Below are positions 1 through 64,000 of a DNA stretch of 64,000 bases, piece after piece. Within the stretch, counting starts at the first letter, position 1. The number at the start of each line of letters is the position of its first letter. The notes under the pieces are model-generated. The model saw only the letters and a program-made list of their open reading frames with translations. It made no database searches and had not been told where the DNA came from. Origin of the DNA: Mobula hypostoma (taxonomy: Eukaryota); contig NC_086097.1 of the NCBI RefSeq assembly GCF_963921235.1, forward strand, positions 165,604,001 to 165,668,000, read 5' to 3'. Made by a program: the position numbers and the translations under genes.

Positions 1-954
1 AAATGATATATAGAACAAATTAGAACTACCAGTCCTATTGGAGTATTATAAAACTATGTATGAGTTCCTATAGTTATTGACAGGAATTCATCCAGTGTAC
101 GCTACCATGTATGGGGTGTCCTGGGAGGGGATGGCACCTCTGCTGAAGGGGCTTATCATGTCCATTCACCTTTGGTCCCCGCTGGACACCAAGCTCTCAC
201 TTATAAAATTAAACTCCAAGTAGCTGTTTGCAAGCAAGTGGCCAACCTCTGGTACACTGCTCCAACAGACAGCTAAACCAAGCATGGGTAGCCAGCAGGC
301 CTCATACCCCAGTGAAAAAGGGACATGACTGTCCTAGTATCTAAAGTCAGCTCCGGTGGATCAAACAGCCAAGACGGTGTTCTGCAATGCTTTGTGCAGA
401 GGGAAGGGCAAGATAAGGCACAGACGTAATCACGGATATCCACTGCAACCAAGACCCCAGTTTGTGACGTCTACTTGTACCATCAGACCTGGACTTCCGA
501 GGTTGAGAGTGGAACTGTCCCAATGCAATGGCTTTTCCACTTAAAAAAAAACTCACCTGCACAGGGTTTCACTGACATCACTAGATACAATGGACAACCT
601 ATACAGTGCCCTGTTCCTTTGATTGACGTAAATCAAAAGAACATGGTAGATAGGACAGCATTCAGCTCACTCTCCTGTGACCTTTTGTCATCTGTGCTGA
701 ACTGTGGCCTACGATTAATCTGTTTGTGAATCGGCTGCAGTGATGACCGGCTTCTTGACTATGGACACACTTTCATGAATTTCAGTTCTAAATGTTATTA
801 GTTTACTTTTATTGTTTGCATATTTTTCCTACACATTGGGTGTCTGATGGTTTCTTTTTAAATGTGTTCTTTTTTTTTATATTTATGGCTGCCTGCAAGG
901 AGACAAGTCTTAAGGTTGTATATAGTATTCATACTTCGAACTCTTGAACTTTGA

Positions 955-1493
955 AATGAAAGTTGGTGCAGACATCCAAGTCAGATAATGGACTGCCTTC
1001 ATACAATGCTTTCAACAACTGCATCCTTCAAATCTTCATTTTCATTGTAGCATTCAAGATGATTGTCAATACCTTTAAATTCTTCATAATTGCTAACTTG
1101 TTAAACTAGTGAGATCATTTCAGTTTCACTCCCAGCATTTTCTGGCATCTCCATTCCTGAAGGCTTGAAACCACAGTGAACAGTTCTGAATTGTCTTACT
1201 GCTTATTTCTTGCCAACTACCAGTGACAAAAGTCACTGTTTTTTGAAATACAGAAAACTGCTGCTTTGAAAAAACTGTTCTAAGCATAGTGTTGTGTCTA
1301 GCAGTCACACAAGTTCATGCGACTGACGCTAGTTAGAAACAGTTCAGCAAGTCTCCTGTCCAAATTAAGTGTCATAATGTCCAAAATAAATAAGAGAATT
1401 CCTTATATTTTCAATTAGACTTTGTTCTTTAAGAGTTGTCCCAAATGAGCAGAAGCCTGATTCACTGATGGACCCTTTCACCGTAATCCACTG
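955..1493 (-). mobile_element. Degraded Tigger/pogo-like DNA transposon remnant
   Basis: Peptide FVTGSWQEISSKTIQNC resembles the pogo DDE C-terminus; the element ends in ccactg followed by TA. Confidence 0.5.
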
Positions 1494-1645
1494 TACATGC
1501 AAACTAATCTTTAGAATGGTTTGAATTCTGCAGAAGCTGCCAGTCTGTAGGACTCTCTGATAAGGCTTAGCAGGAAGATCCTACCGTGTTGCTTACAGGT
1601 ATAAAGTGGTTTTTCCCCACCAGTGCCAATTTTGATTATTCACCT

Positions 1646-2789
1646 ACAAGAGAAAATCTGCAGATGCTGGAAATCTGAGCAACACACACAAAATGCTGCA
1701 GGAACTCAGCAGGTCAGGCAGCATTTATGGAAAAAAGTACAGCCGACGTTTTAGGCCGAAACTTTTTGGCAGGACTGGAGAAAAAAAAAGCTGAAAGTAG
1801 ATTTGAAAGGTGAGGGGAGGGGAAAGAGAAACACCAGACGATAGGTGAAACTTGGAGGGGGAGGGGTGAAGCAAAGAGCTAGGAAGCTGGTTGGTGAAAG
1901 AGACAGGGGGCCATGGAAGAAAGAAAAAAGGGGGGTGGGGGAGAAACACCAGAGGGAGATGATGGGCAGGCAAGGAGATAATATGAGAGGGACAAGGGAA
2001 TGGGAAATAGTGAAGCGGGGAGGGGAGGGGGTGGGAGAGGAGGCATTACTGGAAGTTTGAGAAATCGATGTTCATGCCAAATGGAATACAAGGTGCTGTT
2101 CCTCCAACCCTCTTGTGGCCTTATCCCGTCAGTGGAGAAGGCCATAGATTGGCATATTGGAATGGGAATGGGAGTGGAATGAAAATGGCTGGCCACTGGG
2201 AGATCCCGCTTGCTCTGGCGGACAGAGTGTAGATGCCTAGCAAAGTTGTCTCCCAATCTACGTCAGGTCTCGCTGATATACAAGAGGCCACACTAGGAGC
2301 ACGGAACACAGTATATGACCCCAACAGACTCACAGGTGAAGTGTCACCTCCCCTGGAAGGACTGTTTGGGGCCCTGAATGGCAGTGAAGGAGAAGGTGTA
2401 GGGGCAGGTGTTGCACTTGTTCCATTTGTAAGAATGAGTGCCAGGAGGGAGATCAGTGGGGAAGGACGAATGGACAAGGGAGTGATCCCTACGGAAAGCA
2501 GAAATGGGGGGGGGGGTGGGAGGAGGAGGGAAAGATGTGTTTGGTGGTGGAATGCAGTTGGTAGTGGCGGAAGTTTTGGAGAATTATGTGCTGGACGTGG
2601 ACGCTGATGGGGTGGTGGGTGAGGACAAGAGGAACCCTATCCCTGGTAGGGTGGCGGTAGGATGGGTTAAGAGCAGACGTGTGAAATGGAAGAGATGCGG
2701 TTGAGGGTAGCATTGATGTGCAGGAAGGGAAACCTTTTCTTTGAAAAAGGAGGACATCTCCTTCATTTTAGAATGAAAAGTCTCATCCC
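1646..2789 (-). mobile_element. 5'-truncated Penelope-like element (degraded RT C-terminus, GIY-YIG region, terminal repeat)
   Basis: Peptides RDRVPLVLTHHP and GDNFARHLHSVRQSKRDLPVASHF; TSD GATTATTCA (1634-1642 / 2790-2798). Confidence 0.85.
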
Positions 2790-3671
2790 GATTATTCATC
2801 TTGTCATATATGACTGTATTCTAAACCAACTGTTATATTCATCTTCAAATTACTAATTGCCTTCCACAAGATCAGGAACATCAAGGATCAAAAGTTAATG
2901 TAAATTCATGTCTTTTTAAAAAATAATTCATATCTATTTATGCAATTCCAAGGCGAGTCCTTGTAATGTCTTTTATGATAAATTTACCTCTTTTCTAAGT
3001 AAATTAAATCTTAATGGAAACTCCTCCCATTTCACTAATGATAGTTACGAGTGTTCTTCTTAATAATACAATGCCAATTAATATGGAAGTACGATCTGAT
3101 GCAGAAAAATTTAAATTTTCTAGTCCTCATTTCAAATGATTACACAAATAGCTTTACCATTACAAACCCATCACTATAAATTTATATTACTTAATCTACT
3201 TTGCAGCAAGATGCTGGTAATCAGAATCATTGTTACCATAAAAATTATAGAATGCTTTGTTCTTAATGAGAAAGGGTAAATTCAAGGTGTGTTGCTTACA
3301 TTGTTTTTCCTACACTAGATAGCATTTTGATTTAGAAGAAGCGCTCATTGCAAACAATTTTGTTGTCTGCATTATCACCAAGGAACGTATCAGTATCAAT
3401 GAAATTAATCCCTAGTTAGAGCAAGGTAACTAAACAACTTACTTGATTAGGTCACCAGTGGACTGAATTAATAAACCAGGAAACAAACTCAAATCACACA
3501 CAATATATGCAGTTGCTGTGTTGAATCATGTTAAACCTAACCAATTCACTTTAGTGGTTTAGGAAAGGAACTTGCTCTGAATTAATGCAGGAGACCAGTA
3601 AATGGTTCAGGGAATTTCCGGATATGTATATACTATACCAGGTAAATTTAGCTACTTAATTTACAGCACAC

Positions 3672-3796
3672 CTGTCATTCTTTTTTGTCTCTTCGCTCTT
3701 CGATACATCTTCCTCTTTGAAGTAATGACCAGTAGCAGAAGAATTTGCAAAGGTTGAGATAAAAGGGCCTAATGACTGGAAGGCAGCTTGACGAAC
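3672..3796 (-). CDS. PPP4R1: PPP4R1 coding exon 10 (VRQAAFQSLGPFISTFANSSATGHYFKEEDVSKSEETKKND); the gene continues beyond the window start
   Basis: tcacag|GTTCGT...AATGACAG|gtgtgc; 125 nt. The donor is less certain than the acceptor. Confidence 0.9.
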
Positions 3797-4169
3797 CTGT
3801 GAGCATCAGACCACAAGATAAAACATTATCTTAAATATATATCTAATCACAATCTGCAATATGGCCGGAGAAATATAATTACTTCCCAGTAACCACTTGA
3901 AATAGCTGGCATTCACATCATTCAGTAGTTTTACATATTAAATAATAGAGTGAGAGATGCACAGCACACGTTCAATTATTTAGGAGTGTAGGCAGTTTCA
4001 ATACTGACTGTTAAACTGACAAATATTGAAACCTGAGAAATTATTGATTGATGTCCCATATTTTTGGATGCAGTTAGAAGGGAAAGAGGCATCTAGCAAT
4101 GATCCTTAAAACCAGATGTAATATGTGGCAGTTTTGGCTAGCAATACTTAGTATGATTGTGTTCTGTTC

Positions 4170-4843
4170 ACCAACTGTTAATCAATGATAGCTATTGTTG
4201 GCAGAATTTCAGATGCTGATGAGGAGGCACACAGGAGTCAATAGATCAGCTAGTTGAGTGGTGTCATTATAACCTTGTACTCAACATCAGTAAAACCAAG
4301 GAATTCAATGTGAACTTCAAGAAGGGAAAGTCGAGGGAACACATGCCTGTCCTCATCAATGGATCAGCAGAGGAAAGGGTGAGCAGTTTCAGGTTCCTGG
4401 GTGTCAATATCTCTGAAGATCTATACTAGGCCCAAAGTTTTGACACAGTTATGAAGGTGGCACAACAGTGGCTATATTTCATTATGAATTTGAGGAGACT
4501 TGATATGTCATCGGAGACTTGATATACCAAAGACTATTAAATTTCTGAAGATGTACATTGGTGAGCAATTGTAACTGGTTGCATAACCATCTCGCATGGA
4601 GGGGGCCACTGCACAGGATTGGAAAGATCTGCAGGAAGTTGCAAGCTCAGCCAGCTAACTTGGGCACTAGCCTCCCAGCATTGAGGACATCTTCAAAAGG
4701 CAATGCCTCAAAAAAAGTTGCATCTATCTTTAAGGAGCCCCCCCCGCCCCCCATTAACCCAGGACATGCCCTCTTCTCATTGATACCTCCACGGAAGTGG
4801 TACAGGAGTCTGAAGGCACTCAATGTTTTATGAACACCTTATT
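4170..4843 (+). mobile_element. Old L2/Rex-Babar-like RT 3' fragment; host of the two insertions above, resuming at 5690-5713 and 11627-11820
   Basis: Degenerate RT/C-terminal motifs (FRFLGVNISEDL, PGHALFSLIP). The 3'-UTR sequence resumes after the L1. Confidence 0.7.
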
Positions 4844-4844
4844 T

Positions 4845-5689
4845 AGATAGATAGATAGATAGATAGATAGACAGATAGATATACTTTATTAATCCCAAGG
4901 GAAATTTGGTTTCGTTACAGCCGCACCAACCAAGAATAGAGCGTAAATATAGCAATACAAAAAACCCCAACAATCAAACAACAAAATGCAAACTATGCCA
5001 GATGGAAAATAAGTCCAGGACTTATAAGACCAGTCTATTGACCCAGGGTGTCTGACCCTCCACGGGAGGAGCTGCACGTTCGATGGCCACAGGCAAGAAC
5101 GACCTCCCGTGCCGCCAGTGTTGTATCACGGTGGAATGTGGCCGAAGTCCAACAGTAAAAAGTTCAGTATCCAGTCTGCAAACACGTTCCTCGATCGTAA
5201 TATACTCCGGATTGCACCATCCGTTGTTAAGCAGATCAGTAAGCTCGAAACTCCTTTACGCTTACCGCTCTCAGTGTACTTCCGGTCAGCCGGAACAGTA
5301 TTACCCACCGAACTCCTCTTCTCCAAAAGTCTCTGTTGTCTCAACCCGGTCCTCTTTCCTCGGCTTTGTGATTCCCTTCTGCGTGTTTTCCTCCGGATTT
5401 CAGCAGGGGTGTCCACCGCTTGCTAAACCGGCCGGGATTTGCTGGTCCGTGAAATACACAATGCGACCTTGCTTCAGTCCCGCGTGTCGGGATGTAACCA
5501 ATTCCAGCGCTAAAGAAAACCCAAATAAAACTCTCTCTACCAGCATGTTAGAGAGGGTGCAGCTTCGACATGTTACCGTGAGAAAAACAAAATACAAAAA
5601 TAACGTAAATTAAAAAGTAAGAAGAAGAAAGTAAAAGAATAGTTCGGAACGGCTGTACCAGGCTGCATGCACGACCGGCGCATGCGCAC
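4845..5689 (-). mobile_element. Internally deleted non-autonomous Rex1/Babar-like LINE derivative with a (TCTA)n tail
   Basis: Minus strand: Arg-rich N-terminus (RRKTRRR..RGKRTG), APE fragment (ADRKYTESGKRKG; NNGWCNPEYITIEERVC..ELFTVGLRPH) fused to the RT C-terminal RSFLPVAI, AATAAA, then a (TAGA)n tract at 4844-4880. Confidence 0.7.
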
Positions 5690-5870
5690 TTTCCCTCCAT
5701 TATCAGATTTCTGGGGGGACTTCCGGTAGCGCTCATGGAGTGAAGTCGCGTTCTTGACTCGCTCCATTACCTCTGAGTTTTTTCTCTCTATGGTCAGCTA
5801 TACTTTAATTAACTATTAAGGCATCAATTTTTACAATACTTTGAATTAAACTGAATTCTCTGACAATTGG

Positions 5871-6770
5871 ATGATACTGAGATCGGCTATGTCTAAGAAC
5901 GGGAAAGACGGCAAGGATGGTAAACCTCCGGTTAAACCGAAAGCTACGGATCTCCCTCCGACTGAATCACCGGTGACTTTGGAAGCTATATCGGAGTTAA
6001 TTCAGAGGGAAATTTCAACCTCTGTTAGGGAGATGATTCGTACAGAAATTATGGGCTCTGTTAAAGACCTGATTCATATGGAAATCTCAACTAAGTTCCA
6101 GAAAATTGCCGATTTAATTGATAAGATGCAAACATGTATTGCGGAACATCAGTCGGCTATATCTGGTCTTCAAAAATCCGCGCAACAAAGTGAGCTTAAG
6201 ATGGGGAAAGTCGAAGAAACAATTAATGTAATGAAGAAGAAACTTGACTTTTTGACTTTTAAAAACTCTGACTTGGAATCTAGAATGCGACGGCAGAATT
6301 TACGAATGATTGGCGTCAGGGAAGCCGTGGAAGCTAACAACCCTATGAAATATTTTTCCCAACTTTTAAAAGATGCATTCCCTACTGTATTTCCTGACCA
6401 ACCACCGCTACTGGATCGTGTTCACAGAATCCCATCATACTCGTCTAGGTCAGATAGACCTAGGCATGTTATCTTACGTTTTCATTACTTTCAAGACAAG
6501 GAGAGACTGTTTCGATTCGCTCGATCTAAAGGTTTCATTGATTTTTCGGATCTTAAGTTCCGATTCGTGGAAGATTTCAGTAAACCAATCTGGGACCAAC
6601 GGGTCCGTTACAGATCCGTGATGTCGGAATTCTATAAGATGGATTTAAGACCAGCGCTGCTGTACCCTGCACGTCTAAGGATTCGCATGTTAGATGGAGC
6701 TCTTCGTTTTTTTGATTCTCCATCGGATGCCCAGAGTTATCTGGATCAACTTTCATCTTCAACATCTTAA
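5871..6770 (+). CDS. L1 ORF1p (coiled coil, RRM and CTD; Transposase_22-type)
   Basis: 299-aa ORF with L1 ORF1 motifs DLESRMRRQNLRMIGVRE, DRVHRI, PRHVILRF, EDFS, LYPARLRI. An alternative ATG is at 5889. Confidence 0.92.
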   Translation: MILRSAMSKNGKDGKDGKPPVKPKATDLPPTESPVTLEAISELIQREISTSVREMIRTEIMGSVKDLIHMEISTKFQKIADLIDKMQTCIAEHQSAISGLQKSAQQSELKMGKVEETINVMKKKLDFLTFKNSDLESRMRRQNLRMIGVREAVEANNPMKYFSQLLKDAFPTVFPDQPPLLDRVHRIPSYSSRSDRPRHVILRFHYFQDKERLFRFARSKGFIDFSDLKFRFVEDFSKPIWDQRVRYRSVMSEFYKMDLRPALLYPARLRIRMLDGALRFFDSPSDAQSYLDQLSSSTS

Positions 6771-7491
6771 TTGCCTTTTTTTAATTTTCTCCGTTGATCG
6801 GAGGCTGTGAATTGGTTGGTTTTAACTTTTCTGTGCCCTATTTGGGCAGAAAAGTTTACTTTTGATTTCTTAATATGGCTGCTAAACTTTCTTTTTAACT
6901 GCGTCATTTCTTTCTTTTCCCAGGGGATTCTGGGTGGTTACTTCCCTTTTGTCATCTTACGTATTTCCTGTGCGGCCTTAAATTTTGTAGTTTTTTTTAA
7001 ATTTTATTCTGTTTTGCTTTTTATAATCATTTTATGTTAATAATCCTATTTTTTTTGTTGCTGTGTCTATTCATGAGTTTGAGGTTTATTGTGGTTTTTT
7101 TTTAATATATACTTTCCGGCTTTTGTTCTGTTCTGTGTGTATTTTAATTGAGCTAACTTTTTTTTACTTATTTTTTTTACTGTTTTACAATTAGCTGATC
7201 CTTTTCATATTTATACCTTTTTTTTAGGGAGCGTATACCGGAAGTCATGGGGGTAGTTTTAGCGCTTGCTTCTTTCTGGCGGGTCTGCTTTAGATTTCGC
7301 CTTGGGGTCCTGGGGTGGGGGGTGGTGGGAGGGGCTTCACGTTTTAGTTTGTTTCTCTTTGGGCTATATACATTATTGAAGTATTGGTTACGTCCTTTTC
7401 CCCGGTATCTTTTGTATGTTCTGTTTCCTCTCCGGGTCTGTGGGTCGCGCCTATTGTCAATCCTCCTTGTTATGGGTTGACTTTAGGATTT

Positions 7492-10400
7492 ATGGAGTCT
7501 ATTATTAATTTTGTCTCCTGGAATACTAATGGTCTTAATCATCCTATTAAAAGGAAAAAAGTTTTTAAAGTGTTCCGGAGACTTAAAGCACAAATTTTAT
7601 TTTTACAAGAGACCCATGTACGGAGGGGGGACAGACTACGTTTTTTCAAATTTTGGAAGGGACAACAATTTCATTCGAACTCCAATGCTAAGATTCGAGG
7701 CGTCTCTATTTTTATAGACTCCTCAGTTACTTTTATACAACAGGATATTATCTCTGATCCGAATGGTAGATTTTTATTGGTTAGTGGTTTATTATTTAAT
7801 AAAAAAGTAGTTTTGGTTAATGTTTATGCTCCTAATATGGATTGTCCGGAATTTTATAAATCATTGTTTGATCAGTTTCCGAATTTGAACGAGTTTTCAT
7901 TGATTTGGGGCGGAGATCTTAATACCTGTTTATCTCCAGCTTTGGACCGTTCGGATCCTTTACGGACTTTACCTAATAAATCTGCAAATTTGATTAATTT
8001 TTTCCTTTCTGATTCTGGGTCGACGGACATTTGGCGTTTTCTGCATCCTCAGGAAAAAGATTTTTCCTTCTTTTCACATGTTCATCATTCCTATTCAAGA
8101 ATTGATTATTTTTTCATTGATTCTCGTCTCATTCCTTCAGTGATTAAATGTGATTATGATTCTATAACCATTTCGGATCATGCTCCACTTAAGCTTTCTA
8201 TTAAAATTATGGCCAATATACCAAACAATAGACAATGGCGTTTTAATTCGCTGTTGCTTCAGGACTCGGACTTTGTTAATTTTATGAATGAACAGATTGA
8301 GCTTTTTTTTACAATTAACCATACAGAAGATATTTCGGTTAACACTCTTTGGGACACTTTTAAAGCCTATATTCGGGGTCAGATTATTTCGTATTCCGTT
8401 GCTTTGAGGAAGAAACAGAAGCAGGAGGAGATGGTAATTGTGGACAAGATTAAAGAAATTGATAAGAAATATGTTATGGCTCCTTCTGAGGAGCTATACA
8501 AACAAAGAACTGAACTTCAAATGGAACACAGTTTACTACTCTCGTCCTCGATTGTAAACCAATTAAAGAAAACAAGAAGTGATTTTTATGTTCACAGTGA
8601 TAAAATTGGCAAGCTGCTGGCTAATCAATTGAAATCTAATTATGTTAAATCTCAAATCAATCAGATTTATAACCAAAATGATCGATTGATATTGGATCAT
8701 GTGGGGATTAATCAAACCTTTTGTGATTTTTATTCTTCTTTATACCAATCAGAGTCTCCTCGAGATTCTAAATATATGAATGATTTTTTAGATAAGTTAG
8801 ACTTCCCTCTGATTTCACAGGATATGTCTTCTTTATTAGATACTTCCATTACAATGGATGAGATTAAGAATGTTATTTTTTCTATGAATCTGGGGAAAGC
8901 TCCTGGCCCTGATGGGTTTACCGTTGAATTTTATAAATGTTTTGCTTCTTTATTGATTCCTTGGCTCTATAAGGTTTTTGAGGCTTCTTTGAAACTTGGT
9001 AAACTTCCGGAATCTTTTAATAGAGCATCAATTTCTTTAATACTAAAGAAGGATAAAGACCCTGCTCAATGTGCATCTTATAGACCAATATCTTTATTAA
9101 ATGTTGATTCTAAAGTTTTTTCTAAGTTATTAGCAAATAGACTAGAAAAAGTACTTCCTTCTATTATTTCGGAAGACCAAACGGGTTTTATTAAAGGTCG
9201 TTACTCTTTTTATAATATTCGTACATTGTTAAATATCGTTTATACTCCCTCACAAAATGTTCCTGAGTGTGTTATTTCTTTAGATGCCGAGAAAGCTTTT
9301 GATAGAGTAGAATGGCCTTATTTATTTAAGGTGCTTGAAATGTTTAATTTTAGCTTGAAATTTATATCCTGGATTAAACTGTTATATTACTCCCCTGTAG
9401 CCTCGGTTCGTACTAACTCCTTAAACTCACCTTTTTTTCCTCTCTTTCGTGGTACTCGACAAGGCTGTCCTCTTAGTCCCCTATTATTTGATATTGCATT
9501 AGAACCTCTTGCAATTGCTATTCGAGAATCTTTAAATATTACTGGGATAACTCGGGGATTAAAGTCCCATAAATTATCACTCTATGCTGATGATTTACTT
9601 TTATATATTTCTAATCCTGAGAGATCCATTCCTGCTGTTTTAGAGTTATTAGCACAATTTGGTCTTTTCTCAGGTTATAAATTAAATCTTAGTAAGAGTG
9701 AACTTTTTCCGATTAATAAACATCTTCCCTTATATTATAAATTTCCATTTAAATTGATTAATAATTACTTTTCATATCTTGGGATTAAAATTACTTGTAA
9801 ACATAAAGATTTATTTAAGACTAACTTTTTACCATTAATAGACCATATTACTCAACTTTCATCTAAATGGTTTCCCTTATATTTAACTTTGATTGGTCGT
9901 ATTAATGCAGTTAAGATGTTTTTTTTGCCAAAATTTTTATATGTGTTTCAGGCATTACCAATTTTCGTTCCTAAATCTTTTTTTGATAAAGTTGACTCTA
10001 AAATTTCTTCATTTATTTGGCAGAACAAGAATCCGAGACTGGGTAAAATACATTTACAGAAAGCTAAGAGAGATGGAGGTTTAGCATTACCTAACTTTAG
10101 ATTTTATTATTGGGCTATTAATATTCAACATATGAAATTTTGGTTACTTGACCGGGACATACTATTTATTCCTAAATGGGTAGCATTGGAATTACAATCT
10201 GTTCAGGGTTATACACTTGGTTCTATTTTAGGTTCCTCTCTTCCTTTTGATTCGAAACGTCTTAAGCAGGTCTCTAACCCGATAGTTAAATATGCTTTGC
10301 GCATTTGGTTTCAATTCAGAAAATTTTTTGATCTTAATCAATTCGGGTTAGCGATTCCTATTTTAGGTAACATATTTTTTCCTCCCTCTTTTACGGATCG

Positions 10401-11268
10401 CGCTTTTCAAACTTGGAAGACTAAGGGTATTTTACGGTTTTTGGATTTATTTTTAGATGGTTCCCTTATGTCTTTTGAACAATTATCTAATAAATATAAC
10501 TTATCAAGAATACATTTTTTTAGATATTTACAAGTTAGAAATTTCCTAAGTACTATACTTACTTCCTTTCCAATGCTTCCTCCTATATATATTTTAGATT
10601 CGATAATTAACCTTAATCCATGTCAGAAAGGTGCATCGGCTATGATTTATAATATTATTATGAAACTTAGGAAAGCTCCATTTGATAAGATTAGGGTAGA
10701 TTGGGAACAGGAATTGGGGCTTACCATTTCTGTGGATGATTGGGGGCAGATTTTACAATTAGTTAATACTTCCTCTATTTGTGCTAAACATTCTCTAATT
10801 CAATTTAAAGTGGTTCATAGAGCACATATGTCCAAAGATAAGTTAGCGCGTTTTTACTCGCATATTAATCCTTTCTGTGATAGATGTTCGGGGCAGATAG
10901 CCTCTTTAACTCATATGTTTTGGTCTTGCCCTACTTTGGAAACTTTTTGGAGAGATATTTTCAATATTATTTCTAAGGTATTAAATATAGATATCTCTCC
11001 TCACCCTATTACTGCTATCTTTGGACTACCTAAAATTTCTAGTAATCTTTCCCCTTCAGCCCGTAGAATGATTGCATTTCTTACTTTAATGGCGAAAAGA
11101 TGTATTTTACAACATTGGAAAGAGCTTAATGCTCCAACTACCTTTTTTTGGTTTTCTCAGACGATTTTATGTTTGAATCTGGAGAAAATTAGAAGTAACC
11201 TTTATGATTCTTCATTTAAATTTGAACAGATTTGGGGACCTTTTATTCGATATTTTCATTTAATGTAA
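7492..11268 (+). CDS. L1 ORF2p (APE endonuclease, reverse transcriptase, CCHC knuckle), 1258 aa from ATG 7492
   Basis: EN motifs SWNTNGLN, LQETH, GGDLN, SRIDY, SDH; RT motifs KAPGPDG, YRPISLLN, SLDAEKAFD, RQGCPLSP, YADD, YLGI; C-terminal CDRC-x8-HMFWSC; no stops. Confidence 0.95.
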   Translation: MESIINFVSWNTNGLNHPIKRKKVFKVFRRLKAQILFLQETHVRRGDRLRFFKFWKGQQFHSNSNAKIRGVSIFIDSSVTFIQQDIISDPNGRFLLVSGLLFNKKVVLVNVYAPNMDCPEFYKSLFDQFPNLNEFSLIWGGDLNTCLSPALDRSDPLRTLPNKSANLINFFLSDSGSTDIWRFLHPQEKDFSFFSHVHHSYSRIDYFFIDSRLIPSVIKCDYDSITISDHAPLKLSIKIMANIPNNRQWRFNSLLLQDSDFVNFMNEQIELFFTINHTEDISVNTLWDTFKAYIRGQIISYSVALRKKQKQEEMVIVDKIKEIDKKYVMAPSEELYKQRTELQMEHSLLLSSSIVNQLKKTRSDFYVHSDKIGKLLANQLKSNYVKSQINQIYNQNDRLILDHVGINQTFCDFYSSLYQSESPRDSKYMNDFLDKLDFPLISQDMSSLLDTSITMDEIKNVIFSMNLGKAPGPDGFTVEFYKCFASLLIPWLYKVFEASLKLGKLPESFNRASISLILKKDKDPAQCASYRPISLLNVDSKVFSKLLANRLEKVLPSIISEDQTGFIKGRYSFYNIRTLLNIVYTPSQNVPECVISLDAEKAFDRVEWPYLFKVLEMFNFSLKFISWIKLLYYSPVASVRTNSLNSPFFPLFRGTRQGCPLSPLLFDIALEPLAIAIRESLNITGITRGLKSHKLSLYADDLLLYISNPERSIPAVLELLAQFGLFSGYKLNLSKSELFPINKHLPLYYKFPFKLINNYFSYLGIKITCKHKDLFKTNFLPLIDHITQLSSKWFPLYLTLIGRINAVKMFFLPKFLYVFQALPIFVPKSFFDKVDSKISSFIWQNKNPRLGKIHLQKAKRDGGLALPNFRFYYWAINIQHMKFWLLDRDILFIPKWVALELQSVQGYTLGSILGSSLPFDSKRLKQVSNPIVKYALRIWFQFRKFFDLNQFGLAIPILGNIFFPPSFTDRAFQTWKTKGILRFLDLFLDGSLMSFEQLSNKYNLSRIHFFRYLQVRNFLSTILTSFPMLPPIYILDSIINLNPCQKGASAMIYNIIMKLRKAPFDKIRVDWEQELGLTISVDDWGQILQLVNTSSICAKHSLIQFKVVHRAHMSKDKLARFYSHINPFCDRCSGQIASLTHMFWSCPTLETFWRDIFNIISKVLNIDISPHPITAIFGLPKISSNLSPSARRMIAFLTLMAKRCILQHWKELNAPTTFFWFSQTILCLNLEKIRSNLYDSSFKFEQIWGPFIRYFHLM

Positions 11269-12060
11269 TATTTACCCTTCTTGTTTTTTCTTCACTGTTT
11301 TAATGGAGGTCGGGATTGAGGACGTGATTTTAAGTTTAACTCTGTTTGGTTTCAAGTTAGCCCATTGCTTTGCTTTGCTTTTAGTTAGTTGCACGGTGGG
11401 TTTTTTTTTTGGGGTTTTTTTTTCTTTTTTTTTCCATTGATATATATAAAATCTAGTATACTATTATGTTATCTTGGTTTCTTATGCTTAAATTACATTG
11501 TTTGTAGTATTTTCTTTTTGGTATTGTTATCTTTTGGAATTTTATTATACTTTAACATTGTATTAATGTTTATATGGCTTACCTTTTTTGTATACTTACT
11601 CAATAAAAAGATTTAAAAAGAAAGAAAGATTTCTGAATGGACAATAAACCCATGCACACCACCACACTTTCCCCCCTCTTTTTTTTGGTCTCTTATTACA
11701 CTAATTCTTTTTTACACATATTTCTTATTGTAATTTATTGTTTATGTATTGCACTGTACTGCTGTCACAAAACAAAAAATTCCATGACATATGCCAGTGC
11801 TATTAAACCTGATTCTGATTCATGAACACTCTTTCAAAAGACTCTTGAAATCCCAAAAGACATCCCTCATTTTCATTAGACTGCCACTTAAAACCTTTCA
11901 TCAAGCTTTGAGATCATCTGAAAAGGAAGATACAGTGGAGGCGGGGGAGAAAGGAAGAGATCAAATTGATTTCTATCACTCGTCTGTTCACTCTGGGGAA
12001 ATGGATGAAAACAATGGGGATTAGGAAACTACGCAGTCAGATATTAAAATTAAAATTCCT

Positions 12061-12273
12061 GACACAAACAAGAGAAAATCTGCAAATGCTGGAAATCCAA
12101 GCAACACACACAAAATGTGGAGGAACTCAGCAGACCAGGCAGCAGCTATGGAAAAAAGTAGTCGATGTTTCGGGCTGTGACCTGCTGGAGGGTCTTGGCC
12201 TGAAACGTCAACCGTATTTTTTTTCCATAGATACTGCCTGGCTTGCTGAGTTCCTCCAGCATTTTGCGTGTTG
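12061..12273. mobile_element. Short fold-back (inverted) PLE terminal-repeat insertion
   Basis: Two inverted arms of the PLE 3' repeat; 12-bp TSD ATTAAAATTCCT (12049-12060 / 12274-12285). Confidence 0.85.
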
Positions 12274-13424
12274 ATTAAAATTCCTTAGGAATAGGTGGAT
12301 ATAGGGATTGGGAACAGAGTAAAAAGCAAACATTTAGAGGCAATTTTACTTAATGGAAACAGGGTGCCTCATGAGTATCAGCCACTCAAGCTGGTGACTC
12401 ACTACAACCTTGAAGGACAATAGCAGACAAAAAACAAAATGCTGGACTTGCCAGCATGAATTAGTTAAAACAATGAATTAGCAATGCATAATTAGCTATT
12501 GAAAGGTATTGAGAAAAATATCAAAATTGTTGTTTATTGCTCAAACTGACTGAATTATTTTTGTGTTAGCTAAACAAATACACACACTAATTTAAAAAAC
12601 CCATCTTCAGCCTTAAATCCTCATTATCCAACCTACTTCTACATTAGTGCACAGTGGACCAGACTTTTGAAACTTTGTACGCTTATAGCTAGTTAGTTTA
12701 AGCAAAAACTGTTCTTGCCTTATTCTCTTCCAATTCCCCACATAATTTTTGTGGTCACTGAAATTTTGCCTCATCAGATATATACATCTGCATCTGATTA
12801 CTGGCATCTCTTCTCACTGTTCCAGCCCTAACACCTGCCAACAGTTCAGAGGAAACGGATAGAACTCTATTACAGGACATGTCCCACACTGCTGCATACA
12901 GGAAGGATGAAGCATGGCAATTTTCCTATTTGTACTTCCACAGACTGCTGTATTTACAAGGAAAATACCTTAAAAACTTGGGACACTGAATTAACACTAA
13001 ATCCTGAAAGGAAACAGGAGTCAAGGCTAAAGGAAGACACACAAGCCAGGTCAACCTTCGGGTAATCAGTAGGCCATTTAGGAGACGTTTCCACAATGAT
13101 GAATTTGGGACAGTTTGGTGATAATCAAAGAGGTTTGAAGTGTTATAATTTCTTTTAAAATAAAATGAACCTAAATCATCTGGAACATGGAAGGAAGGAA
13201 TTATGAAAGCTTTCTGATGACAATCGGAAACTCAAACTCAGCCCTACAGCATCTCTAAAAAAATAAATAAAATATTAAAAATCTCAAATAGAACAACCAA
13301 TGGAATTCATTGAACAAAACAATGACAGCAAGAAGGAGACAAGTATAGCAAAACAAATGAGGTCACTTCATTCCTTACCTACTAAAGATTCAGAACTTAA
13401 AAAAAAACTTCTTAAAAAACTTAC

Positions 13425-13583
13425 CCAACGTGAAGGGTCGCTGATCAGATTAATGAAGAGCGAAGATAGCTTTGTTCTACGAACTTCCTGAGAGGTTGCA
13501 CAAGAAACACCCATAAAGCATTCGGCACATGCTTTCCGCACTCCCCACACATTATCAGAGCATAGCTGGAAGAACCTGGGTAA
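13425..13583 (-). CDS. PPP4R1: PPP4R1 coding exon 9 (LPRFFQLCSDNVWGVRKACAECFMGVSCATSQEVRRTKLSSLFINLISDPSRW)
   Basis: gtgtag|TTACCC...CGTTGG|gtaagt; 159 nt. Confidence 0.96.
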
Positions 13584-14739
13584 CTACACAGAAAAACCCA
13601 AGAAAATATTATTTTCAATTATAGTTGCCAGAATATTTTAGGCAGTAACATTCAAGGAATGTGATTCACAGATACTGGGTTACAGCTACACGGAGGTATT
13701 CATTTTAAAGTCAAACTCTTGAGTTTCCAAAAACAGAACCAAGCACAATTCAAACTAAAATTAAAATATTGTCAAAGCTTTAGCAGTAAATAAGTGGGAA
13801 TTCCTAAGTTTTATGGAGCAAGATGTCCCACAGCAGTGTGAGAGTGCCAGCAACAAGGGATGGTCAAAATAATCTGAGGTTTAAAAATTAGCTTTGTGCA
13901 AGGGTCATTCAAAACAAAAATAGGCAAGAAAGTCAGTCCACACAGATATTACTTTCAAACTGTTGCCACTTCAAAATTCACTGTAGATTATATCCCCAAC
14001 AGCCGAAGGAAATAGATGAAAAGCAAACTGAGATGATGCTTCAAAACTGAACTCCATACATTTAAAATATACAGGACTTAAAATGTGGTCTCTGCTGAGT
14101 TTTTTCTCCAATCCTGGTAATTGCTCTCAGTTCCTGAAAATTTCAGGCAACAAGTTCTATCTGAAGTCTGCCATATCCTCACACCCACAAAAGGCATATA
14201 TTGGGGAGGGGATCAAAATCAGCTTTAATAACCTCACTCTTGCTTTGCTCGAATAGCCTACTAACACTCACTGCCAAAGTACACACATTAAGGATGGTTC
14301 TTAGGTAATTACCAGAAGGCTGACGACATCTGTTGAACCTTACCCCCAGGATGAGCCTTCTAGGGAAAGGGAGGAAAAGAAGGAAATAGGAAACAAATAA
14401 ATGAAAATAAAAACACTAAAACCTATTTTGTTCTACCTGTTGCAAATAGTTGATATTGCCAACATCCTCAAGAGGTGCAAAAAGAACCAAAATAGAAACA
14501 CACGACAAGTACTGTACTGGAGTACTAGTTTTTGAAGTGCTTTCTTTCAAAACATAACACTATGTTGATGTACAAATATATATAATTAAATGCAGTCCAA
14601 TTACATAAAATGGTACTTATTACAAATGAATGGAAAGCAAATTTACCCCAATTATTACTCATGGGTTGGATCAAGTACTGTACAGTGCTTGACAAGCTCA
14701 GCAAAACCATTAACCTTCTTACATGATGTCTAAACTCGC

Positions 14740-15140
14740 TCATCCTAACATTACACCTAGGAACTTACTCCATCTGCCCACTCTTCCCCCAGTGAATTAT
14801 CCACCCACCTCACTTGCCTTACTTCATTCCATACTCCACCTTCCTTTCCCATCAAATTCCATCGCCTGCAGCCTTTGCTGCCTCCACCTCTCACCTCCCA
14901 GCCTCTGTTGGTATTTCCACTCGTTTCATTTGCCTATCACTCTCCACATCTGGATCCACCTTTTGCTTGCCCCACCTATACTAGCTACCTCCCCTCTATA
15001 ATAATCAATCCAGATGAAGGGTCTCAAGGTGAATGCCAACTGCTCATTTCTCTCCACAGACGCTGCCTGACCCATTGAGTTGCTCCAGCATTTTGTTTAT
15101 TGTCAAGAACCATAGATCTGATTGCAGATTTGCAAATATA
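14740..15140 (+). mobile_element. Old PLE 3' terminal-repeat fragment
   Basis: Pyrimidine-rich tract followed by a degenerate gatgaagggtctc...gctgcctgaccc...ctccagcattttg motif. Confidence 0.6.
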
Positions 15141-15226
15141 CCTTTATATTTTAAAAAAAATCCTTTTTGCATCCCTTGATGGCCAAAGTTGATATGTTGT
15201 GTTATCATCAGCCTATGCATACTTAC

Positions 15227-15292
15227 CAGCAATTCTTCAGTAGCTTCGCGACCAACAACACTGGATATATCCCCAATATTGGCAGCGCACAC
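15227..15292 (-). CDS. PPP4R1: PPP4R1 coding exon 8 (VCAANIGDISSVVGREATEELL)
   Basis: tctcag|GTGTGC...TTGCTG|gtaagt; 66 nt; preceded by an 88-nt intron. Confidence 0.96.
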
Positions 15293-15380
15293 CTGAGAAA
15301 GGAAGTCAAATAGTCTTGTACAATTAAACAAATAAAGCCAAGCAGAGAAATCAATAAGATGTGAATATATATACACTAAC

Positions 15381-15488
15381 CTTTCGAACATGGAACATCC
15401 GACAATCACAGCACATTTCACAGAATCGGTGCAGTATATATCTTTCAGTGATAGCTTTCCCTACCATGGGGGCCATTTTGCACATTAT
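15381..15488 (-). CDS. PPP4R1: PPP4R1 coding exon 7 (IMCKMAPMVGKAITERYILHRFCEMCCDCRMFHVRK)
   Basis: ttgtag|ATAATG...CGAAAG|gttagt; 108 nt. Confidence 0.96.
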
Positions 15489-16791
15489 CTACAATTAAGT
15501 AAAAAGTGAATGCAGTGAGTAAAAAGACAAAAGACATTTCATATTCTTTCAAAAGTTACAAGTGAAATATAAGACAAAAGATATCATTGGAACAATCCTA
15601 ACATCAGTAGAAGTTTTGTTCTGTTGGCCAAAATCAAACTGCTTTGATGACACAAATTATTTCCAAATTCAGAAATCTGAGTACAACGAAACCACTGGGC
15701 TCATCAAAATTAAATTGAATCCCTGTGAAGACCCATTCTCTTTCCTCTGTCTAACCCTGCAAATTATTCCTCATCCAGTACCTTTCCAAATTTTCTTTCA
15801 AAAGGCATTGCTTTTGTTTTACCACTTAATTCCAGGTGCTAACATTCCTCTGAAGTAAAAATGTTCCTCTTCCCATTTCCCTTGGATCTCCCCAAAATTG
15901 AAATATGTACAAGTGAAAAGTTCACTCTTTATCAAATCAATCATGACCTCGTTCACCTCTATTAACTTTTAAGACTTCTTCCCTTCAAGGAAAGCTGCAG
16001 CTTCTCCATTTTCAGCTTACGTTAAGTCCCTCACCTCTGAAACTATACCAATAAATTTTTTCTAGGACCTTCACATCCTTCTCAAATCTGGTGACCAGAG
16101 CTGGTTGCAATATTCTCTTGTGACCAAACCAGAATCAAACTAAGGTCACTTATACTTTTCATGGTTCTGACCTTCTCATTCATCCATCTCCCTCTCACTT
16201 TCTCCCCCAAGTACAAAACCCTTTCAGGGACTCTCCACACAAATCCAGGCCCAATTACGTAATTGCTGACCCAACTGCCAGACCCCAATGTTGACTGCCA
16301 ACTCAACCTTGAACACTGGTCCATAAACTGACCATACCTACACCCTTTGGCCCCTCACCTAGTCAATGACAGCACATTCATGCACAGAAAATTTCACACC
16401 AACATCTTGTCATTGCTGAAGCTTGCAATGGTAGGCCCAAAACATAAATAGTTGCCAACACACTCTGAAACGACTATATTGGCTACTACACCAATGGACA
16501 ATTTCCACAGAGATTTTCTCACAAGTGATATTTCATCTCTCTAAGCTTTATAAATTTGTGACATCATTTCACATGTGAATCCTATCAATCTTAAATTTAG
16601 TATTTTTTGCCACCATTTAACTGCTTTCTTTCTCATCACCAAAATGGACAACTTCCATTACAAATTCCTTTCCAATGTTCCTCATTTTACCTTATATATT
16701 TTAAATTGTCATTACCATTTTGTGCCCAGATCTCACTAAAATGTTATTAAATTCACAATTATTAATTTAAAATAATTGTCATTTCACTTAC

Positions 16792-16938
16792 TGCTACAGC
16801 TTCTGTTTTCAGATCATCATTGCTTTCTGGAGCAGTTAGATCCAGTAGAACTGGACATACTTTGGTCTCCACATCGTATCTTTCGATTATCTCTTGTTCT
16901 AGTACCACTAGCAATGCTGCCTGACTTGTCTTTCTCAC
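16792..16938 (-). CDS. PPP4R1: PPP4R1 coding exon 6 (VRKTSQAALLVVLEQEIIERYDVETKVCPVLLDLTAPESNDDLKTEAVA)
   Basis: ttgtag|GTGAGA...GTAGCA|gtaagt; 147 nt. Confidence 0.96.
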
Positions 16939-17903
16939 CTACAAGTAGTAAAGGAAGCTATCATGTGACAGGTTACAAAACCACAAGTTTCACAAACAAA
17001 ATATGTACATCTTAATTAATTGACTGACTTGGAAGTTGAGTGGGAAAAATACATAACACTAGTACTGTTATTACAAGTGGTGTTTCTCCAGAGTCATACA
17101 ATTATCGTTATAAAAGGGATTTCAAAATGTTTTAATTATGATGTGGGAGAAGTTCAAATGCCACAACCTTCAAGCTGAGAAATGCACAATTAATAGATTA
17201 ATAGAATCTAACAAAGTAAATTGTGGAGACAGGAGATTGCAAATACTGGAATCTGAAGCAATAAACAAACCGCTGGAAGAACTCAGCAGGTCCGTGGGAA
17301 GGAAAACATTGACAGTTCAGGTCAAGACCCGACATTAGGACTGAGAGTTGAAAGGGAAGAAAGCCAAAATAAAGAGGGAGGAAGGGGTGAGGCAGGAACC
17401 AGTAAATGATAGATGGACCAAAGGATTGTGGAGGATGATGGACAAAAAGAGTCAGTCAGCAGGGGAAAAATTCCAAATCCTAATCAGGAAATAACAGGTA
17501 GTATGCCTGTGGCAAGGACTTGTACTTGGATCCAATGTGCATTTTCAACCTAAAAGCAGAAATCATTCGCCACAAACGAGTTACTAAGACAGCTCTCTAC
17601 AATTATCAATAATTAATATAGCATGATAGGGTCTTGGATGAGAGTTGAAAGAAACAAGAAAAATTGTTTAATTTGTGGACCAATTACACATAAAATAAGC
17701 AGTTTACAAACTTGGCTATTTGTATATGGAGACATATTACAAGATATAAATCAGCAGAGGGTTATCATCCTAATAAGCTTACATTTGAGGTAGGACAGAA
17801 GTTTGCATAGGTTCACACTCAAACAGAAAACCTCTGAATAAATGTTCTCAATGAGAACTAAAGCATTCAGTGAACCATTTGCAGAAAGAAGAAATAAAAA
17901 TAC

Positions 17904-18046
17904 CTGGTTGTTGGGGTCTGCAAGGCATCTAACCATGAAGGGCAACAAATATTTGGAGAAAGCATAAGAAATGGAAGGCCTATTTTCCTGGCAGAATATG
18001 GCAATGTGAGGCACCTGTTCCATCAACTCCGCACGGACAGTTGGCT
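17904..18046 (-). CDS. PPP4R1: PPP4R1 coding exon 5 (EPTVRAELMEQVPHIAIFCQENRPSISYAFSKYLLPFMVRCLADPNNQ)
   Basis: ttacag|AGCCAA...AACCAG|gtattt; 143 nt; HEAT-repeat region. Confidence 0.96.
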
Positions 18047-18999
18047 CTGTAAAGAGAATGGTTTCATCACAATGAGCAGTAAACACAATAACTTAAGAGC
18101 TTCAGATAATTTACTAGGTGATGACAGATCAGCTTAGACTGCATTCTGAACAGAAAATTGTTTAAAAATGCAGAAAGAGGACAATTGCTTGCATTTAATG
18201 CTAAATGGCCTACAATGAATTTGAAATGTCTATAGTTAAGAAAATGGTAATGATATGTTATTTTCCTCAGCTTCCCCATGTTTGTAGCTTTTGACATTCA
18301 CATTTGATTCTCTGCTTATTTCTCTATTTCAACAACTTCCTTGAGCCTCCCAATTTATTCCATTAGTGACTCATTAAAACATTGACAAGCAAATGCAGCA
18401 GCCATGCAAACTTCATTGTAGCATACTCTGAAGCTAAGGAGCTGATAAATAATCTAAACCACTCTATAAAAGTTACTGAAATATGCCTTTAAAATGCACT
18501 TCGTGTCATATCAATTGATTTGCTTGCTAAAGTGTCAAAGTACAAGTTCCACAACTCAAATGAGACTTATTTACCTTCAGGCAGGGCAAAAATTAACATT
18601 TTAATAACTCACCAAGGGTATACATTATCTTTTGGTGAATACATTTTTCTTCATGTTGTCTCACCTGATTCCACTTTCCCTTATTGACACATTGAGATTT
18701 TATAACATACTATACATCTCCTCCATGGGCCAATGAAAAAAAAATAAATTTCCAGCCCTTTAGCTGTGAAAAAAATTGCACACCTAACAACAGTCCCGAA
18801 TGCAGGCAAAAAAAAAATCTGTTATTTGCCTATTCAAATCCTCTTCAATTCCTGGAACAAGTTTAAACTAAGCGTGCAGAAAAATGCAGCACTACAGTAA
18901 CTAGGAGCAAATCCAGTCCTGACAATGGTTGCATTAGTCATCACTAATTATGGGCAGTAAAATAATATGTAGTTCAGTGTTAAGCATTTTTTTTTGGTT

Positions 19000-19293
19000 T
19001 AGGAGATATAGTGCAGAATAGGCCCACCCGGCCCTTCAAGCTGCGTGGCCAGCAGCCCCCAGATTTAACCCTAGCCTAATCATGGGACAATTTACAATGA
19101 CTAATTAACCTACTAACTGGTAGGTCTTTGGGTGGGACTAACTGGTGGGAGGAAACCTGAGCACCCACAGGAAATCCACACATTCCACAGAAAGGACATA
19201 GAAACCCTTACAGACGATTCCTGGATTGAACCCTGAACTCCAACACCCAAGCTGTAATAGCGTTACGCTAATGGCAACACTACTGTGACGCTC
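19000..19293 (-). mobile_element. tRNA-derived SINE (V-SINE/HE1-like)
   Basis: Minus strand shows a tRNA-like head with ggttcaatcc B-box, a central ggtttcctccc domain and a CR1-like tail. Confidence 0.65.
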
Positions 19294-20352
19294 AGTACAT
19301 GCATTGAACGGAAAACCTGATTAACAGCAGCATGTTATGATATGTTGTTGGTCACTGATTTTATGAAATTCTAATCACACTTCAAAATGAATTGATACAG
19401 ATGTACTGCATTGTTTACAAAATTCTATTTCTTAAATGCTCAGATAAACACTCAAATCTTTCCTCACTTATATTTCATGTATCACAACCATATCCTGTCT
19501 TCCTCCTCACATCCCAAGAAAAATCCAAAAAAGATACAAAGCCTTTTGAACAAACATGCAAATTAAATCAGAGTAAATTGGTCTAAATTTTCAAACACTA
19601 TTATATTGCCACATCATAATTTCTAGCAACTGTAGCTGTGGCAAAGGAAATGCACACCTATAAATGAGTCCAAGCTTAATTTGGTGTAAAACTTCCTACT
19701 GCATTAATATACCCTCCAGCACACCAGGGCTCCAATTCCCACAATTCCTCCAGTACACTGGAGACAAGTATCTGCACTTCCATGAAATTACTCTAGTTCT
19801 ATTTCCCCATGCCATCTTAAGACTTAACAGGTTCACTGGAAAATTTATTGTAATATTAAACAATGTAGCAGCTAAAAGAAGTGAACTGAGTCAATAGTCC
19901 AGAAAATCTGCCTATCCAGTACGAAAGTACTGATTACGGTTTTTAAAAGAAGTTTTCCTTTATTCAACTGTGGTCTCTAACATTAAACATGGTATATGAT
20001 GGAGCAACATCCAGCACTGTTTCAGAAATTGCGTTACATTTATATTCTGAAAGTAGAATACTTTTGTACAGCATTCACATTAGAGAGTGCATTTCTGTAC
20101 AATAATGTCAGAAAAATTAGCAATGGCTACAAACCAGTTCGTGTAATTGAAAAACAAACTCAGTTAAGACCAATTCTCTTTACTCCTTATACAACACCCT
20201 CTTAATCGGGTTTAATATCACTGGCATATGTCATGAAATTTGTTGTTTTGCAGTAGCAATACATTGCAGTATATAATAAAACTAAATTACAACTTTTAAA
20301 CTCTATATAAAATTTTCCTACACATTATAGATTATATGTAGAAGCTGATTAC

Positions 20353-20459
20353 CTGGATCTTCTGCTAGTTTACTTATTCTTTCGAGCACTGCGAGGCAGT
20401 CTTTTTCATCATCGCTGACTGCCCGCAGCGTGTCCAGCAAACCTCTTGCTACCATTTGT
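20353..20459 (-). CDS. PPP4R1: PPP4R1 coding exon 4 (QMVARGLLDTLRAVSDDEKDCLAVLERISKLAEDP)
   Basis: aatag|ACAAATG...GATCCAG|gtaatc; 107 nt; phase fits both neighbours. Confidence 0.96.
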
Positions 20460-22309
20460 CTATTAAAGAAAATAAAATTCAAATTCAAAATACTTCAACC
20501 TTTCACCATACTTCTGTAAAGAGATGTTATATTTTTCTCTTCTCCACTTCAAAGAATACTTTAGATTTGATTCACCTATAATCACACAGAAAGACACACA
20601 AGTGGTACAAAATTGCATCAAATTCTGATTTCAGATGTTATTCTTTGAGAAAAATCAAGCTAATTCGAAATTCACCTGTCATGTACTCAAATTTTCTGAT
20701 GATTAATTAGACAGCATTGGCAGAAGCCTAGAAATAAGCGCTGGTCTTCTCAGCTACATTAAAAAACATTCTTTACACCATGCAAAGTCCTTTTATTTTG
20801 CAATGAAGCAACAGGCAGAGCAAGTACTCAGGTTTTCAATGACGTTGTCAATTTTATTTCCTCAGATTGGAACTACAGAAGAATGTCGTCCCTCCTGGCA
20901 GTAAGAGATACTTAGTCTAGCAGAAGCACTACTGTATACTGTTTTGCTTGGGTCATACTATTCCTTCTTCTGATAGACTATTTTCAGATGTTTCACAGTA
21001 TTGTTCCACAAGCAGCTGGATTTTTCAAAATTGAACTACTTCTTCGCCTCCAAAAGCTGGGCTCCACAATAATTCAGTAGTAATCAGCATTCTTCAATGT
21101 GAAACTAACCCAAAAAGGGCCAAAATCTTATTTAATACTCTGAGCCAAACTGATAGATTTGATCCAAGATAGTGGCATCAATTGATTGTTGACCCACCTT
21201 AGCAACACAGGAAGGATGATTTAAATTAGATGGAGGCTATCAGCATAAATTATTAAATTCTGATGGGGGGAAAAAAAAACAAAATCTTCATCCAGGACCA
21301 ATCTGTCCCCAAAGTAGGGGAGGGGAAATGGGTAACCAGACAATCTACAGAATGACTTCCACCATCATTACAGAGAATACATCTTCCACTGCTACTGCAA
21401 AAGTCAGTTGGATTTAGAACTTTCTATTGCTAAAATTTGGAATTAAACAACCAAGCTGAAGTTTAATTTTATTAGTTCATGAAGTAGGAAAATTTGCAGG
21501 ACCATGTGCATTGGACAACAAGCAAGTTAGAATGGGATGAACAGCCTCCATGAATTGTATGACTCTAGATGAATGACTTCTTTGTAAAGAAAATCAATTA
21601 TACTTGATAGAAAAATGTTGTTCTTTTCATTAAATGTAATACCCAATGCTATCTACCCTGTAACATAAACTGATAAGCATTCACAGGCTTAGTTGCAGTA
21701 AAATAATCCAATTACATTAAAATGGAAAATTTCATTTAGTTTTTCTGAAACTGGCAAAATGGTAAATTTCTCTACAAAGTACTTTAACAGATTCTAATTG
21801 ACAGTGCATAACGTCAGTATGTATTTTGCTGTTAGTTTGTGCCTTACCTATTTCCTCATTGCTAAGTTAAAGCTCTGACTGACAACAAGCTGTGCCATTG
21901 AGTAACAGATAGTAGAGATACCAATTTCTATACAGAGTAGCTATTAAAAATGTACTAACATGCAGGAAAATTTTGAATATTTGGATGTTATTCTATTTGA
22001 ACACAGAAACATATCTAGAATTATTGCTAAGTGCCATCCCATACCTACTAGCAGAAGCTCGATGCAAATCTGTACCTGTCTTTGTATCACAATACATTAC
22101 ATAACACAGATATGTACCAAAAAGTTAAAAGCTTGGATCGGAATTGAAAACAACTTTGCTTCTTCAAATTTTATTTATACTCGGCTCTGTGTTAATCCCA
22201 CTTTGCTTTAACACTGCACTAGCAAAAAGCTAAAGTTGCACTTCCAGATACATGCGTAAAAAACTGGATCCAAAATCTGCTTGGCAATAGAAGATGAAGA
22301 TTTACTTTT

Positions 22310-23250
22310 GACATTGGTTGCCTGTGACTGGTGGTGTTCCAAAGGGAGAAATGCTGGGATCCTTGCTGTTTGTAAATAATTTGATTTGAATAGAAGTGGC
22401 ATGATCAGTAAGTTCACACATAATGTGAAATCTGGTGAAGTTGCTGATGGTGTGAAAGATGTTCTTAAACTATAGGGTGATATTGATGGGCTGAGTAGCA
22501 GCAATGGAGTTTAATCCAGACAAATGCGAGTACTCATGAAGTACTAATAAAGCTAGAACACCACAAATGTTAGGGTCATAAGGTGCTGAGAATCAGAGGA
22601 ACATTAAGATACAAATTTACAAATATTTGGAGGTGCACCAAGAGGTTGATAATGAGGTTAAGGTATATGGGATACTATGCTTCATGAATACAAGAACAGG
22701 AAAGCTAGCTCCAACTTAATAACACATCAGTCAGACCTCAGCTGAAGTACATGCATTTCTAGTCAGCACACTATTAGATAGACAGGATGGCAATGGGAGA
22801 GGCTACAGAAATTCACGAGGAAATTGCCTGGGGTGAAGAACAGCACTGATTGAATGGAAAGGCTAAGTCTGTATTCCTTGTAGCAGAGGAAGTTAAAAAA
22901 AGGCATGTTACAACTACATATAATTGAGATTATAGACAGGGTTGACGGCAGGAAATTATTCTCTATATCAGAGGCAGATAAAACTAGAGGACATAGGTCA
23001 AGGATAAGGGGTGAAATATTTGAAGGATGAAAGGGGGCCTTTATTTTCCTTAGTGGTATCTGGAATACACTGACACAGTGAAAAAAACAGTTGCTTACAG
23101 CATTTAAAGAGAGTCTAGATAAGCAATTGAAATCACCTAGGCATAGAAGGCTATGAGCCAAGAGCTGGATGAAGGGATTAACATAATGGGTTAGTGACCA
23201 CTGGGTGGTGTGGACAAGATGGACCAAACAGGCTGTTTTCTTGTCAAATG
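22310..23250 (+). mobile_element. Degraded CR1 LINE 3' fragment
   Basis: Similar to the CR1 RT/3' segments at 30570-31550 and 57100-58100, with many stops. Confidence 0.7.
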
Positions 23251-26200
23251 ATTTTATAATTAAAATCATAGGACTTCCTTTAATATCAGCAACAGCTCAA
23301 GATATTCAATGACTAAACATTGGGAAAAATTAATTCAAAGAATAAGCAATGTGTCAAAAATGGTATTTTAGAAAACATGTTCAGTATAGATGGTAATGTT
23401 TTAACTAACTACACAAGTGATCAGTTAAACCTTCTGGTTCCTGGCTGAGTAACCAAGTCGGCAACAAACTACTGTACCTTTCCACATTAGAAACCTCTTG
23501 GATGAAGTCGACTCTATCATTGGCAGAAAAAAAACCTTCAATCTGATGGGAACATCTGTGATGTACAGCCAATAAGTGATGCAATTAGGACAGGCCCACT
23601 CACACATAAAGATGTCAGCTGTCAAAACTTTGAATCATTTTGAATGCTTCCTGTATTCAAAGCAGTAAAAAAAACAGATGGGTTCACTCGCCCCATCACT
23701 GAACTGTTCCCACAGCCTATAGATTCATTTTCAAAGTCTCTTCATTTCATGTTCTTGACATTTATTTCTTCTATGGATTTTTCCCCCTTTTGTTTTTGTA
23801 CAATTTTTTGTCTTTTGCACATTGATGGTTTGTCTGTCCTGTTGGGGCAGTCTTTCATTAATTCTATTGGGTTTCTTGTATTTATAGTGTATGCCCACAA
23901 GAAAATGAATCCCAGGGCTGTATATGGTGACATATATGTACTTTGATAATAAATGTTATTTTGAACTATGATTACATTACTGAAATTTCATTAACTTTAA
24001 AAACACAATTGCCTTTTAAAAAAAAGTTGGAGAAACCACACAAACATTACTAATACTTACTTCAGTCCCTTACAGCTGTTCCTCTGTATTGAAATTAATA
24101 AATGTACGTATCACTGGTCAATTGCTGGAAATTCCTACGACTTCTTTAGACCTCATACAATACAAAGCCAGAGCTGAATCTGAGATTCAGCAATGACTTG
24201 CTGTCAGGAGGATCAAGACCTCACACACACACACGGAAATCCTGAACTTGTTAGACGGAAATGCCAGCAGTTCCAAATGGAATTGACTGCATTTTACTGA
24301 AAAAGGCAATAGCTTAGATTGATAAAAATCCATCACAGCACTAAGATGTCATAACCAATTAGAATCTAAAGTTAGTAGCACAACATTACCACTGGCAACG
24401 GTTCTGCTATCTCAAACGGACATAAAGCACCTCATGGCACCATTTCTAGGAATGTTCTCCTCAGTAATCTAGTTAATATTAATATATTAACTCCCTAAAT
24501 ATTACCCATTTTCTCATCATGAGGTCATAAAAATGAAATCCATGCTTTTTGTAATTTATGCAAGCCTGTTCACAAGTCTTATTTCATTTTGTACTGCCTT
24601 ATTGGCCAATTTAAAATCACATTTTTTAAATGCACTTTCAGCTTTTGCCTTCTTTTCTGGAAGCATCTCAGGATCAAGGACACTTTACTTCTACCCTGAT
24701 TTTATTCGTTCTGAAGTAATTGAGGAGGCCAATTCGAGCAGGAGCTGCCCAACAAGGTGAACATGTAGATGATTACAAAGAACTTTACTCCTTTGCCTCT
24801 TTATACCTGCCTCTTAAGTGCTCCTAATGCCTGGATTGACTACAGTTCCACCTTCAATACTATAGTTCCAAGCAAACCCATCTCCAAATTCCCAAACCTG
24901 GGACAGAAAACCTTCCGTTGCAACTGGATCCTTGACTTCCAGACCAAAAGACTGCAATCAGTTAGGATGGGCAGCAAAACCTCCCCACGATTTAAAAACT
25001 TTATATGTTAATGAATATGGCAGACAGCTTTTATAGAACTTCCACTAAACTAATCTTTCACAAAACCCAAACCCAATTTGCAGGACTACTAGAATTCTGT
25101 ATAATCAAAATTAATTGAAAAGCTCATGTGAAGTGTATAGTTGTTTCCCTTCTGTGAAGAAAAGCTAACTTTACTTATCAGAAGTTATGCACTTGTTCAT
25201 GCGGGTCAAATCCATTTTTATTGCACAAAACCTCTCATTTCACAGTTCTTGCATCAATAAATAAAACATTAAATTCTTCCCTCATTTTCATCACTTCTGC
25301 ACTAAACCTGCCATAACTGCACAACACATGACACAATCATGAACACATTTTCATTTCCTTCCCCAAAACTTAAGAGTTTATTTTGTAACAAATCACATAG
25401 CTGCATTTGAAAAACACACAAGCAAAACAAATTCAGTTGTTGCTGGAAATCCAAGCAACACACACAAAGTGCTGAAGGAACAAGGGTTTGCATTGATTAT
25501 TCACTGTATTTGGCCTGCTGCGTACTCCAGCATTTTGGAAAATACACTGTGGAATCTGCACCTAATCTTGCTATAATATTCATATGACTGCATTGATACT
25601 TTAATTAAACACTACGTTGCAATTTGGTAGCACATAGAAAGGCCACATACATTTGCCCACAAGCCGCCAGTGTTGGATACCTCTATAATTTGTGTCACGG
25701 ACAGGGAAAAAACGAAAATCTAACTGGATTTTTCTCAAGCTCCAAAAGATTATTAGCATAAAATCAAGATACAGTTCTAATATCTAATCAAATTAATGAA
25801 TAGCTTTAGTCTCAGAAATTTGTGTCTCTATGCAAGTGCTGCAGAGTCTAGAATAGTAGGAAATGCTGCACCTTTCTAGTATGTTTCAGTACACTGAACT
25901 CCACCTCCTGTACATTGAAAGTTGCTGTGCATGCCTTTCCAGCTCTCACTTAGATTTTTATATCATTTTATCATTGCAACTGAGACAAAGGCACACCTAC
26001 AAATGACATAGCTACCGTAAACAAGAAAGTTGATATGAATATCCGAAACAGGACTTCAAGTGAAGCAAAATAAAGTGTACTCACAGTTATGGCACACCAC
26101 AAAGTGCAAGGGTTTGCAATGATTATTCACTGTATTTTTGCTGAAAGGGTGTTGGGCATTTTGTTTTAGGCATTTACCCATTGTAACATTGAAGAGTTTG

Positions 26201-27509
26201 CTAACCAACCAATGCAGAGATCATGCAAATAGAGTTCTTCCTCAAGTTAAATGCACACCAGACACATAGACCCAAAGCCAGAAGTCAGGTGCAGATTGCC
26301 AAGAGCAAAGGAACAAAAACCTTCTTTCACATACTCTCAGCTAGGTCTAGGTGCCTTCAGCTACTGTTGAACTGATTAAAGCTTGAAACTGAACAATACA
26401 ACTTTCCATAAACTTAACTATTCAATCATTTCCCTCTCCATAAAGTTTTGGAATACCAAATTATCAATGGTTGTGAGTTAAAAAAAAATACAGCCTCAAT
26501 GCTAGCTACCAATTCACAATGTTGATCACATGCATTATTTCCGAAGAACCGAAAAAAAATTCAGTCTGCATTCAGAAGCTTTTAAGTGTTGCTAATAAAC
26601 TAGCAGCTGCTCTAAACTAGTTTTTAAATGCAATCATTAAATAGTTGTGTTAAGTCAATTTACGATTGATGCTTGCCATGATGTAATGAGAAATTTGTCA
26701 AAACATAGTCTAAGTAGCAAGTCACAATTAACACTGCTCCCCTCCCAAATGCTGTTAATTCATGTAAACTTCATTGGGAATGAGAACCAGCACTGAGAAA
26801 TTTAGGTTTATTGAATAAAACAATATCAGGGGATGAACTGCTATTTCACTCAATATTCACTCATACACAATTCTCAGCCGGGATCTGCAAACTAAAGTTG
26901 ACAACTGCTCTTCCCTAAAGTTCAAAGGGCTTCACAGCTACAGAAGTTAAGATCAGTTAATGTAGCACAGACCAAAACTTGAACCTGATGAAGAGATTGC
27001 AGATACTGGAATCTAGAACAAAAAAACGTAACTGCTGGAGGAACTGAGCAAGCTGAGCAGCATCTTAAGGGGGTGGGTGGAGGAACTGCTTCAGCTAAAG
27101 AATCTATATCAAAACTTAAACATGCCTGCTTACAACTCAGTGCTACCCCAATTAGATACTCACATAATAAATGCTTAATGCAAAGTAAAAAGTATGCTAT
27201 TAGATCATGACTAATTTCAGTGTTACTTGTGAAAATATACTTGAAAAGTTTAAAATGCAAATAGTGCTGTATTGTAAGAATTTATCTTAATCAATCATAA
27301 AATGTCCAAGTAATATTGTCATGTTCCACTAACAAAAAGGATGATTTTCTTGCCCGTATGGATTTTAAAATTGACTCCACCTAGCCACCCAATACAGGTC
27401 AGCAATTTGGGCTATAAAATTGATTACTGAAACATTATTTTTCTGGAAGGTAAAATAGAAGATAAATATTTCAGATTTGTCTGTATAAATGCACTTCTTC
27501 ACATCATAC

Positions 27510-27645
27510 CTGTTAAATGTGTTCTCACTAGCAATGTACTTATCCAGTCGACCCAACGGTGTTAACATCTCGTCTTGAGACACAAAATCCAAGGCTGAAG
27601 GTATAATAAGGACATCAGACTCTGAGCTGTAGTCATCCACACCAA
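27510..27645 (-). CDS. PPP4R1: PPP4R1 coding exon 3 (FGVDDYSSESDVLIIPSALDFVSQDEMLTPLGRLDKYIASENTFNR)
   Basis: gccag|TTGGT...AACAG|gtatg; 136 nt; lies within ORF 27365..27682. Confidence 0.96.
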
Positions 27646-27859
27646 CTGGCAGAGACATCAGAAATGTTATTTGCAATTGCAACCTGTTTAATCTGTAAAT
27701 CTGAATGATTCCTTACATACAGTGCTGGTATATTGGAAAATCCACATAAACTCAAACCACCGGCCTGATCACAGTTGATATTAAAAACTCAAGAAGCTAT
27801 AGGCTGTAAAGCATTGCTTGCTTCTACCACTATAATACTTTGATAAATTCACTGACAAT

Positions 27860-28445
27860 TACAAACACAAGACACTGCAAATGCTGGTATATGGAATGAA
27901 AAGCAAACTACTGGAGAAGGTCAGCATGTTGAGTAACACCTATAGGTGGTTTCAGAACAAATAGCTGACATTCCCGGTTAAGACCCTGCATCAGGACTGA
28001 AAGTGAAGAGGGGAGATGTCCGATATAAAGCAAGGGAAAGGAGTGAGACAGGGACCAGTAACACAGAAAACACGGGAATCTCTCTCCTTTAATGGCTCCT
28101 AAAATCATCTTCCTTATTGGCTTCCAGCAATTGTAGCCTTTTTATCCCTATTCATTATCCTCCATCTCCACCTTCACCCTCCACTACCCACACCACCCCC
28201 AACGTGGCTCCATCAGATCCCTTCCCCCCGCCCTTGTCTGCCCATCACTCTCCTGCCTCTGTCTCCCAACTCCACTCATTTCCCTCCCTTACTTGGCTGC
28301 TTCTAATATCATCATCCCTCATACCATCTCAAATCCATCTCTTACCTTCAGGCCCAACTTGCCTCTCCTAACAGCAACACAACTCCTTTTTCCCCATTAG
28401 ATGCTGCTTGACTGGCTGAGTTCTTCCAATAGATTGTTTACTGCT
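27860..28445. mobile_element. Old inverted PLE terminal-repeat insertion
   Basis: Left arm actgcaaatgctgg...ccctgcatcaggactga is inverted relative to right arm ...gatgctgcttgactggctgagttcttcca. Confidence 0.6.
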
Positions 28446-29744
28446 CACTGAAATATATCTTCAATGATTTCACAAAGCCAACTGTATAACCACATTAATG
28501 AGACCTTCTTCTAGGCTTTCAACTACACAAAACATAGCTTATATGATTAAGTGAAGCTACTATGCAGCTGAATTACTGGTCTCAAAATTACTGGAAAGGA
28601 GGAAGAGAACAGTCGTCCCTTCGTCAATTTTGACAAGGTTTCCTGACAAACAATAGTTCCATTGTAGCTTTGATAACATCAGAATCAGGCAGCTGATTTA
28701 GAAGGGAGTGTTCTTCCTCCACATCTGCTACACGCTTAACCGAAGCCTCAGTAAGTTAAATCCTGAGACCTCAAATGATTTAAGAAGAAAAATACAACGT
28801 AATCCTTTCTCTTGAAGATTCAGCATTCAAGTAGCCTTTCCAAAGAGATGCTGAATTAACCTGGAATAAATAATCAAATTTTAAGTTCTTTCCTGATTAT
28901 TATTTGATAATAGCAGTAAATGGGTGGTTGCCCAGTTGAGACAAAATTTCCTCTTGGTTAAACAATTTGCCAGAATTAATAATACACAACCTTGAATGGT
29001 CTTAGAGAACATCCAATATCCGAGAAACGGGCATGAAATTCTTGACTGAGCCAAGATACAAAGGGAGTCGATTTTCGGTTTAAAGAGATACGCAAAGAAG
29101 CTACAACTTCTGCCTTATTTAAATCTGCCGTTGACTGACATGTTCCAGGGTGTAGAAATACATGCTGAGGCTCACACTGAAGCTTGGTGCACCCAACACA
29201 AAAGCTGTGGTGAAGGATCACAGTGTAGGCTCCTTCCGATACTACACATAGAGGCTAAATCAAATATAGAAGCCCCGAAACATAGAAATGGCGCATCACC
29301 CCTGGGGGCCACAATTAGCAATAGTGCTATGGTTTGGGAAAAAATCAAGTTACACTGAACGCTTTGAATATAAATAATATATTATGTTTATTCTTGTATC
29401 CTTTTTATTATGAATCAAATTTATTTTTGAAATTAAAAAATAAATCCTTAAGAAACTTAATTTAGATTGCTAAAAATTTTCCAAACTAACTCAATATTAA
29501 GACACAGAATAGATAATCAAGTTAAAGTGGAAGACCAAACCAGAGTTCTGATGAGGAAACTGGTAGGAACGTGCCAAGCAATTTAGTACAATAAATTATC
29601 CCATTACAAACTTCTACATGTACTCCACATCTTTAACACAGTACAAATATCTCCCTGAAAGCTACACTGATAAATAAAAAGTGAACTCATATGAACATTG
29701 GTAGTGCATAGAGTTCTAATTATTCCACACCCACAATCATTTAT

Positions 29745-29877
29745 TACTCTGTCCTGGATGGTCCCAAGCCTGGATGTGAAAGGAGGAAGATTGGGAATGG
29801 GGCTAGCAACCCCTACAGGCCCAGGACAGAGGACTCTGTTGATGGCCTAAGTCCCAGTAGAGGTGATGGGATTAAGA
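29745..29877 (+). mobile_element. 133-bp bipartite RTE-like non-autonomous retroelement
   Basis: 12-bp TSD ACAATCATTTAT (29733-29744 / 29878-29889). The 5' ggtcccaagcctggat..ggggctagcaaccc and 3' gatggcctaagtcccag..gatgggattaag resemble RTE ends. Confidence 0.6.
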
Positions 29878-30004
29878 ACAATCATTTATATCCTCGAGCC
29901 AGTCAGTTGTTAAAGTGGTTTGCATGCATGACTAATTCTGTTGAGCAATAAGCACAGGACCAGACTCAATATTGACGTAGAGGGATTATAATCAGTACCA
30001 GATG

Positions 30005-31555
30005 GATATATGGACCCTGTACAGATTACAGAGGAGGTGGTGTTTGCTATCCTGAGGCAACTCAGTGTGGATAAATCCCCAGGGCCTGACAAGGTGCTCC
30101 CTTGGAACCTTCAAGAGGTGTGCAGAAATTGTGGGGCCCTAGCAGATATTGATATCATGCTCAGCGACATGAGAGGTACCAGAGGATTGGAGAATTGCCA
30201 ATGTTGTTCCACTGTTATAAAGAAGTTGTAAACATAAACCAGGAAATTATAGGCTGGTGTGTCTGACATCAGTTGTAAGAAAGTTATTGGAATGTATTCT
30301 AAGGGACTGGATATACAAGTAGTTGGATAGACATGGACTAATTAAAGATAGCCGGCATGGTTCAGTGGGTGGTAGGTTGTGCCTAATCAATCTCATAGAG
30401 TTCTTCAAGGAAGTTACCAGTAAAGTGGATGTTATCTAAATGGACTTTAGCAAGGCATTTGACAAGGTCCAGCATGGGAGGTTGGTCAGGAGGTTCAGTC
30501 ACTTGGCATTCAAGATGAGGTGATAATTAGATTAGACATTGCTTTGTGGGAGAAGCCAGAGGGTGGTAGTTGAAGGTTGCCTCTCTGACTGGAAGTGGTG
30601 TGCCACAGGGATCAGTGCTAGGTCCTTTGTTGTTTGTCATCTATATCAATGATCTAGATGATAATGTGATTAACTGGATCAGCAAATTTGCAGATGGCAG
30701 CAACATTGGGGGTGTAGTGGACAGGGAGGAAGGCTATTCTGGCTTGCAGAGGAATCATCAGTTGGAAAAATGGGCTGAAAAATAGCAGATCGAATTTAAT
30801 GCAGACAAGTGCAAGGTTTTGCACTTCAGTAGGACCAACCAGGGTAGGTCTTACACAGTGAACGGTAAGGCACCGAGGAGTATGATAGAATAAAGGAATT
30901 TGGGAATACAGGTCCATAATTCATTGAAAGTGGCAGCACATGTAGATAGGGTCGTTAAGAAAGCTCTTGGCACATTGGCATTCATAGATCAATGTAATGA
31001 GTACAGGAGACTGGATGTTATGTTGAATTGTACAAGACTCTGGTGAGGCCCAATTTGGAGCACTGCATGCAGCTTTGGTCACCTACCTACAGGAAAGATG
31101 AAAACAAGGTTGAAAGCATATAGAGAAAATTTACGAAGATGTTACCGGTTCTGGAGGACCTGAGTTACAGGGAAGGCTGAATTGGTTAAGACCGTATTCC
31201 TTAGAATGTAGAAGATTGCGAGATTTGATAGAGGTATATAAAATTATCAGCAGTATAGATAGGATAAATGCAAGCAGGCTTTTTCCACTAAGGTTGGGTG
31301 GGACTACAACCCGAGGTCATGGTTTAAGGGGAACACGAGGGGAAACACTTCACCCAGAGGGTCACAAGAGTGTGGACTGAGGTGCATGCAAGCTCAACAT
31401 CAACTTTTAAGGGAAGTTTAGATATGTACATGGATGGTAACGGTATGGAAGACGATGGTCCCAGTGCAGGTCAAAGGGGGTAGGCAGTCCAAATGGTTTT
31501 GGCATGGACTAGATGGGCCAAAGAGCTGCTTCTGCAGTGTACTCCTCTATGACTA
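30005..31555 (+). mobile_element. 5'-truncated degraded CR1 LINE (RT to 3' end)
   Basis: Peptides DKSPGPD and SGVPQGSVLGPLLFVIYINDLD..SKFAD; 3' end ctctatgact. Confidence 0.9.
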
Positions 31556-34500
31556 ACTCTACGTCATAGAATTAATTTGCTGTTCTCTATTGGCTCAAAC
31601 ATGGAGTAAATGCCCATGAAAAGAGGCAAATCAGCACTAGAGTTCTGATGCCTTCTATTAGACCTGTGTCATGGAATGTATAGAGCCTACAGGAAGGATA
31701 ACAACAAAGGACACAGGTGCTGCAAATTCATAAATAAACTTCATTAATAAATCAAGCTTCATTATTATAATAGCTAGCCTTTTCACTTTTGGATGGTGCC
31801 AACAATTTAAAATGCTATCTCAAACATTTTCCCTCTCGTTTCCCATACCCCTTCACCCTTACTGCAACAGCGGCAACATCTAATAAAGTTGGAAGATTTG
31901 TTCAGATGGTTTCCTTTCTTGGACTCCAATTTGACCCACTATCAATGACCATGCTGTTATTCAATGTTTAAAGGTATTACATCTGCTGCATGCTAGCAAT
32001 ATTTTCAAATACACTTTCCAAGTATAACTGCTACTACACTCTTCCCTATCCTTCTTCAGAAGATGCATTAATTTGTAACTTACCGGATGTCTACATGTTC
32101 TGTTTCATTTCTACATTTAAAACAATGAATCAGAATATGAAGACTATTTAGTTCTCACTGCCATCACTAAAAGCAATACTAAGATCAACCTTGGTTTTAT
32201 TGGACACTCATTTCCAGGGCCCATTTCCTTACATCTACAAGTCTCTTTAACTCATACTTCGTTGTTACTTACTCTGGTAAATTCTCTCGTTAGTTTTATA
32301 CCATTTGTTCACATCAGATTCGACTAACAACATTAGATTGAATATTAACAAAGTCGAATCCAATCTACAATGAACAAAGGTATTATTAATATAACATTCA
32401 GTGCATGGGTTTACTTTTATTTCACATTAGCTGAAATTTGCTTTTATCACCATTGATCTGTGAAATTGTAACAAATAAAATATAGCTAAAAGTCAAATAG
32501 GGAAGTTTAGATAAGTGGGAGAAATGGATCCTTTACATACTTTAGCAAAATTTAAAAGACATTTTATGAATAACATGCTATCATGCCACTACATTGCAGT
32601 TACTAGCCACATTACAGAAGATATTTCAAACTACTTTACTAGGACTGTGGGTGGCTTACAATGTTAATTGCAATTCTAAAATGGTAATAGGAAATGCATG
32701 AATTGGCAACTGTGATGAAAGCCTTTCAAATATTCGAATCCAGATTACCCATGTCATTATTAATAAACAAGAACAAGGTTGGAGGAAATATACAATTGAG
32801 AGATAACAGCCTTCATAACTGACACTTACTGACAATGCAGCAAAGAAACTTTGCTTATGCTGATCTGCACATTAGCCCATCCTCCCATGTCAAAAACTGC
32901 AAACAGGATCTTTCAAGTACTTGTGCAAAAAAAACCCTGTTTTGATGTAGATCTAAAAACTCAAAAATTGCATGCTATAAAACACCAAAAACTAGGTTTA
33001 CAGAATTACGTCCTGAAAATATTCTGCAAAACACTAAGATGAGCTATCTTCTCTCATCTACCATAAAAGGTAAGGTATTGCTAACAATTGAACCATTGAA
33101 TCCCAATTTGCAGCCAACTTCTTTGAACACACTAGCCCCCATATATTTCAAATGGGTACAGAAACCAAAATTAAAAATCCATCTTGTAGAAAATTCTTCA
33201 AAATAGACAGGTGAACTATTTTAGGATTCTGCCAATGCCACTTGAAGGTGTGTTGTGCACAACAAGATCAAGTTAGCTACATGAAATTATCCACCTTTTA
33301 CCAAAGGCACCTCAATTTACAGTGCATCTCCCGAATATTTAGATGATATCAGGAAATCAAAGAAAAATCAGATGCAAATCTGAAGTCCACTAGGTCACAA
33401 GCTCTCACAGTGATGATTCATTATTTAACACTTCTACAATATGTACTATATTTTAAACATTTAACAAGCTATTAAAAGGTGCTGAAAATATGACCATAAT
33501 ATACAGTAACACATCTGAGCTTGTGGATCACATCAAAAATGTCACCATGTATTGCATACAAAACACAGTCATCTACCATCTTCCATGCAACAACCAGGTT
33601 AGTAACAAAATATTAGATAGACCTTCCTTTGGTCCAAAAACTGCTTGGTTCCTTATATTCTCACAATGAACAGCTCCTCTACACATTGGATATACATGCA
33701 GGAAAGACTTGTGCACATGCTACAACGACCACTGCTGATGCATCGATCACCACACTAATGGAATTCACTAAAAAAGTAAATACCACCCATTGTCATAAAC
33801 CTGCTATGCAAATAAATACTATCAAAAATGAACACACACGAAACAGAAGATCTACAACTATACACAAAGTCCTCATTATCTGCAGTTCTGTGCACTGGCG
33901 ACTTAACAATGTAATGCTGGCTGCCTTGGTAAATACAGCAGAATCCTCTTTCCAGGGCCCAGTGACTCCTACTGAGCTAAAATGCCTTTGATGCTTTCTG
34001 CTGACAGGTAAGGAAATATCAACAATGTGCGCCCAGAATTGGGAACAACAGGGCTCAGGAATGTGAACAAGTTTGTAGTCAGAGCCAGGCATTGGAATGT
34101 GCAGTTCGAAGCCAAGGTATTGATTAGGAACATGGGGAGATTTAGGGCTAGATCTGAGTCAATAGTATGCATTAAGTGCAAAGTCAGAGCTAGGGTTGGG
34201 ACTTGGGTTGCATTGTAAAGCTAAACATACAAGCTGAAATTATTCATGGAGGGGTTGGCTGCTTTATACACTGGAATTGCTTCATTATTCTCACGTACCA
34301 AGATACAGTGAAAAGCATATCTCACAAATTGTTCATATAGATCCAATCATGACACAGTTCATTGAGCTAAAACAATAACAGACTGCAGAATAAAGTCCAA
34401 CAACTACAGAGAAAATGCAGTGCAGGTACAAGTTCAAGATATAACGAAGTAGATTGCGAGGTCAAGAGTCCATCTATTGTACGAGGGAACAGTGGGGCTG

Positions 34501-36093
34501 AAGCTGTCCATGAGCCTGGTGGGAGGTGCTTTCAGCCTTGTGCATCTTCTGCTATTTACAAGAGGGGAGATGAGAGCATGTCTGGGGTAGGCGGCGTATT
34601 TGATCATGCTGCCTGCTTTACTGAGACAGTAAGTATAGACAGATTGCAGCCATAGCGTCAATATCACTGGCCTTGGTGCGGTGCAAGTGCATTTTTTTTT
34701 AATCCATAGGAAGTCCTATCTTTTGCAAATAGTGAGGTCTTGGTGTATATTTTAGAAAATCTGCCTGTTGAAACATGAAGGACAAAAATCAATGATCACT
34801 AAAACGTGCAAAATAGGAAAGGAACACATGTGATTAATGCAGAGATTTCATGACCAACTGCACTATTTTCCAGCTCAATTTAAACATGAAAATATTCCAT
34901 AATAAATCATGAAAACCCTACTTTTTTAATATTCACTGGACTAAACTCCTGCTACCACTTGACAGCTTATGACTGAATTCAAAAACAAATAAAAGGGTGG
35001 TTTTAATTTCCTAAATTGCTTCTAGAAAACTTGTTGGAATTTTAATCATGTTGACAATATTTCCAGGTCTTTATTTTAATAAATCAGACTATCAACAGAA
35101 AACTACTGCAACATTTGGGCTAAAGAAGGAAAATTAATTCTGACTGGTTACCTACTGGAAACAGGCAACAGCAAAAGAGGATAGGATCAGGCCTTGGCTA
35201 TGATGCAGTTGAAAAGCCTGCTACCACTCACCATCCAAGTCACACATGAAAAATGGGCACTTGGACTAAATACTGGAGCGCACCCGTAGGTACAAAACGG
35301 CAACCCAGCATGGAGTCAAACAGCACCTTAAAAATAAGCGGAGGGAGGAAAAAAAATCAACTGGACGCCAGTGGTCTGACAAGTACTTTGACACTTTCAT
35401 TGCGCAACTCAACGCACTTAATCCTGGGCAAACCCTGTGAAACAACAGTACTCCAAACATTTTTAACTGAGACACAAAGTGACAGCAGACGGTTCAACTA
35501 ACACATTTCCGATTTCAAACCCTCGCATTCTTAAAATACTTCTAATGATTTTTACATTAAAATACTAATTATAAAAAACTATTTATACCAATTCCTTCCT
35601 TAAAATTTATTTTTAAAAGACAATTCATTAGCGGCTGAAATTCTGCTTCAGCTCCGACTAACCCCCCCCCCCCACCTTCTTGCAACTACATTCCCTCGAA
35701 AACAATAAAACCAAACACTGGAAACATCTTAACTGTCTCCGGCCTCTCTCCGGCTCCGGTGAATCTTGTATCTCATGCATCTAGTCGGGTGTTTTTCGAA
35801 GGGGCATTTAGGGTTTACTCCCCCCCCCACCCCCCGTTCTGGCACTGCTGCCAACTCCGTGAGGGCGAACTCACCGAAAACGGAGCGGAGGGAAAAGCCT
35901 GAGGGGACGGGAACAGTCGCCCGGGGATCGGCCCTGAACCCAGACCCTGGATACTGACCCCTGGGCCCGGGATCCAAGGAAAGGAGGCCAAAACCCGGGC
36001 CTGGAGCAAGACCCTAAGCTTCCCTTCCTACCTCCCCCTATCCCAATTCCTCCGGACCCCGCCCCTGAGGACCCGGGCCCAGACCCCACTCAC

Positions 36094-36138
36094 ATCCGTC
36101 CAGTTCTTCCTGCAGCTCCTCCTGCACCAGCGACAAAT
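36094..36138 (-). CDS. PPP4R1: PPP4R1 coding exon 2 (DLSLVQEELQEELDG)
   Basis: ttgcag|ATTTGTCG...GACGGAT|gtgagt; 45 nt; resembles human DLSLLQEDLQEDADG. Confidence 0.93.
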
Positions 36139-36399
36139 CTGCAACAAATCAGGCGGGGGAGAGAAAGATGATTTCAAACATCGAGCCCGGAAAAATGGAA
36201 ATGTAGAGAGAGAGAAAAAACTCCTCAAAATTTAACAACCAAGTTTTTCCTTGTAAAACGTTTTTAAACTAAAAAAATAAAATCTCAATACACACTTGTC
36301 GAAATTAAACATTAAATGCATGCAAACTGAATTTGTTCAGATGACGATTTTTTCCAGTATATTAATTAAATAAATAAATAGGAGCCAGCTCTCCCCTAC

Positions 36400-36406
36400 C
36401 CGCCAT
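36400..36406 (-). CDS. PPP4R1: PPP4R1 coding exon 1 (ATG GCG G)
   Basis: Minus strand reads caagATGGCGG|gtaggg. The 7-nt first coding exon joins exon 2 to give MADLSL, the PPP4R1 N-terminus, and lies in a CpG-rich region. Confidence 0.88.
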
Positions 36407-36815
36407 CTTGCCCCCCTGGTCCTACATTTAAAACGCTCCGCACGCCCTGGTTGTATACATGAACGTGTGTGTCTCTACGAGACTAGCCGGACAACGCACA
36501 TTGCACCCGAGAAAAGGGCCCGCTGTCCCAGGGACTGAAGCACCAGAGCCGAGCAGAAAGGTGTATGAGCATTAGATTTGATATTTCCTTTTTATAAATA
36601 TATATGAAGCCTTTTAACATGAATAACTTTAATGAACATCTAATGATAACAGTGTAGTTCTTTTATAGACCAATAAGAGTCGTAATATCTCATGGAATAA
36701 TAGAAAACACAGGAACTGCTTAGCAGAATTCAGATTTCCAACACCCATTGTAATTCGCGCTAACATTTATGGGAATCAATCAGTGAAATTAGAGGAATCC
36801 TAATATGATTGAAAC

Positions 36816-36917
36816 CAGTCCTGATGAAGGGTCTCAGCCCAAAGCATTGACTGTTTATTCATTGCCATAGATGCTGCCTGATCTACTGAGTTCCTCCAGC
36901 ATTTTGTGTGTGTTTGC
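36816..36917 (+). mobile_element. 102-bp PLE repeat fragment beginning at the hammerhead motif, ~400 bp upstream of the PPP4R1 ATG
   Basis: 12-bp TSD TATGATTGAAAC (36804-36815 / 36918-36929); the insert begins cagtcCTGATGAagggtctc. Confidence 0.8.
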
Positions 36918-37754
36918 TATGATTGAAACGATTTTAATTGTTTTGGAGATTATATATGATAATTATATAGTCGCCCATCTTTGCCTATCTTAAGAAAATG
37001 AGGCCCCTCCTGGTGATAATACAGTGTTGTTGAGTAGAATAAACCAAAGAAGGCAATAGTAATACTTTAAGGATGACGTTTAGGGATACACAATAGAATA
37101 GGGGTGGAAGTCAAAATGGTTTCCTTAAGGGGAAATCTTGCGTGACAAATTTGTTGGAATTCTTTGAGGAAAAAAAAACATGTATGATAGAAAAGGACAG
37201 TCAGTCGATGCTGTTTACTTGGATTTTTATAGGGCCTGTGATAAGCTGCCACATATGAGGCTGCCAAACAACATTCAAGGGCATGGTATTACAGAAAAGA
37301 TACCAGAATGGATAGAAGACCGGCTGACTGGTAGGAAGTAAAGAATGGGAATAAAGGGCACCTTTTTTTAGTGGTGTTCCGCAAGGGTCAATGTTGGGTC
37401 AGCTACTTTTCATGTTGTATGTTAATAATCTGGATGATGGAATTGATGGCTTTGTTGTCAAATTTGCTGATGATACAAGGACAGGTGGAGGGGCAGGTAG
37501 TGTTGAGGAGGCAGAGGCTACGCAGAAGGACTTAGATTAGAAGAATGGGCAAAGATGGAGTAGCTGGAATACAGTGCCAGGAAGTGTGTGGTCATGCACT
37601 TTTTTAGAAGGAATAAATGCATAGACTATTTTCTAAATGGGGAGAAAATTCAAAAATCAGAGGTGCAAAGGGACTTAGAATCATTGTGCAGAATTCCCTA
37701 AAGGTTAACTTGCTGGTTGAGTCGGTGGTGAGAAAGGCAAATGGAATATTAGCA

Positions 37755-38736
37755 AACAACAGGAATTCTGCAGATGCTGGAAATTCAAGCAACATACATC
37801 AAAGTTGCTGGTGAACGCAGCAGGCCAGGCAGCATCTATAGGAAGAGGCGCAGTCGACGTTTCAGGCCGAGACCCTTCGTCAGGACTAACTGAAGGAAGA
37901 GTGAGTAAGGGATTTGAAAGGGGGAGGGGGAGATGCAAAATGATAGGAGAAGACAGGAGGGGGAGGGATGGAGCCGAGAGCTGGACAGGTGATAGGCAGA
38001 AGGGGATACGAGAGGATCATGGGACAGGAGGTCTGGGAAGAAAGACGGGGGGGGTGACCCAGAGGATGGGCAAGAGGTATATTCAGAGGGACAGAGGGAG
38101 AAAAAGGAGAGTGAGAGAAAGAATGTGTGCATAAAAAAGAGTAACAGATGGGGTACGAGGGGGAGGTGGGGCCTAGCGGAAGTTAGAGAAGTCAATGTTC
38201 ATGCCATCAGGTTGGAGGCTACCCATACGGAATATAAGGTGTTGTTCCTCCAACCTGAGTGTGGCTTCATCTTTACAGTAGAGGAGGCCGTGGATAGACA
38301 TGTCAGAATGGGAATGGGATGTGGAATTAAAATGTGTGGCCACTGGGAGATCCTGCTTTCTCTGGCGGACAGAGCGTAGATGTTCAGCAAAGCGGTCTCC
38401 CAGTCTGCGTCGGGTCTCACCAATATATAAAAGGCCACATCGGGAGCACCGGACGCAGTATATCACCCCAGTCGACTCACAGGTGAAGTGATGCCTCACC
38501 TGGAAGGACTGTTTGGGGCCCTGAATGGTGGTAAGGGAGGAAGTGTAAGGGCATGTGTAACACTTGTTCCGCTTACACGGATAAGTGCCAGGAGGGAGAT
38601 CAGTGGGGAGGGATGGGGGGGACGAATGGACAAGGGAGTTGTGTAGGGAGCGATCCCTGCGGAATGCAGAGAGAGGGGGGGAGGGAAAGATATGCTTAGT
38701 GGTGGGATCCCGTTGGAGGTGGCGGAAGTTACGGAG
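37755..38736 (-). mobile_element. Young 5'-truncated Penelope-like element (probably Neptune clade) with an open GIY-YIG endonuclease region
   Basis: ORF 38173..38757 has a Cys linker CKRNKCYTC and GVIYCVRCSRCGLLYIGETRRRLGDRFAEH..HF..E..LQPDGMN; 16-bp TSD AAATGGAATATTAGCA (37739-37754 / 38737-38752). Confidence 0.93.
37851..37888 (-). ncRNA. Minimal type I hammerhead ribozyme motif in PLE terminal repeat
   Basis: Minus strand reads UAGUC-CUGACGA-AGGGUCUCGGCCU-GAAA-C-GUC|GACUG. Confidence 0.7.
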
Positions 38737-39649
38737 AAATGGAATATTAGCATTCATTTTGAGAGAACTAGAATATAAAAAGCAAGGATGTACTGTAATG
38801 CTGAGGCTTTACAAGTCACTGTTCAGATCACATTTCAAATATTGTGAGCATTTTCAGGCTCCCTTTCTAAGAAAGGATGAGCTAGCATTGGAGAGGGTTG
38901 AGGGGAGGTTTATGAGGATGATTCCAGGAATGGAAAGGTTAACATATGAGGAGCATTTGATGGCTCTGGGCCTGTACTCGCTGTACTTTGGAAGAATGAG
39001 GGGAATCACAGAGAAACCTACCGAATATTGAAAGGCCTAGGTAGAGTGATCATGGAGAAGATGTACAGACTCAGAAAAGCTATCCCTTTAGAACAGAGAT
39101 GAGGAGGCATTTCTTTAGCCAGAGGGTGGTGAATCTGTGGAATTCATTGCCACAGAGAGCTGTGGATATATTTAAATCAGAGGTTGATAGATTCTTGATT
39201 AATAAGGGCATCAGAGGTTACGAGGAGAAGGTAGATAATGGGCTGAGAGGTAAAATAAATCAGCCATGATTGAATGATGGAGCACGCTTGGTGGGCTGAA
39301 TGACCTAATTGTTTCCCTATCTCTTACGGCTTTGTGATCTTATTTCTATATTGAAGCAGTGCATGGCTTCGGGAAGGGAACTTGCATGTATCTGCTTGGA
39401 CCTTTATGTCCTTTTTGTCAGTAATGTTAGATCCTGATGTTTTTGATCCAAGGTTGTTCGGAAGTCAAGAATGAGGTACAAAACTTGTTGCTTACTACAG
39501 TTTATTAAGCATAACAAGAATGAAATGAGGATGAAGGAAAAGATGGCGGGTAGCAAAAGAAAAAGAACCTAATGGTGGGGGGAAGAACAAAAGAGGGTGA
39601 CGGGGAGAGGGAATGCAATTCTAACCACTTTGCCTTTGTAATGGGGGGC

Positions 39650-40200
39650 TCTACCAGTCAAGGTTGATCATGGATATTGTGTCCTACCTGTTTAGATACA
39701 CAAGCCTGGGCAGTACAATATGGAGAGCAAGCTCCCCCTCTCCGCGCATCTGATGAACCCAAAGGAACAGCAGAGACTGACATAGTTTGGTATCAGCAGC
39801 ATCACAGGGGTTGCCAGTCAACATTAGACTCAATGTAGGTCTGCCTTAGGGACTCCAGCACTGAGTTTTTCCTTGGGTTTACTCCCAAGGCTTTCCCCAT
39901 GAGTGGGTATAGCTGCAAGGCAGTGGAAGTTTGAGATCAGAGTTTTCCTTCTCCTAGATGAGCTTCCAACCGGCTAACGAGCCCCACCTGCCCAAAGTGA
40001 CTGGTTTTAAGGCACCAGTAACCTGCCATTGCCTCTTCTCCTGTCAGTAGAAACAGTTCTGCCGGGCTTAGTGGCTAAGCTACACATGAAGACCGGGAAC
40101 TGGACTTAGTTGTCAGAGGCTATTTGAGGCACATGTCATTGGGAGCATTTAATCGGCAATGGGAGCTTGACTCCATTACCACCCCTGGCAGGTACAACTG
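39650..40200 (-). mobile_element. Non-coding interspersed repeat, probably an RTE-related non-autonomous element
   Basis: Motif ttttccttctcctagatgagc..ggctaacgagccc resembles RTE 5' UTRs; no ORF. Confidence 0.4.
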
Positions 40201-40657
40201 TAAGGAACTGCATTTGGAATATCCTGCAAGGAAGCTACAATATTTACTGTGGAAGGTAGGAAAATAAAACAATATCCAACAAACTTTATCTCTTACTGTA
40301 AAATGTGCAAAGTTGACAATAACTTTGTGATATGGGAAATTAATGAGGCCATACCTGGAGTATTGTGTACAGTTTTGGTTATCATCTTAGAGGAAAGACA
40401 TCATTATGCTGGAAAGAGTGCAAAGAAGATCTACAATATGCTGCCAGGGCTTGAGGGCCTGAGCTATAGAGAGAGGCTGAGCAGTCAAGGACTTCATCAT
40501 TTGGAGCAAAGGAGACTGAGACGATCTTGTAGAGCTGTGTAAAATCATGAGGGACATATACAGGATGAATGCACACAGTCTTTTTCCCAGTGAAAGAGAA
40601 TCAAAAACTAGAGGATATAGGTTTAAGACAAGAAGGCAAATATTTAAAAGGGACCTT

Positions 40658-43530
40658 AGTCATAGAAAAGTACAGCACAGAAACTTTGGCCCATCCAGTC
40701 TATGCAGAAATCATTTAAATTGCTTACTCCCATTGACCTGCAATGGGACCAGAGCCCTTCATACCCCTACCATCTGTGTACCTATCCAAACTTCTCTTCA
40801 ATTCTGAAATCGAGCTTGTATGCACCACTTGCTCTGGTAGCTCATTCCACACTCTCATGACCTTCTGCATGAAGAAATTTCCCCTCATGTTCCCTTTAAA
40901 CTTTTCACCTTTCACCCTTAAAACCATGACCTCTAGTTGTAGTTCCTCCCAACCTCAGTGGAAAAAAAACAGCTTGCATTTACCCTATCCATGCCCCTCA
41001 TAATTTTGTATACCTCTATCAAATCTCCTCTCAATCTTCTATGTTGCAAGGAATAAAATCCTAACCCAGTCAATCTTTCCTTAAGACTCAGGTCCCAGCA
41101 ATTTCTGCACTTGCCTCCTCCCAGATCCGAGGGAACGCATTGTCAGGCCCTGGGGATTTATCCACCCTGATTTGCCTCAAAACAGCGAACACCCTCCTCT
41201 GTAATCTGCAGAGAGTCCATGAAGTTGATGTCATTTTGCCTTACTTTTATAGACTCTGTGTCCGTCTCCTATGTAAACACAGATGCAAAAAAATGCATTT
41301 ATCATCTCTCCCATCTCCTTTGGCTCCACGCATGGATTACAGTTCTGATCATCCAGAGGACCAATTTTGACCCTTGTGATCCTTTTGCTCTTAGCATAGC
41401 TGCAGAATCCCTTGGGATTCTCCTTCACCTTGTCTGCTAGGACAACCTCATGCCTTCCTTTAGCCCTCCTGATTTCTTTCTTAAATGTTCTCTCGCATTT
41501 CTTATACTCCATAAGTACCTAATTTGTTCTTAACTGCCTATATCTGCAATGCACCTCCTTTTTTTCCCAACCAGGGTCTCAATATCACTTGAAAACCAAG
41601 GTTCCCTACACCTGTTATCTGCACCTTTTATTTGACAGACACATACAAGCTTTGTAATCTCAAAACTTCACTTTGGAAGGCCTCCCATTTACCAAGTACA
41701 CCTTTGCCGGAGAACAGCCTGTCCCAATCCACACTTGCCAGATCCTTTCTGATACCATCAAAATTGGCCTTTCTCCAACTTAGAATCTCAGCATGCAAGC
41801 TAGGCTTATCTTTTTGCGTACTTACTTTGAAACTAATGACATTGTAATCACTAGATGGAAAGTGTTCCCCTACACAAACTTCTGTCACCTGTCTGTCTCA
41901 TTTCCGAATAGCAGATCCAGTATAGCACATGCTTTCATGGAGGACTTCCACGTACTGATTTAGGAAACTTTTCTGAGCACAGTTGACAAACTCTATCCAT
42001 TCTAGTTGTTTTACAGTACAGGAGTTCCAGTCAATCTGTGGAAAGTTAAAATCACCTACTATAACAACCTTATTTTTCTTGATGCATTCTGCAATCTCTC
42101 TACAAATTTGTTCCTCTAAATCCCTGGAACTGCTGGGTGCTCTGTAATATAGCCCCATCAACATGGTCATACCTTTCTTATTACTCAGTTCCACCCATAA
42201 TGCCTCACTAGGTTATTTCTCCTGCCTGTCCAGACTGAGCACAAGACAGTTTCCTTGACTAGTAACGCCGCCCCTCCTCTCTCCTGTTCTGTCCTATCTA
42301 AAACAACAAACCCTGGCATACTGAGTACCAGTACTGCCTGTCCTGCAACCAAATCTCGCTAATGGCTACAATATCTTAATATCATGTGTTGAGCCATGCC
42401 CTGAGCTCATCCGCCTTTCCTACAATACTTCTTGCATTAAAATATAGGCAGGACAGGCTATTAGTTGCACCATGCTCAATCTTTTGATTCCTGACTTAAA
42501 GGTCTTAACAACATTTGTCTCCACAACCTCTCCAACATCTGTTTTGGAATTCTGGTTCCCATCTGCATTCCAAGAACTCTAGAACCACCAACTACATCAG
42601 GAATTCTGCGAACTATTTACAGGATGTGTTTATAGGACCTTGGTCAGACCACACTTGGAGTACCGTGCTCAGTTCTAGTTGCCTCACTACAGGAAGGATG
42701 TGGAAGCCATAGAAAGGGTGCAGAGGAGATTTACAAGGATGTTGCCTGGATTGAGGAGCATACCTTATGAGAATAGGTTGAGTGAACGCGGCCTTTTCTC
42801 CTTGGAGCGACGGAGGATGAGAGGTGACCTGACAGAGGTGTATAAGATGATGAGAGGCATTGATCATGTGGATAGTCAGAGGCTTTTTCCCAGGGCTGAA
42901 ATGGTTGCCATAAGAGGACACAGGTTTAAGGTGCTGGGGAGTAGGTACAGAGGAGATGTCAGGGGTAAGTTTTTTACTGTGAGAGTGGTGAGTGCGTGGA
43001 ATGGGCTGCCGGCAAAGGTGGTGGAGGCAGATACAATAGGGTCTTTCAAGAGTCTATTGAATAGGTACATGGAGCTTAGAAAAATAGAGGGCTATGGGTA
43101 AGTCTAGTAATTCTAGGGTAGGGACATGTTCAGCACAACTCTGTGGGCCGAAGGGCCTGTATTGTGCTGTAGGTTTTCTATGTTTCTATAACTCTAGTTT
43201 AAACCCGCCCCTCCCCCCCCCCCCCGCATCGTGAAGCACAACACTAGCAAACCTTCCGACTAACATACCACATTTCTGTACAGGTCCCACCTTCTCTGAA
43301 AGAGAGCCTAATGATCCAAAAATCTGACGTCTTCCCTCCTCAGCAACGTGTTAAGCTGTATAACCTTCATGTTTCTGGCCTCACTAGCATGTGTCATGGG
43401 TAGCAATCCTGAGACCATAACCCTGGATGTCCTGTCCTTTAACTTAGCATTTAACTCCCTGAACTTATTTTGCAGAACCTCATCTCTTGTCCTACCTATG
43501 TTATTAGTACCTACATGAACCATGACCTCT
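40658..43530 (-). mobile_element. Deleted CR1 LINE with ORF1 SGNH-esterase remnant, EN remnant and 3' end, nested in a + strand CR1 fragment (40345-40655 / 43530-43760)
   Basis: ORF1 VMVHVGTNNIG..VMVSGLLP..FLDH (43308-43619); EN GLYYRAPS..VGDFNFP (41898-42194). Confidence 0.85.
42583..43189 (+). mobile_element. Young CR1 3' fragment inserted into the previous CR1
   Basis: Open 140-aa C-terminal ORF (PHYRKDVEAIERVQRRFTRM); ttctatg tail; TSD AACTCTAG (42575-42582 / 43190-43197). Confidence 0.88.
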
Positions 43531-43837
43531 GAATGAGGGGCAACTTCATTATGCAGAGGGTGATACACATACAAACATGCTGTCAGAGGAAATGGTTGAG
43601 CAAAGTATAAGAACATCATTTAAATATAGTTGGAGAGGCACATGGATAGGAAAGTTTTAGGGTGATATGGACCAGACCTGGGCAATCGAATTTAGTTTAG
43701 TTGGGCATCTTGGTCAGCATAGACATGTTGAGCCAAAGAGCCTGTTTCTAATCTGTATTATGACAACAAGAAAAATATTTCTTCAGCTTGAGTTCAAACT
43801 TGTGCTTGAAAAAAAATTCTTGAATTGGCACAAAGTA

Positions 43838-44337
43838 TGAGAGGTGATTGATAAGTTTGTGGCCTAAGGTAGAAGGAGTCAATTTTAGAAAACCTAACTC
43901 ATTTATTTTTCAACATAGTCCCCTCCTACATTTACACACTTAGTCCAGCGGTCGTGGAGCATACGGATCTTGGACCTCCAGAAAGTGTCCACGGCAGGGG
44001 TGATTGATAAGTTTGTGGCCTAATGTAGAAGGAGATGAGTTATACAACTCTCGTTAGATGCACGTGCAGTTCAACTCTTTGAGTGATTATGCAGAAAGTT
44101 TGAAGTTAATAACTCATCTCTGTCTACATTAGGCCACAAAATTATCAATCACCCCTGCTGTGGACTACTTCTGGAGGTCCAAGACGCTGATTTCTACAAA
44201 GAAGGGATCCGTATGTTCCACGACCACTGGACTAAGTGTGTAAATGTAGGAGGGGACTATGTTGAAAAATCAATGTGCTAGGTTTTCTAAAACTGACTCT
44301 TTCTACCTTAGGCCACAAGTTTATCAATCACCCCTCG
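43838..44337. mobile_element. 500-bp mariner-derived palindromic MITE
   Basis: TA on both flanks; TIR gag(a/g)ggtgattgataagtttgtggcctaaggtag; both arms carry the mariner transposase C-terminus (W TKCVNVGGDYVEK). Confidence 0.9.
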
Positions 44338-44602
44338 TAATTCCACCCTTCTTATAACAATCATGAATAAGCTAAATACCTTGCTTCTGTGCTTTAACAA
44401 CTTTGATAAAATGCAGAATACCTGCTGCTTGGTTTCTGACATTACAACAGTGTCTATACTTCAACTTGTACTCTGAAAGGCAGTGAATAAATACAAGAAT
44501 GTTCTTTTCTTTTAACAAAAGAAAACTCATAAAAGCATTAGCAACGCACATCAAAGTTGCTGGTGAATGCAGCAGACCAGGCAGCATCTGTAGGAAGAGG
44601 TG

Positions 44603-44640
44603 CAGTCGACGTTTCAGGCCGAGACCCTTCGTCAGGACTA
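44603..44640 (-). ncRNA. Minimal type I hammerhead ribozyme motif
   Basis: Core CUGACGA...GAAA-C-GUC with stem I UAGUC/GACUG. Confidence 0.7.
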
Positions 44641-45627
44641 ACTGAAGGAAGAGTGAGTAAGGGATTTGAAAGTTGGAGGGGGAGGGGGAGATCCAAAATG
44701 ATAGGAGAAGACAGGAGGGGGAGGGATAGAGCCAAGAGCTGGACAGGTGATAGGCAAAAGGGGATACGAGAGGATCATGGGACAGGAGGTCCGGGAAGAA
44801 AGACAAGGGGGGGAGGACCCAGAGGATGGGCAAGAGGTATATTCAGAGGGACAGAGGGAGAAAAAGGAGAGTGAGAGAAAGAATGTGTGCATAAAAATAA
44901 GCAACAGATGGGATACGAGGGGGAGGTGGGGCCTTAGCGGAAGTTAGAGAAGTCGATGTTCATGCCATCAGGTTGGAGGCTACCCAGACGGAATATAAGG
45001 TGTTGTTCCTCCAACCTGAGTGTGGCTTCATCTTTACAGTAGAGGAGGCCGTGGATAGACATGTCAGAATGGGAATGGGATGTGGAATTAAAATGTGTGG
45101 CCACTGGGAGATCCTGCTTTCTCTGGCGGACAGAGCGTAGATGTTCAGCAAAGCGGTCTCCCAGTCTGCGTCGGGTTTCGCCAATATATAAAAGGCCACA
45201 TCGGGAGCACCGGACGCAGTATATCACCCCAGTCAACTCACAGGTGAAGTGTCGCCTCACCTGGAAGGACTGTTTGGGGCCCTGAATGGGTAGCCTCCAA
45301 CCTGATGGCATGAACATCGACTTCTCTAACTTCCGCTAAGGCCCCACCTCCCCCTCGTACCCCATCTGTTGCTTATTTTTATGCACACATTCTTTCTCTC
45401 ACTCTCCTTTTTCTCCCTCTGTCCCTCTGAATATACCTCTTGCCCATCCTCTGGGTCCCCCCCGCCCTTGTCTTTCTTCCCGGACCTCCTGTCCCATGAT
45501 CCTCTCGTATCCCCTTTTGCCTATCACCTGTCCAGTTCATGGCTCTATCCCGCGCCCTCCTGTCTTTTCCTATCATTTTGGATCTCCCCCTCCCCCTCTC
45601 AAATCCCTTACTCACTCTTCCTTCAGT

Positions 45628-45665
45628 TAGTCCTGATGAAGGGTCTCGGCCTGAAACGTCGACTG
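45628..45665 (+). ncRNA. Minimal type I hammerhead ribozyme motif
   Basis: TAGTC-CTGATGA(45633-45639)-AGGGTCTCGGCCT-GAAA(45653-45656)-C-GTC|GACTG; predicted cleavage after C45660. Confidence 0.72.
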
Positions 45666-48600
45666 CGCCTCTTCCTAGAGATGCTGCCTGGCCTGCTGCG
45701 TTCACCAGCAACTTTGATGTGTGTTGCTTGAATTTCCAGCATCTGCAGAATTCCTGTTGTTTGTTTTTCATAAAAGCATTAAATTGTCATTTTCAGTTTT
45801 AGCAGTTATAGAAATAACAGTGCCTCAAAATTTGAATTAAGTCCCATGTTTGTAGGAAATTCAGGAGTTAAATAGAAACATTAGTTGGAATGCTACCTTG
45901 ACCATACTTTTTTTCCACCCTGCAACCTGCTTGGACTCCATTCCACTATCACAGTTCCTTTGCTTTCCATCACATTTGCTGCAATGATAAGATATTGGCC
46001 CAGGTGCCTCTTCCTTGCCACATAATGGACAAAGCCCTTGGCCATACCTCATCTATTTTGTACACCTCTGTTTTCACCACCTCTCCTCTTGAGCGGAATT
46101 CCCCTAATCCTTGTCTTTTATCCTACTTCCAGCAGATCATCCTTCACAATTTTCAACAGTTCCAATAAGATTCTATATTTCTGTAGATCAGATCTATACT
46201 TCCCTTTCGGCTTTTCAATGAATCTATTGTATTGATGACTCCCTGTTCCGTTTCCAGCAACCATTCCCCATCAAATGAACCTTTCTTATTCAAAACCTCC
46301 TCTTTCACCTTCTACTTTCTCACAAGCTACAGACCCAAACGGTCTTTTCACCTCTGAACTAATTATCACCATCCCCACCAACTAGGCTATGCTCTCTCCT
46401 TGTTACTACCATTGGGCAGGAGGTACAAAACCCTTAGGTCCTATACCACCAGCTTCAGGAACAGTTATTAGCCTACAACCATCAGGCTCACGATCGAGTG
46501 TGGATAACTTCACTCACTTCAACACTGACCTGAATCCACAAGGTGCAGACTGACCTTGAGGCATTCAGCAACTCATATTCTCAGTGTTATTTACTTCTTT
46601 AAATTATTTGCACAATTTGTTTTCTTTTGCATATTGGTTGTTTGTCAGTCTTTGTTATTTACAGTTTTTCATAAATTCTATTGTTTTTTTTAATTTTCCT
46701 GTAAATGCTGCAAGAAAATGACATATCTGTGTTTTGAAAATAAATTAATTTTGACTTTGAAGTGTGTACTGCATTCAGTGTTCACATTTTCTATTTCAAA
46801 GGTGACTCCACCTCAGTCAAGAAGATTTTGGAAGAAATGCTGATCAGGTGGGTAGGAAAGTGGTCAGTGTAGTTCAGAGGTGTTTAAGGTAAAACATTTA
46901 CAAGGGGCAAACTACATGGGGATTCTGCAGGAAAGAAGGAGAAAATTACTTATGTGTACGTAGAGATATAGCAAGTCGAGTATATGCTTGTGACGTTACT
47001 GCAGGTCAGTTTTTCATTGTACCTGTGCATTTACAGTAAGTATTTGTGCATAAAGCAGTAAACCCAACTTGAGAAAGCAGAGAAACAAAACAAAAATACT
47101 GAGCAGGAGCAGGCCTTCTGGCCCATTAATTCTGCATCACCATTCAAATGATCATAACTGATCTGGATACAGGGATCCAAAGTACCTGTGTTTTTGCTCT
47201 ATGGCATTATATCTAGCTTGAACTTGTCATAACCTGCAGTACAATAAAAAGGACGATGGTAACGTGAGCAGGTGCTTTTGTTTCTATTTTGTCCTTACAT
47301 CTTTTCTTTTTTCTCATGAATATTTATACCAAAACATTAACCCATTTTGCTTTAGCAGATAATATTTTGACATTATTTTTCTTGGCATAATTATTTTCAA
47401 TCTTGGTTCAGGGTCCTTGTGCAAGAAACAAAGAAAGTTAGCATGCAGGTATAAAAAAGGCAAATGGAACATTGTCCTTTATTGCAGACACGGCAGAGAG
47501 GATGGAATGTAGAAGTCTCTTAGTCAGTCCCTCTCTCTCTCTCACTCTCACTCTCACTCTCTCACCCCAAGATTGTGAATGTGCAGTAGGTCTATACAAG
47601 TCACACAACATTGTGGGCTGAATGGCCTGTACTGTCTGTATTCAATACAATGCAATATATGGACTCAGTGAGGAAGTGCAGTTGCAGAAGTTCAGCCTTA
47701 TTCTAATGAATAGCAGAGTAGACTTGAAGCTCTGTATCTACTGTTTTCCGAGGCAGCCACATTTTTAGCTTCACATGCATTGCAAGCTTCCTTGGTACTA
47801 AACCCCATCTAGTGGTCCAACACTAGAAGCATAACTGCAATCATAAATGGCTTGCAGTGAGAAGCTTTGCCAAGTATGAGAAAATCTGGCGTAGTTCTTC
47901 TTCAGATGGAGATGCATAATACATTAAATATAATGTTTCAAAATTCTAATCTTTCTAAGAGTTAAACAGACAAGTAACCCTTTTGGCTGGACACAGGAAG
48001 TGCTAAGTGTGTGTAATGTTTCTGATTTAATCAGTTACGCATGGGCTTTCAAATGATTTGAACTGTCTGGGCACCTTTCCAGTTCTGAATGAGTCCTTTG
48101 CAGCAGCACAGGTGTAGGGATGTTTGTACTTGACCCGAGGAAAATTTTCAGCATCTTCTCTTTACATGCTAACTATTGATACAACCTGATGTCATCTACA
48201 TTGAATTCTCCAATCTCCGATAATGTGTCCCCCTCTGTACCTTTGCCCTCTCCTCCTGATCTACCCAGTTCCTCCTACAACCATCATGGCCTCCCCACAT
48301 CACCCTGTTCCTTTTTCCTCCTCCATCTGCCCACAGTCCACACATTCCTCCCACTGGATCCCTTTACCTGACTCTTCTCGTCTATCCTCCCCACCTGCCT
48401 GACTTGATTCTATGCTCTGCCTTCTTTTCCGATAAGATTAAATACCTGAAGCCCTTTTTTGTCTCCACCCATCACCTCCCAGCTTCTGCCGCTATTTCCA
48501 CTCTTCCCACCTCCATCTCCCTATTGCTCCGCCTCACCTGCCCCTCCCTTTCCCCTCACATCTTTACGCTAACTATCTCTCCTCTGTTGATGCAGGGTAT

Positions 48601-50216
48601 ATTTCAGACAACATCGACGATCCCCCCCCCCCCCCAGATGCTGCTCAATTCAGAGACGTAAATGTGCAGAACGGCAACTGCAACAGCGACAGGTGCAGCT
48701 AGTGACAATGGGGGTCTTTGTGCTTACTTTACGGCACAGCAACGGGCCGTTCTGGCCCAACAAACCCACGCCCCCTATGACACCCATATGCATGACGAGA
48801 GTCCTTGGCGAGGATGGTTTTGGACCCAAATGCTGGAGTATCCGAGGCTAAGATTGAGACACGGAATAAAACTGGGTCAAGAACTGAGCAGGAAACAAAA
48901 CATTAGATGATATCTCCATTTGGGCTTACATTTGACCACTGCGGCTCTGTTCAGGTGCTCTTTAAATACTTAATTTCAGGCACCAAAAACATGATTGTCA
49001 ATTAGCAGGATGGTCCTGAATCTTTATAGTGGCTGCACCAGCTAGCCATTTTCCGCAGAGTTACAGCATCTAAACTCCGGAAGGCTGGTGTGGTTGTGTG
49101 CGTGTTGTAACAGGACCCCCTCTCAGCATCCAATCCAACTTACGAGCTGTCTACCTCCATGATGAAGGGAAGGTCTGGGTTAGGTGCAACCAAAAAAGGA
49201 GCTGTGATGAACTGCTGTTTGAGCTCTGCAAAAGCAGCCTCCGCTTCAGTAGTCCAAACAAAAGGGCCTGTGGTTCTCTTGGTTAGTGCTGTCAGGTGAT
49301 GAACTTTTGGTAAAAGTTGGTAAATCCTAGGAACTGGAACTGTTGGACTTGTTTCACACTGGATGGTTGTGGCCAATCTCTGACTGCTTGCTCCTTACTA
49401 GGGTCTATCCTGAGATTGCCGTTTGAGATGATGAAACCTAAAAATTGAGTGGTGGTTATGTGAAATTCAGACTTCTCCAGCTTGACATAAAGTCTATGAT
49501 CACGAAGTCTCCTTAGGATATCTCCTCTATGGACTTCGAGAAAATTAGGCTGTCATCCAAGTAGATGAAGCCATACTTACGGAGAGCCTCCCTGGGCACG
49601 TTGTTTATAAAAGCCTGGAAAACTGCTGACGCGCTCACAAGGACGATGGGCATGACCAGGTACTCACAATGCCCTGTCGATGTGTTGAATGCTGTCTTCC
49701 ACTCGTCACCCTCCTTTATGCAAATTACAAGTCTAGCCTCAAGAATCGTCTTGCCCCTTGGAGAATCTTGAAGGCCATGTTCAGGCATTGAAGAAGATAA
49801 TGATTTTTGACTGTTAAGCGATTCAGTGCTCTATAATAAATACATGGCTGCAGGCTCCTGCCCTTTATCTGTACAAAAAAGAAACCAGTACCACCTGGAG
49901 AGGTGAATGGCCAAATGAATCCCAGGGCAAGAGCTCCTCCATTGCGCTGCTCTCCAGACCTGAGAGTGCATGTAGTCGACCCCAATGAGGACATGTCCCA
50001 GGCAGTAGATATATAGCTCAGTGATAGGTTCAGTGCAGTGGAAGAGTTGAGGCCTTTCCTTGCTGAAGACCTCTTCCAAATCCTTGTTGAAGGAAGGGAT
50101 TTCTACAAAATTGGGTGCTGCAATTACCCCCGAACATCCTCTGAGGAGACTCCTGAGGCTCATATAGTGGGGGTGATTCAGCAGACTCCAGAGTCTTCTC
50201 CATGGGTTCACAAGAG

Positions 50217-53200
50217 CATAAGACATAGGAGCAGAATTAGGCCATTCAGCCTATCGAAGCTGCTCTGCCATTCCATCATGGCTGATCACAGATCCCACTC
50301 AACCCCATACACCTGACTTCTCGCCATATCCTTTGATGCTCTGACCAATCAGGAAACTATCAACTTCCACCTTAAATACAGGTTTCCCCTGCCATCCGAA
50401 GGTAGAGCGTTCCTATGAAACAGCTCATAAGCCGAAATGTCGTAAAGCGAAGAAGCAATTACCATTTATTTATATGGAAAAATTCTGTGAGCATTCGCAG
50501 ACCCAAAAATAACCTACCAAGTCATGCTAAATAACACATAAAACCTAAAATTACAGTAACATATAGTAAAAACAGGAATGATATGATAAATACACAACCT
50601 ATATAAAGTAGAAATACTTCTCCACAATCATTACTGCACTGTTCTCCGTAGCGAAAATCTCACGCAAGCGCTGTTGGCAAAAACACGGCGCAAGCGCTCT
50701 CCAGTAACCTTTAAGCTATGAAGCTGCCAAATCATACCAAATAACACGTAAAAATACACAGCCTATATAAAGTAGAAATAATGTATGTACAGTGTAGTAT
50801 CACTTACCGGAATTGGTTCAGCGCTGAGCACACGGATGATGGTGTGTTAGGCTGAGTCGGAGTTTGGGTGGTCCAGTGGCCCCCACCCTCCAGGCCGCCA
50901 AGCGATACATTGCTGTGAAGAACGCAGGGGTCCAGCGGTAGCTGGGAGGCACACAGCACATCTTTAAGAAAAAAGCCGAAATAAACATGCTAATTAATTA
51001 GGTGCCGCCCGGCACATAATTGTCGGCCCAGATCAGTGCCAATTTCCGATTGCATCATCTCTGATCTGGGCCGACAATTATGTGTCAGCGGCGCCTAATT
51101 AATTAGCATGTTTATTTCGGCTTTTTTCTTGAAGATGTGCTGTGTACTTCCTGGCTACCGTTGCATTCTCCATGAATCGATATCTGTCTGTGGCCTGGGG
51201 GTTGGGGTGGTGGGACACCGGGGTGTCATCTCGTCATCGTCTGTTTCCATTAGAGCAGGCAGCTCATCTTCTTCTATCTCTGCCCGCCTCAATGTCGAAG
51301 GTCAAGGTTCGTCGTCTGCTGTGGCTGATGTGGAAGGCTTGCTTGACAGCTGAGCCTCACGCATTTTTCTATCACACAGTTCTTTGTAAGGACTCAAACC
51401 ATCCTGCAAATATCCCCTAAACCGACATACCCTTTCAAAATTAAAGTCGTACTTTATCATTACTGATTCGGTTTCGATTGTTATCCTTTTTTCTTCCAAT
51501 TGCATCAGCTCTTCATCTGTCAGTTCTTGGTCATGGGATGCCAAAACCTCTTCAACATCATGTTCGTCAGCTTCCACAAGCCAAACTCATGTTGTCCTTA
51601 CTTCGTTCACCACGATCAAAACGCTTAATTATGTCTAGTTTTACGCTAAGTGTAACACCCTTACGAGCTCTTTTAGGCTTTTCCGATACCTTAGAACTCA
51701 TCTTGCAAACGGCTGCTCACAGGCATATGTTTAAGCAATGCCGGCGAGAATGCAGTTCTGAATCCGGGGAGAGTGGCTGCTCGGGGGTGCGCTGCCTTTT
51801 ATCGCGCGCTGATTTTTTTTCGTAACAGTGAAAACACCTACTGAAAGTGAAAACAGGGTACTAATGTAGGTCTTTCATAACAGTGAGGTTTCGTAAAGCG
51901 AACGTTTGAAAAGCGGGGGACACCTGTATACCAACAAACTTGGCTTCTACCGCAGTCTGTGGTAGAGCATCCCACAGATTAATTACTCTCTGGCTACAAA
52001 AATTCCTCCGTTCTGAAAGGTTGCCCCTCACTTTTGAGGCTGTGTCCTCCAGTTCTGGTTGCTCCCACCATGGGAAACGTCTTCTCCATATCCACCTTAT
52101 CAATATCCAGTCCTTAAGATCTCCTTGCATTCTTCAAAATTCCAGTGAGTACAGGCCCAAAGCTGCCAAATGCTCCTCATATGTTAATCCCTTCATTCCC
52201 GGAATAATCCTCATGAACCTCCTCTGGACTCTCTCCCAATGACAACATATCCTTTCTGAGCTATGGGGCCCAAAACTGTTGACAATACTCCAAGAGCGGC
52301 CTGACTAATGTCTTATAAAGGCTCAGAATTATCTCCTTGCTTTTATATTCCCCTTGAAATAAACGCTAACATTGAATTTGCTGCCTTTACTACAGACTCA
52401 ACCTGTAAATTAACCTTCTGGGAGTCTTGCATGAGGACTTCTAAGTCCCTCTGCACCTCTGATGTCTGAACCTTCTCCCCATCTAGATAATCGCACTATC
52501 ATACATTTCCGAACACTGGATTCCATCTGCCACTTTTTTTGCCCATTCTAACAATTTGTTTCGACCTTGCTGCAATCGCATTGCTTCCTCAGCACTACTT
52601 GCCCTTCCACCAACCTTGTATCATCCACAAACTTTGCCAAAAGCTATCAATTCCATTAAAAAAACACTGACAAACAATATGAAAAGTAGTGGTCCCAATA
52701 CTGACCCCTGAGGAACATCACTAGTCACTGGCAACCAACCAGAAAAGGTCCCCTTTATTCCCACTCACTGCCTCCTGCCTGTCAGCCATTCCTCTTCCAT
52801 GCCAGTATCTTTCCTGTAACACTATATCTTGTTAAACAGCCTCGTGTGTGGTGCCTTTACAAATGCCTTCTGAAAATCCAAGTAAATGACATCCACTGCC
52901 TTTCCTTTGTCCACCGTACTTGTTACTTTCTTGAAGAACTCTAACAGATTTGTCAGGCAAGATTTCCCTTTACGGAAACCATGCTGATGTTGACTCATTT
53001 TATCATTAGTCTCCATCCTTAATAATAGACTCCAACACTTTCCCAGCCACTGAGGTTAGGCTAACTGGCATATCATTTCCTTTCTTTTGCCTTCTTCCCT
53101 TCTTAAAGAGTGGAGTGACATTTGTAATTTTCCAGTCTCCCGGGACCATGCCAGAATTAAGTGATTCTTAAAATGCATCCGTCAACTCTTCAGCAACCTT

Positions 53201-53455
53201 TCTCAGGACTCTGCGATGTAGTCCATTTGGTCCAGGTGACTTATCCACTTTAAGATCTTTCAGTTTGCCTTGCACTTTTTTTTTGTAATAGCAATGGCAC
53301 TCACTCCTGCTCCTTTTTATTGCATTTTAAAAGCTTCCCAATCATCCAACATCCCCACCACTTTTGCTACCTTATATGCCCTTTCCTTGGCCTTTGTGTA
53401 GTCCTTAACTTCCCTTGTCAGCCATGGTTGTCTATACCTGCCATTTGAGAACAAT
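50217..53455 (-). mobile_element. Degraded CR1 LINE inserted in the Gypsy element
   Basis: Peptides QHGFRKGKSCLTNLLEFF..VDVIYLDFQKAF and QPWLTREVK; 3' tail ctcctatgtcttatg at ~50217-50230. Confidence 0.85.
50379..51926 (-). mobile_element. Tigger/pogo non-autonomous DNA transposon inserted in the CR1
   Basis: TA on both flanks; TIR caggt(t/g)tcccc; transposase C-terminal remnant DEHDVEEVLASHDQELTDEELMQLE; the CR1 resumes at 51929. Confidence 0.88.
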
Positions 53456-53832
53456 AACCTCTGTGGGAACTGGAGCTCTTGGAAGATGTCCTGGCTCTCC
53501 TTGCAACTCTGGTTTCCTCCTTGTGGAAGTTGACAAACAGCTAGCTGGAGGTTGTGTATCTCCAGGCTCTGTCTGGAAATCTTGCCCTGGCTGGCCACAG
53601 TGGACAAAAGACTCTGATACCCCGCTGGGTCCATACAGTCTTAATTGTACTGTGACGAGATGAGGAAGGTTTGATCCCAAATGTTGCAGTATCTGGGGCT
53701 AGGATCAAGACACGGAATAAAACTCTTGAGAACTGAGCACAAAAGGAAATGCTAGACGATATCTCTGTTTGAGTTTACAATTGAGCACTGAGGCTCTGTT
53801 CAGGTGCTTTTTAAATACTCAATTCTTGGTGC

Positions 53833-54811
53833 ATAAAGGAGGTGCATAGCAGGTATAGATAGAAAGGAACAAATACATGAGGTTGTTATGGAGTATAAGA
53901 AATGCAAAAGAACACTTTGGAAAGGAAGGAGGAGGACTAAAAGAAGGCATGAGGTTGCCCTAGCAGACAAGCTGAAGGAGAATCCAAAGGGAATCTACAG
54001 AAATGTTAAGAGCAAAAGGATTGCAAGGAACAAAATTGGTCCTCTGGAAGATCAGAATGGTAATCTGATCCAAAAGAGCCAAAAGAGATGGGGGATACTG
54101 TAAGCAGATTTTTTTGCATCTGTATTTACTCAGGAGACAGACACAGAGTCTATAGAAGTGAGGCAAAGCAGCAGCAAGATCATGGACCCTATACAGATCA
54201 TAGAAGAGGATGTTGTTTGCTGTCTTGAGGCAAATTAGGCTGGATGCCCCAAGGCATTTGCATTTGCCTCCCAAGGACTGACAAGATGTTCCCTCAAATC
54301 CTTGGGAGGCAAATGCAGAAATTGTAGGGGTTCTAACAGAGATATTTAAATCATCCTTAGAGTCAAGTGACGTTCCCGAGGATTGGAGGATATGATTGTG
54401 TTACAACTTGAAATTTAATAGGGAGAAGGTAAGGTCTGATGTAGCAGTATTTCAGTGAAGTAAGGGAAATTAAAGTGGTATGAAAGAGGAGTTTCCCAAA
54501 GCAAGTTGGAAGGAGATGCTGGCTGGGATGTCAGCAGAGCAGAAATGACGCGAGTTTCTGGGAAAAATGAGGAAGGTGCAGGATAGATGTATTCCAAAAA
54601 AAAAGCTCCAATTGCAAAATAGTACGACCATGGCTGACAAGGGAAGTCAAAGCTAATGTCAAAGCAAAAGAGAGGGCATACAACAAAGCAAAAATTAGTG
54701 GAGATATAGAGGATTGGGAAGCTTTTAAAAACCCACAGAGAGCAACTAGAAGAATCATTAGGAGGGAAAAGATGAAATATGAAAGCAAGCTAGCAAATAA
54801 TATCAAAGTGG
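53833..54811 (+). mobile_element. Two adjoining CR1 ORF2 fragments
   Basis: Peptide RRHEVALADKLKENPKG; second fragment RPWLTREVKANVKAKERAYN. Confidence 0.75.
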
Positions 54812-57800
54812 TATTAGGGAAGGTTTGCTAGCGCTGCTCCGGGGTGTTTAAACTAGATTTGCGGGGGAGGGGAACCAGAGTGTTAGAGCAGATAGTGAGG
54901 TGGAGGAGGATAAAGGTCATGCGAGAACTGCAAGTATAGTGCATGGAGTAAAGCCAGATCTAACGTATAAAGAGGCTTTGAGGAAAGAGAAGCAGAATAA
55001 AGGGTGTAAAGGTAGTAAGGTAGAAGGGCTAAAGTGCGTGCACTTCAATGCAAGAAGCATCAAGAACAAAGGTGATGAACTGAGGGCTTGGATACATACA
55101 TGGAATTATGATGTAGTGGCCATTACAGAGACTTGGCTGGCACCAGGGCAGGAATGGATTCTCAATATTCCTGGATTTCAGTGCTTAAAAAGGGATAGAG
55201 AGGGGGGAAAAGGAGAGGAGGGATGGCATTACTGGTCAGGGATACTATTACAGCTACAGAAAGGGTGGGTAATGTAGCAGGATCCTCTTTTGAGTCAGTA
55301 TGGGTAGAAGTCAGGAACAGGAAGGGAGCAGTTACTCTATTGGGAGTATTCTATAGGCCCCCTGGTAGCAGCAGAGATGCCGAGGAGCAGATTAGAAGGC
55401 AGTTTTTGGAAAGGTGCAAAAATAACAGGGTTGTTATCATGGGTGACTTTAATTTCCCTAATACTGATTGGCACCTGATTAGTTCCAATGGTTTAGACGG
55501 GGCAGAGTTTGTTAAGTGTGTCCAGGACAGATTCCTGTCACAATATGTTGACAGGCCGACTAGGAGGAATGCCAGCAACACACATCAAAGTTGCTGATGA
55601 ACGCAGCAGGCCAGGCAGCATCTCTAGGATGAGGTACAGTCAACGTTTCGGGCCGAAACCCTTCGTCAGGACTCGGCCTGAAACGTCGACTGTACCTCAT
55701 CCTAGAGATGCTGCCTGGCCTGCTGCATTCACCAGCAACTTTGATGTGCGTTGCTTGAATTTCCAGCATCTGCAGAGTTCCTCATGTAGGGGGAATGCCA
55801 TACTAGATCTAGTATTAGGAAACGAACCGGGTCAGGTCACAGATCTCTCAGTGGATGAGCATCTGGGGGACAGTGACCACTGCTCCCTGGCCTTTAATAT
55901 TATCGTGGAAAAGGATAGAATCAGAGAGGACAGGAAAATTTTTAATTGGGGAAGGGCAAATTATGAGGCTATAAGGCTAGAACTTGCAGGTGTGAATTGG
56001 GATGATGTTTTTGCAGGGAAATGTACTATGGACATGTGGTCGATGTCTAGGGATCTCTTGCTGGATGTTAGGGATAAATTTGTCACAGTGAGGAAGATAA
56101 AGAGTGGTAGGGTGAAGGAATCATGGGTGACTAGTAAGGTGGAAAATCTAGTCAGGTGGAAGAAGGCAGCATACATGAGGTTTAGGAAGCAAGGATCAGA
56201 TGGGTCTATTGAGGAATATAGGGTAGCAAGAAAGGAGCTTAAGAAGCTGAGAAGAGCAAGAAGGGGGCATGAGAAGGCCTTGGCAAGTAGGGTAAAGGAA
56301 AACCCCAAGGCATTCTTCAATTATGTGAAGAATAAAATGGTGACAGGAGTGAAGGTAGGACCAATTAGAGATAAAGGCGGGAAGATGTGGAGGTTGTGGA
56401 AATGAGTGAGGTCCTCAATGAATACTTCTCTTTGGTATTCACCAATGAGAGGGAACTTGATGAAGGTGAGGACAATATGAGTGAGGTTGATGTTCTGGAG
56501 CATGTTGATATTAAGGGAGAGGAGGTGTTGGAGTTGTTAAAATACATTTGGACAGATAAGTCCCTGGGGCCTGATGGAATATTCCCCAGGCTGCTCCATG
56601 AGACGAGGGAAGAGATTGCTGAGCCTCTGGCTAGGACCTTTATGTCCTCATTGTCCATGAGAATGGTACTGGAGGATTGGAGGGAGGTGAATGTTGTCCC
56701 CCTGTTCACAAAAGGTAGTAGGGATAGTCTGGGTAATTATAGACCTGTGAGCCTTACGTCTGTGGTGGGATAGCTGTTGGAAAAGATTCTTAGAGATAGG
56801 ATCTATGGGCATTTAGAGAATCATGGTCTGATCAGGGACAGTCAGCATGGCTTTGTGAAGGGCAGATCGTGTCTAACAAGCCTGATAGAGTTCTTTGAGG
56901 AGGTGACCAGGCATATTGATGAGGGTAGTGTAGTGGATGTGATCTACATGGATTTTAGTAAGGCATTTGACAAGGTTCCACGCGGTAGGCTTATTCAAAA
57001 AGTCAGAAGGCATGGGATCCTGGGAAGTTTGGCCAGGTGGATTCAGAATTGGCTTGCCTGCAGAAGGCAGAGGGTGGTGGTGGAGGGAGTACATTCAGAT
57101 TGGAGGATTGTGACTAGTGGTGTCCCATAAGGATCGGTTCTGAGACCTCTGCTTTTCGTGATTTTTATTAATGACCTGGATGTGGGGGTAGAAGGGTGGG
57201 TTGGCAAGTTTGCAGACGTAACAAAAGTTGGTGGTGTTGTGGATAGTGTAGAGGATTGTCGAAGATTGCAGAGAGACATTGATAAGATGCAGAAGTGGAC
57301 TGAGAAGTGGCAGAAAGAGTTCAACCCAGAGAAATGTGAGGTGGTACACTTTGGAAGGACAAACTCCAAGGCAGAGTACAAAGTAAATGGTAGGGTACTT
57401 GGTAGTGTGGAGGAGCAGAGGGATCTGGGGGTACATGTCCACAGATCCCTGAAAATTACCTCACAGGTGGATAGGGTAGTTAAGAAAGCTTATGGGGTGT
57501 TAGCTTCCATAAGTCGAGAGATAGAGTTTAAGAGTCACGGGGTAATGATGCAGCTCTATAAAACTCTGGTTAGGCCACACTTGGAGTACTGTGTCCAGTT
57601 CTGGTCGCCTCACTATAGGAAGGATGTGGAGGCATTGGAAAGGGTACAGAAGAGATCTACCATGATGCTGCCTGGTTTAGAGAGTATGGATTATGATCAG
57701 AGATTAAGGGAGCTAGGGCTTTACTATTTGGAGAGAAGGAGGATGAGAGGAGACATGATAGAGGTATACAAGATATTAAGAGGAATAGATAGAGTGGACA

Positions 57801-58110
57801 GCCAGCGCCTCTTCCCCAGGGCACCGCTGCTCAATACAAGAGGACATGGCTTTAAGGTAAGGGGTGGGAAGTTCAAGGGGGATATTAGAGGAAGGTTTTT
57901 TACTCGGAGAGTGGTTGGTGCGTGGAATGCACTGCCTGAGTCAGTGGTGGAGGCAGATACACTGGTGAAATTTAAGAGACTGCTAGACAGGTATATGGAG
58001 GAATTTAAGGTGGGGGAGGGGTTATATGGGAGGTTGGGTTTAAGGGTCGGCACAACATTGTGGGCTGAAGGGTCTGTACTGTGCTGTACTATTCTATGTT
58101 TTATGTTCTA
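54812..58110 (+). mobile_element. Relatively young CR1 LINE with a near-complete but disrupted ORF2
   Basis: EN motifs (HFNARSI, AITETW, FYRPP, GDFNFP, LDLV, SDH) and RT in ORFs 54900-58111; broken by a few stops/frameshifts and a PLE insert; ttctatg tail. Confidence 0.92.
55575..55786. mobile_element. 212-bp palindromic PLE terminal-repeat insertion inside the CR1 endonuclease
   Basis: Near-perfect inverted arms; 14-bp TSD TAGG(A/G)GGAATGCCA (55561-55574 / 55787-55800). Confidence 0.92.
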
Positions 58111-58933
58111 GGAGAATGGGCAAGAAAGTGGCAAATGAAATACAATGTTGGAAAATGCATGGTCATGCACTTAAATGTGCAGACTATTTTCTAAACGGGG
58201 AGAAAATCTAAAAATTGGAGATGCAAATGGACCTAGGAGTCCTTGTGCAGAATACCCCAAAGGTTAACCTGCAGGTTGACTTGGTGGTGAGAAAGGCAAA
58301 TGCAATGTTAGCATTAATTTCAAGAGGTCTAGAATACAAGAGCAGGGATGTGTTGCTGGGGCTTTATAAGGCACTGGTGAGGCCTCACCTTGAGAATTGT
58401 GAACAGTTTCACATTTCAGAAAGGATGTGCTGGCATTGGAGATGGTTCAGAGGAGGTTCACAGGGTTGATTCCGGGAATGAAATGGTTATCATATGAGGA
58501 ATGTTTGATGGCTCTGGGTCTGTACTCACTGGAATTCAGAAGGGTGAGAGGGGAAGGGATCTCACTGAAACCTTATGAATGTTGAAAGGCCTGAACAGAC
58601 TAGATGGGGAAAGGGTGTTTCCCATGATGCGGGAGTCTAGGACAAGAGGGCACAGACTCAGGATTGAGGGGCATCTATTTAAAACAGAGATGTGGAGAAA
58701 TTCCTTTAGCCAGAGGATGATGATTTTGTGGAATTTGTTAACACAGGTATCTATGGAGGCCAGGTCATTGGGTGTATTTAAGGCAGAGTTTGATTGGACA
58801 TGGCATTAAGGTTACGGGGAGAAGGCCGGGGAGGGGGGGCTGAGGTGGGGCTAAAGGATCAGCCATAATTGAATGGCGGGGCAGACTCAATGGACCAAAT
58901 GGCCTAATTCTGCTCCTATATCTTATGGTCTTA
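58111..58933 (+). mobile_element. CR1 3' fragment
   Basis: Peptide LYKALVRPHLENCEQF; tail ctcctatatcttatggtctta. Confidence 0.85.
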
Positions 58934-58934
58934 T

Positions 58935-60030
58935 ATTAAACAAACTGTGCAAATGCAGATATATATAAATAGCAATAAATAATGGGCATGAAATAACAAT
59001 ATAACAGAGTCCTTAAATGAGTGTAGCTCTCCCCTTTTGTGTTGAGCCTGATGGTGGAGGGGTAGTGATTGTTCTTGAACCTGTTGGTGTGAGTCCCGAG
59101 GCACCTGTTCCTTCTACCTGATGGCAGCAGTGAGAAAAGAGCATGGCCTGGATGGTGAGGATCTTTGATGATGGGTGCTGCTTTTCTACAGTAATGTTTC
59201 ATGTAGATGTGCTCAGTGGTTGAGAGGGCTTTACCCGTGATGTACTGGGCAAAATGCACTAGCTTTTGTAGGATTTTCCATTCAAGGGCTTTGGTGTTCT
59301 GTACCAGGCTGTAATGCAGCCAGTCAACACACTTTTCACCATGCATCAAAAGAAATTTCCCAACGTTTTCGATAACATGCCAAACCTCCGCAGACTCCGG
59401 ATGAAGTGGTGGGGCTATTGTGCTTGCTTTGCAATAATATTTATATGATGTGTTCAAGACAGGTCCTCTGAGATAGTGACACCCAGGAATTTAAAGTTAC
59501 TGACCATCTCCACCTCTGATCCTCTGATGATTACTGGCTCATGGACCTCTGGTGTCCCTCTCCTGAAGTCTACAATCAGTTTCTTGCTCTTACTGACATT
59601 GATTGAGAGGTTGTTATTATTACACCACTTAGCCAGGTTTTCAATCTCCCTCCTGTATGCTTCATCACTCCCTTTGATACAGCCTGCAACAGTGTGTCAT
59701 CAGCAAACTTGTACATGGTGTTGGAGCTGTACTTAGCCACACAGTCATAGGAGTAAAGCAAGTAGAGCAGGGGGCTAAGCACACACCCCTGCGGTGCTCC
59801 TGTACTGATGGAGATTGTGGAGGAGATATTTTTGCCAATCCAAATTGTCTGGGGTCTACAAGTGGGGAAATCCAGGATTCAATTTCACAAGGGGTTATTG
59901 AGGCCCAGGTCTTGGAGTTTACTTAGTTTTGAGGGGATTATGGTGTTAAATGCCAAGCTGTGTTCGAAAAAGTACATCCTGATGTATGCATCTTTGCTGT
60001 CTAGATATTCCAGAGTCGTGGAAGAGCCAA
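58935..60030 (-). mobile_element. L2/Rex-Babar-like LINE RT/3' fragment
   Basis: Peptides [29 protein letters not shown] and IIKDPHHPGHALFSLLPSGRR. Confidence 0.85.
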
Positions 60031-60034
60031 CAAG

Positions 60035-60400
60035 ACATCAAGATTTGACGGAGGTATGCAAAATTATGAGGGGTACAGATAGGGTAAATGCAGGCAAGCT
60101 TTTTTTGCACTGAGATTGGGTGGGAATAAAATTAGAGGTCATGTTAAAGATGAAAGGCGAAAAGTTTATGGGGAACATGAGGGGAAACTTCTTCACTCAG
60201 AAGGTTATGAGTGTGTGGAACAAACTGCCAGTACAAGTGGTCCATGCGAGTTTGACTTCAAAGTTTAGGAGAAGTTTGGATAGGTACATGGATGGTATGG
60301 TCTGGGTGCAGGTCGATGGGAGCAGGCAGTTTAAATGGTCCAGCACCGACTTCATGGCTGAACCGCCTGTTTCTGTGCTGTACTTTTCTATGACGCTCTG
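60035..60400 (+). mobile_element. CR1 3' end fragment
   Basis: Peptide KGEKFMGNMRGNFFTQKVMSVWNKLP. Confidence 0.8.
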
Positions 60401-60609
60401 AGTGAGCAGGTTTAGAAAGAGAAAGGATTTTTTAGGAAATTGTGACTATTAAGAGAGTAGTCAATGGAAGAGAGTGTTCATTTGGAGAATTAGATGCTGC
60501 AAATTAAGCAGTGACAGAGACAGCAGTAGTGGTATTGGATGAAAACAGAAGGTATTTAAATATTGGCATTCCTCATTTTGTGCCAGTGTAATGTGGCATC
60601 CACAAAATG

Positions 60610-60805
60610 CTGTAATTTACAGTGGCCAATTAACTGACCAGCCAGCACAGCGCTGGGATGTGCAAGGAAACTAGCGGATGAAATGAAAACCTATGCGGTT
60701 ACAATGGGGAATATAAACCCCACATTGACAGCACTGGAGTTGGTATTGAACCTGGATCAAGGAAGCTGTGATTTATTGGCAGCTCCTGCTGTGCTTTTGT
60801 GCCGT
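60610..60805 (-). mobile_element. Degraded V-SINE-like SINE
   Basis: Similar to the 19000-19293 element (ccaattaac..ggaaact..attgaacctggatc). Confidence 0.5.
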
Positions 60806-62764
60806 TTTATTTCTTCCTGGTGCTGAAGCAACTTATTGGAGCAGGATGACAATTAGTTTGGTACAGTCTCAGCACAAGTGGACCAGGGAGAAGATATGTT
60901 AGATGGTAGTTTTCATTCTCTAGTGATCTGCAAAATAAGAACAAATGGGAAAAATTGGGATGAAAAAACTGCAGAGGCTGAGAATTTTAAATAAAACCAG
61001 AAAATGCAAGAAATACTCAATGAGTAGGAAGAGAAATTTTAACACCTTAGGTTGAAGTCCCTCTTTGACCTAAAAGATTTGGAAGAAATCAGTATGCTGC
61101 CTGAACTGCTGAGTCATTCCAACATTTCCTGTTTATCTGTTTTTATTTTGAAGAACATCCATGTATGGATATAGATGGAGGCAGGTTCAACTTTACGTTA
61201 TCAATTTACCTATTCCCATCAGCAGTGTAGGATTATGCTTAGATACTAAAAAGTTCACAGACACATTTTCTAAGGTTTCATGTAAATTGTAATTGATATT
61301 TTCCAACATGATCATGAATAAAACCAGTAGGTTAAGGTAGTTCCATACTCCTGGGAACTTGAGCAAAAAGTTTATAAATTCAATAGGAACACACACCTCT
61401 GTTGATACAAATAATGTATCTAGAACCGATCTTCATCTGTAGTTTGCTGAATGTGACTTCTGGCAGAGGTACATATGCCAAGCTATCAGCAAGATGTTCA
61501 CAGAATTGGAAGGGAAACAAATTCTTTAGTGACCTTAAGGAAATGTGTCATTGATAAATCAATGGTTAAATGTAAGAATAAATAGAATTACACTGGGCTC
61601 AAGGAAGTAGATGCAGCCAAGCTATGATGTCAAAATAGATGTTAGAAGGAAAGCAGTCAAGATAGAAACTTCCGCAAAAGTTTCTGGCTCCCTTGCATAG
61701 CATTCCTAAGATATGAGTATGAACAACAAATCTGGTATTTGATGGCCATCATGGAGACCTGGCTGCTTTTCAAGAGACCAAAGAAACTGGGGAAAGGAAA
61801 GTAAAGTAAATGTCAGGATAAGAGAGCTGTCACAGATCAAAGAGATTTCAGTCAACATTCCTGGACAGTGGAAACGCCAAGAATGAAGAACACCAGTCGG
61901 GTCGAAGACAAAGGATGAAGAATCCTTTACCCTTTGCTCTTAGGTCAAAGACCTCTTTGCCCTAAGATAGTCTGAAGAAGCCAGGATACAGCCTGACTTG
62001 TTGAGTATTTCCAGTATTTTCTGTTTTTTTTGATTCTATAGAAAAATATCCATGTGTGAATATAGCTGGGGATACTTTCAGGTCTACATTACCTGCTTAT
62101 CTATTCACAGGTGAACGTAATACTCACTCAATTGGTATACAGCTTCAGGCTCTGGCAGATGCTGCCTGCAGATTTTTTCATTGCAATGATGATGCGGGTG
62201 CATAATGAAGAAAAGTGAGGTTGTGATGGAGATATTCATATTTATGTAGTCTGGAGGAACAAGAACAGCTCAGTAGTAAAGAGTGTGAATGCCTAGATTT
62301 CGTTTAGAAAAGGGATCTACAATACACTTACTGGAACCAACAAATGCACAGGTTGCGTTAGATTTGGTTGGGATTGAGAAGCAAAAGAAGAATTAGAAGC
62401 AAAGCTTTAAGTTTAAGGTGAATTGAATTTGATGAAGAGATTGGGAATGAATTATATCCATTTTCCAGAATCTGCATGTTGTATCGAGGCCAACAAACAT
62501 TGCCATTGTCTAACTCTCCTTAAGAAGGTGTTGATGAGCTGCCTTTTTGATTAAGATAATCTCACAATGATGTGGATAGGCTGTTCATAATTTAGATCTA
62601 GTGAAAATAAAGAACTAGTGATATATTTCCAGATTGAATGGCGTGTGACTTGTAAGGGAACTGCAGGTGGTGATATTTCCTCCTGCCGTGACTGCTGAAG
62701 TGACTACGACAAACAGAACTGGACTTTTTCTCATTTATTTATTTGTGAAAATATGGACAGCACT

Positions 62765-62851
62765 GGCATTTATTATTTTGGTAGAGTTATATAGTACAGA
62801 GATGGGCATTTATTATTTTGGTAGAGTTAGATAGTACAGAGATGGGCATTT
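62765..62851. repeat. 40-bp tandem duplication (2.2 copies)
   Basis: ggcatttattattttggtagagtta(t/g)atagtacagagatg occurs twice in tandem. Confidence 0.9.
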
Positions 62852-64000
62852 GGGTGAGCTTGCCTATGCTGACCCTAATGCCCACTATTGTACCACTTTC
62901 TCTGGCAGCTCATTCCAAATAACCACCTGCTTCCATGTGAAAAACCTGCCCAAAGCTCTCCTTTAAATTTCACCCCCACACCCCTACGCTCTCTAGTTCC
63001 AGATTCCATCACCCTAGCATAAAGACTCTGACTCTCTATCCTCTCTGTGCTCCTCATAATTTTAAGTTCGTTTACTGTTATAGGCAACTGTATATACACA
63101 GGATATACAATAGATGCCATCAACGTGACCTTTTTTTGCAGTACTATCTATTACAAACATGACAAACATAAATTAACATAAACTTAAATTAGCATAAATT
63201 AAACATAACACACAGCAAAATAAATATAATGACATTATTATTAGTTGTGAGAGAGGAAAAAAAGGTATGTTTTATAAGCTTCTGTAAGGTCGGTGCTCAG
63301 CCTTCGACATTCCGGTGGGAATAATCCCATCCTTACAAGTAAGTCTAGGCAAAATTCCAGTGAGTCACTTCCACACTTTTTCTAAAGCTATCTCATCCTT
63401 CCTGTAGCATGGTGATTGGAAATGTGCCCTGACCAATGTTTAGTAATGCTGCACTACGGCATTCCAACTCTGTGCCTCAGCCTGTGAAGGTAAGCAGACC
63501 AAATTTCTTCTTCATTACCCTATCCAATTTGGTTGAAAAGCCTACCTAAGCTGGATAGCAAAGACTCAGCCACAATGGTGGGTCCAGAGTCACCTCTAGG
63601 CCAGGCTGGGTAAGGATGTCAGATCTCCTTCCCCGAAGGAGACCCGAGTGTCATATAAAGTCACTGAGCAATACAGCATAGATAAAGGCCCTTCAGCCCA
63701 ATGAGTCCACGCTGACCATGTTGTCCACCTAGCTAGTCCCATTTTCTTGGATTTGGCCCAGACTCCAGGCTCCTACCTGTCGAAATACTTCTTATACGAT
63801 GCTATTGTACCTACCTCAGCCACTTCCTCTGGCAGCTCATTCTACATGCACACCACCTTCGGCATGAAAAGTTTATCTTCCCAGATCTTTCCCCTCTCAC
63901 CTTATATCTATGCCCTCTAGTTTAAGATTCCCTTACTCTGGGGAAAAGACTGTTACTGTCGTTTGGTTATAAAGGACATTGCTGTAGTTCCATGGCTACA

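Follow-up and report, generated by a model that had tools for sequence, protein, structure and literature searches.

The locus analysed here is a 64,000-nucleotide window of the Mobula hypostoma genome (NC_086097.1), and all positions given below are those of this window. The 5′ part of PPP4R1 occupies 3665-36406 on the minus strand, with coding exons running from 36145-36095 down to 3796-3665. Its likely start-codon exon (36406-36400, -), one of 11 loose pattern matches, lies about 260 bases above exon 2. A young-looking L1-type LINE sits antisense within a PPP4R1 intron (5850-11268, +); its ORF1 (306 aa) is open and its ORF2 frame runs for 1306 aa without interruption. Immediately ahead of ORF1, a CpG-rich region (5028-5613, +) that contains two open frames, of 132 and 185 aa, is probably its 5′ UTR. 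Both the gene and the region upstream of it hold insertions of a Penelope-like element (PLE), whose terminal region carries a hammerhead ribozyme motif.

The PLE insertions are of several ages and layouts. A single 5′-truncated insertion with two arms on opposite strands occupies 44541-45767 and is flanked by a 14-bp exact target duplication (44527-44540 / 45768-45781); its tail-less minus arm (~45289-44541) and its plus arm (~45290-45767), which has a tail of ~35 bases, join across about four shared bases. The longest young copy (37753-38738, -) lies between 16-base exact repeats at 37739 and 38737 and contains the RT-EN linker CX4CX2C, the GIY-YIG domain (stop codon 38173-38175), a pyrimidine-rich spacer, the hammerhead and the tail. 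A short fold-back insertion on both strands (55575-55786) has a 14-bp duplication with one mismatch and nine exact bases (55561, 55787). Its minus arm begins at stem I of the motif and is tail-less, and its plus arm begins in the stem II loop, without CUGANGA, and has the tail. Both 37753-38738 and 55575-55786 lie within CR1-type LINE relics. An older fold-back of the same layout (12063-12273, both strands; motif 12177-12214, +), situated in a PPP4R1 intron, has an exact 12-bp duplication (12049, 12274), as does a solo insertion of ~100 bp (36816-36917, +; duplication at 36804 and 36918), which has a single base ahead of the A of stem I and terminates at the tail-less end. This solo insertion lies in the presumed promoter of PPP4R1, ~410 bases ahead of the likely start codon. 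An older-subfamily copy (1643-2583, -) is 70% identical to the young copy and has a broken GIY-YIG frame; no target duplication was found around it. Finally, three PPP4R1 intronic copies consist of a decayed motif and the downstream module (15008-15115, +; 17242-17343, -; 27879-27999, -).

All clear target duplications in the window measure 12-16 bases, and in a chance control 12 bases were reached in one of 300 random flank pairs and 14 in none. In all three fold-backs one arm is ~35 bases shorter and the tail is confined to one arm; this difference in arm length is the PLE tail. No window insertion has two motifs on the same strand, and a cis dimer is thus impossible within any of them.

The motif at 45628-45665 (+) is a minimal type I hammerhead with an intact core, recognised by sequence reading, a core pattern and a structural descriptor. 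In order, it comprises UAGUC of stem I, CUGAUGA (C3 at 45633), an unpaired A45640, stem II with its loop (GGGU-CUCG-GCCU, including the wobble G10.1-U11.1), GAA, the palindrome ACGU (45656-45659), C45660 at position 17, and GACUG of stem I′. The cut site is predicted 3′ of C45660. This agrees with the anatomy given in an earlier note on this DNA, which had omitted only the unpaired A45640. The structural descriptor found exactly four copies in the window, 45628(+), 44603(-), 37851(-) and 55637(-), which are the four intact cores the note had located. The copy at 44603-44640 (-) lies in the inverted, tail-less arm of the insertion that holds 45628, so that the four copies represent three insertions. 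That at 37851-37888 (-) belongs to the longest young copy, and that at 55637-55674 (-) has G10.1-C11.1 together with the UUCG loop and GUU triplet already noticed.

Across these four young copies, which belong to insertions ~95% identical to one another, the core CUGANGA...GAAA...NUH has no mismatch in 44 positions. Stem I has 4-5 bp and stem II 4 bp, the topology is type I, and both stems appear in the predicted monomer fold. The extra base between positions 9 and 10.1 (A45640) has equivalents in the other intact copies, and positions 15.1-16.1 form the palindrome ACGU, with loop 3 absent, in four of four. The partner of G10.1 at position 11.1 is C in 55637 and U in the three youngest copies, and the G10.1-C11.1 variant accounts for 20-31% of depth in aligned contigs. 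The core pattern matched five times in the window against 1.09 expected, and at least five matches occurred in none of 100 shuffles. The fifth match (52558-52592) was rejected by the structural descriptor, as it lacks the stems.

Sequence comparison identified six decayed motifs in the window, in addition to two arms that start within stem II. They lie at 1740-1777 (-), 12177-12214 (+), ~15008-15044 (+), 17306-17343 (-), 27962-27999 (-) and 36816-36853 (+), the last with its core changed at 2 of 11 positions. Three of them had been listed before and do exist; those at 12177(+), 17306(-) and 27962(-) had been overlooked. A search with the Rfam hammerhead models, which the note had proposed as a check, gave no match at E≤10 in the whole window or in the 121 bases around the motif, as expected because the motif has no intramolecular stem III of its own. 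Matches to Rfam miRNA families in the window scored far under their gathering thresholds and were dismissed as fold-back artefacts. The source of these weak matches is a near-perfect inverted repeat of ~65 bp per arm with a short spacer at 50980-51130, which is probably part of a DNA-transposon relic.

The motif lies in the sense strand of the element, separated by a pyrimidine-rich spacer of ~290 bases from the stop codon of a GIY-YIG ORF. The GIY-YIG domain exceeded the Pfam cut-off in two of the four window ORF fragments scanned, and the linker CX4CX2C between RT and EN was found in the frame 38808-38173. A CX2-5CXXC linker is a hallmark shared by Neptune and Nematis elements (Craig et al., 2021; PMC8557442), and among vertebrates, according to a preprint, only Neptune and Poseidon PLEs occur. 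The closest homologue of the window ORF is a Mobula protein with 93% identity. Longer shark and ray homologues reach into the RT motifs, which were seen in homologues only, and RVT_1 stayed under its cut-off in one of them (P0005). No full-length ray ORF was present among 16 homologue matches, the longest being 522 aa. Another homologue (P0008) reads on into the hammerhead, in the same frame as 45330-45731. Pieces of the PLE ORF also occur in four ray gene models (P0003, P0004, P0010 and P0016, namely DIPK1C, mucin-2, CHID1 and neuromedin-U receptor 1), where they are exonisation or annotation artefacts. The expectation that the genome holds many copies was borne out, the number being very high: 200,237 contigs of one DNA run, possibly from the source of this genome, aligned to 548 bases of the element end, a figure that is not a copy count.

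Relatives of the element were sought in metagenomes, where 80 loci were fetched by protein homology alone (31-56% identity), 55 of them with at least 300 downstream bases. The same hammerhead architecture was found in sense, within 1 kb past the protein match, in 17 of the 80, and in nine loci the motif follows the protein match at exactly 107 bases. Other descriptor matches in these loci numbered five in antisense and one elsewhere in sense, and shuffled relatives gave none in each of 20 shuffles. An exact DNA pattern had no match in metagenome contigs. The commonest motif among the relatives is, letter for letter, the published Neptune minimal hammerhead ribozyme (min-HHR) of Acropora digitifera (Cervera and De la Pena, 2014; PMC4209133, Fig. 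S3/Table S1). The ray element is thus putatively of Neptune type, an assignment drawn from its linker and from this published motif in relatives 31-56% identical to it. Two further hammerheads were encountered in these loci. One, in L016 (~1990-2040, -), is a canonical-looking type I hammerhead with a 6-bp stem I and the stem III palindrome ACAGCUGU; it is retrozyme-like and sits 784 bases past the PLE match. The other, upstream in L062 (~2140-2185, +), represents another min-hammerhead family, whose palindrome is ACUAGU, and was set aside, having no tie to an intact ORF.

The relatives allow conservation of the motif to be compared with that of its flanks. A motif-blind set was formed from 33 loci that reach the ORF end, of which six were short, one was a duplicate and five had unalignable flanks, leaving 21. 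Divergence in these was 0.050 for the motif and 0.052 for its 12 core bases; the upstream flank reached 0.156 and the downstream flank 0.120, so that the motif varies about threefold less than its flanks. Column permutation gave p values of 0.0001 and 0.009, the certainty of which is overstated because rows and columns are related. Changes on both sides of a pair distinguish the ray from the relatives at three of seven pairs, among them two of the three pairs of stem I, where the changes are compensatory, in a comparison of four ray motifs with five hand-picked relative motifs that is in effect one contrast. One subfamily of relatives (L001, L004, L023, L047 and L064) has U4C in the core and keeps the remaining motif.

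Within the ray, the picture depends on what is compared. In the six old window copies the core has 15 mismatches in 66 positions and the downstream sequence 55 in 300, and four intact cores among young copies have a chance probability of ~0.21. No pair among eight has changed on both sides in the ten window copies. Once inserted, the motif is under no selection and decays neutrally, its core being lost as fast as the flank. Between the majority sequences of the old and young ray copies, differing columns amount to 0/11 in the core, 3/36 in the motif, 13/50 downstream and 14/25 upstream. Excess conservation, which the note had made a test of its reading, is therefore absent from old inserted copies and clear between subfamilies and lineages, and the conservation between lineages indicates that the motif is selected in active ones. 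Four sequencing runs were also aligned to 37753-38300, as contigs only, which cannot show RNA ends, strand or level. Among the 40 variant sites listed, with 69 more beyond the list, one falls in the 38-nt motif, where it restores G10.1-C11.1; against the 2.8 that the length of the motif would predict, this is by itself no significant shortfall. Listed loose contig ends cluster at 37887 (three of four runs) and 37851 (one of four), the outer ends of stem I, which means that similarity between subfamilies ceases where the motif ceases.

The position of the copies relative to PPP4R1 bears on whether they serve the host. The note had suggested that some copies lie in gene introns, and this holds for five decayed motifs in PPP4R1 introns; all four intact motifs are found ahead of the likely start codon, at distances of 1.4-19 kb. 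Three of the intact copies are on the PPP4R1 strand, at spacings of 6.8 and 11 kb, and could on that ground be imagined as active or domesticated ribozymes that cut transcripts of the locus in cis or trans. This is highly improbable, given that every intronic copy is core-broken with at least two core changes, that the intact copies are simply young, and that no further PPP4R1 exon placing them in pre-mRNA was found upstream of them in the window. The local copies are most likely dead, inactive passengers without a partner in their own insertion, and genome screens that count intact cores will mostly tally such young dead copies.

Taken together, the descriptor, the GIY-YIG domain, the homologues and the published motifs uphold the note's identification of a minimal type I hammerhead of a PLE. 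With high probability, the whole explanation is that the motif is a minimal type I hammerhead in the pseudo-LTR (pLTR) of a ray Neptune-type PLE whose local copies are inactive passengers. The anatomy, the place after the GIY-YIG ORF, the conservation between lineages and the truncated, neutrally decaying copies flanked by target duplications are observed. The steps proposed for a master element draw on the literature, since neither the window nor the 80 related loci contained a full-length element or a same-strand tandem pair of pLTRs.

How such a motif might cut is suggested in part by folding at 37 °C. The predicted ground state of the 45628 monomer retains stems I and II and pairs G5-G8 with C15.2-C17, burying the core, and the probability of an open-core monomer is 0.011. 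The strand-swapped active dimer is predicted at -11.5 kcal/mol, whereas two monomers come to -19.6 and the best co-fold to -26.7; these energies include neither tertiary contacts nor Mg2+. Co-folding, another check that had been proposed, thus did not predict the active dimer as the ground state. Cleavage of a hammerhead as a dimer has reportedly been described by Lunse et al. For the Schistosoma min-HHR, the monomer is inactive, and dimers and trimers cleave at a low level (PMC4209133). The motif of the Anolis Poseidon element cleaves only with the element's protein, and ribozyme mutants of this element, the one reconstituted PLE, left insertion unchanged (Frangieh et al., 2024; PMC11167929). 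The folding result fits this published weak or inactive behaviour.

The note had gone further, inferring that the family depends on dimeric self-cleavage. In its strongest form, motifs of a tandem transcript would cut each other and release unit-length or circular RNA as the required template. The loop-less palindromic stem III ACGU, kept from the ray to Acropora-type relatives, is in keeping with this, as are the Schistosoma dimers and trimers, a review statement on dimer cleavage (PMC6765202) and about four arms in the relatives that begin within three bases of the predicted cut. Against it, 10 of 10 motif-bearing arms in the window retain sequence 5′ of the cut and none of 12 arms starts at G1.1, the active dimer lies above the predicted ground state, and in Anolis the mutants insert unchanged and RNA-seq ends did not fall at the cut (PMC11167929). 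An obligate role for dimeric cleavage is consequently doubtful, and the supposed dependence does not emerge from the copies seen here, among which no insertion has a same-strand pair. As a hypothesis for an active master copy it is reasonable, and dimer cleavage in such an element is plausible.

In an active tandem element, transcription would begin at stem I of the upstream pLTR or slightly ahead of it, giving an RNA with a second motif in the downstream pLTR. The two motifs would swap strands, ACGU pairing with ACGU to form stem III, and each would be cut after C17. By itself the dimer cut would be slow, and the protein of the element would probably be required to refold the core-burying hairpin. 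The cut may well be a control or trimming step that insertion does not require, because most window copies keep an uncut motif.

The starts of the insertions offer a further record of the template. In the solo copy at 36816 a single base precedes the A of stem I, and this A is itself the first base of the motif-bearing arm of 55575-55786. For the arm of 12063-12273 microhomology blurs the start, which is no more than a few bases away from the same A. That these three short arms start at or near stem I and not at the cut suggests that uncut RNA from there was the template. Inversion joints at 37886 occurred in contigs of three runs (2, 2 and 1) among 15 joints listed of 218. In the relatives, stem I is the starting point of one inverted arm, and about four arms, inverted or solo, have their first base within three bases of the predicted cut, the latter suggesting that cut RNA may sometimes serve as template.

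Upstream of the motif, 15 of the 20 relative loci listed have a TATA-like box 37-40 bases before C3, with CCAAT further upstream, and the corresponding position in the ray copies holds a less pronounced AT-rich spot. A possible core promoter, or alternatively a splice acceptor, can be proposed at 45596-45632 (+), with the AT-rich spot ~31 bases before and the sequence YYANWYY placing +1 at A45629. YYANWYY is found at -4 in six of seven copies that have native upstream sequence, evidence that is weak because stem I and C3 already dictate five of the seven letters. From the arm starts and these sequences we infer that the RNA may have its first base at stem I or immediately ahead of it, and that the short copies may be cDNAs of its uncut 5′ end.

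The adjacency of the motif to the TATA-like box in these relatives also raises the question of whether it acts without catalysis, as a promoter or initiator, an ORF start or a binding site for the element's protein, its hammerhead appearance being a relic. The core-burying hairpin predicted as ground state in both the ray and a relative, the U4C change in one subfamily and the Anolis ORF that begins within the motif (PMC11167929) would all suit such a role. On the other hand, the core letters stay fixed although both partners of stem pairs change, a pattern that neither a DNA element nor a reading frame would call for, and other PLE hammerheads do cleave, with rescue of C3/G8 (PMC11167929). 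A non-catalytic role is on balance quite improbable.

Splicing provides another account of the same upstream sequence. The AG before stem I would be a splice acceptor, the ribozyme would form on spliced RNA and the spacer would be a retained intron. A branch-like motif, a pyrimidine tract and an AG do lie ahead of stem I, other subfamilies have a donor-like GTAAT at the ORF stop (in the loose-end consensus and in 1643-2583), and the Penelope element of Drosophila virilis is a precedent. The young subfamily has no GT there, however, the AG is retained in short copies, and none of the 15 joints listed of 218 is a clean GT-AG skip, two of the runs being guessed to be RNA and possibly DNA. Splicing at this AG is accordingly judged unlikely.

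Transcription from stem I, combined with the fold-back layout, allows a joint reading that is offered as a tentative possibility. Neptune RNA would start at the first base of stem I, from a TATA-like box ~31 bases upstream with an initiator-like +1, so that the ribozyme would be a cap-proximal switch removing the first 32 bases. Solo and fold-back insertions of 100-140 bases would each represent the uncut 5′ end copied in full, with reverse transcription begun at the two internal RT start sites. At the fold-back joint, the cDNA end opposite stem I would anneal to the near-identical stem II of a second cDNA. Twin priming in L1 is a precedent for a fold-back joint formed through annealing, and a literature search found no paper that brings together Penelope, twin priming, inverted copies and the hammerhead. 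If this reading is true, thousands of copies would record in the genome the ratio of uncut to cut template, an in vivo read-out of PLE ribozyme activity. The family is of use as material for two questions, in vivo cutting by PLE ribozymes and its necessity for transposition: having a very high copy number and short insertions that record template 5′ ends, it would let this be counted from one genome assembly.

The kind of motif is a known one: PLE min-hammerheads are on record for animals ranging from corals to reptiles, and one has been published for the nearest family. That of the Acropora digitifera Neptune element is likewise of type I, with CUGANGA and the extra base, GAAA, short stems I and II, a loop-less ACGU and a GUC or GUU triplet, and it too sits in the pLTR downstream of the GIY-YIG ORF; the ray differs in stem I (AGUC/GACU) and in the loop (CUCG or UUCG) (PMC4209133). 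Several PLE families published there share the G10.1-U11.1 of three young ray copies. Table S1 and Fig. S3 of that paper list no cartilaginous fish, although its other supplements may hold one, and a literature search found no Penelope or Neptune hammerhead ribozyme in a shark or other elasmobranch. The conserved core letters are common to the ray motif and the Rfam hammerhead families, from which it differs in having no intramolecular stem III.

At the level of the element, Poseidon PAc of Anolis carolinensis also has a hammerhead followed by two 3′ ends ~35 bases apart, its tail being the stretch between two internal RT start sites. Its insertions come from uncut RNA, and its both-strand priming fits the fold-back layout (PMC11167929). 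PAc belongs to the Poseidon clade, without the Zn-finger linker, and protein-assisted cleavage was measured in it (PMC11167929). Canonical EN+ PLEs share with the ray copies the 5′ truncation, the adjacent inverted 5′-truncated copy and the tail at one end, but their partial tandem is absent from the window (PMC8557442). The hallmark inverted 5′ copy with a tail of 30-40 bases is represented by the three fold-back insertions, with the tail on one arm. Non-LTR retrozymes, reported from one chondrichthyan, carry a type I hammerhead derived from a PLE pLTR as well (bioRxiv 10.64898/2026.07.22.740005). These are defined by at least two consecutive tandem hammerhead units, and no window insertion has even one same-strand pair; retrozyme units are arranged head to tail, whereas the window copies are single or inverted.

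Follow-up and report, generated by a model that had tools for sequence, protein, structure and literature searches.

The 212-bp hairpin at positions 55575-55786 of the window (the whole stretch of 64,000 nucleotides of DNA that was analysed) represents, in its shortest form, the head-to-head insertion known from EN+ Penelope-like elements (PLEs) and is probably a dead-end insertion, assembled anew at each landing from two short head-to-head cDNAs. As an element, the hairpin is of an ordinary, known kind; its worth lies in the statistics, given that, as far as the available texts go, how PLEs make inverted ends and a one-sided tail remains debated. As read from sequence, the parentage, the pairing of one tailed with one tail-less arm, the duplications of 13-14 bp, the diversity of junctions, the microhomology at them, the coupled arm lengths and a sharp 5' stop are all features of these insertions.

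Positions within the PLE end are counted here from the predicted hammerhead cut, with -1 for the final base 5' of the cut and +1 for the first base 3' of it, and an arm is called tailed if its 3' end lies at about +90 or further. A sequence-only reading of this DNA described the locus as a 212-bp hairpin with a 14-bp target-site duplication, and this description is borne out. The sequence forms one long hairpin (-161 kcal/mol, z -21, with 0 of 200 shuffles equal to it), is flanked by plus-strand copies of a 14-bp duplication with one mismatch (55561-55574 and 55787-55800), and occupies a site that is intact, with uninterrupted sequence across it, in three other copies of the host LINE. The host, identified by domain match, is a decayed LINE ORF2 with AP-endonuclease and RT domains (55199-58111, plus strand), which we take to be of the CR1 type. 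The left, tail-less arm (55575-55673, minus strand) is the antisense PLE end from +67 to -32, and -32 is the 5' edge of hammerhead stem I, where the earlier reading had also placed the end of this arm. The right arm is in the sense orientation, from -16 to +99; it comprises a part from -16 to +67 that holds only the 3' half of the hammerhead (55672-55754, plus strand) and the 32-nt PLE tail from +68 to +99 (55755-55786, plus strand), which is present on this arm only, as had been observed. The start at -16 falls in the loop of hairpin II, so that the earlier placement of the start inside stem II is right for the hairpin II region but not for the stem. At the head-to-head junction, the two arms share an exact overlap of 2 nt (55672-55673), and four of five bases pair if the overlap is extended.

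A complete minimal type-I hammerhead motif, consisting of stem I, the CUGACGA core, a bulged A, stem II and GAAAC, was found by eye in the left arm (55638-55673, minus strand) when the sequence was read against the description in the available text of PMC4209133; the cut triplet of this motif has decayed from GUC to GUU. An Rfam search does not detect the hammerhead and yields only sub-threshold miRNA-like matches, which are attributed to the hairpin shape. According to the same part of PMC4209133, metazoan PLE hammerheads have the same core, bulged base before stem II and palindromic helix III stub as found here, and motif pairs 100-700 bp apart on opposite strands are already mentioned there. 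The hairpin differs in that the whole motif is present in the left arm only, and in a transcript of the hairpin this predicted hammerhead would be masked by the opposite arm.

The derivation of the hairpin from a PLE, also proposed in the sequence-only reading, is supported by the match of both arms to the terminal region of an EN+ parent, a unit of ~3.5 kb with RT-like and GIY-YIG domains that is found in tandem and inverted copies. The GIY-YIG domain scores 23 bits, above the Pfam cut-off of 22.6, and RVT_1 is matched under the cut-off (E = 8e-4) in a 566-aa frame that shares the same C-terminus; the order, RT followed by a C-terminal GIY-YIG endonuclease, is that of EN+ PLEs. No intact full ORF of the parent is present among six long copies. 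Other hallmarks of EN+ PLE insertions are found as well, namely the tandem or inverted arrangement of pLTRs with 5' truncation, a one-ended tail in the range of 30-40 bp (32 nt at the hairpin, and one-ended in 107 of 107 duplication-flanked pairs) and a pLTR hammerhead of the minimal kind, the last identified by sequence reading. In the ORF piece at 38173-38808, GIY-YIG is preceded by C-x4-C-x2-C, in keeping with the motif CX2-5CxxC that, in the available text of PMC8557442, is given for Neptune and also for Nematis. Exact motif counts of 60,689, 74,422 and 95,091 put the number of arms at ~10^5 in the 3.48-Gb genome. Several further observations concern long copies and their surroundings. In a parent unit (locus L126), a strong splice-donor-like word lies in the ORF at about -653, ~620 nt upstream of an acceptor-like site. 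Short solo stumps are located in or beside long copies of the same family (L122, 3605-3741, and L125, 5543-5678, oriented coordinates), and each of them ends at -32 by microhomology with the target. At L125 (oriented 1-936), a 312-aa frame that by eye resembles a seven-transmembrane receptor adjoins the PLE cluster.

The window contains several related copies. A long version of the same plan, a 1.2-kb head-to-head copy at 44541-45767 that the sequence-only reading overlooked, has a tail-less arm reaching about -680, a tailed arm reaching about -380 and a 14-bp duplication, and a solo, tailed, 5'-truncated parent copy (37753-38738, minus strand) carries the GIY-YIG end of the ORF. Older families are represented by a hairpin at 12061-12273 with the tail on the left arm and a 12-bp duplication (12049-12060 and 12274-12285), by a solo stump that starts at about -33 (36817-36914, plus strand) and by a longer copy (1646-2791, minus strand). 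The hairpin at 12061-12273 had been listed as a recurrence of the plan, and the plan is indeed the same, but mirrored, in an older family and with a shorter duplication. Two degraded recurrences had been proposed in addition. The one at 60960-61140 is very decayed and could at most be a head-to-head copy of ancient date: both halves score higher against an old arm than any of 300 shuffles, but the match of the halves to each other does not exceed chance (30, with a shuffle maximum of 35). The other, at 61935-62030, turns out to be a single arm with no partner (18, with a shuffle maximum of 30), in sequence that repeats the 61.0-kb stretch in direct orientation. At 61040-61230 and 61910-62110, two copies of ~195 nt in direct orientation, both decayed, include an old PLE-like arm (137, with a shuffle maximum of 43).

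Analysis of arm ends reveals a sharp 5' stop at -31/-32, and this stop is real. The sample consists of 171 young arms selected without regard to the junction, drawn from 100 consecutive anchored arms at the start of contig 1 (its first 4.6 Mb), from stretches at even spacing that total 940 kb, from the window and from additional arms met in flanking sequence; three arms at stretch edges were dropped, a few duplicates remain, and older-family matches ending near -31 were excluded because their upstream sequence differs from the reference. In this sample, 43 arms end at -40..-21, with 18 of these at -35..-31 and the peak at -31/-32, whereas only 2 end at the hammerhead cut and 79 run past -100. 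The per-base stop rate is 0.028 at -35..-31 versus 0.0015 upstream of -80, which upholds the earlier claim that 5' ends cluster upstream of the cut and differs from the even spread of breakpoints named there as grounds for giving up that claim. The ends do not form a single edge and trail off to about -80. Genome-wide, the arms that fail to continue number 6,986 at -32, 4,914 at -33 and 321 at -42; among the 95,091 arms that match -14..-31, those ending at -31 make up about 7%, those ending at -32 are about as frequent, and those ending at -41 amount to about 0.5%, all of these shares being estimates that involve a last-letter correction, the removal by eye of point mutants and other families from 100 listed rows, and estimated denominators. 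The peak near -31/-32 is seen in tailed and in tail-less arms, so that the stop depends on position and not on length. Among the short solo copies with a duplication, 12 of 18 end at -21..-40 (22 of 92 short arms could not be classed), and thus no partner arm is needed for the stop. The 3' ends fall into two groups, at about +57-69 and at about +100-106, and about half of the insertions are cut down to the terminal 100-170 nt. In a single case (L200, about 1480-1520, G000:C2:127.82 Mb), the 3' end of an arm lies exactly at the predicted cut, as if cleaved RNA had been the template.

The composition of the pairs is equally regular. All of the 107 duplication-flanked pairs join one tailed and one tail-less arm; this set is what remains of 131 pairs once the 24 that lack a duplication are set aside, includes two duplication calls that look spurious, and comes mostly from loci picked by their junction. 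Exact duplications of 13-14 bp account for 37 of the 59 found among the 100 anchored arms. In 30 unselected pairs, in which both arms hold the anchor and from which one pair with a spurious duplication and the window's hairpin were left out, the tailed arm extends further 5' in 15 and the tail-less arm in 13, with two ties, and the arm lengths are coupled (16 short-short, 11 long-long and 3 mixed pairs; Spearman 0.66). Filler is present in 14 of 30 junctions; the filler-free ones overlap by at least 2 nt in 11 of 16 cases versus 16% expected by chance, and the commonest junction is located on an imperfect 8-nt palindrome at -31..-24. At five subfamily sites, the arms agree in 70 of 86 short pairs (21% expected) and in 10 of 21 long pairs, with 6 of the 21 differing at two or more sites; given that long pairs often differ, one RNA cannot serve every event. 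Rare variants are common to both arms in 7 of 163 cases, which indicates that the match between arms is set at insertion and not by later conversion. Between the duplication and the stump, four apparent solo stumps (L245, L270, L295 and L013) still carry 6-55 nt of a tail arm, which means that the second arm can be very short. At two loci (L047, 480-575, and L292), the inverted partner consists of an internal fragment beginning at neither start site, which suggests occasional snap-back.

The arm statistics fit priming on two target strands at the start sites seen in vitro in Anolis, followed by annealing of the cDNA ends as in L1 twin priming. The available text of PMC11167929 reports that, in vitro, both strands are nicked, two RT start sites bracket the tail and the protein is a predicted dimer, and that the template requires ORF-start sequence. 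For the insertions analysed here, a protein of this kind, again a predicted dimer, would nick the two target strands 13-14 nt apart. Priming would then take place from one of the resulting 3' ends at the start site of the tail (about +102) and from the other at an inner site (about +60-69), and the two would mostly use a single RNA, or RNAs transcribed from one source copy. In about half of the events, both cDNAs would stop near -31/-32. The two antisense cDNA ends would anneal by microhomologies of 2-4 nt that derive from self-complementary hammerhead sequence, the supply of which would explain why a few junctions recur hundreds of times, and fill-in and ligation would complete the insert.

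The sequence-only reading offered, as one of its two explanations, a discrete palindromic non-autonomous retroelement of ~210 bp that copies itself as a unit in a MITE-like or retrozyme-like manner, and this explanation now appears very improbable, being already largely refuted. The junction 25-mer of the hairpin has 205 exact genomic copies, the commonest hairpin junction has 549, and the best 30 matches to the hairpin are 93-100% identical over about 208 nt, all of which would be compatible with such a unit. However, these 30 loci were selected for likeness to the query, and their near-identity was rejected as a sign of a master for this reason. An unselected pattern search identifies 2,442 hairpins in which each arm ends a short way upstream of the 3' strand of stem II, and the first 50 of these contain, as counted by eye, ~30 junctions, the commonest in 14 of the 50 and the window's in 1-2. 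Sharing of one central junction by many loci, proposed earlier as the mark of a self-propagating unit, is thus found for the window's junction, but the diversity of junctions speaks against the unit. The tail occurs on either side of one junction: in the first 30 genomic copies of the window's junction, its own copy included, it is on the right in 15, on the left in 11, on neither side in 3 and on both in 1, and in the first 30 copies of the commonest junction the respective numbers are 11, 17, 1 and 1. Matching arms are present in 15 of 21 analysable copies of the window's junction; they represent seven haplotypes, and six of the seven are found in long copies as well. Since a master would fix the tail side and mutate one arm at a time, the varied tail side and the symmetric haplotypes argue that there is no master, and the rule of one tailed and one tail-less arm opposes the unit as well. 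In addition, the window's junction is present in older families (L197, L287), the outer ends of hairpins vary from +47 to +113, and an A-to-G editing scar was sought in 86 hairpins and found in none (maximum 3 changes). The origin of the second arm from the first, whereby a single tail-primed cDNA stops, folds back and self-primes, is distinctly unlikely. Self-priming, preferably on an antisense template, is proposed in the available text of PMC3846280, and it would account for the matching arms of short pairs, the palindrome at the commonest junction and the few internal-fragment partners. Nevertheless, a copy cannot outreach its template on the 5' side, yet the tail-less arm is the longer one in 13 of the 30 unselected pairs, extends further 5' in 15 of 30 copies of the window's junction, and does so in the window's hairpin itself (-32 versus -16 in the tailed arm); furthermore, some long pairs consist of arms of different subfamilies. 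The arm geometry refutes self-priming for most loci.

If assembly from two cDNAs is accepted, the cause of the stop at -31/-32 has to be considered separately. Run-off at the 5' end of the RNA, for which the chances may be put at about even, is favoured over pausing at the ribozyme and over a splice acceptor. Because the in vitro template needs ORF-start sequence, RT should be expected to initiate where the 5' pLTR meets the ORF and to run off at a 5' end close by. A fuller version, which can be put forward only tentatively, is that the stumps might be run-off ("strong-stop") cDNAs from the 5' pLTR, that the dimer might prime both strands at two sites of one RNA, and that -32 might be the first base of the transcript. 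At 28-31 nt upstream of -32, 56 of 73 young arms have an AT-rich box, compared with 17 of 39 in other families; an initiator-like word also spans -34..-28, although most of its letters are already required by the ribozyme. At several junctions, a few arm bases are repeated following -31, as a template jump would leave them. The same stretch can also be read as a branch point, a pyrimidine tract and a YAG acceptor (31 of 39 in other families), and in the PLE of D. virilis, according to the available text, an intron of 75 nt ends at helix I and the start site is 46 nt before the intron. A spliced form, with upstream element sequence joined to the acceptor at -34 or -30, is found in none of the loci retrieved, and a splice-acceptor effect is unlikely. 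That RT pauses or lets go at the ribozyme is a somewhat unlikely cause of the stop; its combination with two-cDNA assembly, such that RT pauses or is released as stem I completes, whether stem I forms in RNA, in a dimer or in newly made cDNA, is rather unlikely. The coincidence of the peak with the 5' edge of stem I, in tailed and tail-less arms alike, is what this combination has in its favour. Yet a stall at an RNA stem is expected on the 3' side (+4 or -9), and few ends are located there, with 11 of 171 in -10..+9; the stability of the monomer fold does not exceed that of shuffles (z 0.39); and in the available text of PMC11167929 hammerhead mutants leave the in vitro insertion product unchanged. 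The other explanation in the sequence-only reading, that reverse transcription stalls or switches template at the folded ribozyme, therefore stands as far as the clustering of ends upstream of the cut is concerned but is doubtful as to the cause, since the peak is located at the ribozyme 5' edge, after the whole ribozyme has been copied, and solo copies without fold-back also stop there. Self-cleavage of the hammerhead as the event that sets the 5' ends is extremely improbable: two of the 171 arms start at the cut, and one has its 3' end there (L200), but a large majority of arms contain sequence from upstream of the cut and so derive from uncleaved templates, as in vitro (PMC11167929, available text). 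The end profile of the 171 arms refutes self-cleavage as the main cause.

The EN+ PLE insertion units described in the available texts of PMC8557442, PMC3846280 and PMC2377424 combine an inverted 5'-truncated pLTR with a one-sided tail of 30-40 bp and share with the present insertions the head-to-head truncated copies, the one-ended tail, the flanking duplication, the short junction overlap and the hammerhead in the terminal repeat. The present insertions are set apart by the reduction of about half of them to the terminal 100-170 nt, by the sharp stop and by the strictness of the one-tailed, one-tail-less rule, and neither the stop nor the rule is found in quantified form in the available PLE literature on insertion units. 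Poseidon PAc of Anolis (PMC11167929, available text) is similar in that the tail lies between two start sites, each target strand is nicked and extended, and the RNA template is uncleaved; it belongs to a different clade, the start sites are not assigned to the two target strands in that text, and no 5' stop is reported there. As in L1 twin priming (10.1101/2024.08.27.596794, available text), two target ends prime two cDNAs, microcomplementarity joins them and the lengths are correlated, but twin-primed L1 arms cover mostly different parts of the RNA, whereas the PLE arms here cover the same terminal region, so that strand displacement or two templates would be needed. Non-LTR retrozymes (10.64898/2026.07.22.740005, available text) are likewise short, PLE-derived, hammerhead-bearing and present in a cartilaginous fish, but they form head-to-tail arrays with a consensus of their own, whereas the hairpin is head-to-head with no fixed unit, and the 100 anchored arms comprise head-to-head pairs and solo stumps and yield no head-to-tail monomers with a family consensus. 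A literature search, with subscription journals and Repbase/Dfam entries outside its scope, returned no self-propagating palindromic PLE derivative, and, with figures, some supplements and subscription papers outside its scope, no report of a 5' stop at the hammerhead 5' edge, of twin priming in PLEs or of an assignment of start sites to target strands.

MITEs are short, palindromic, flanked by duplications and numerous, and the hairpin resembles them in these respects. The earlier label "MITE-like" holds for this shape only. The hairpin differs in having no terminal inverted repeats at fixed ends and no fixed length, its ends, junctions and tail side all being variable, as well as in the 13-14-bp duplication and the retroelement origin; instead of descent as a unit from a master, one junction is found on seven symmetric haplotypes. 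Repeat annotation could nonetheless mistake the most frequent junctions for MITE families. The available texts already describe pLTRs that are inverted and truncated, a tail on one side only and hammerhead pairs on opposite strands. What the statistics provide is a set of rules for any mechanism, namely one tailed and one tail-less arm, a stagger of 13-14 bp, coupled lengths, either arm being the longer one, and the stop at -31/-32, which may mark where the PLE RNA begins. If priming of both strands on one RNA and run-off at -32 are true, inverted pLTRs and the one-sided tail would be explained by one mechanism without an antisense template, and thousands of stumps would be a fossil record of PLE integration.

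Two other fold-backs were observed in the window. The sequence at 50933-51163 is a near-perfect fold-back of 231 bp that is unrelated to the PLE arm and has only sub-threshold miRNA-like matches in Rfam. At 43833-44342, a nested fold-back with arms of 137 and 76 nt, a repeated terminal word of 39 nt and TA at the edges presumably represents a DNA-transposon MITE nested in its own kind.
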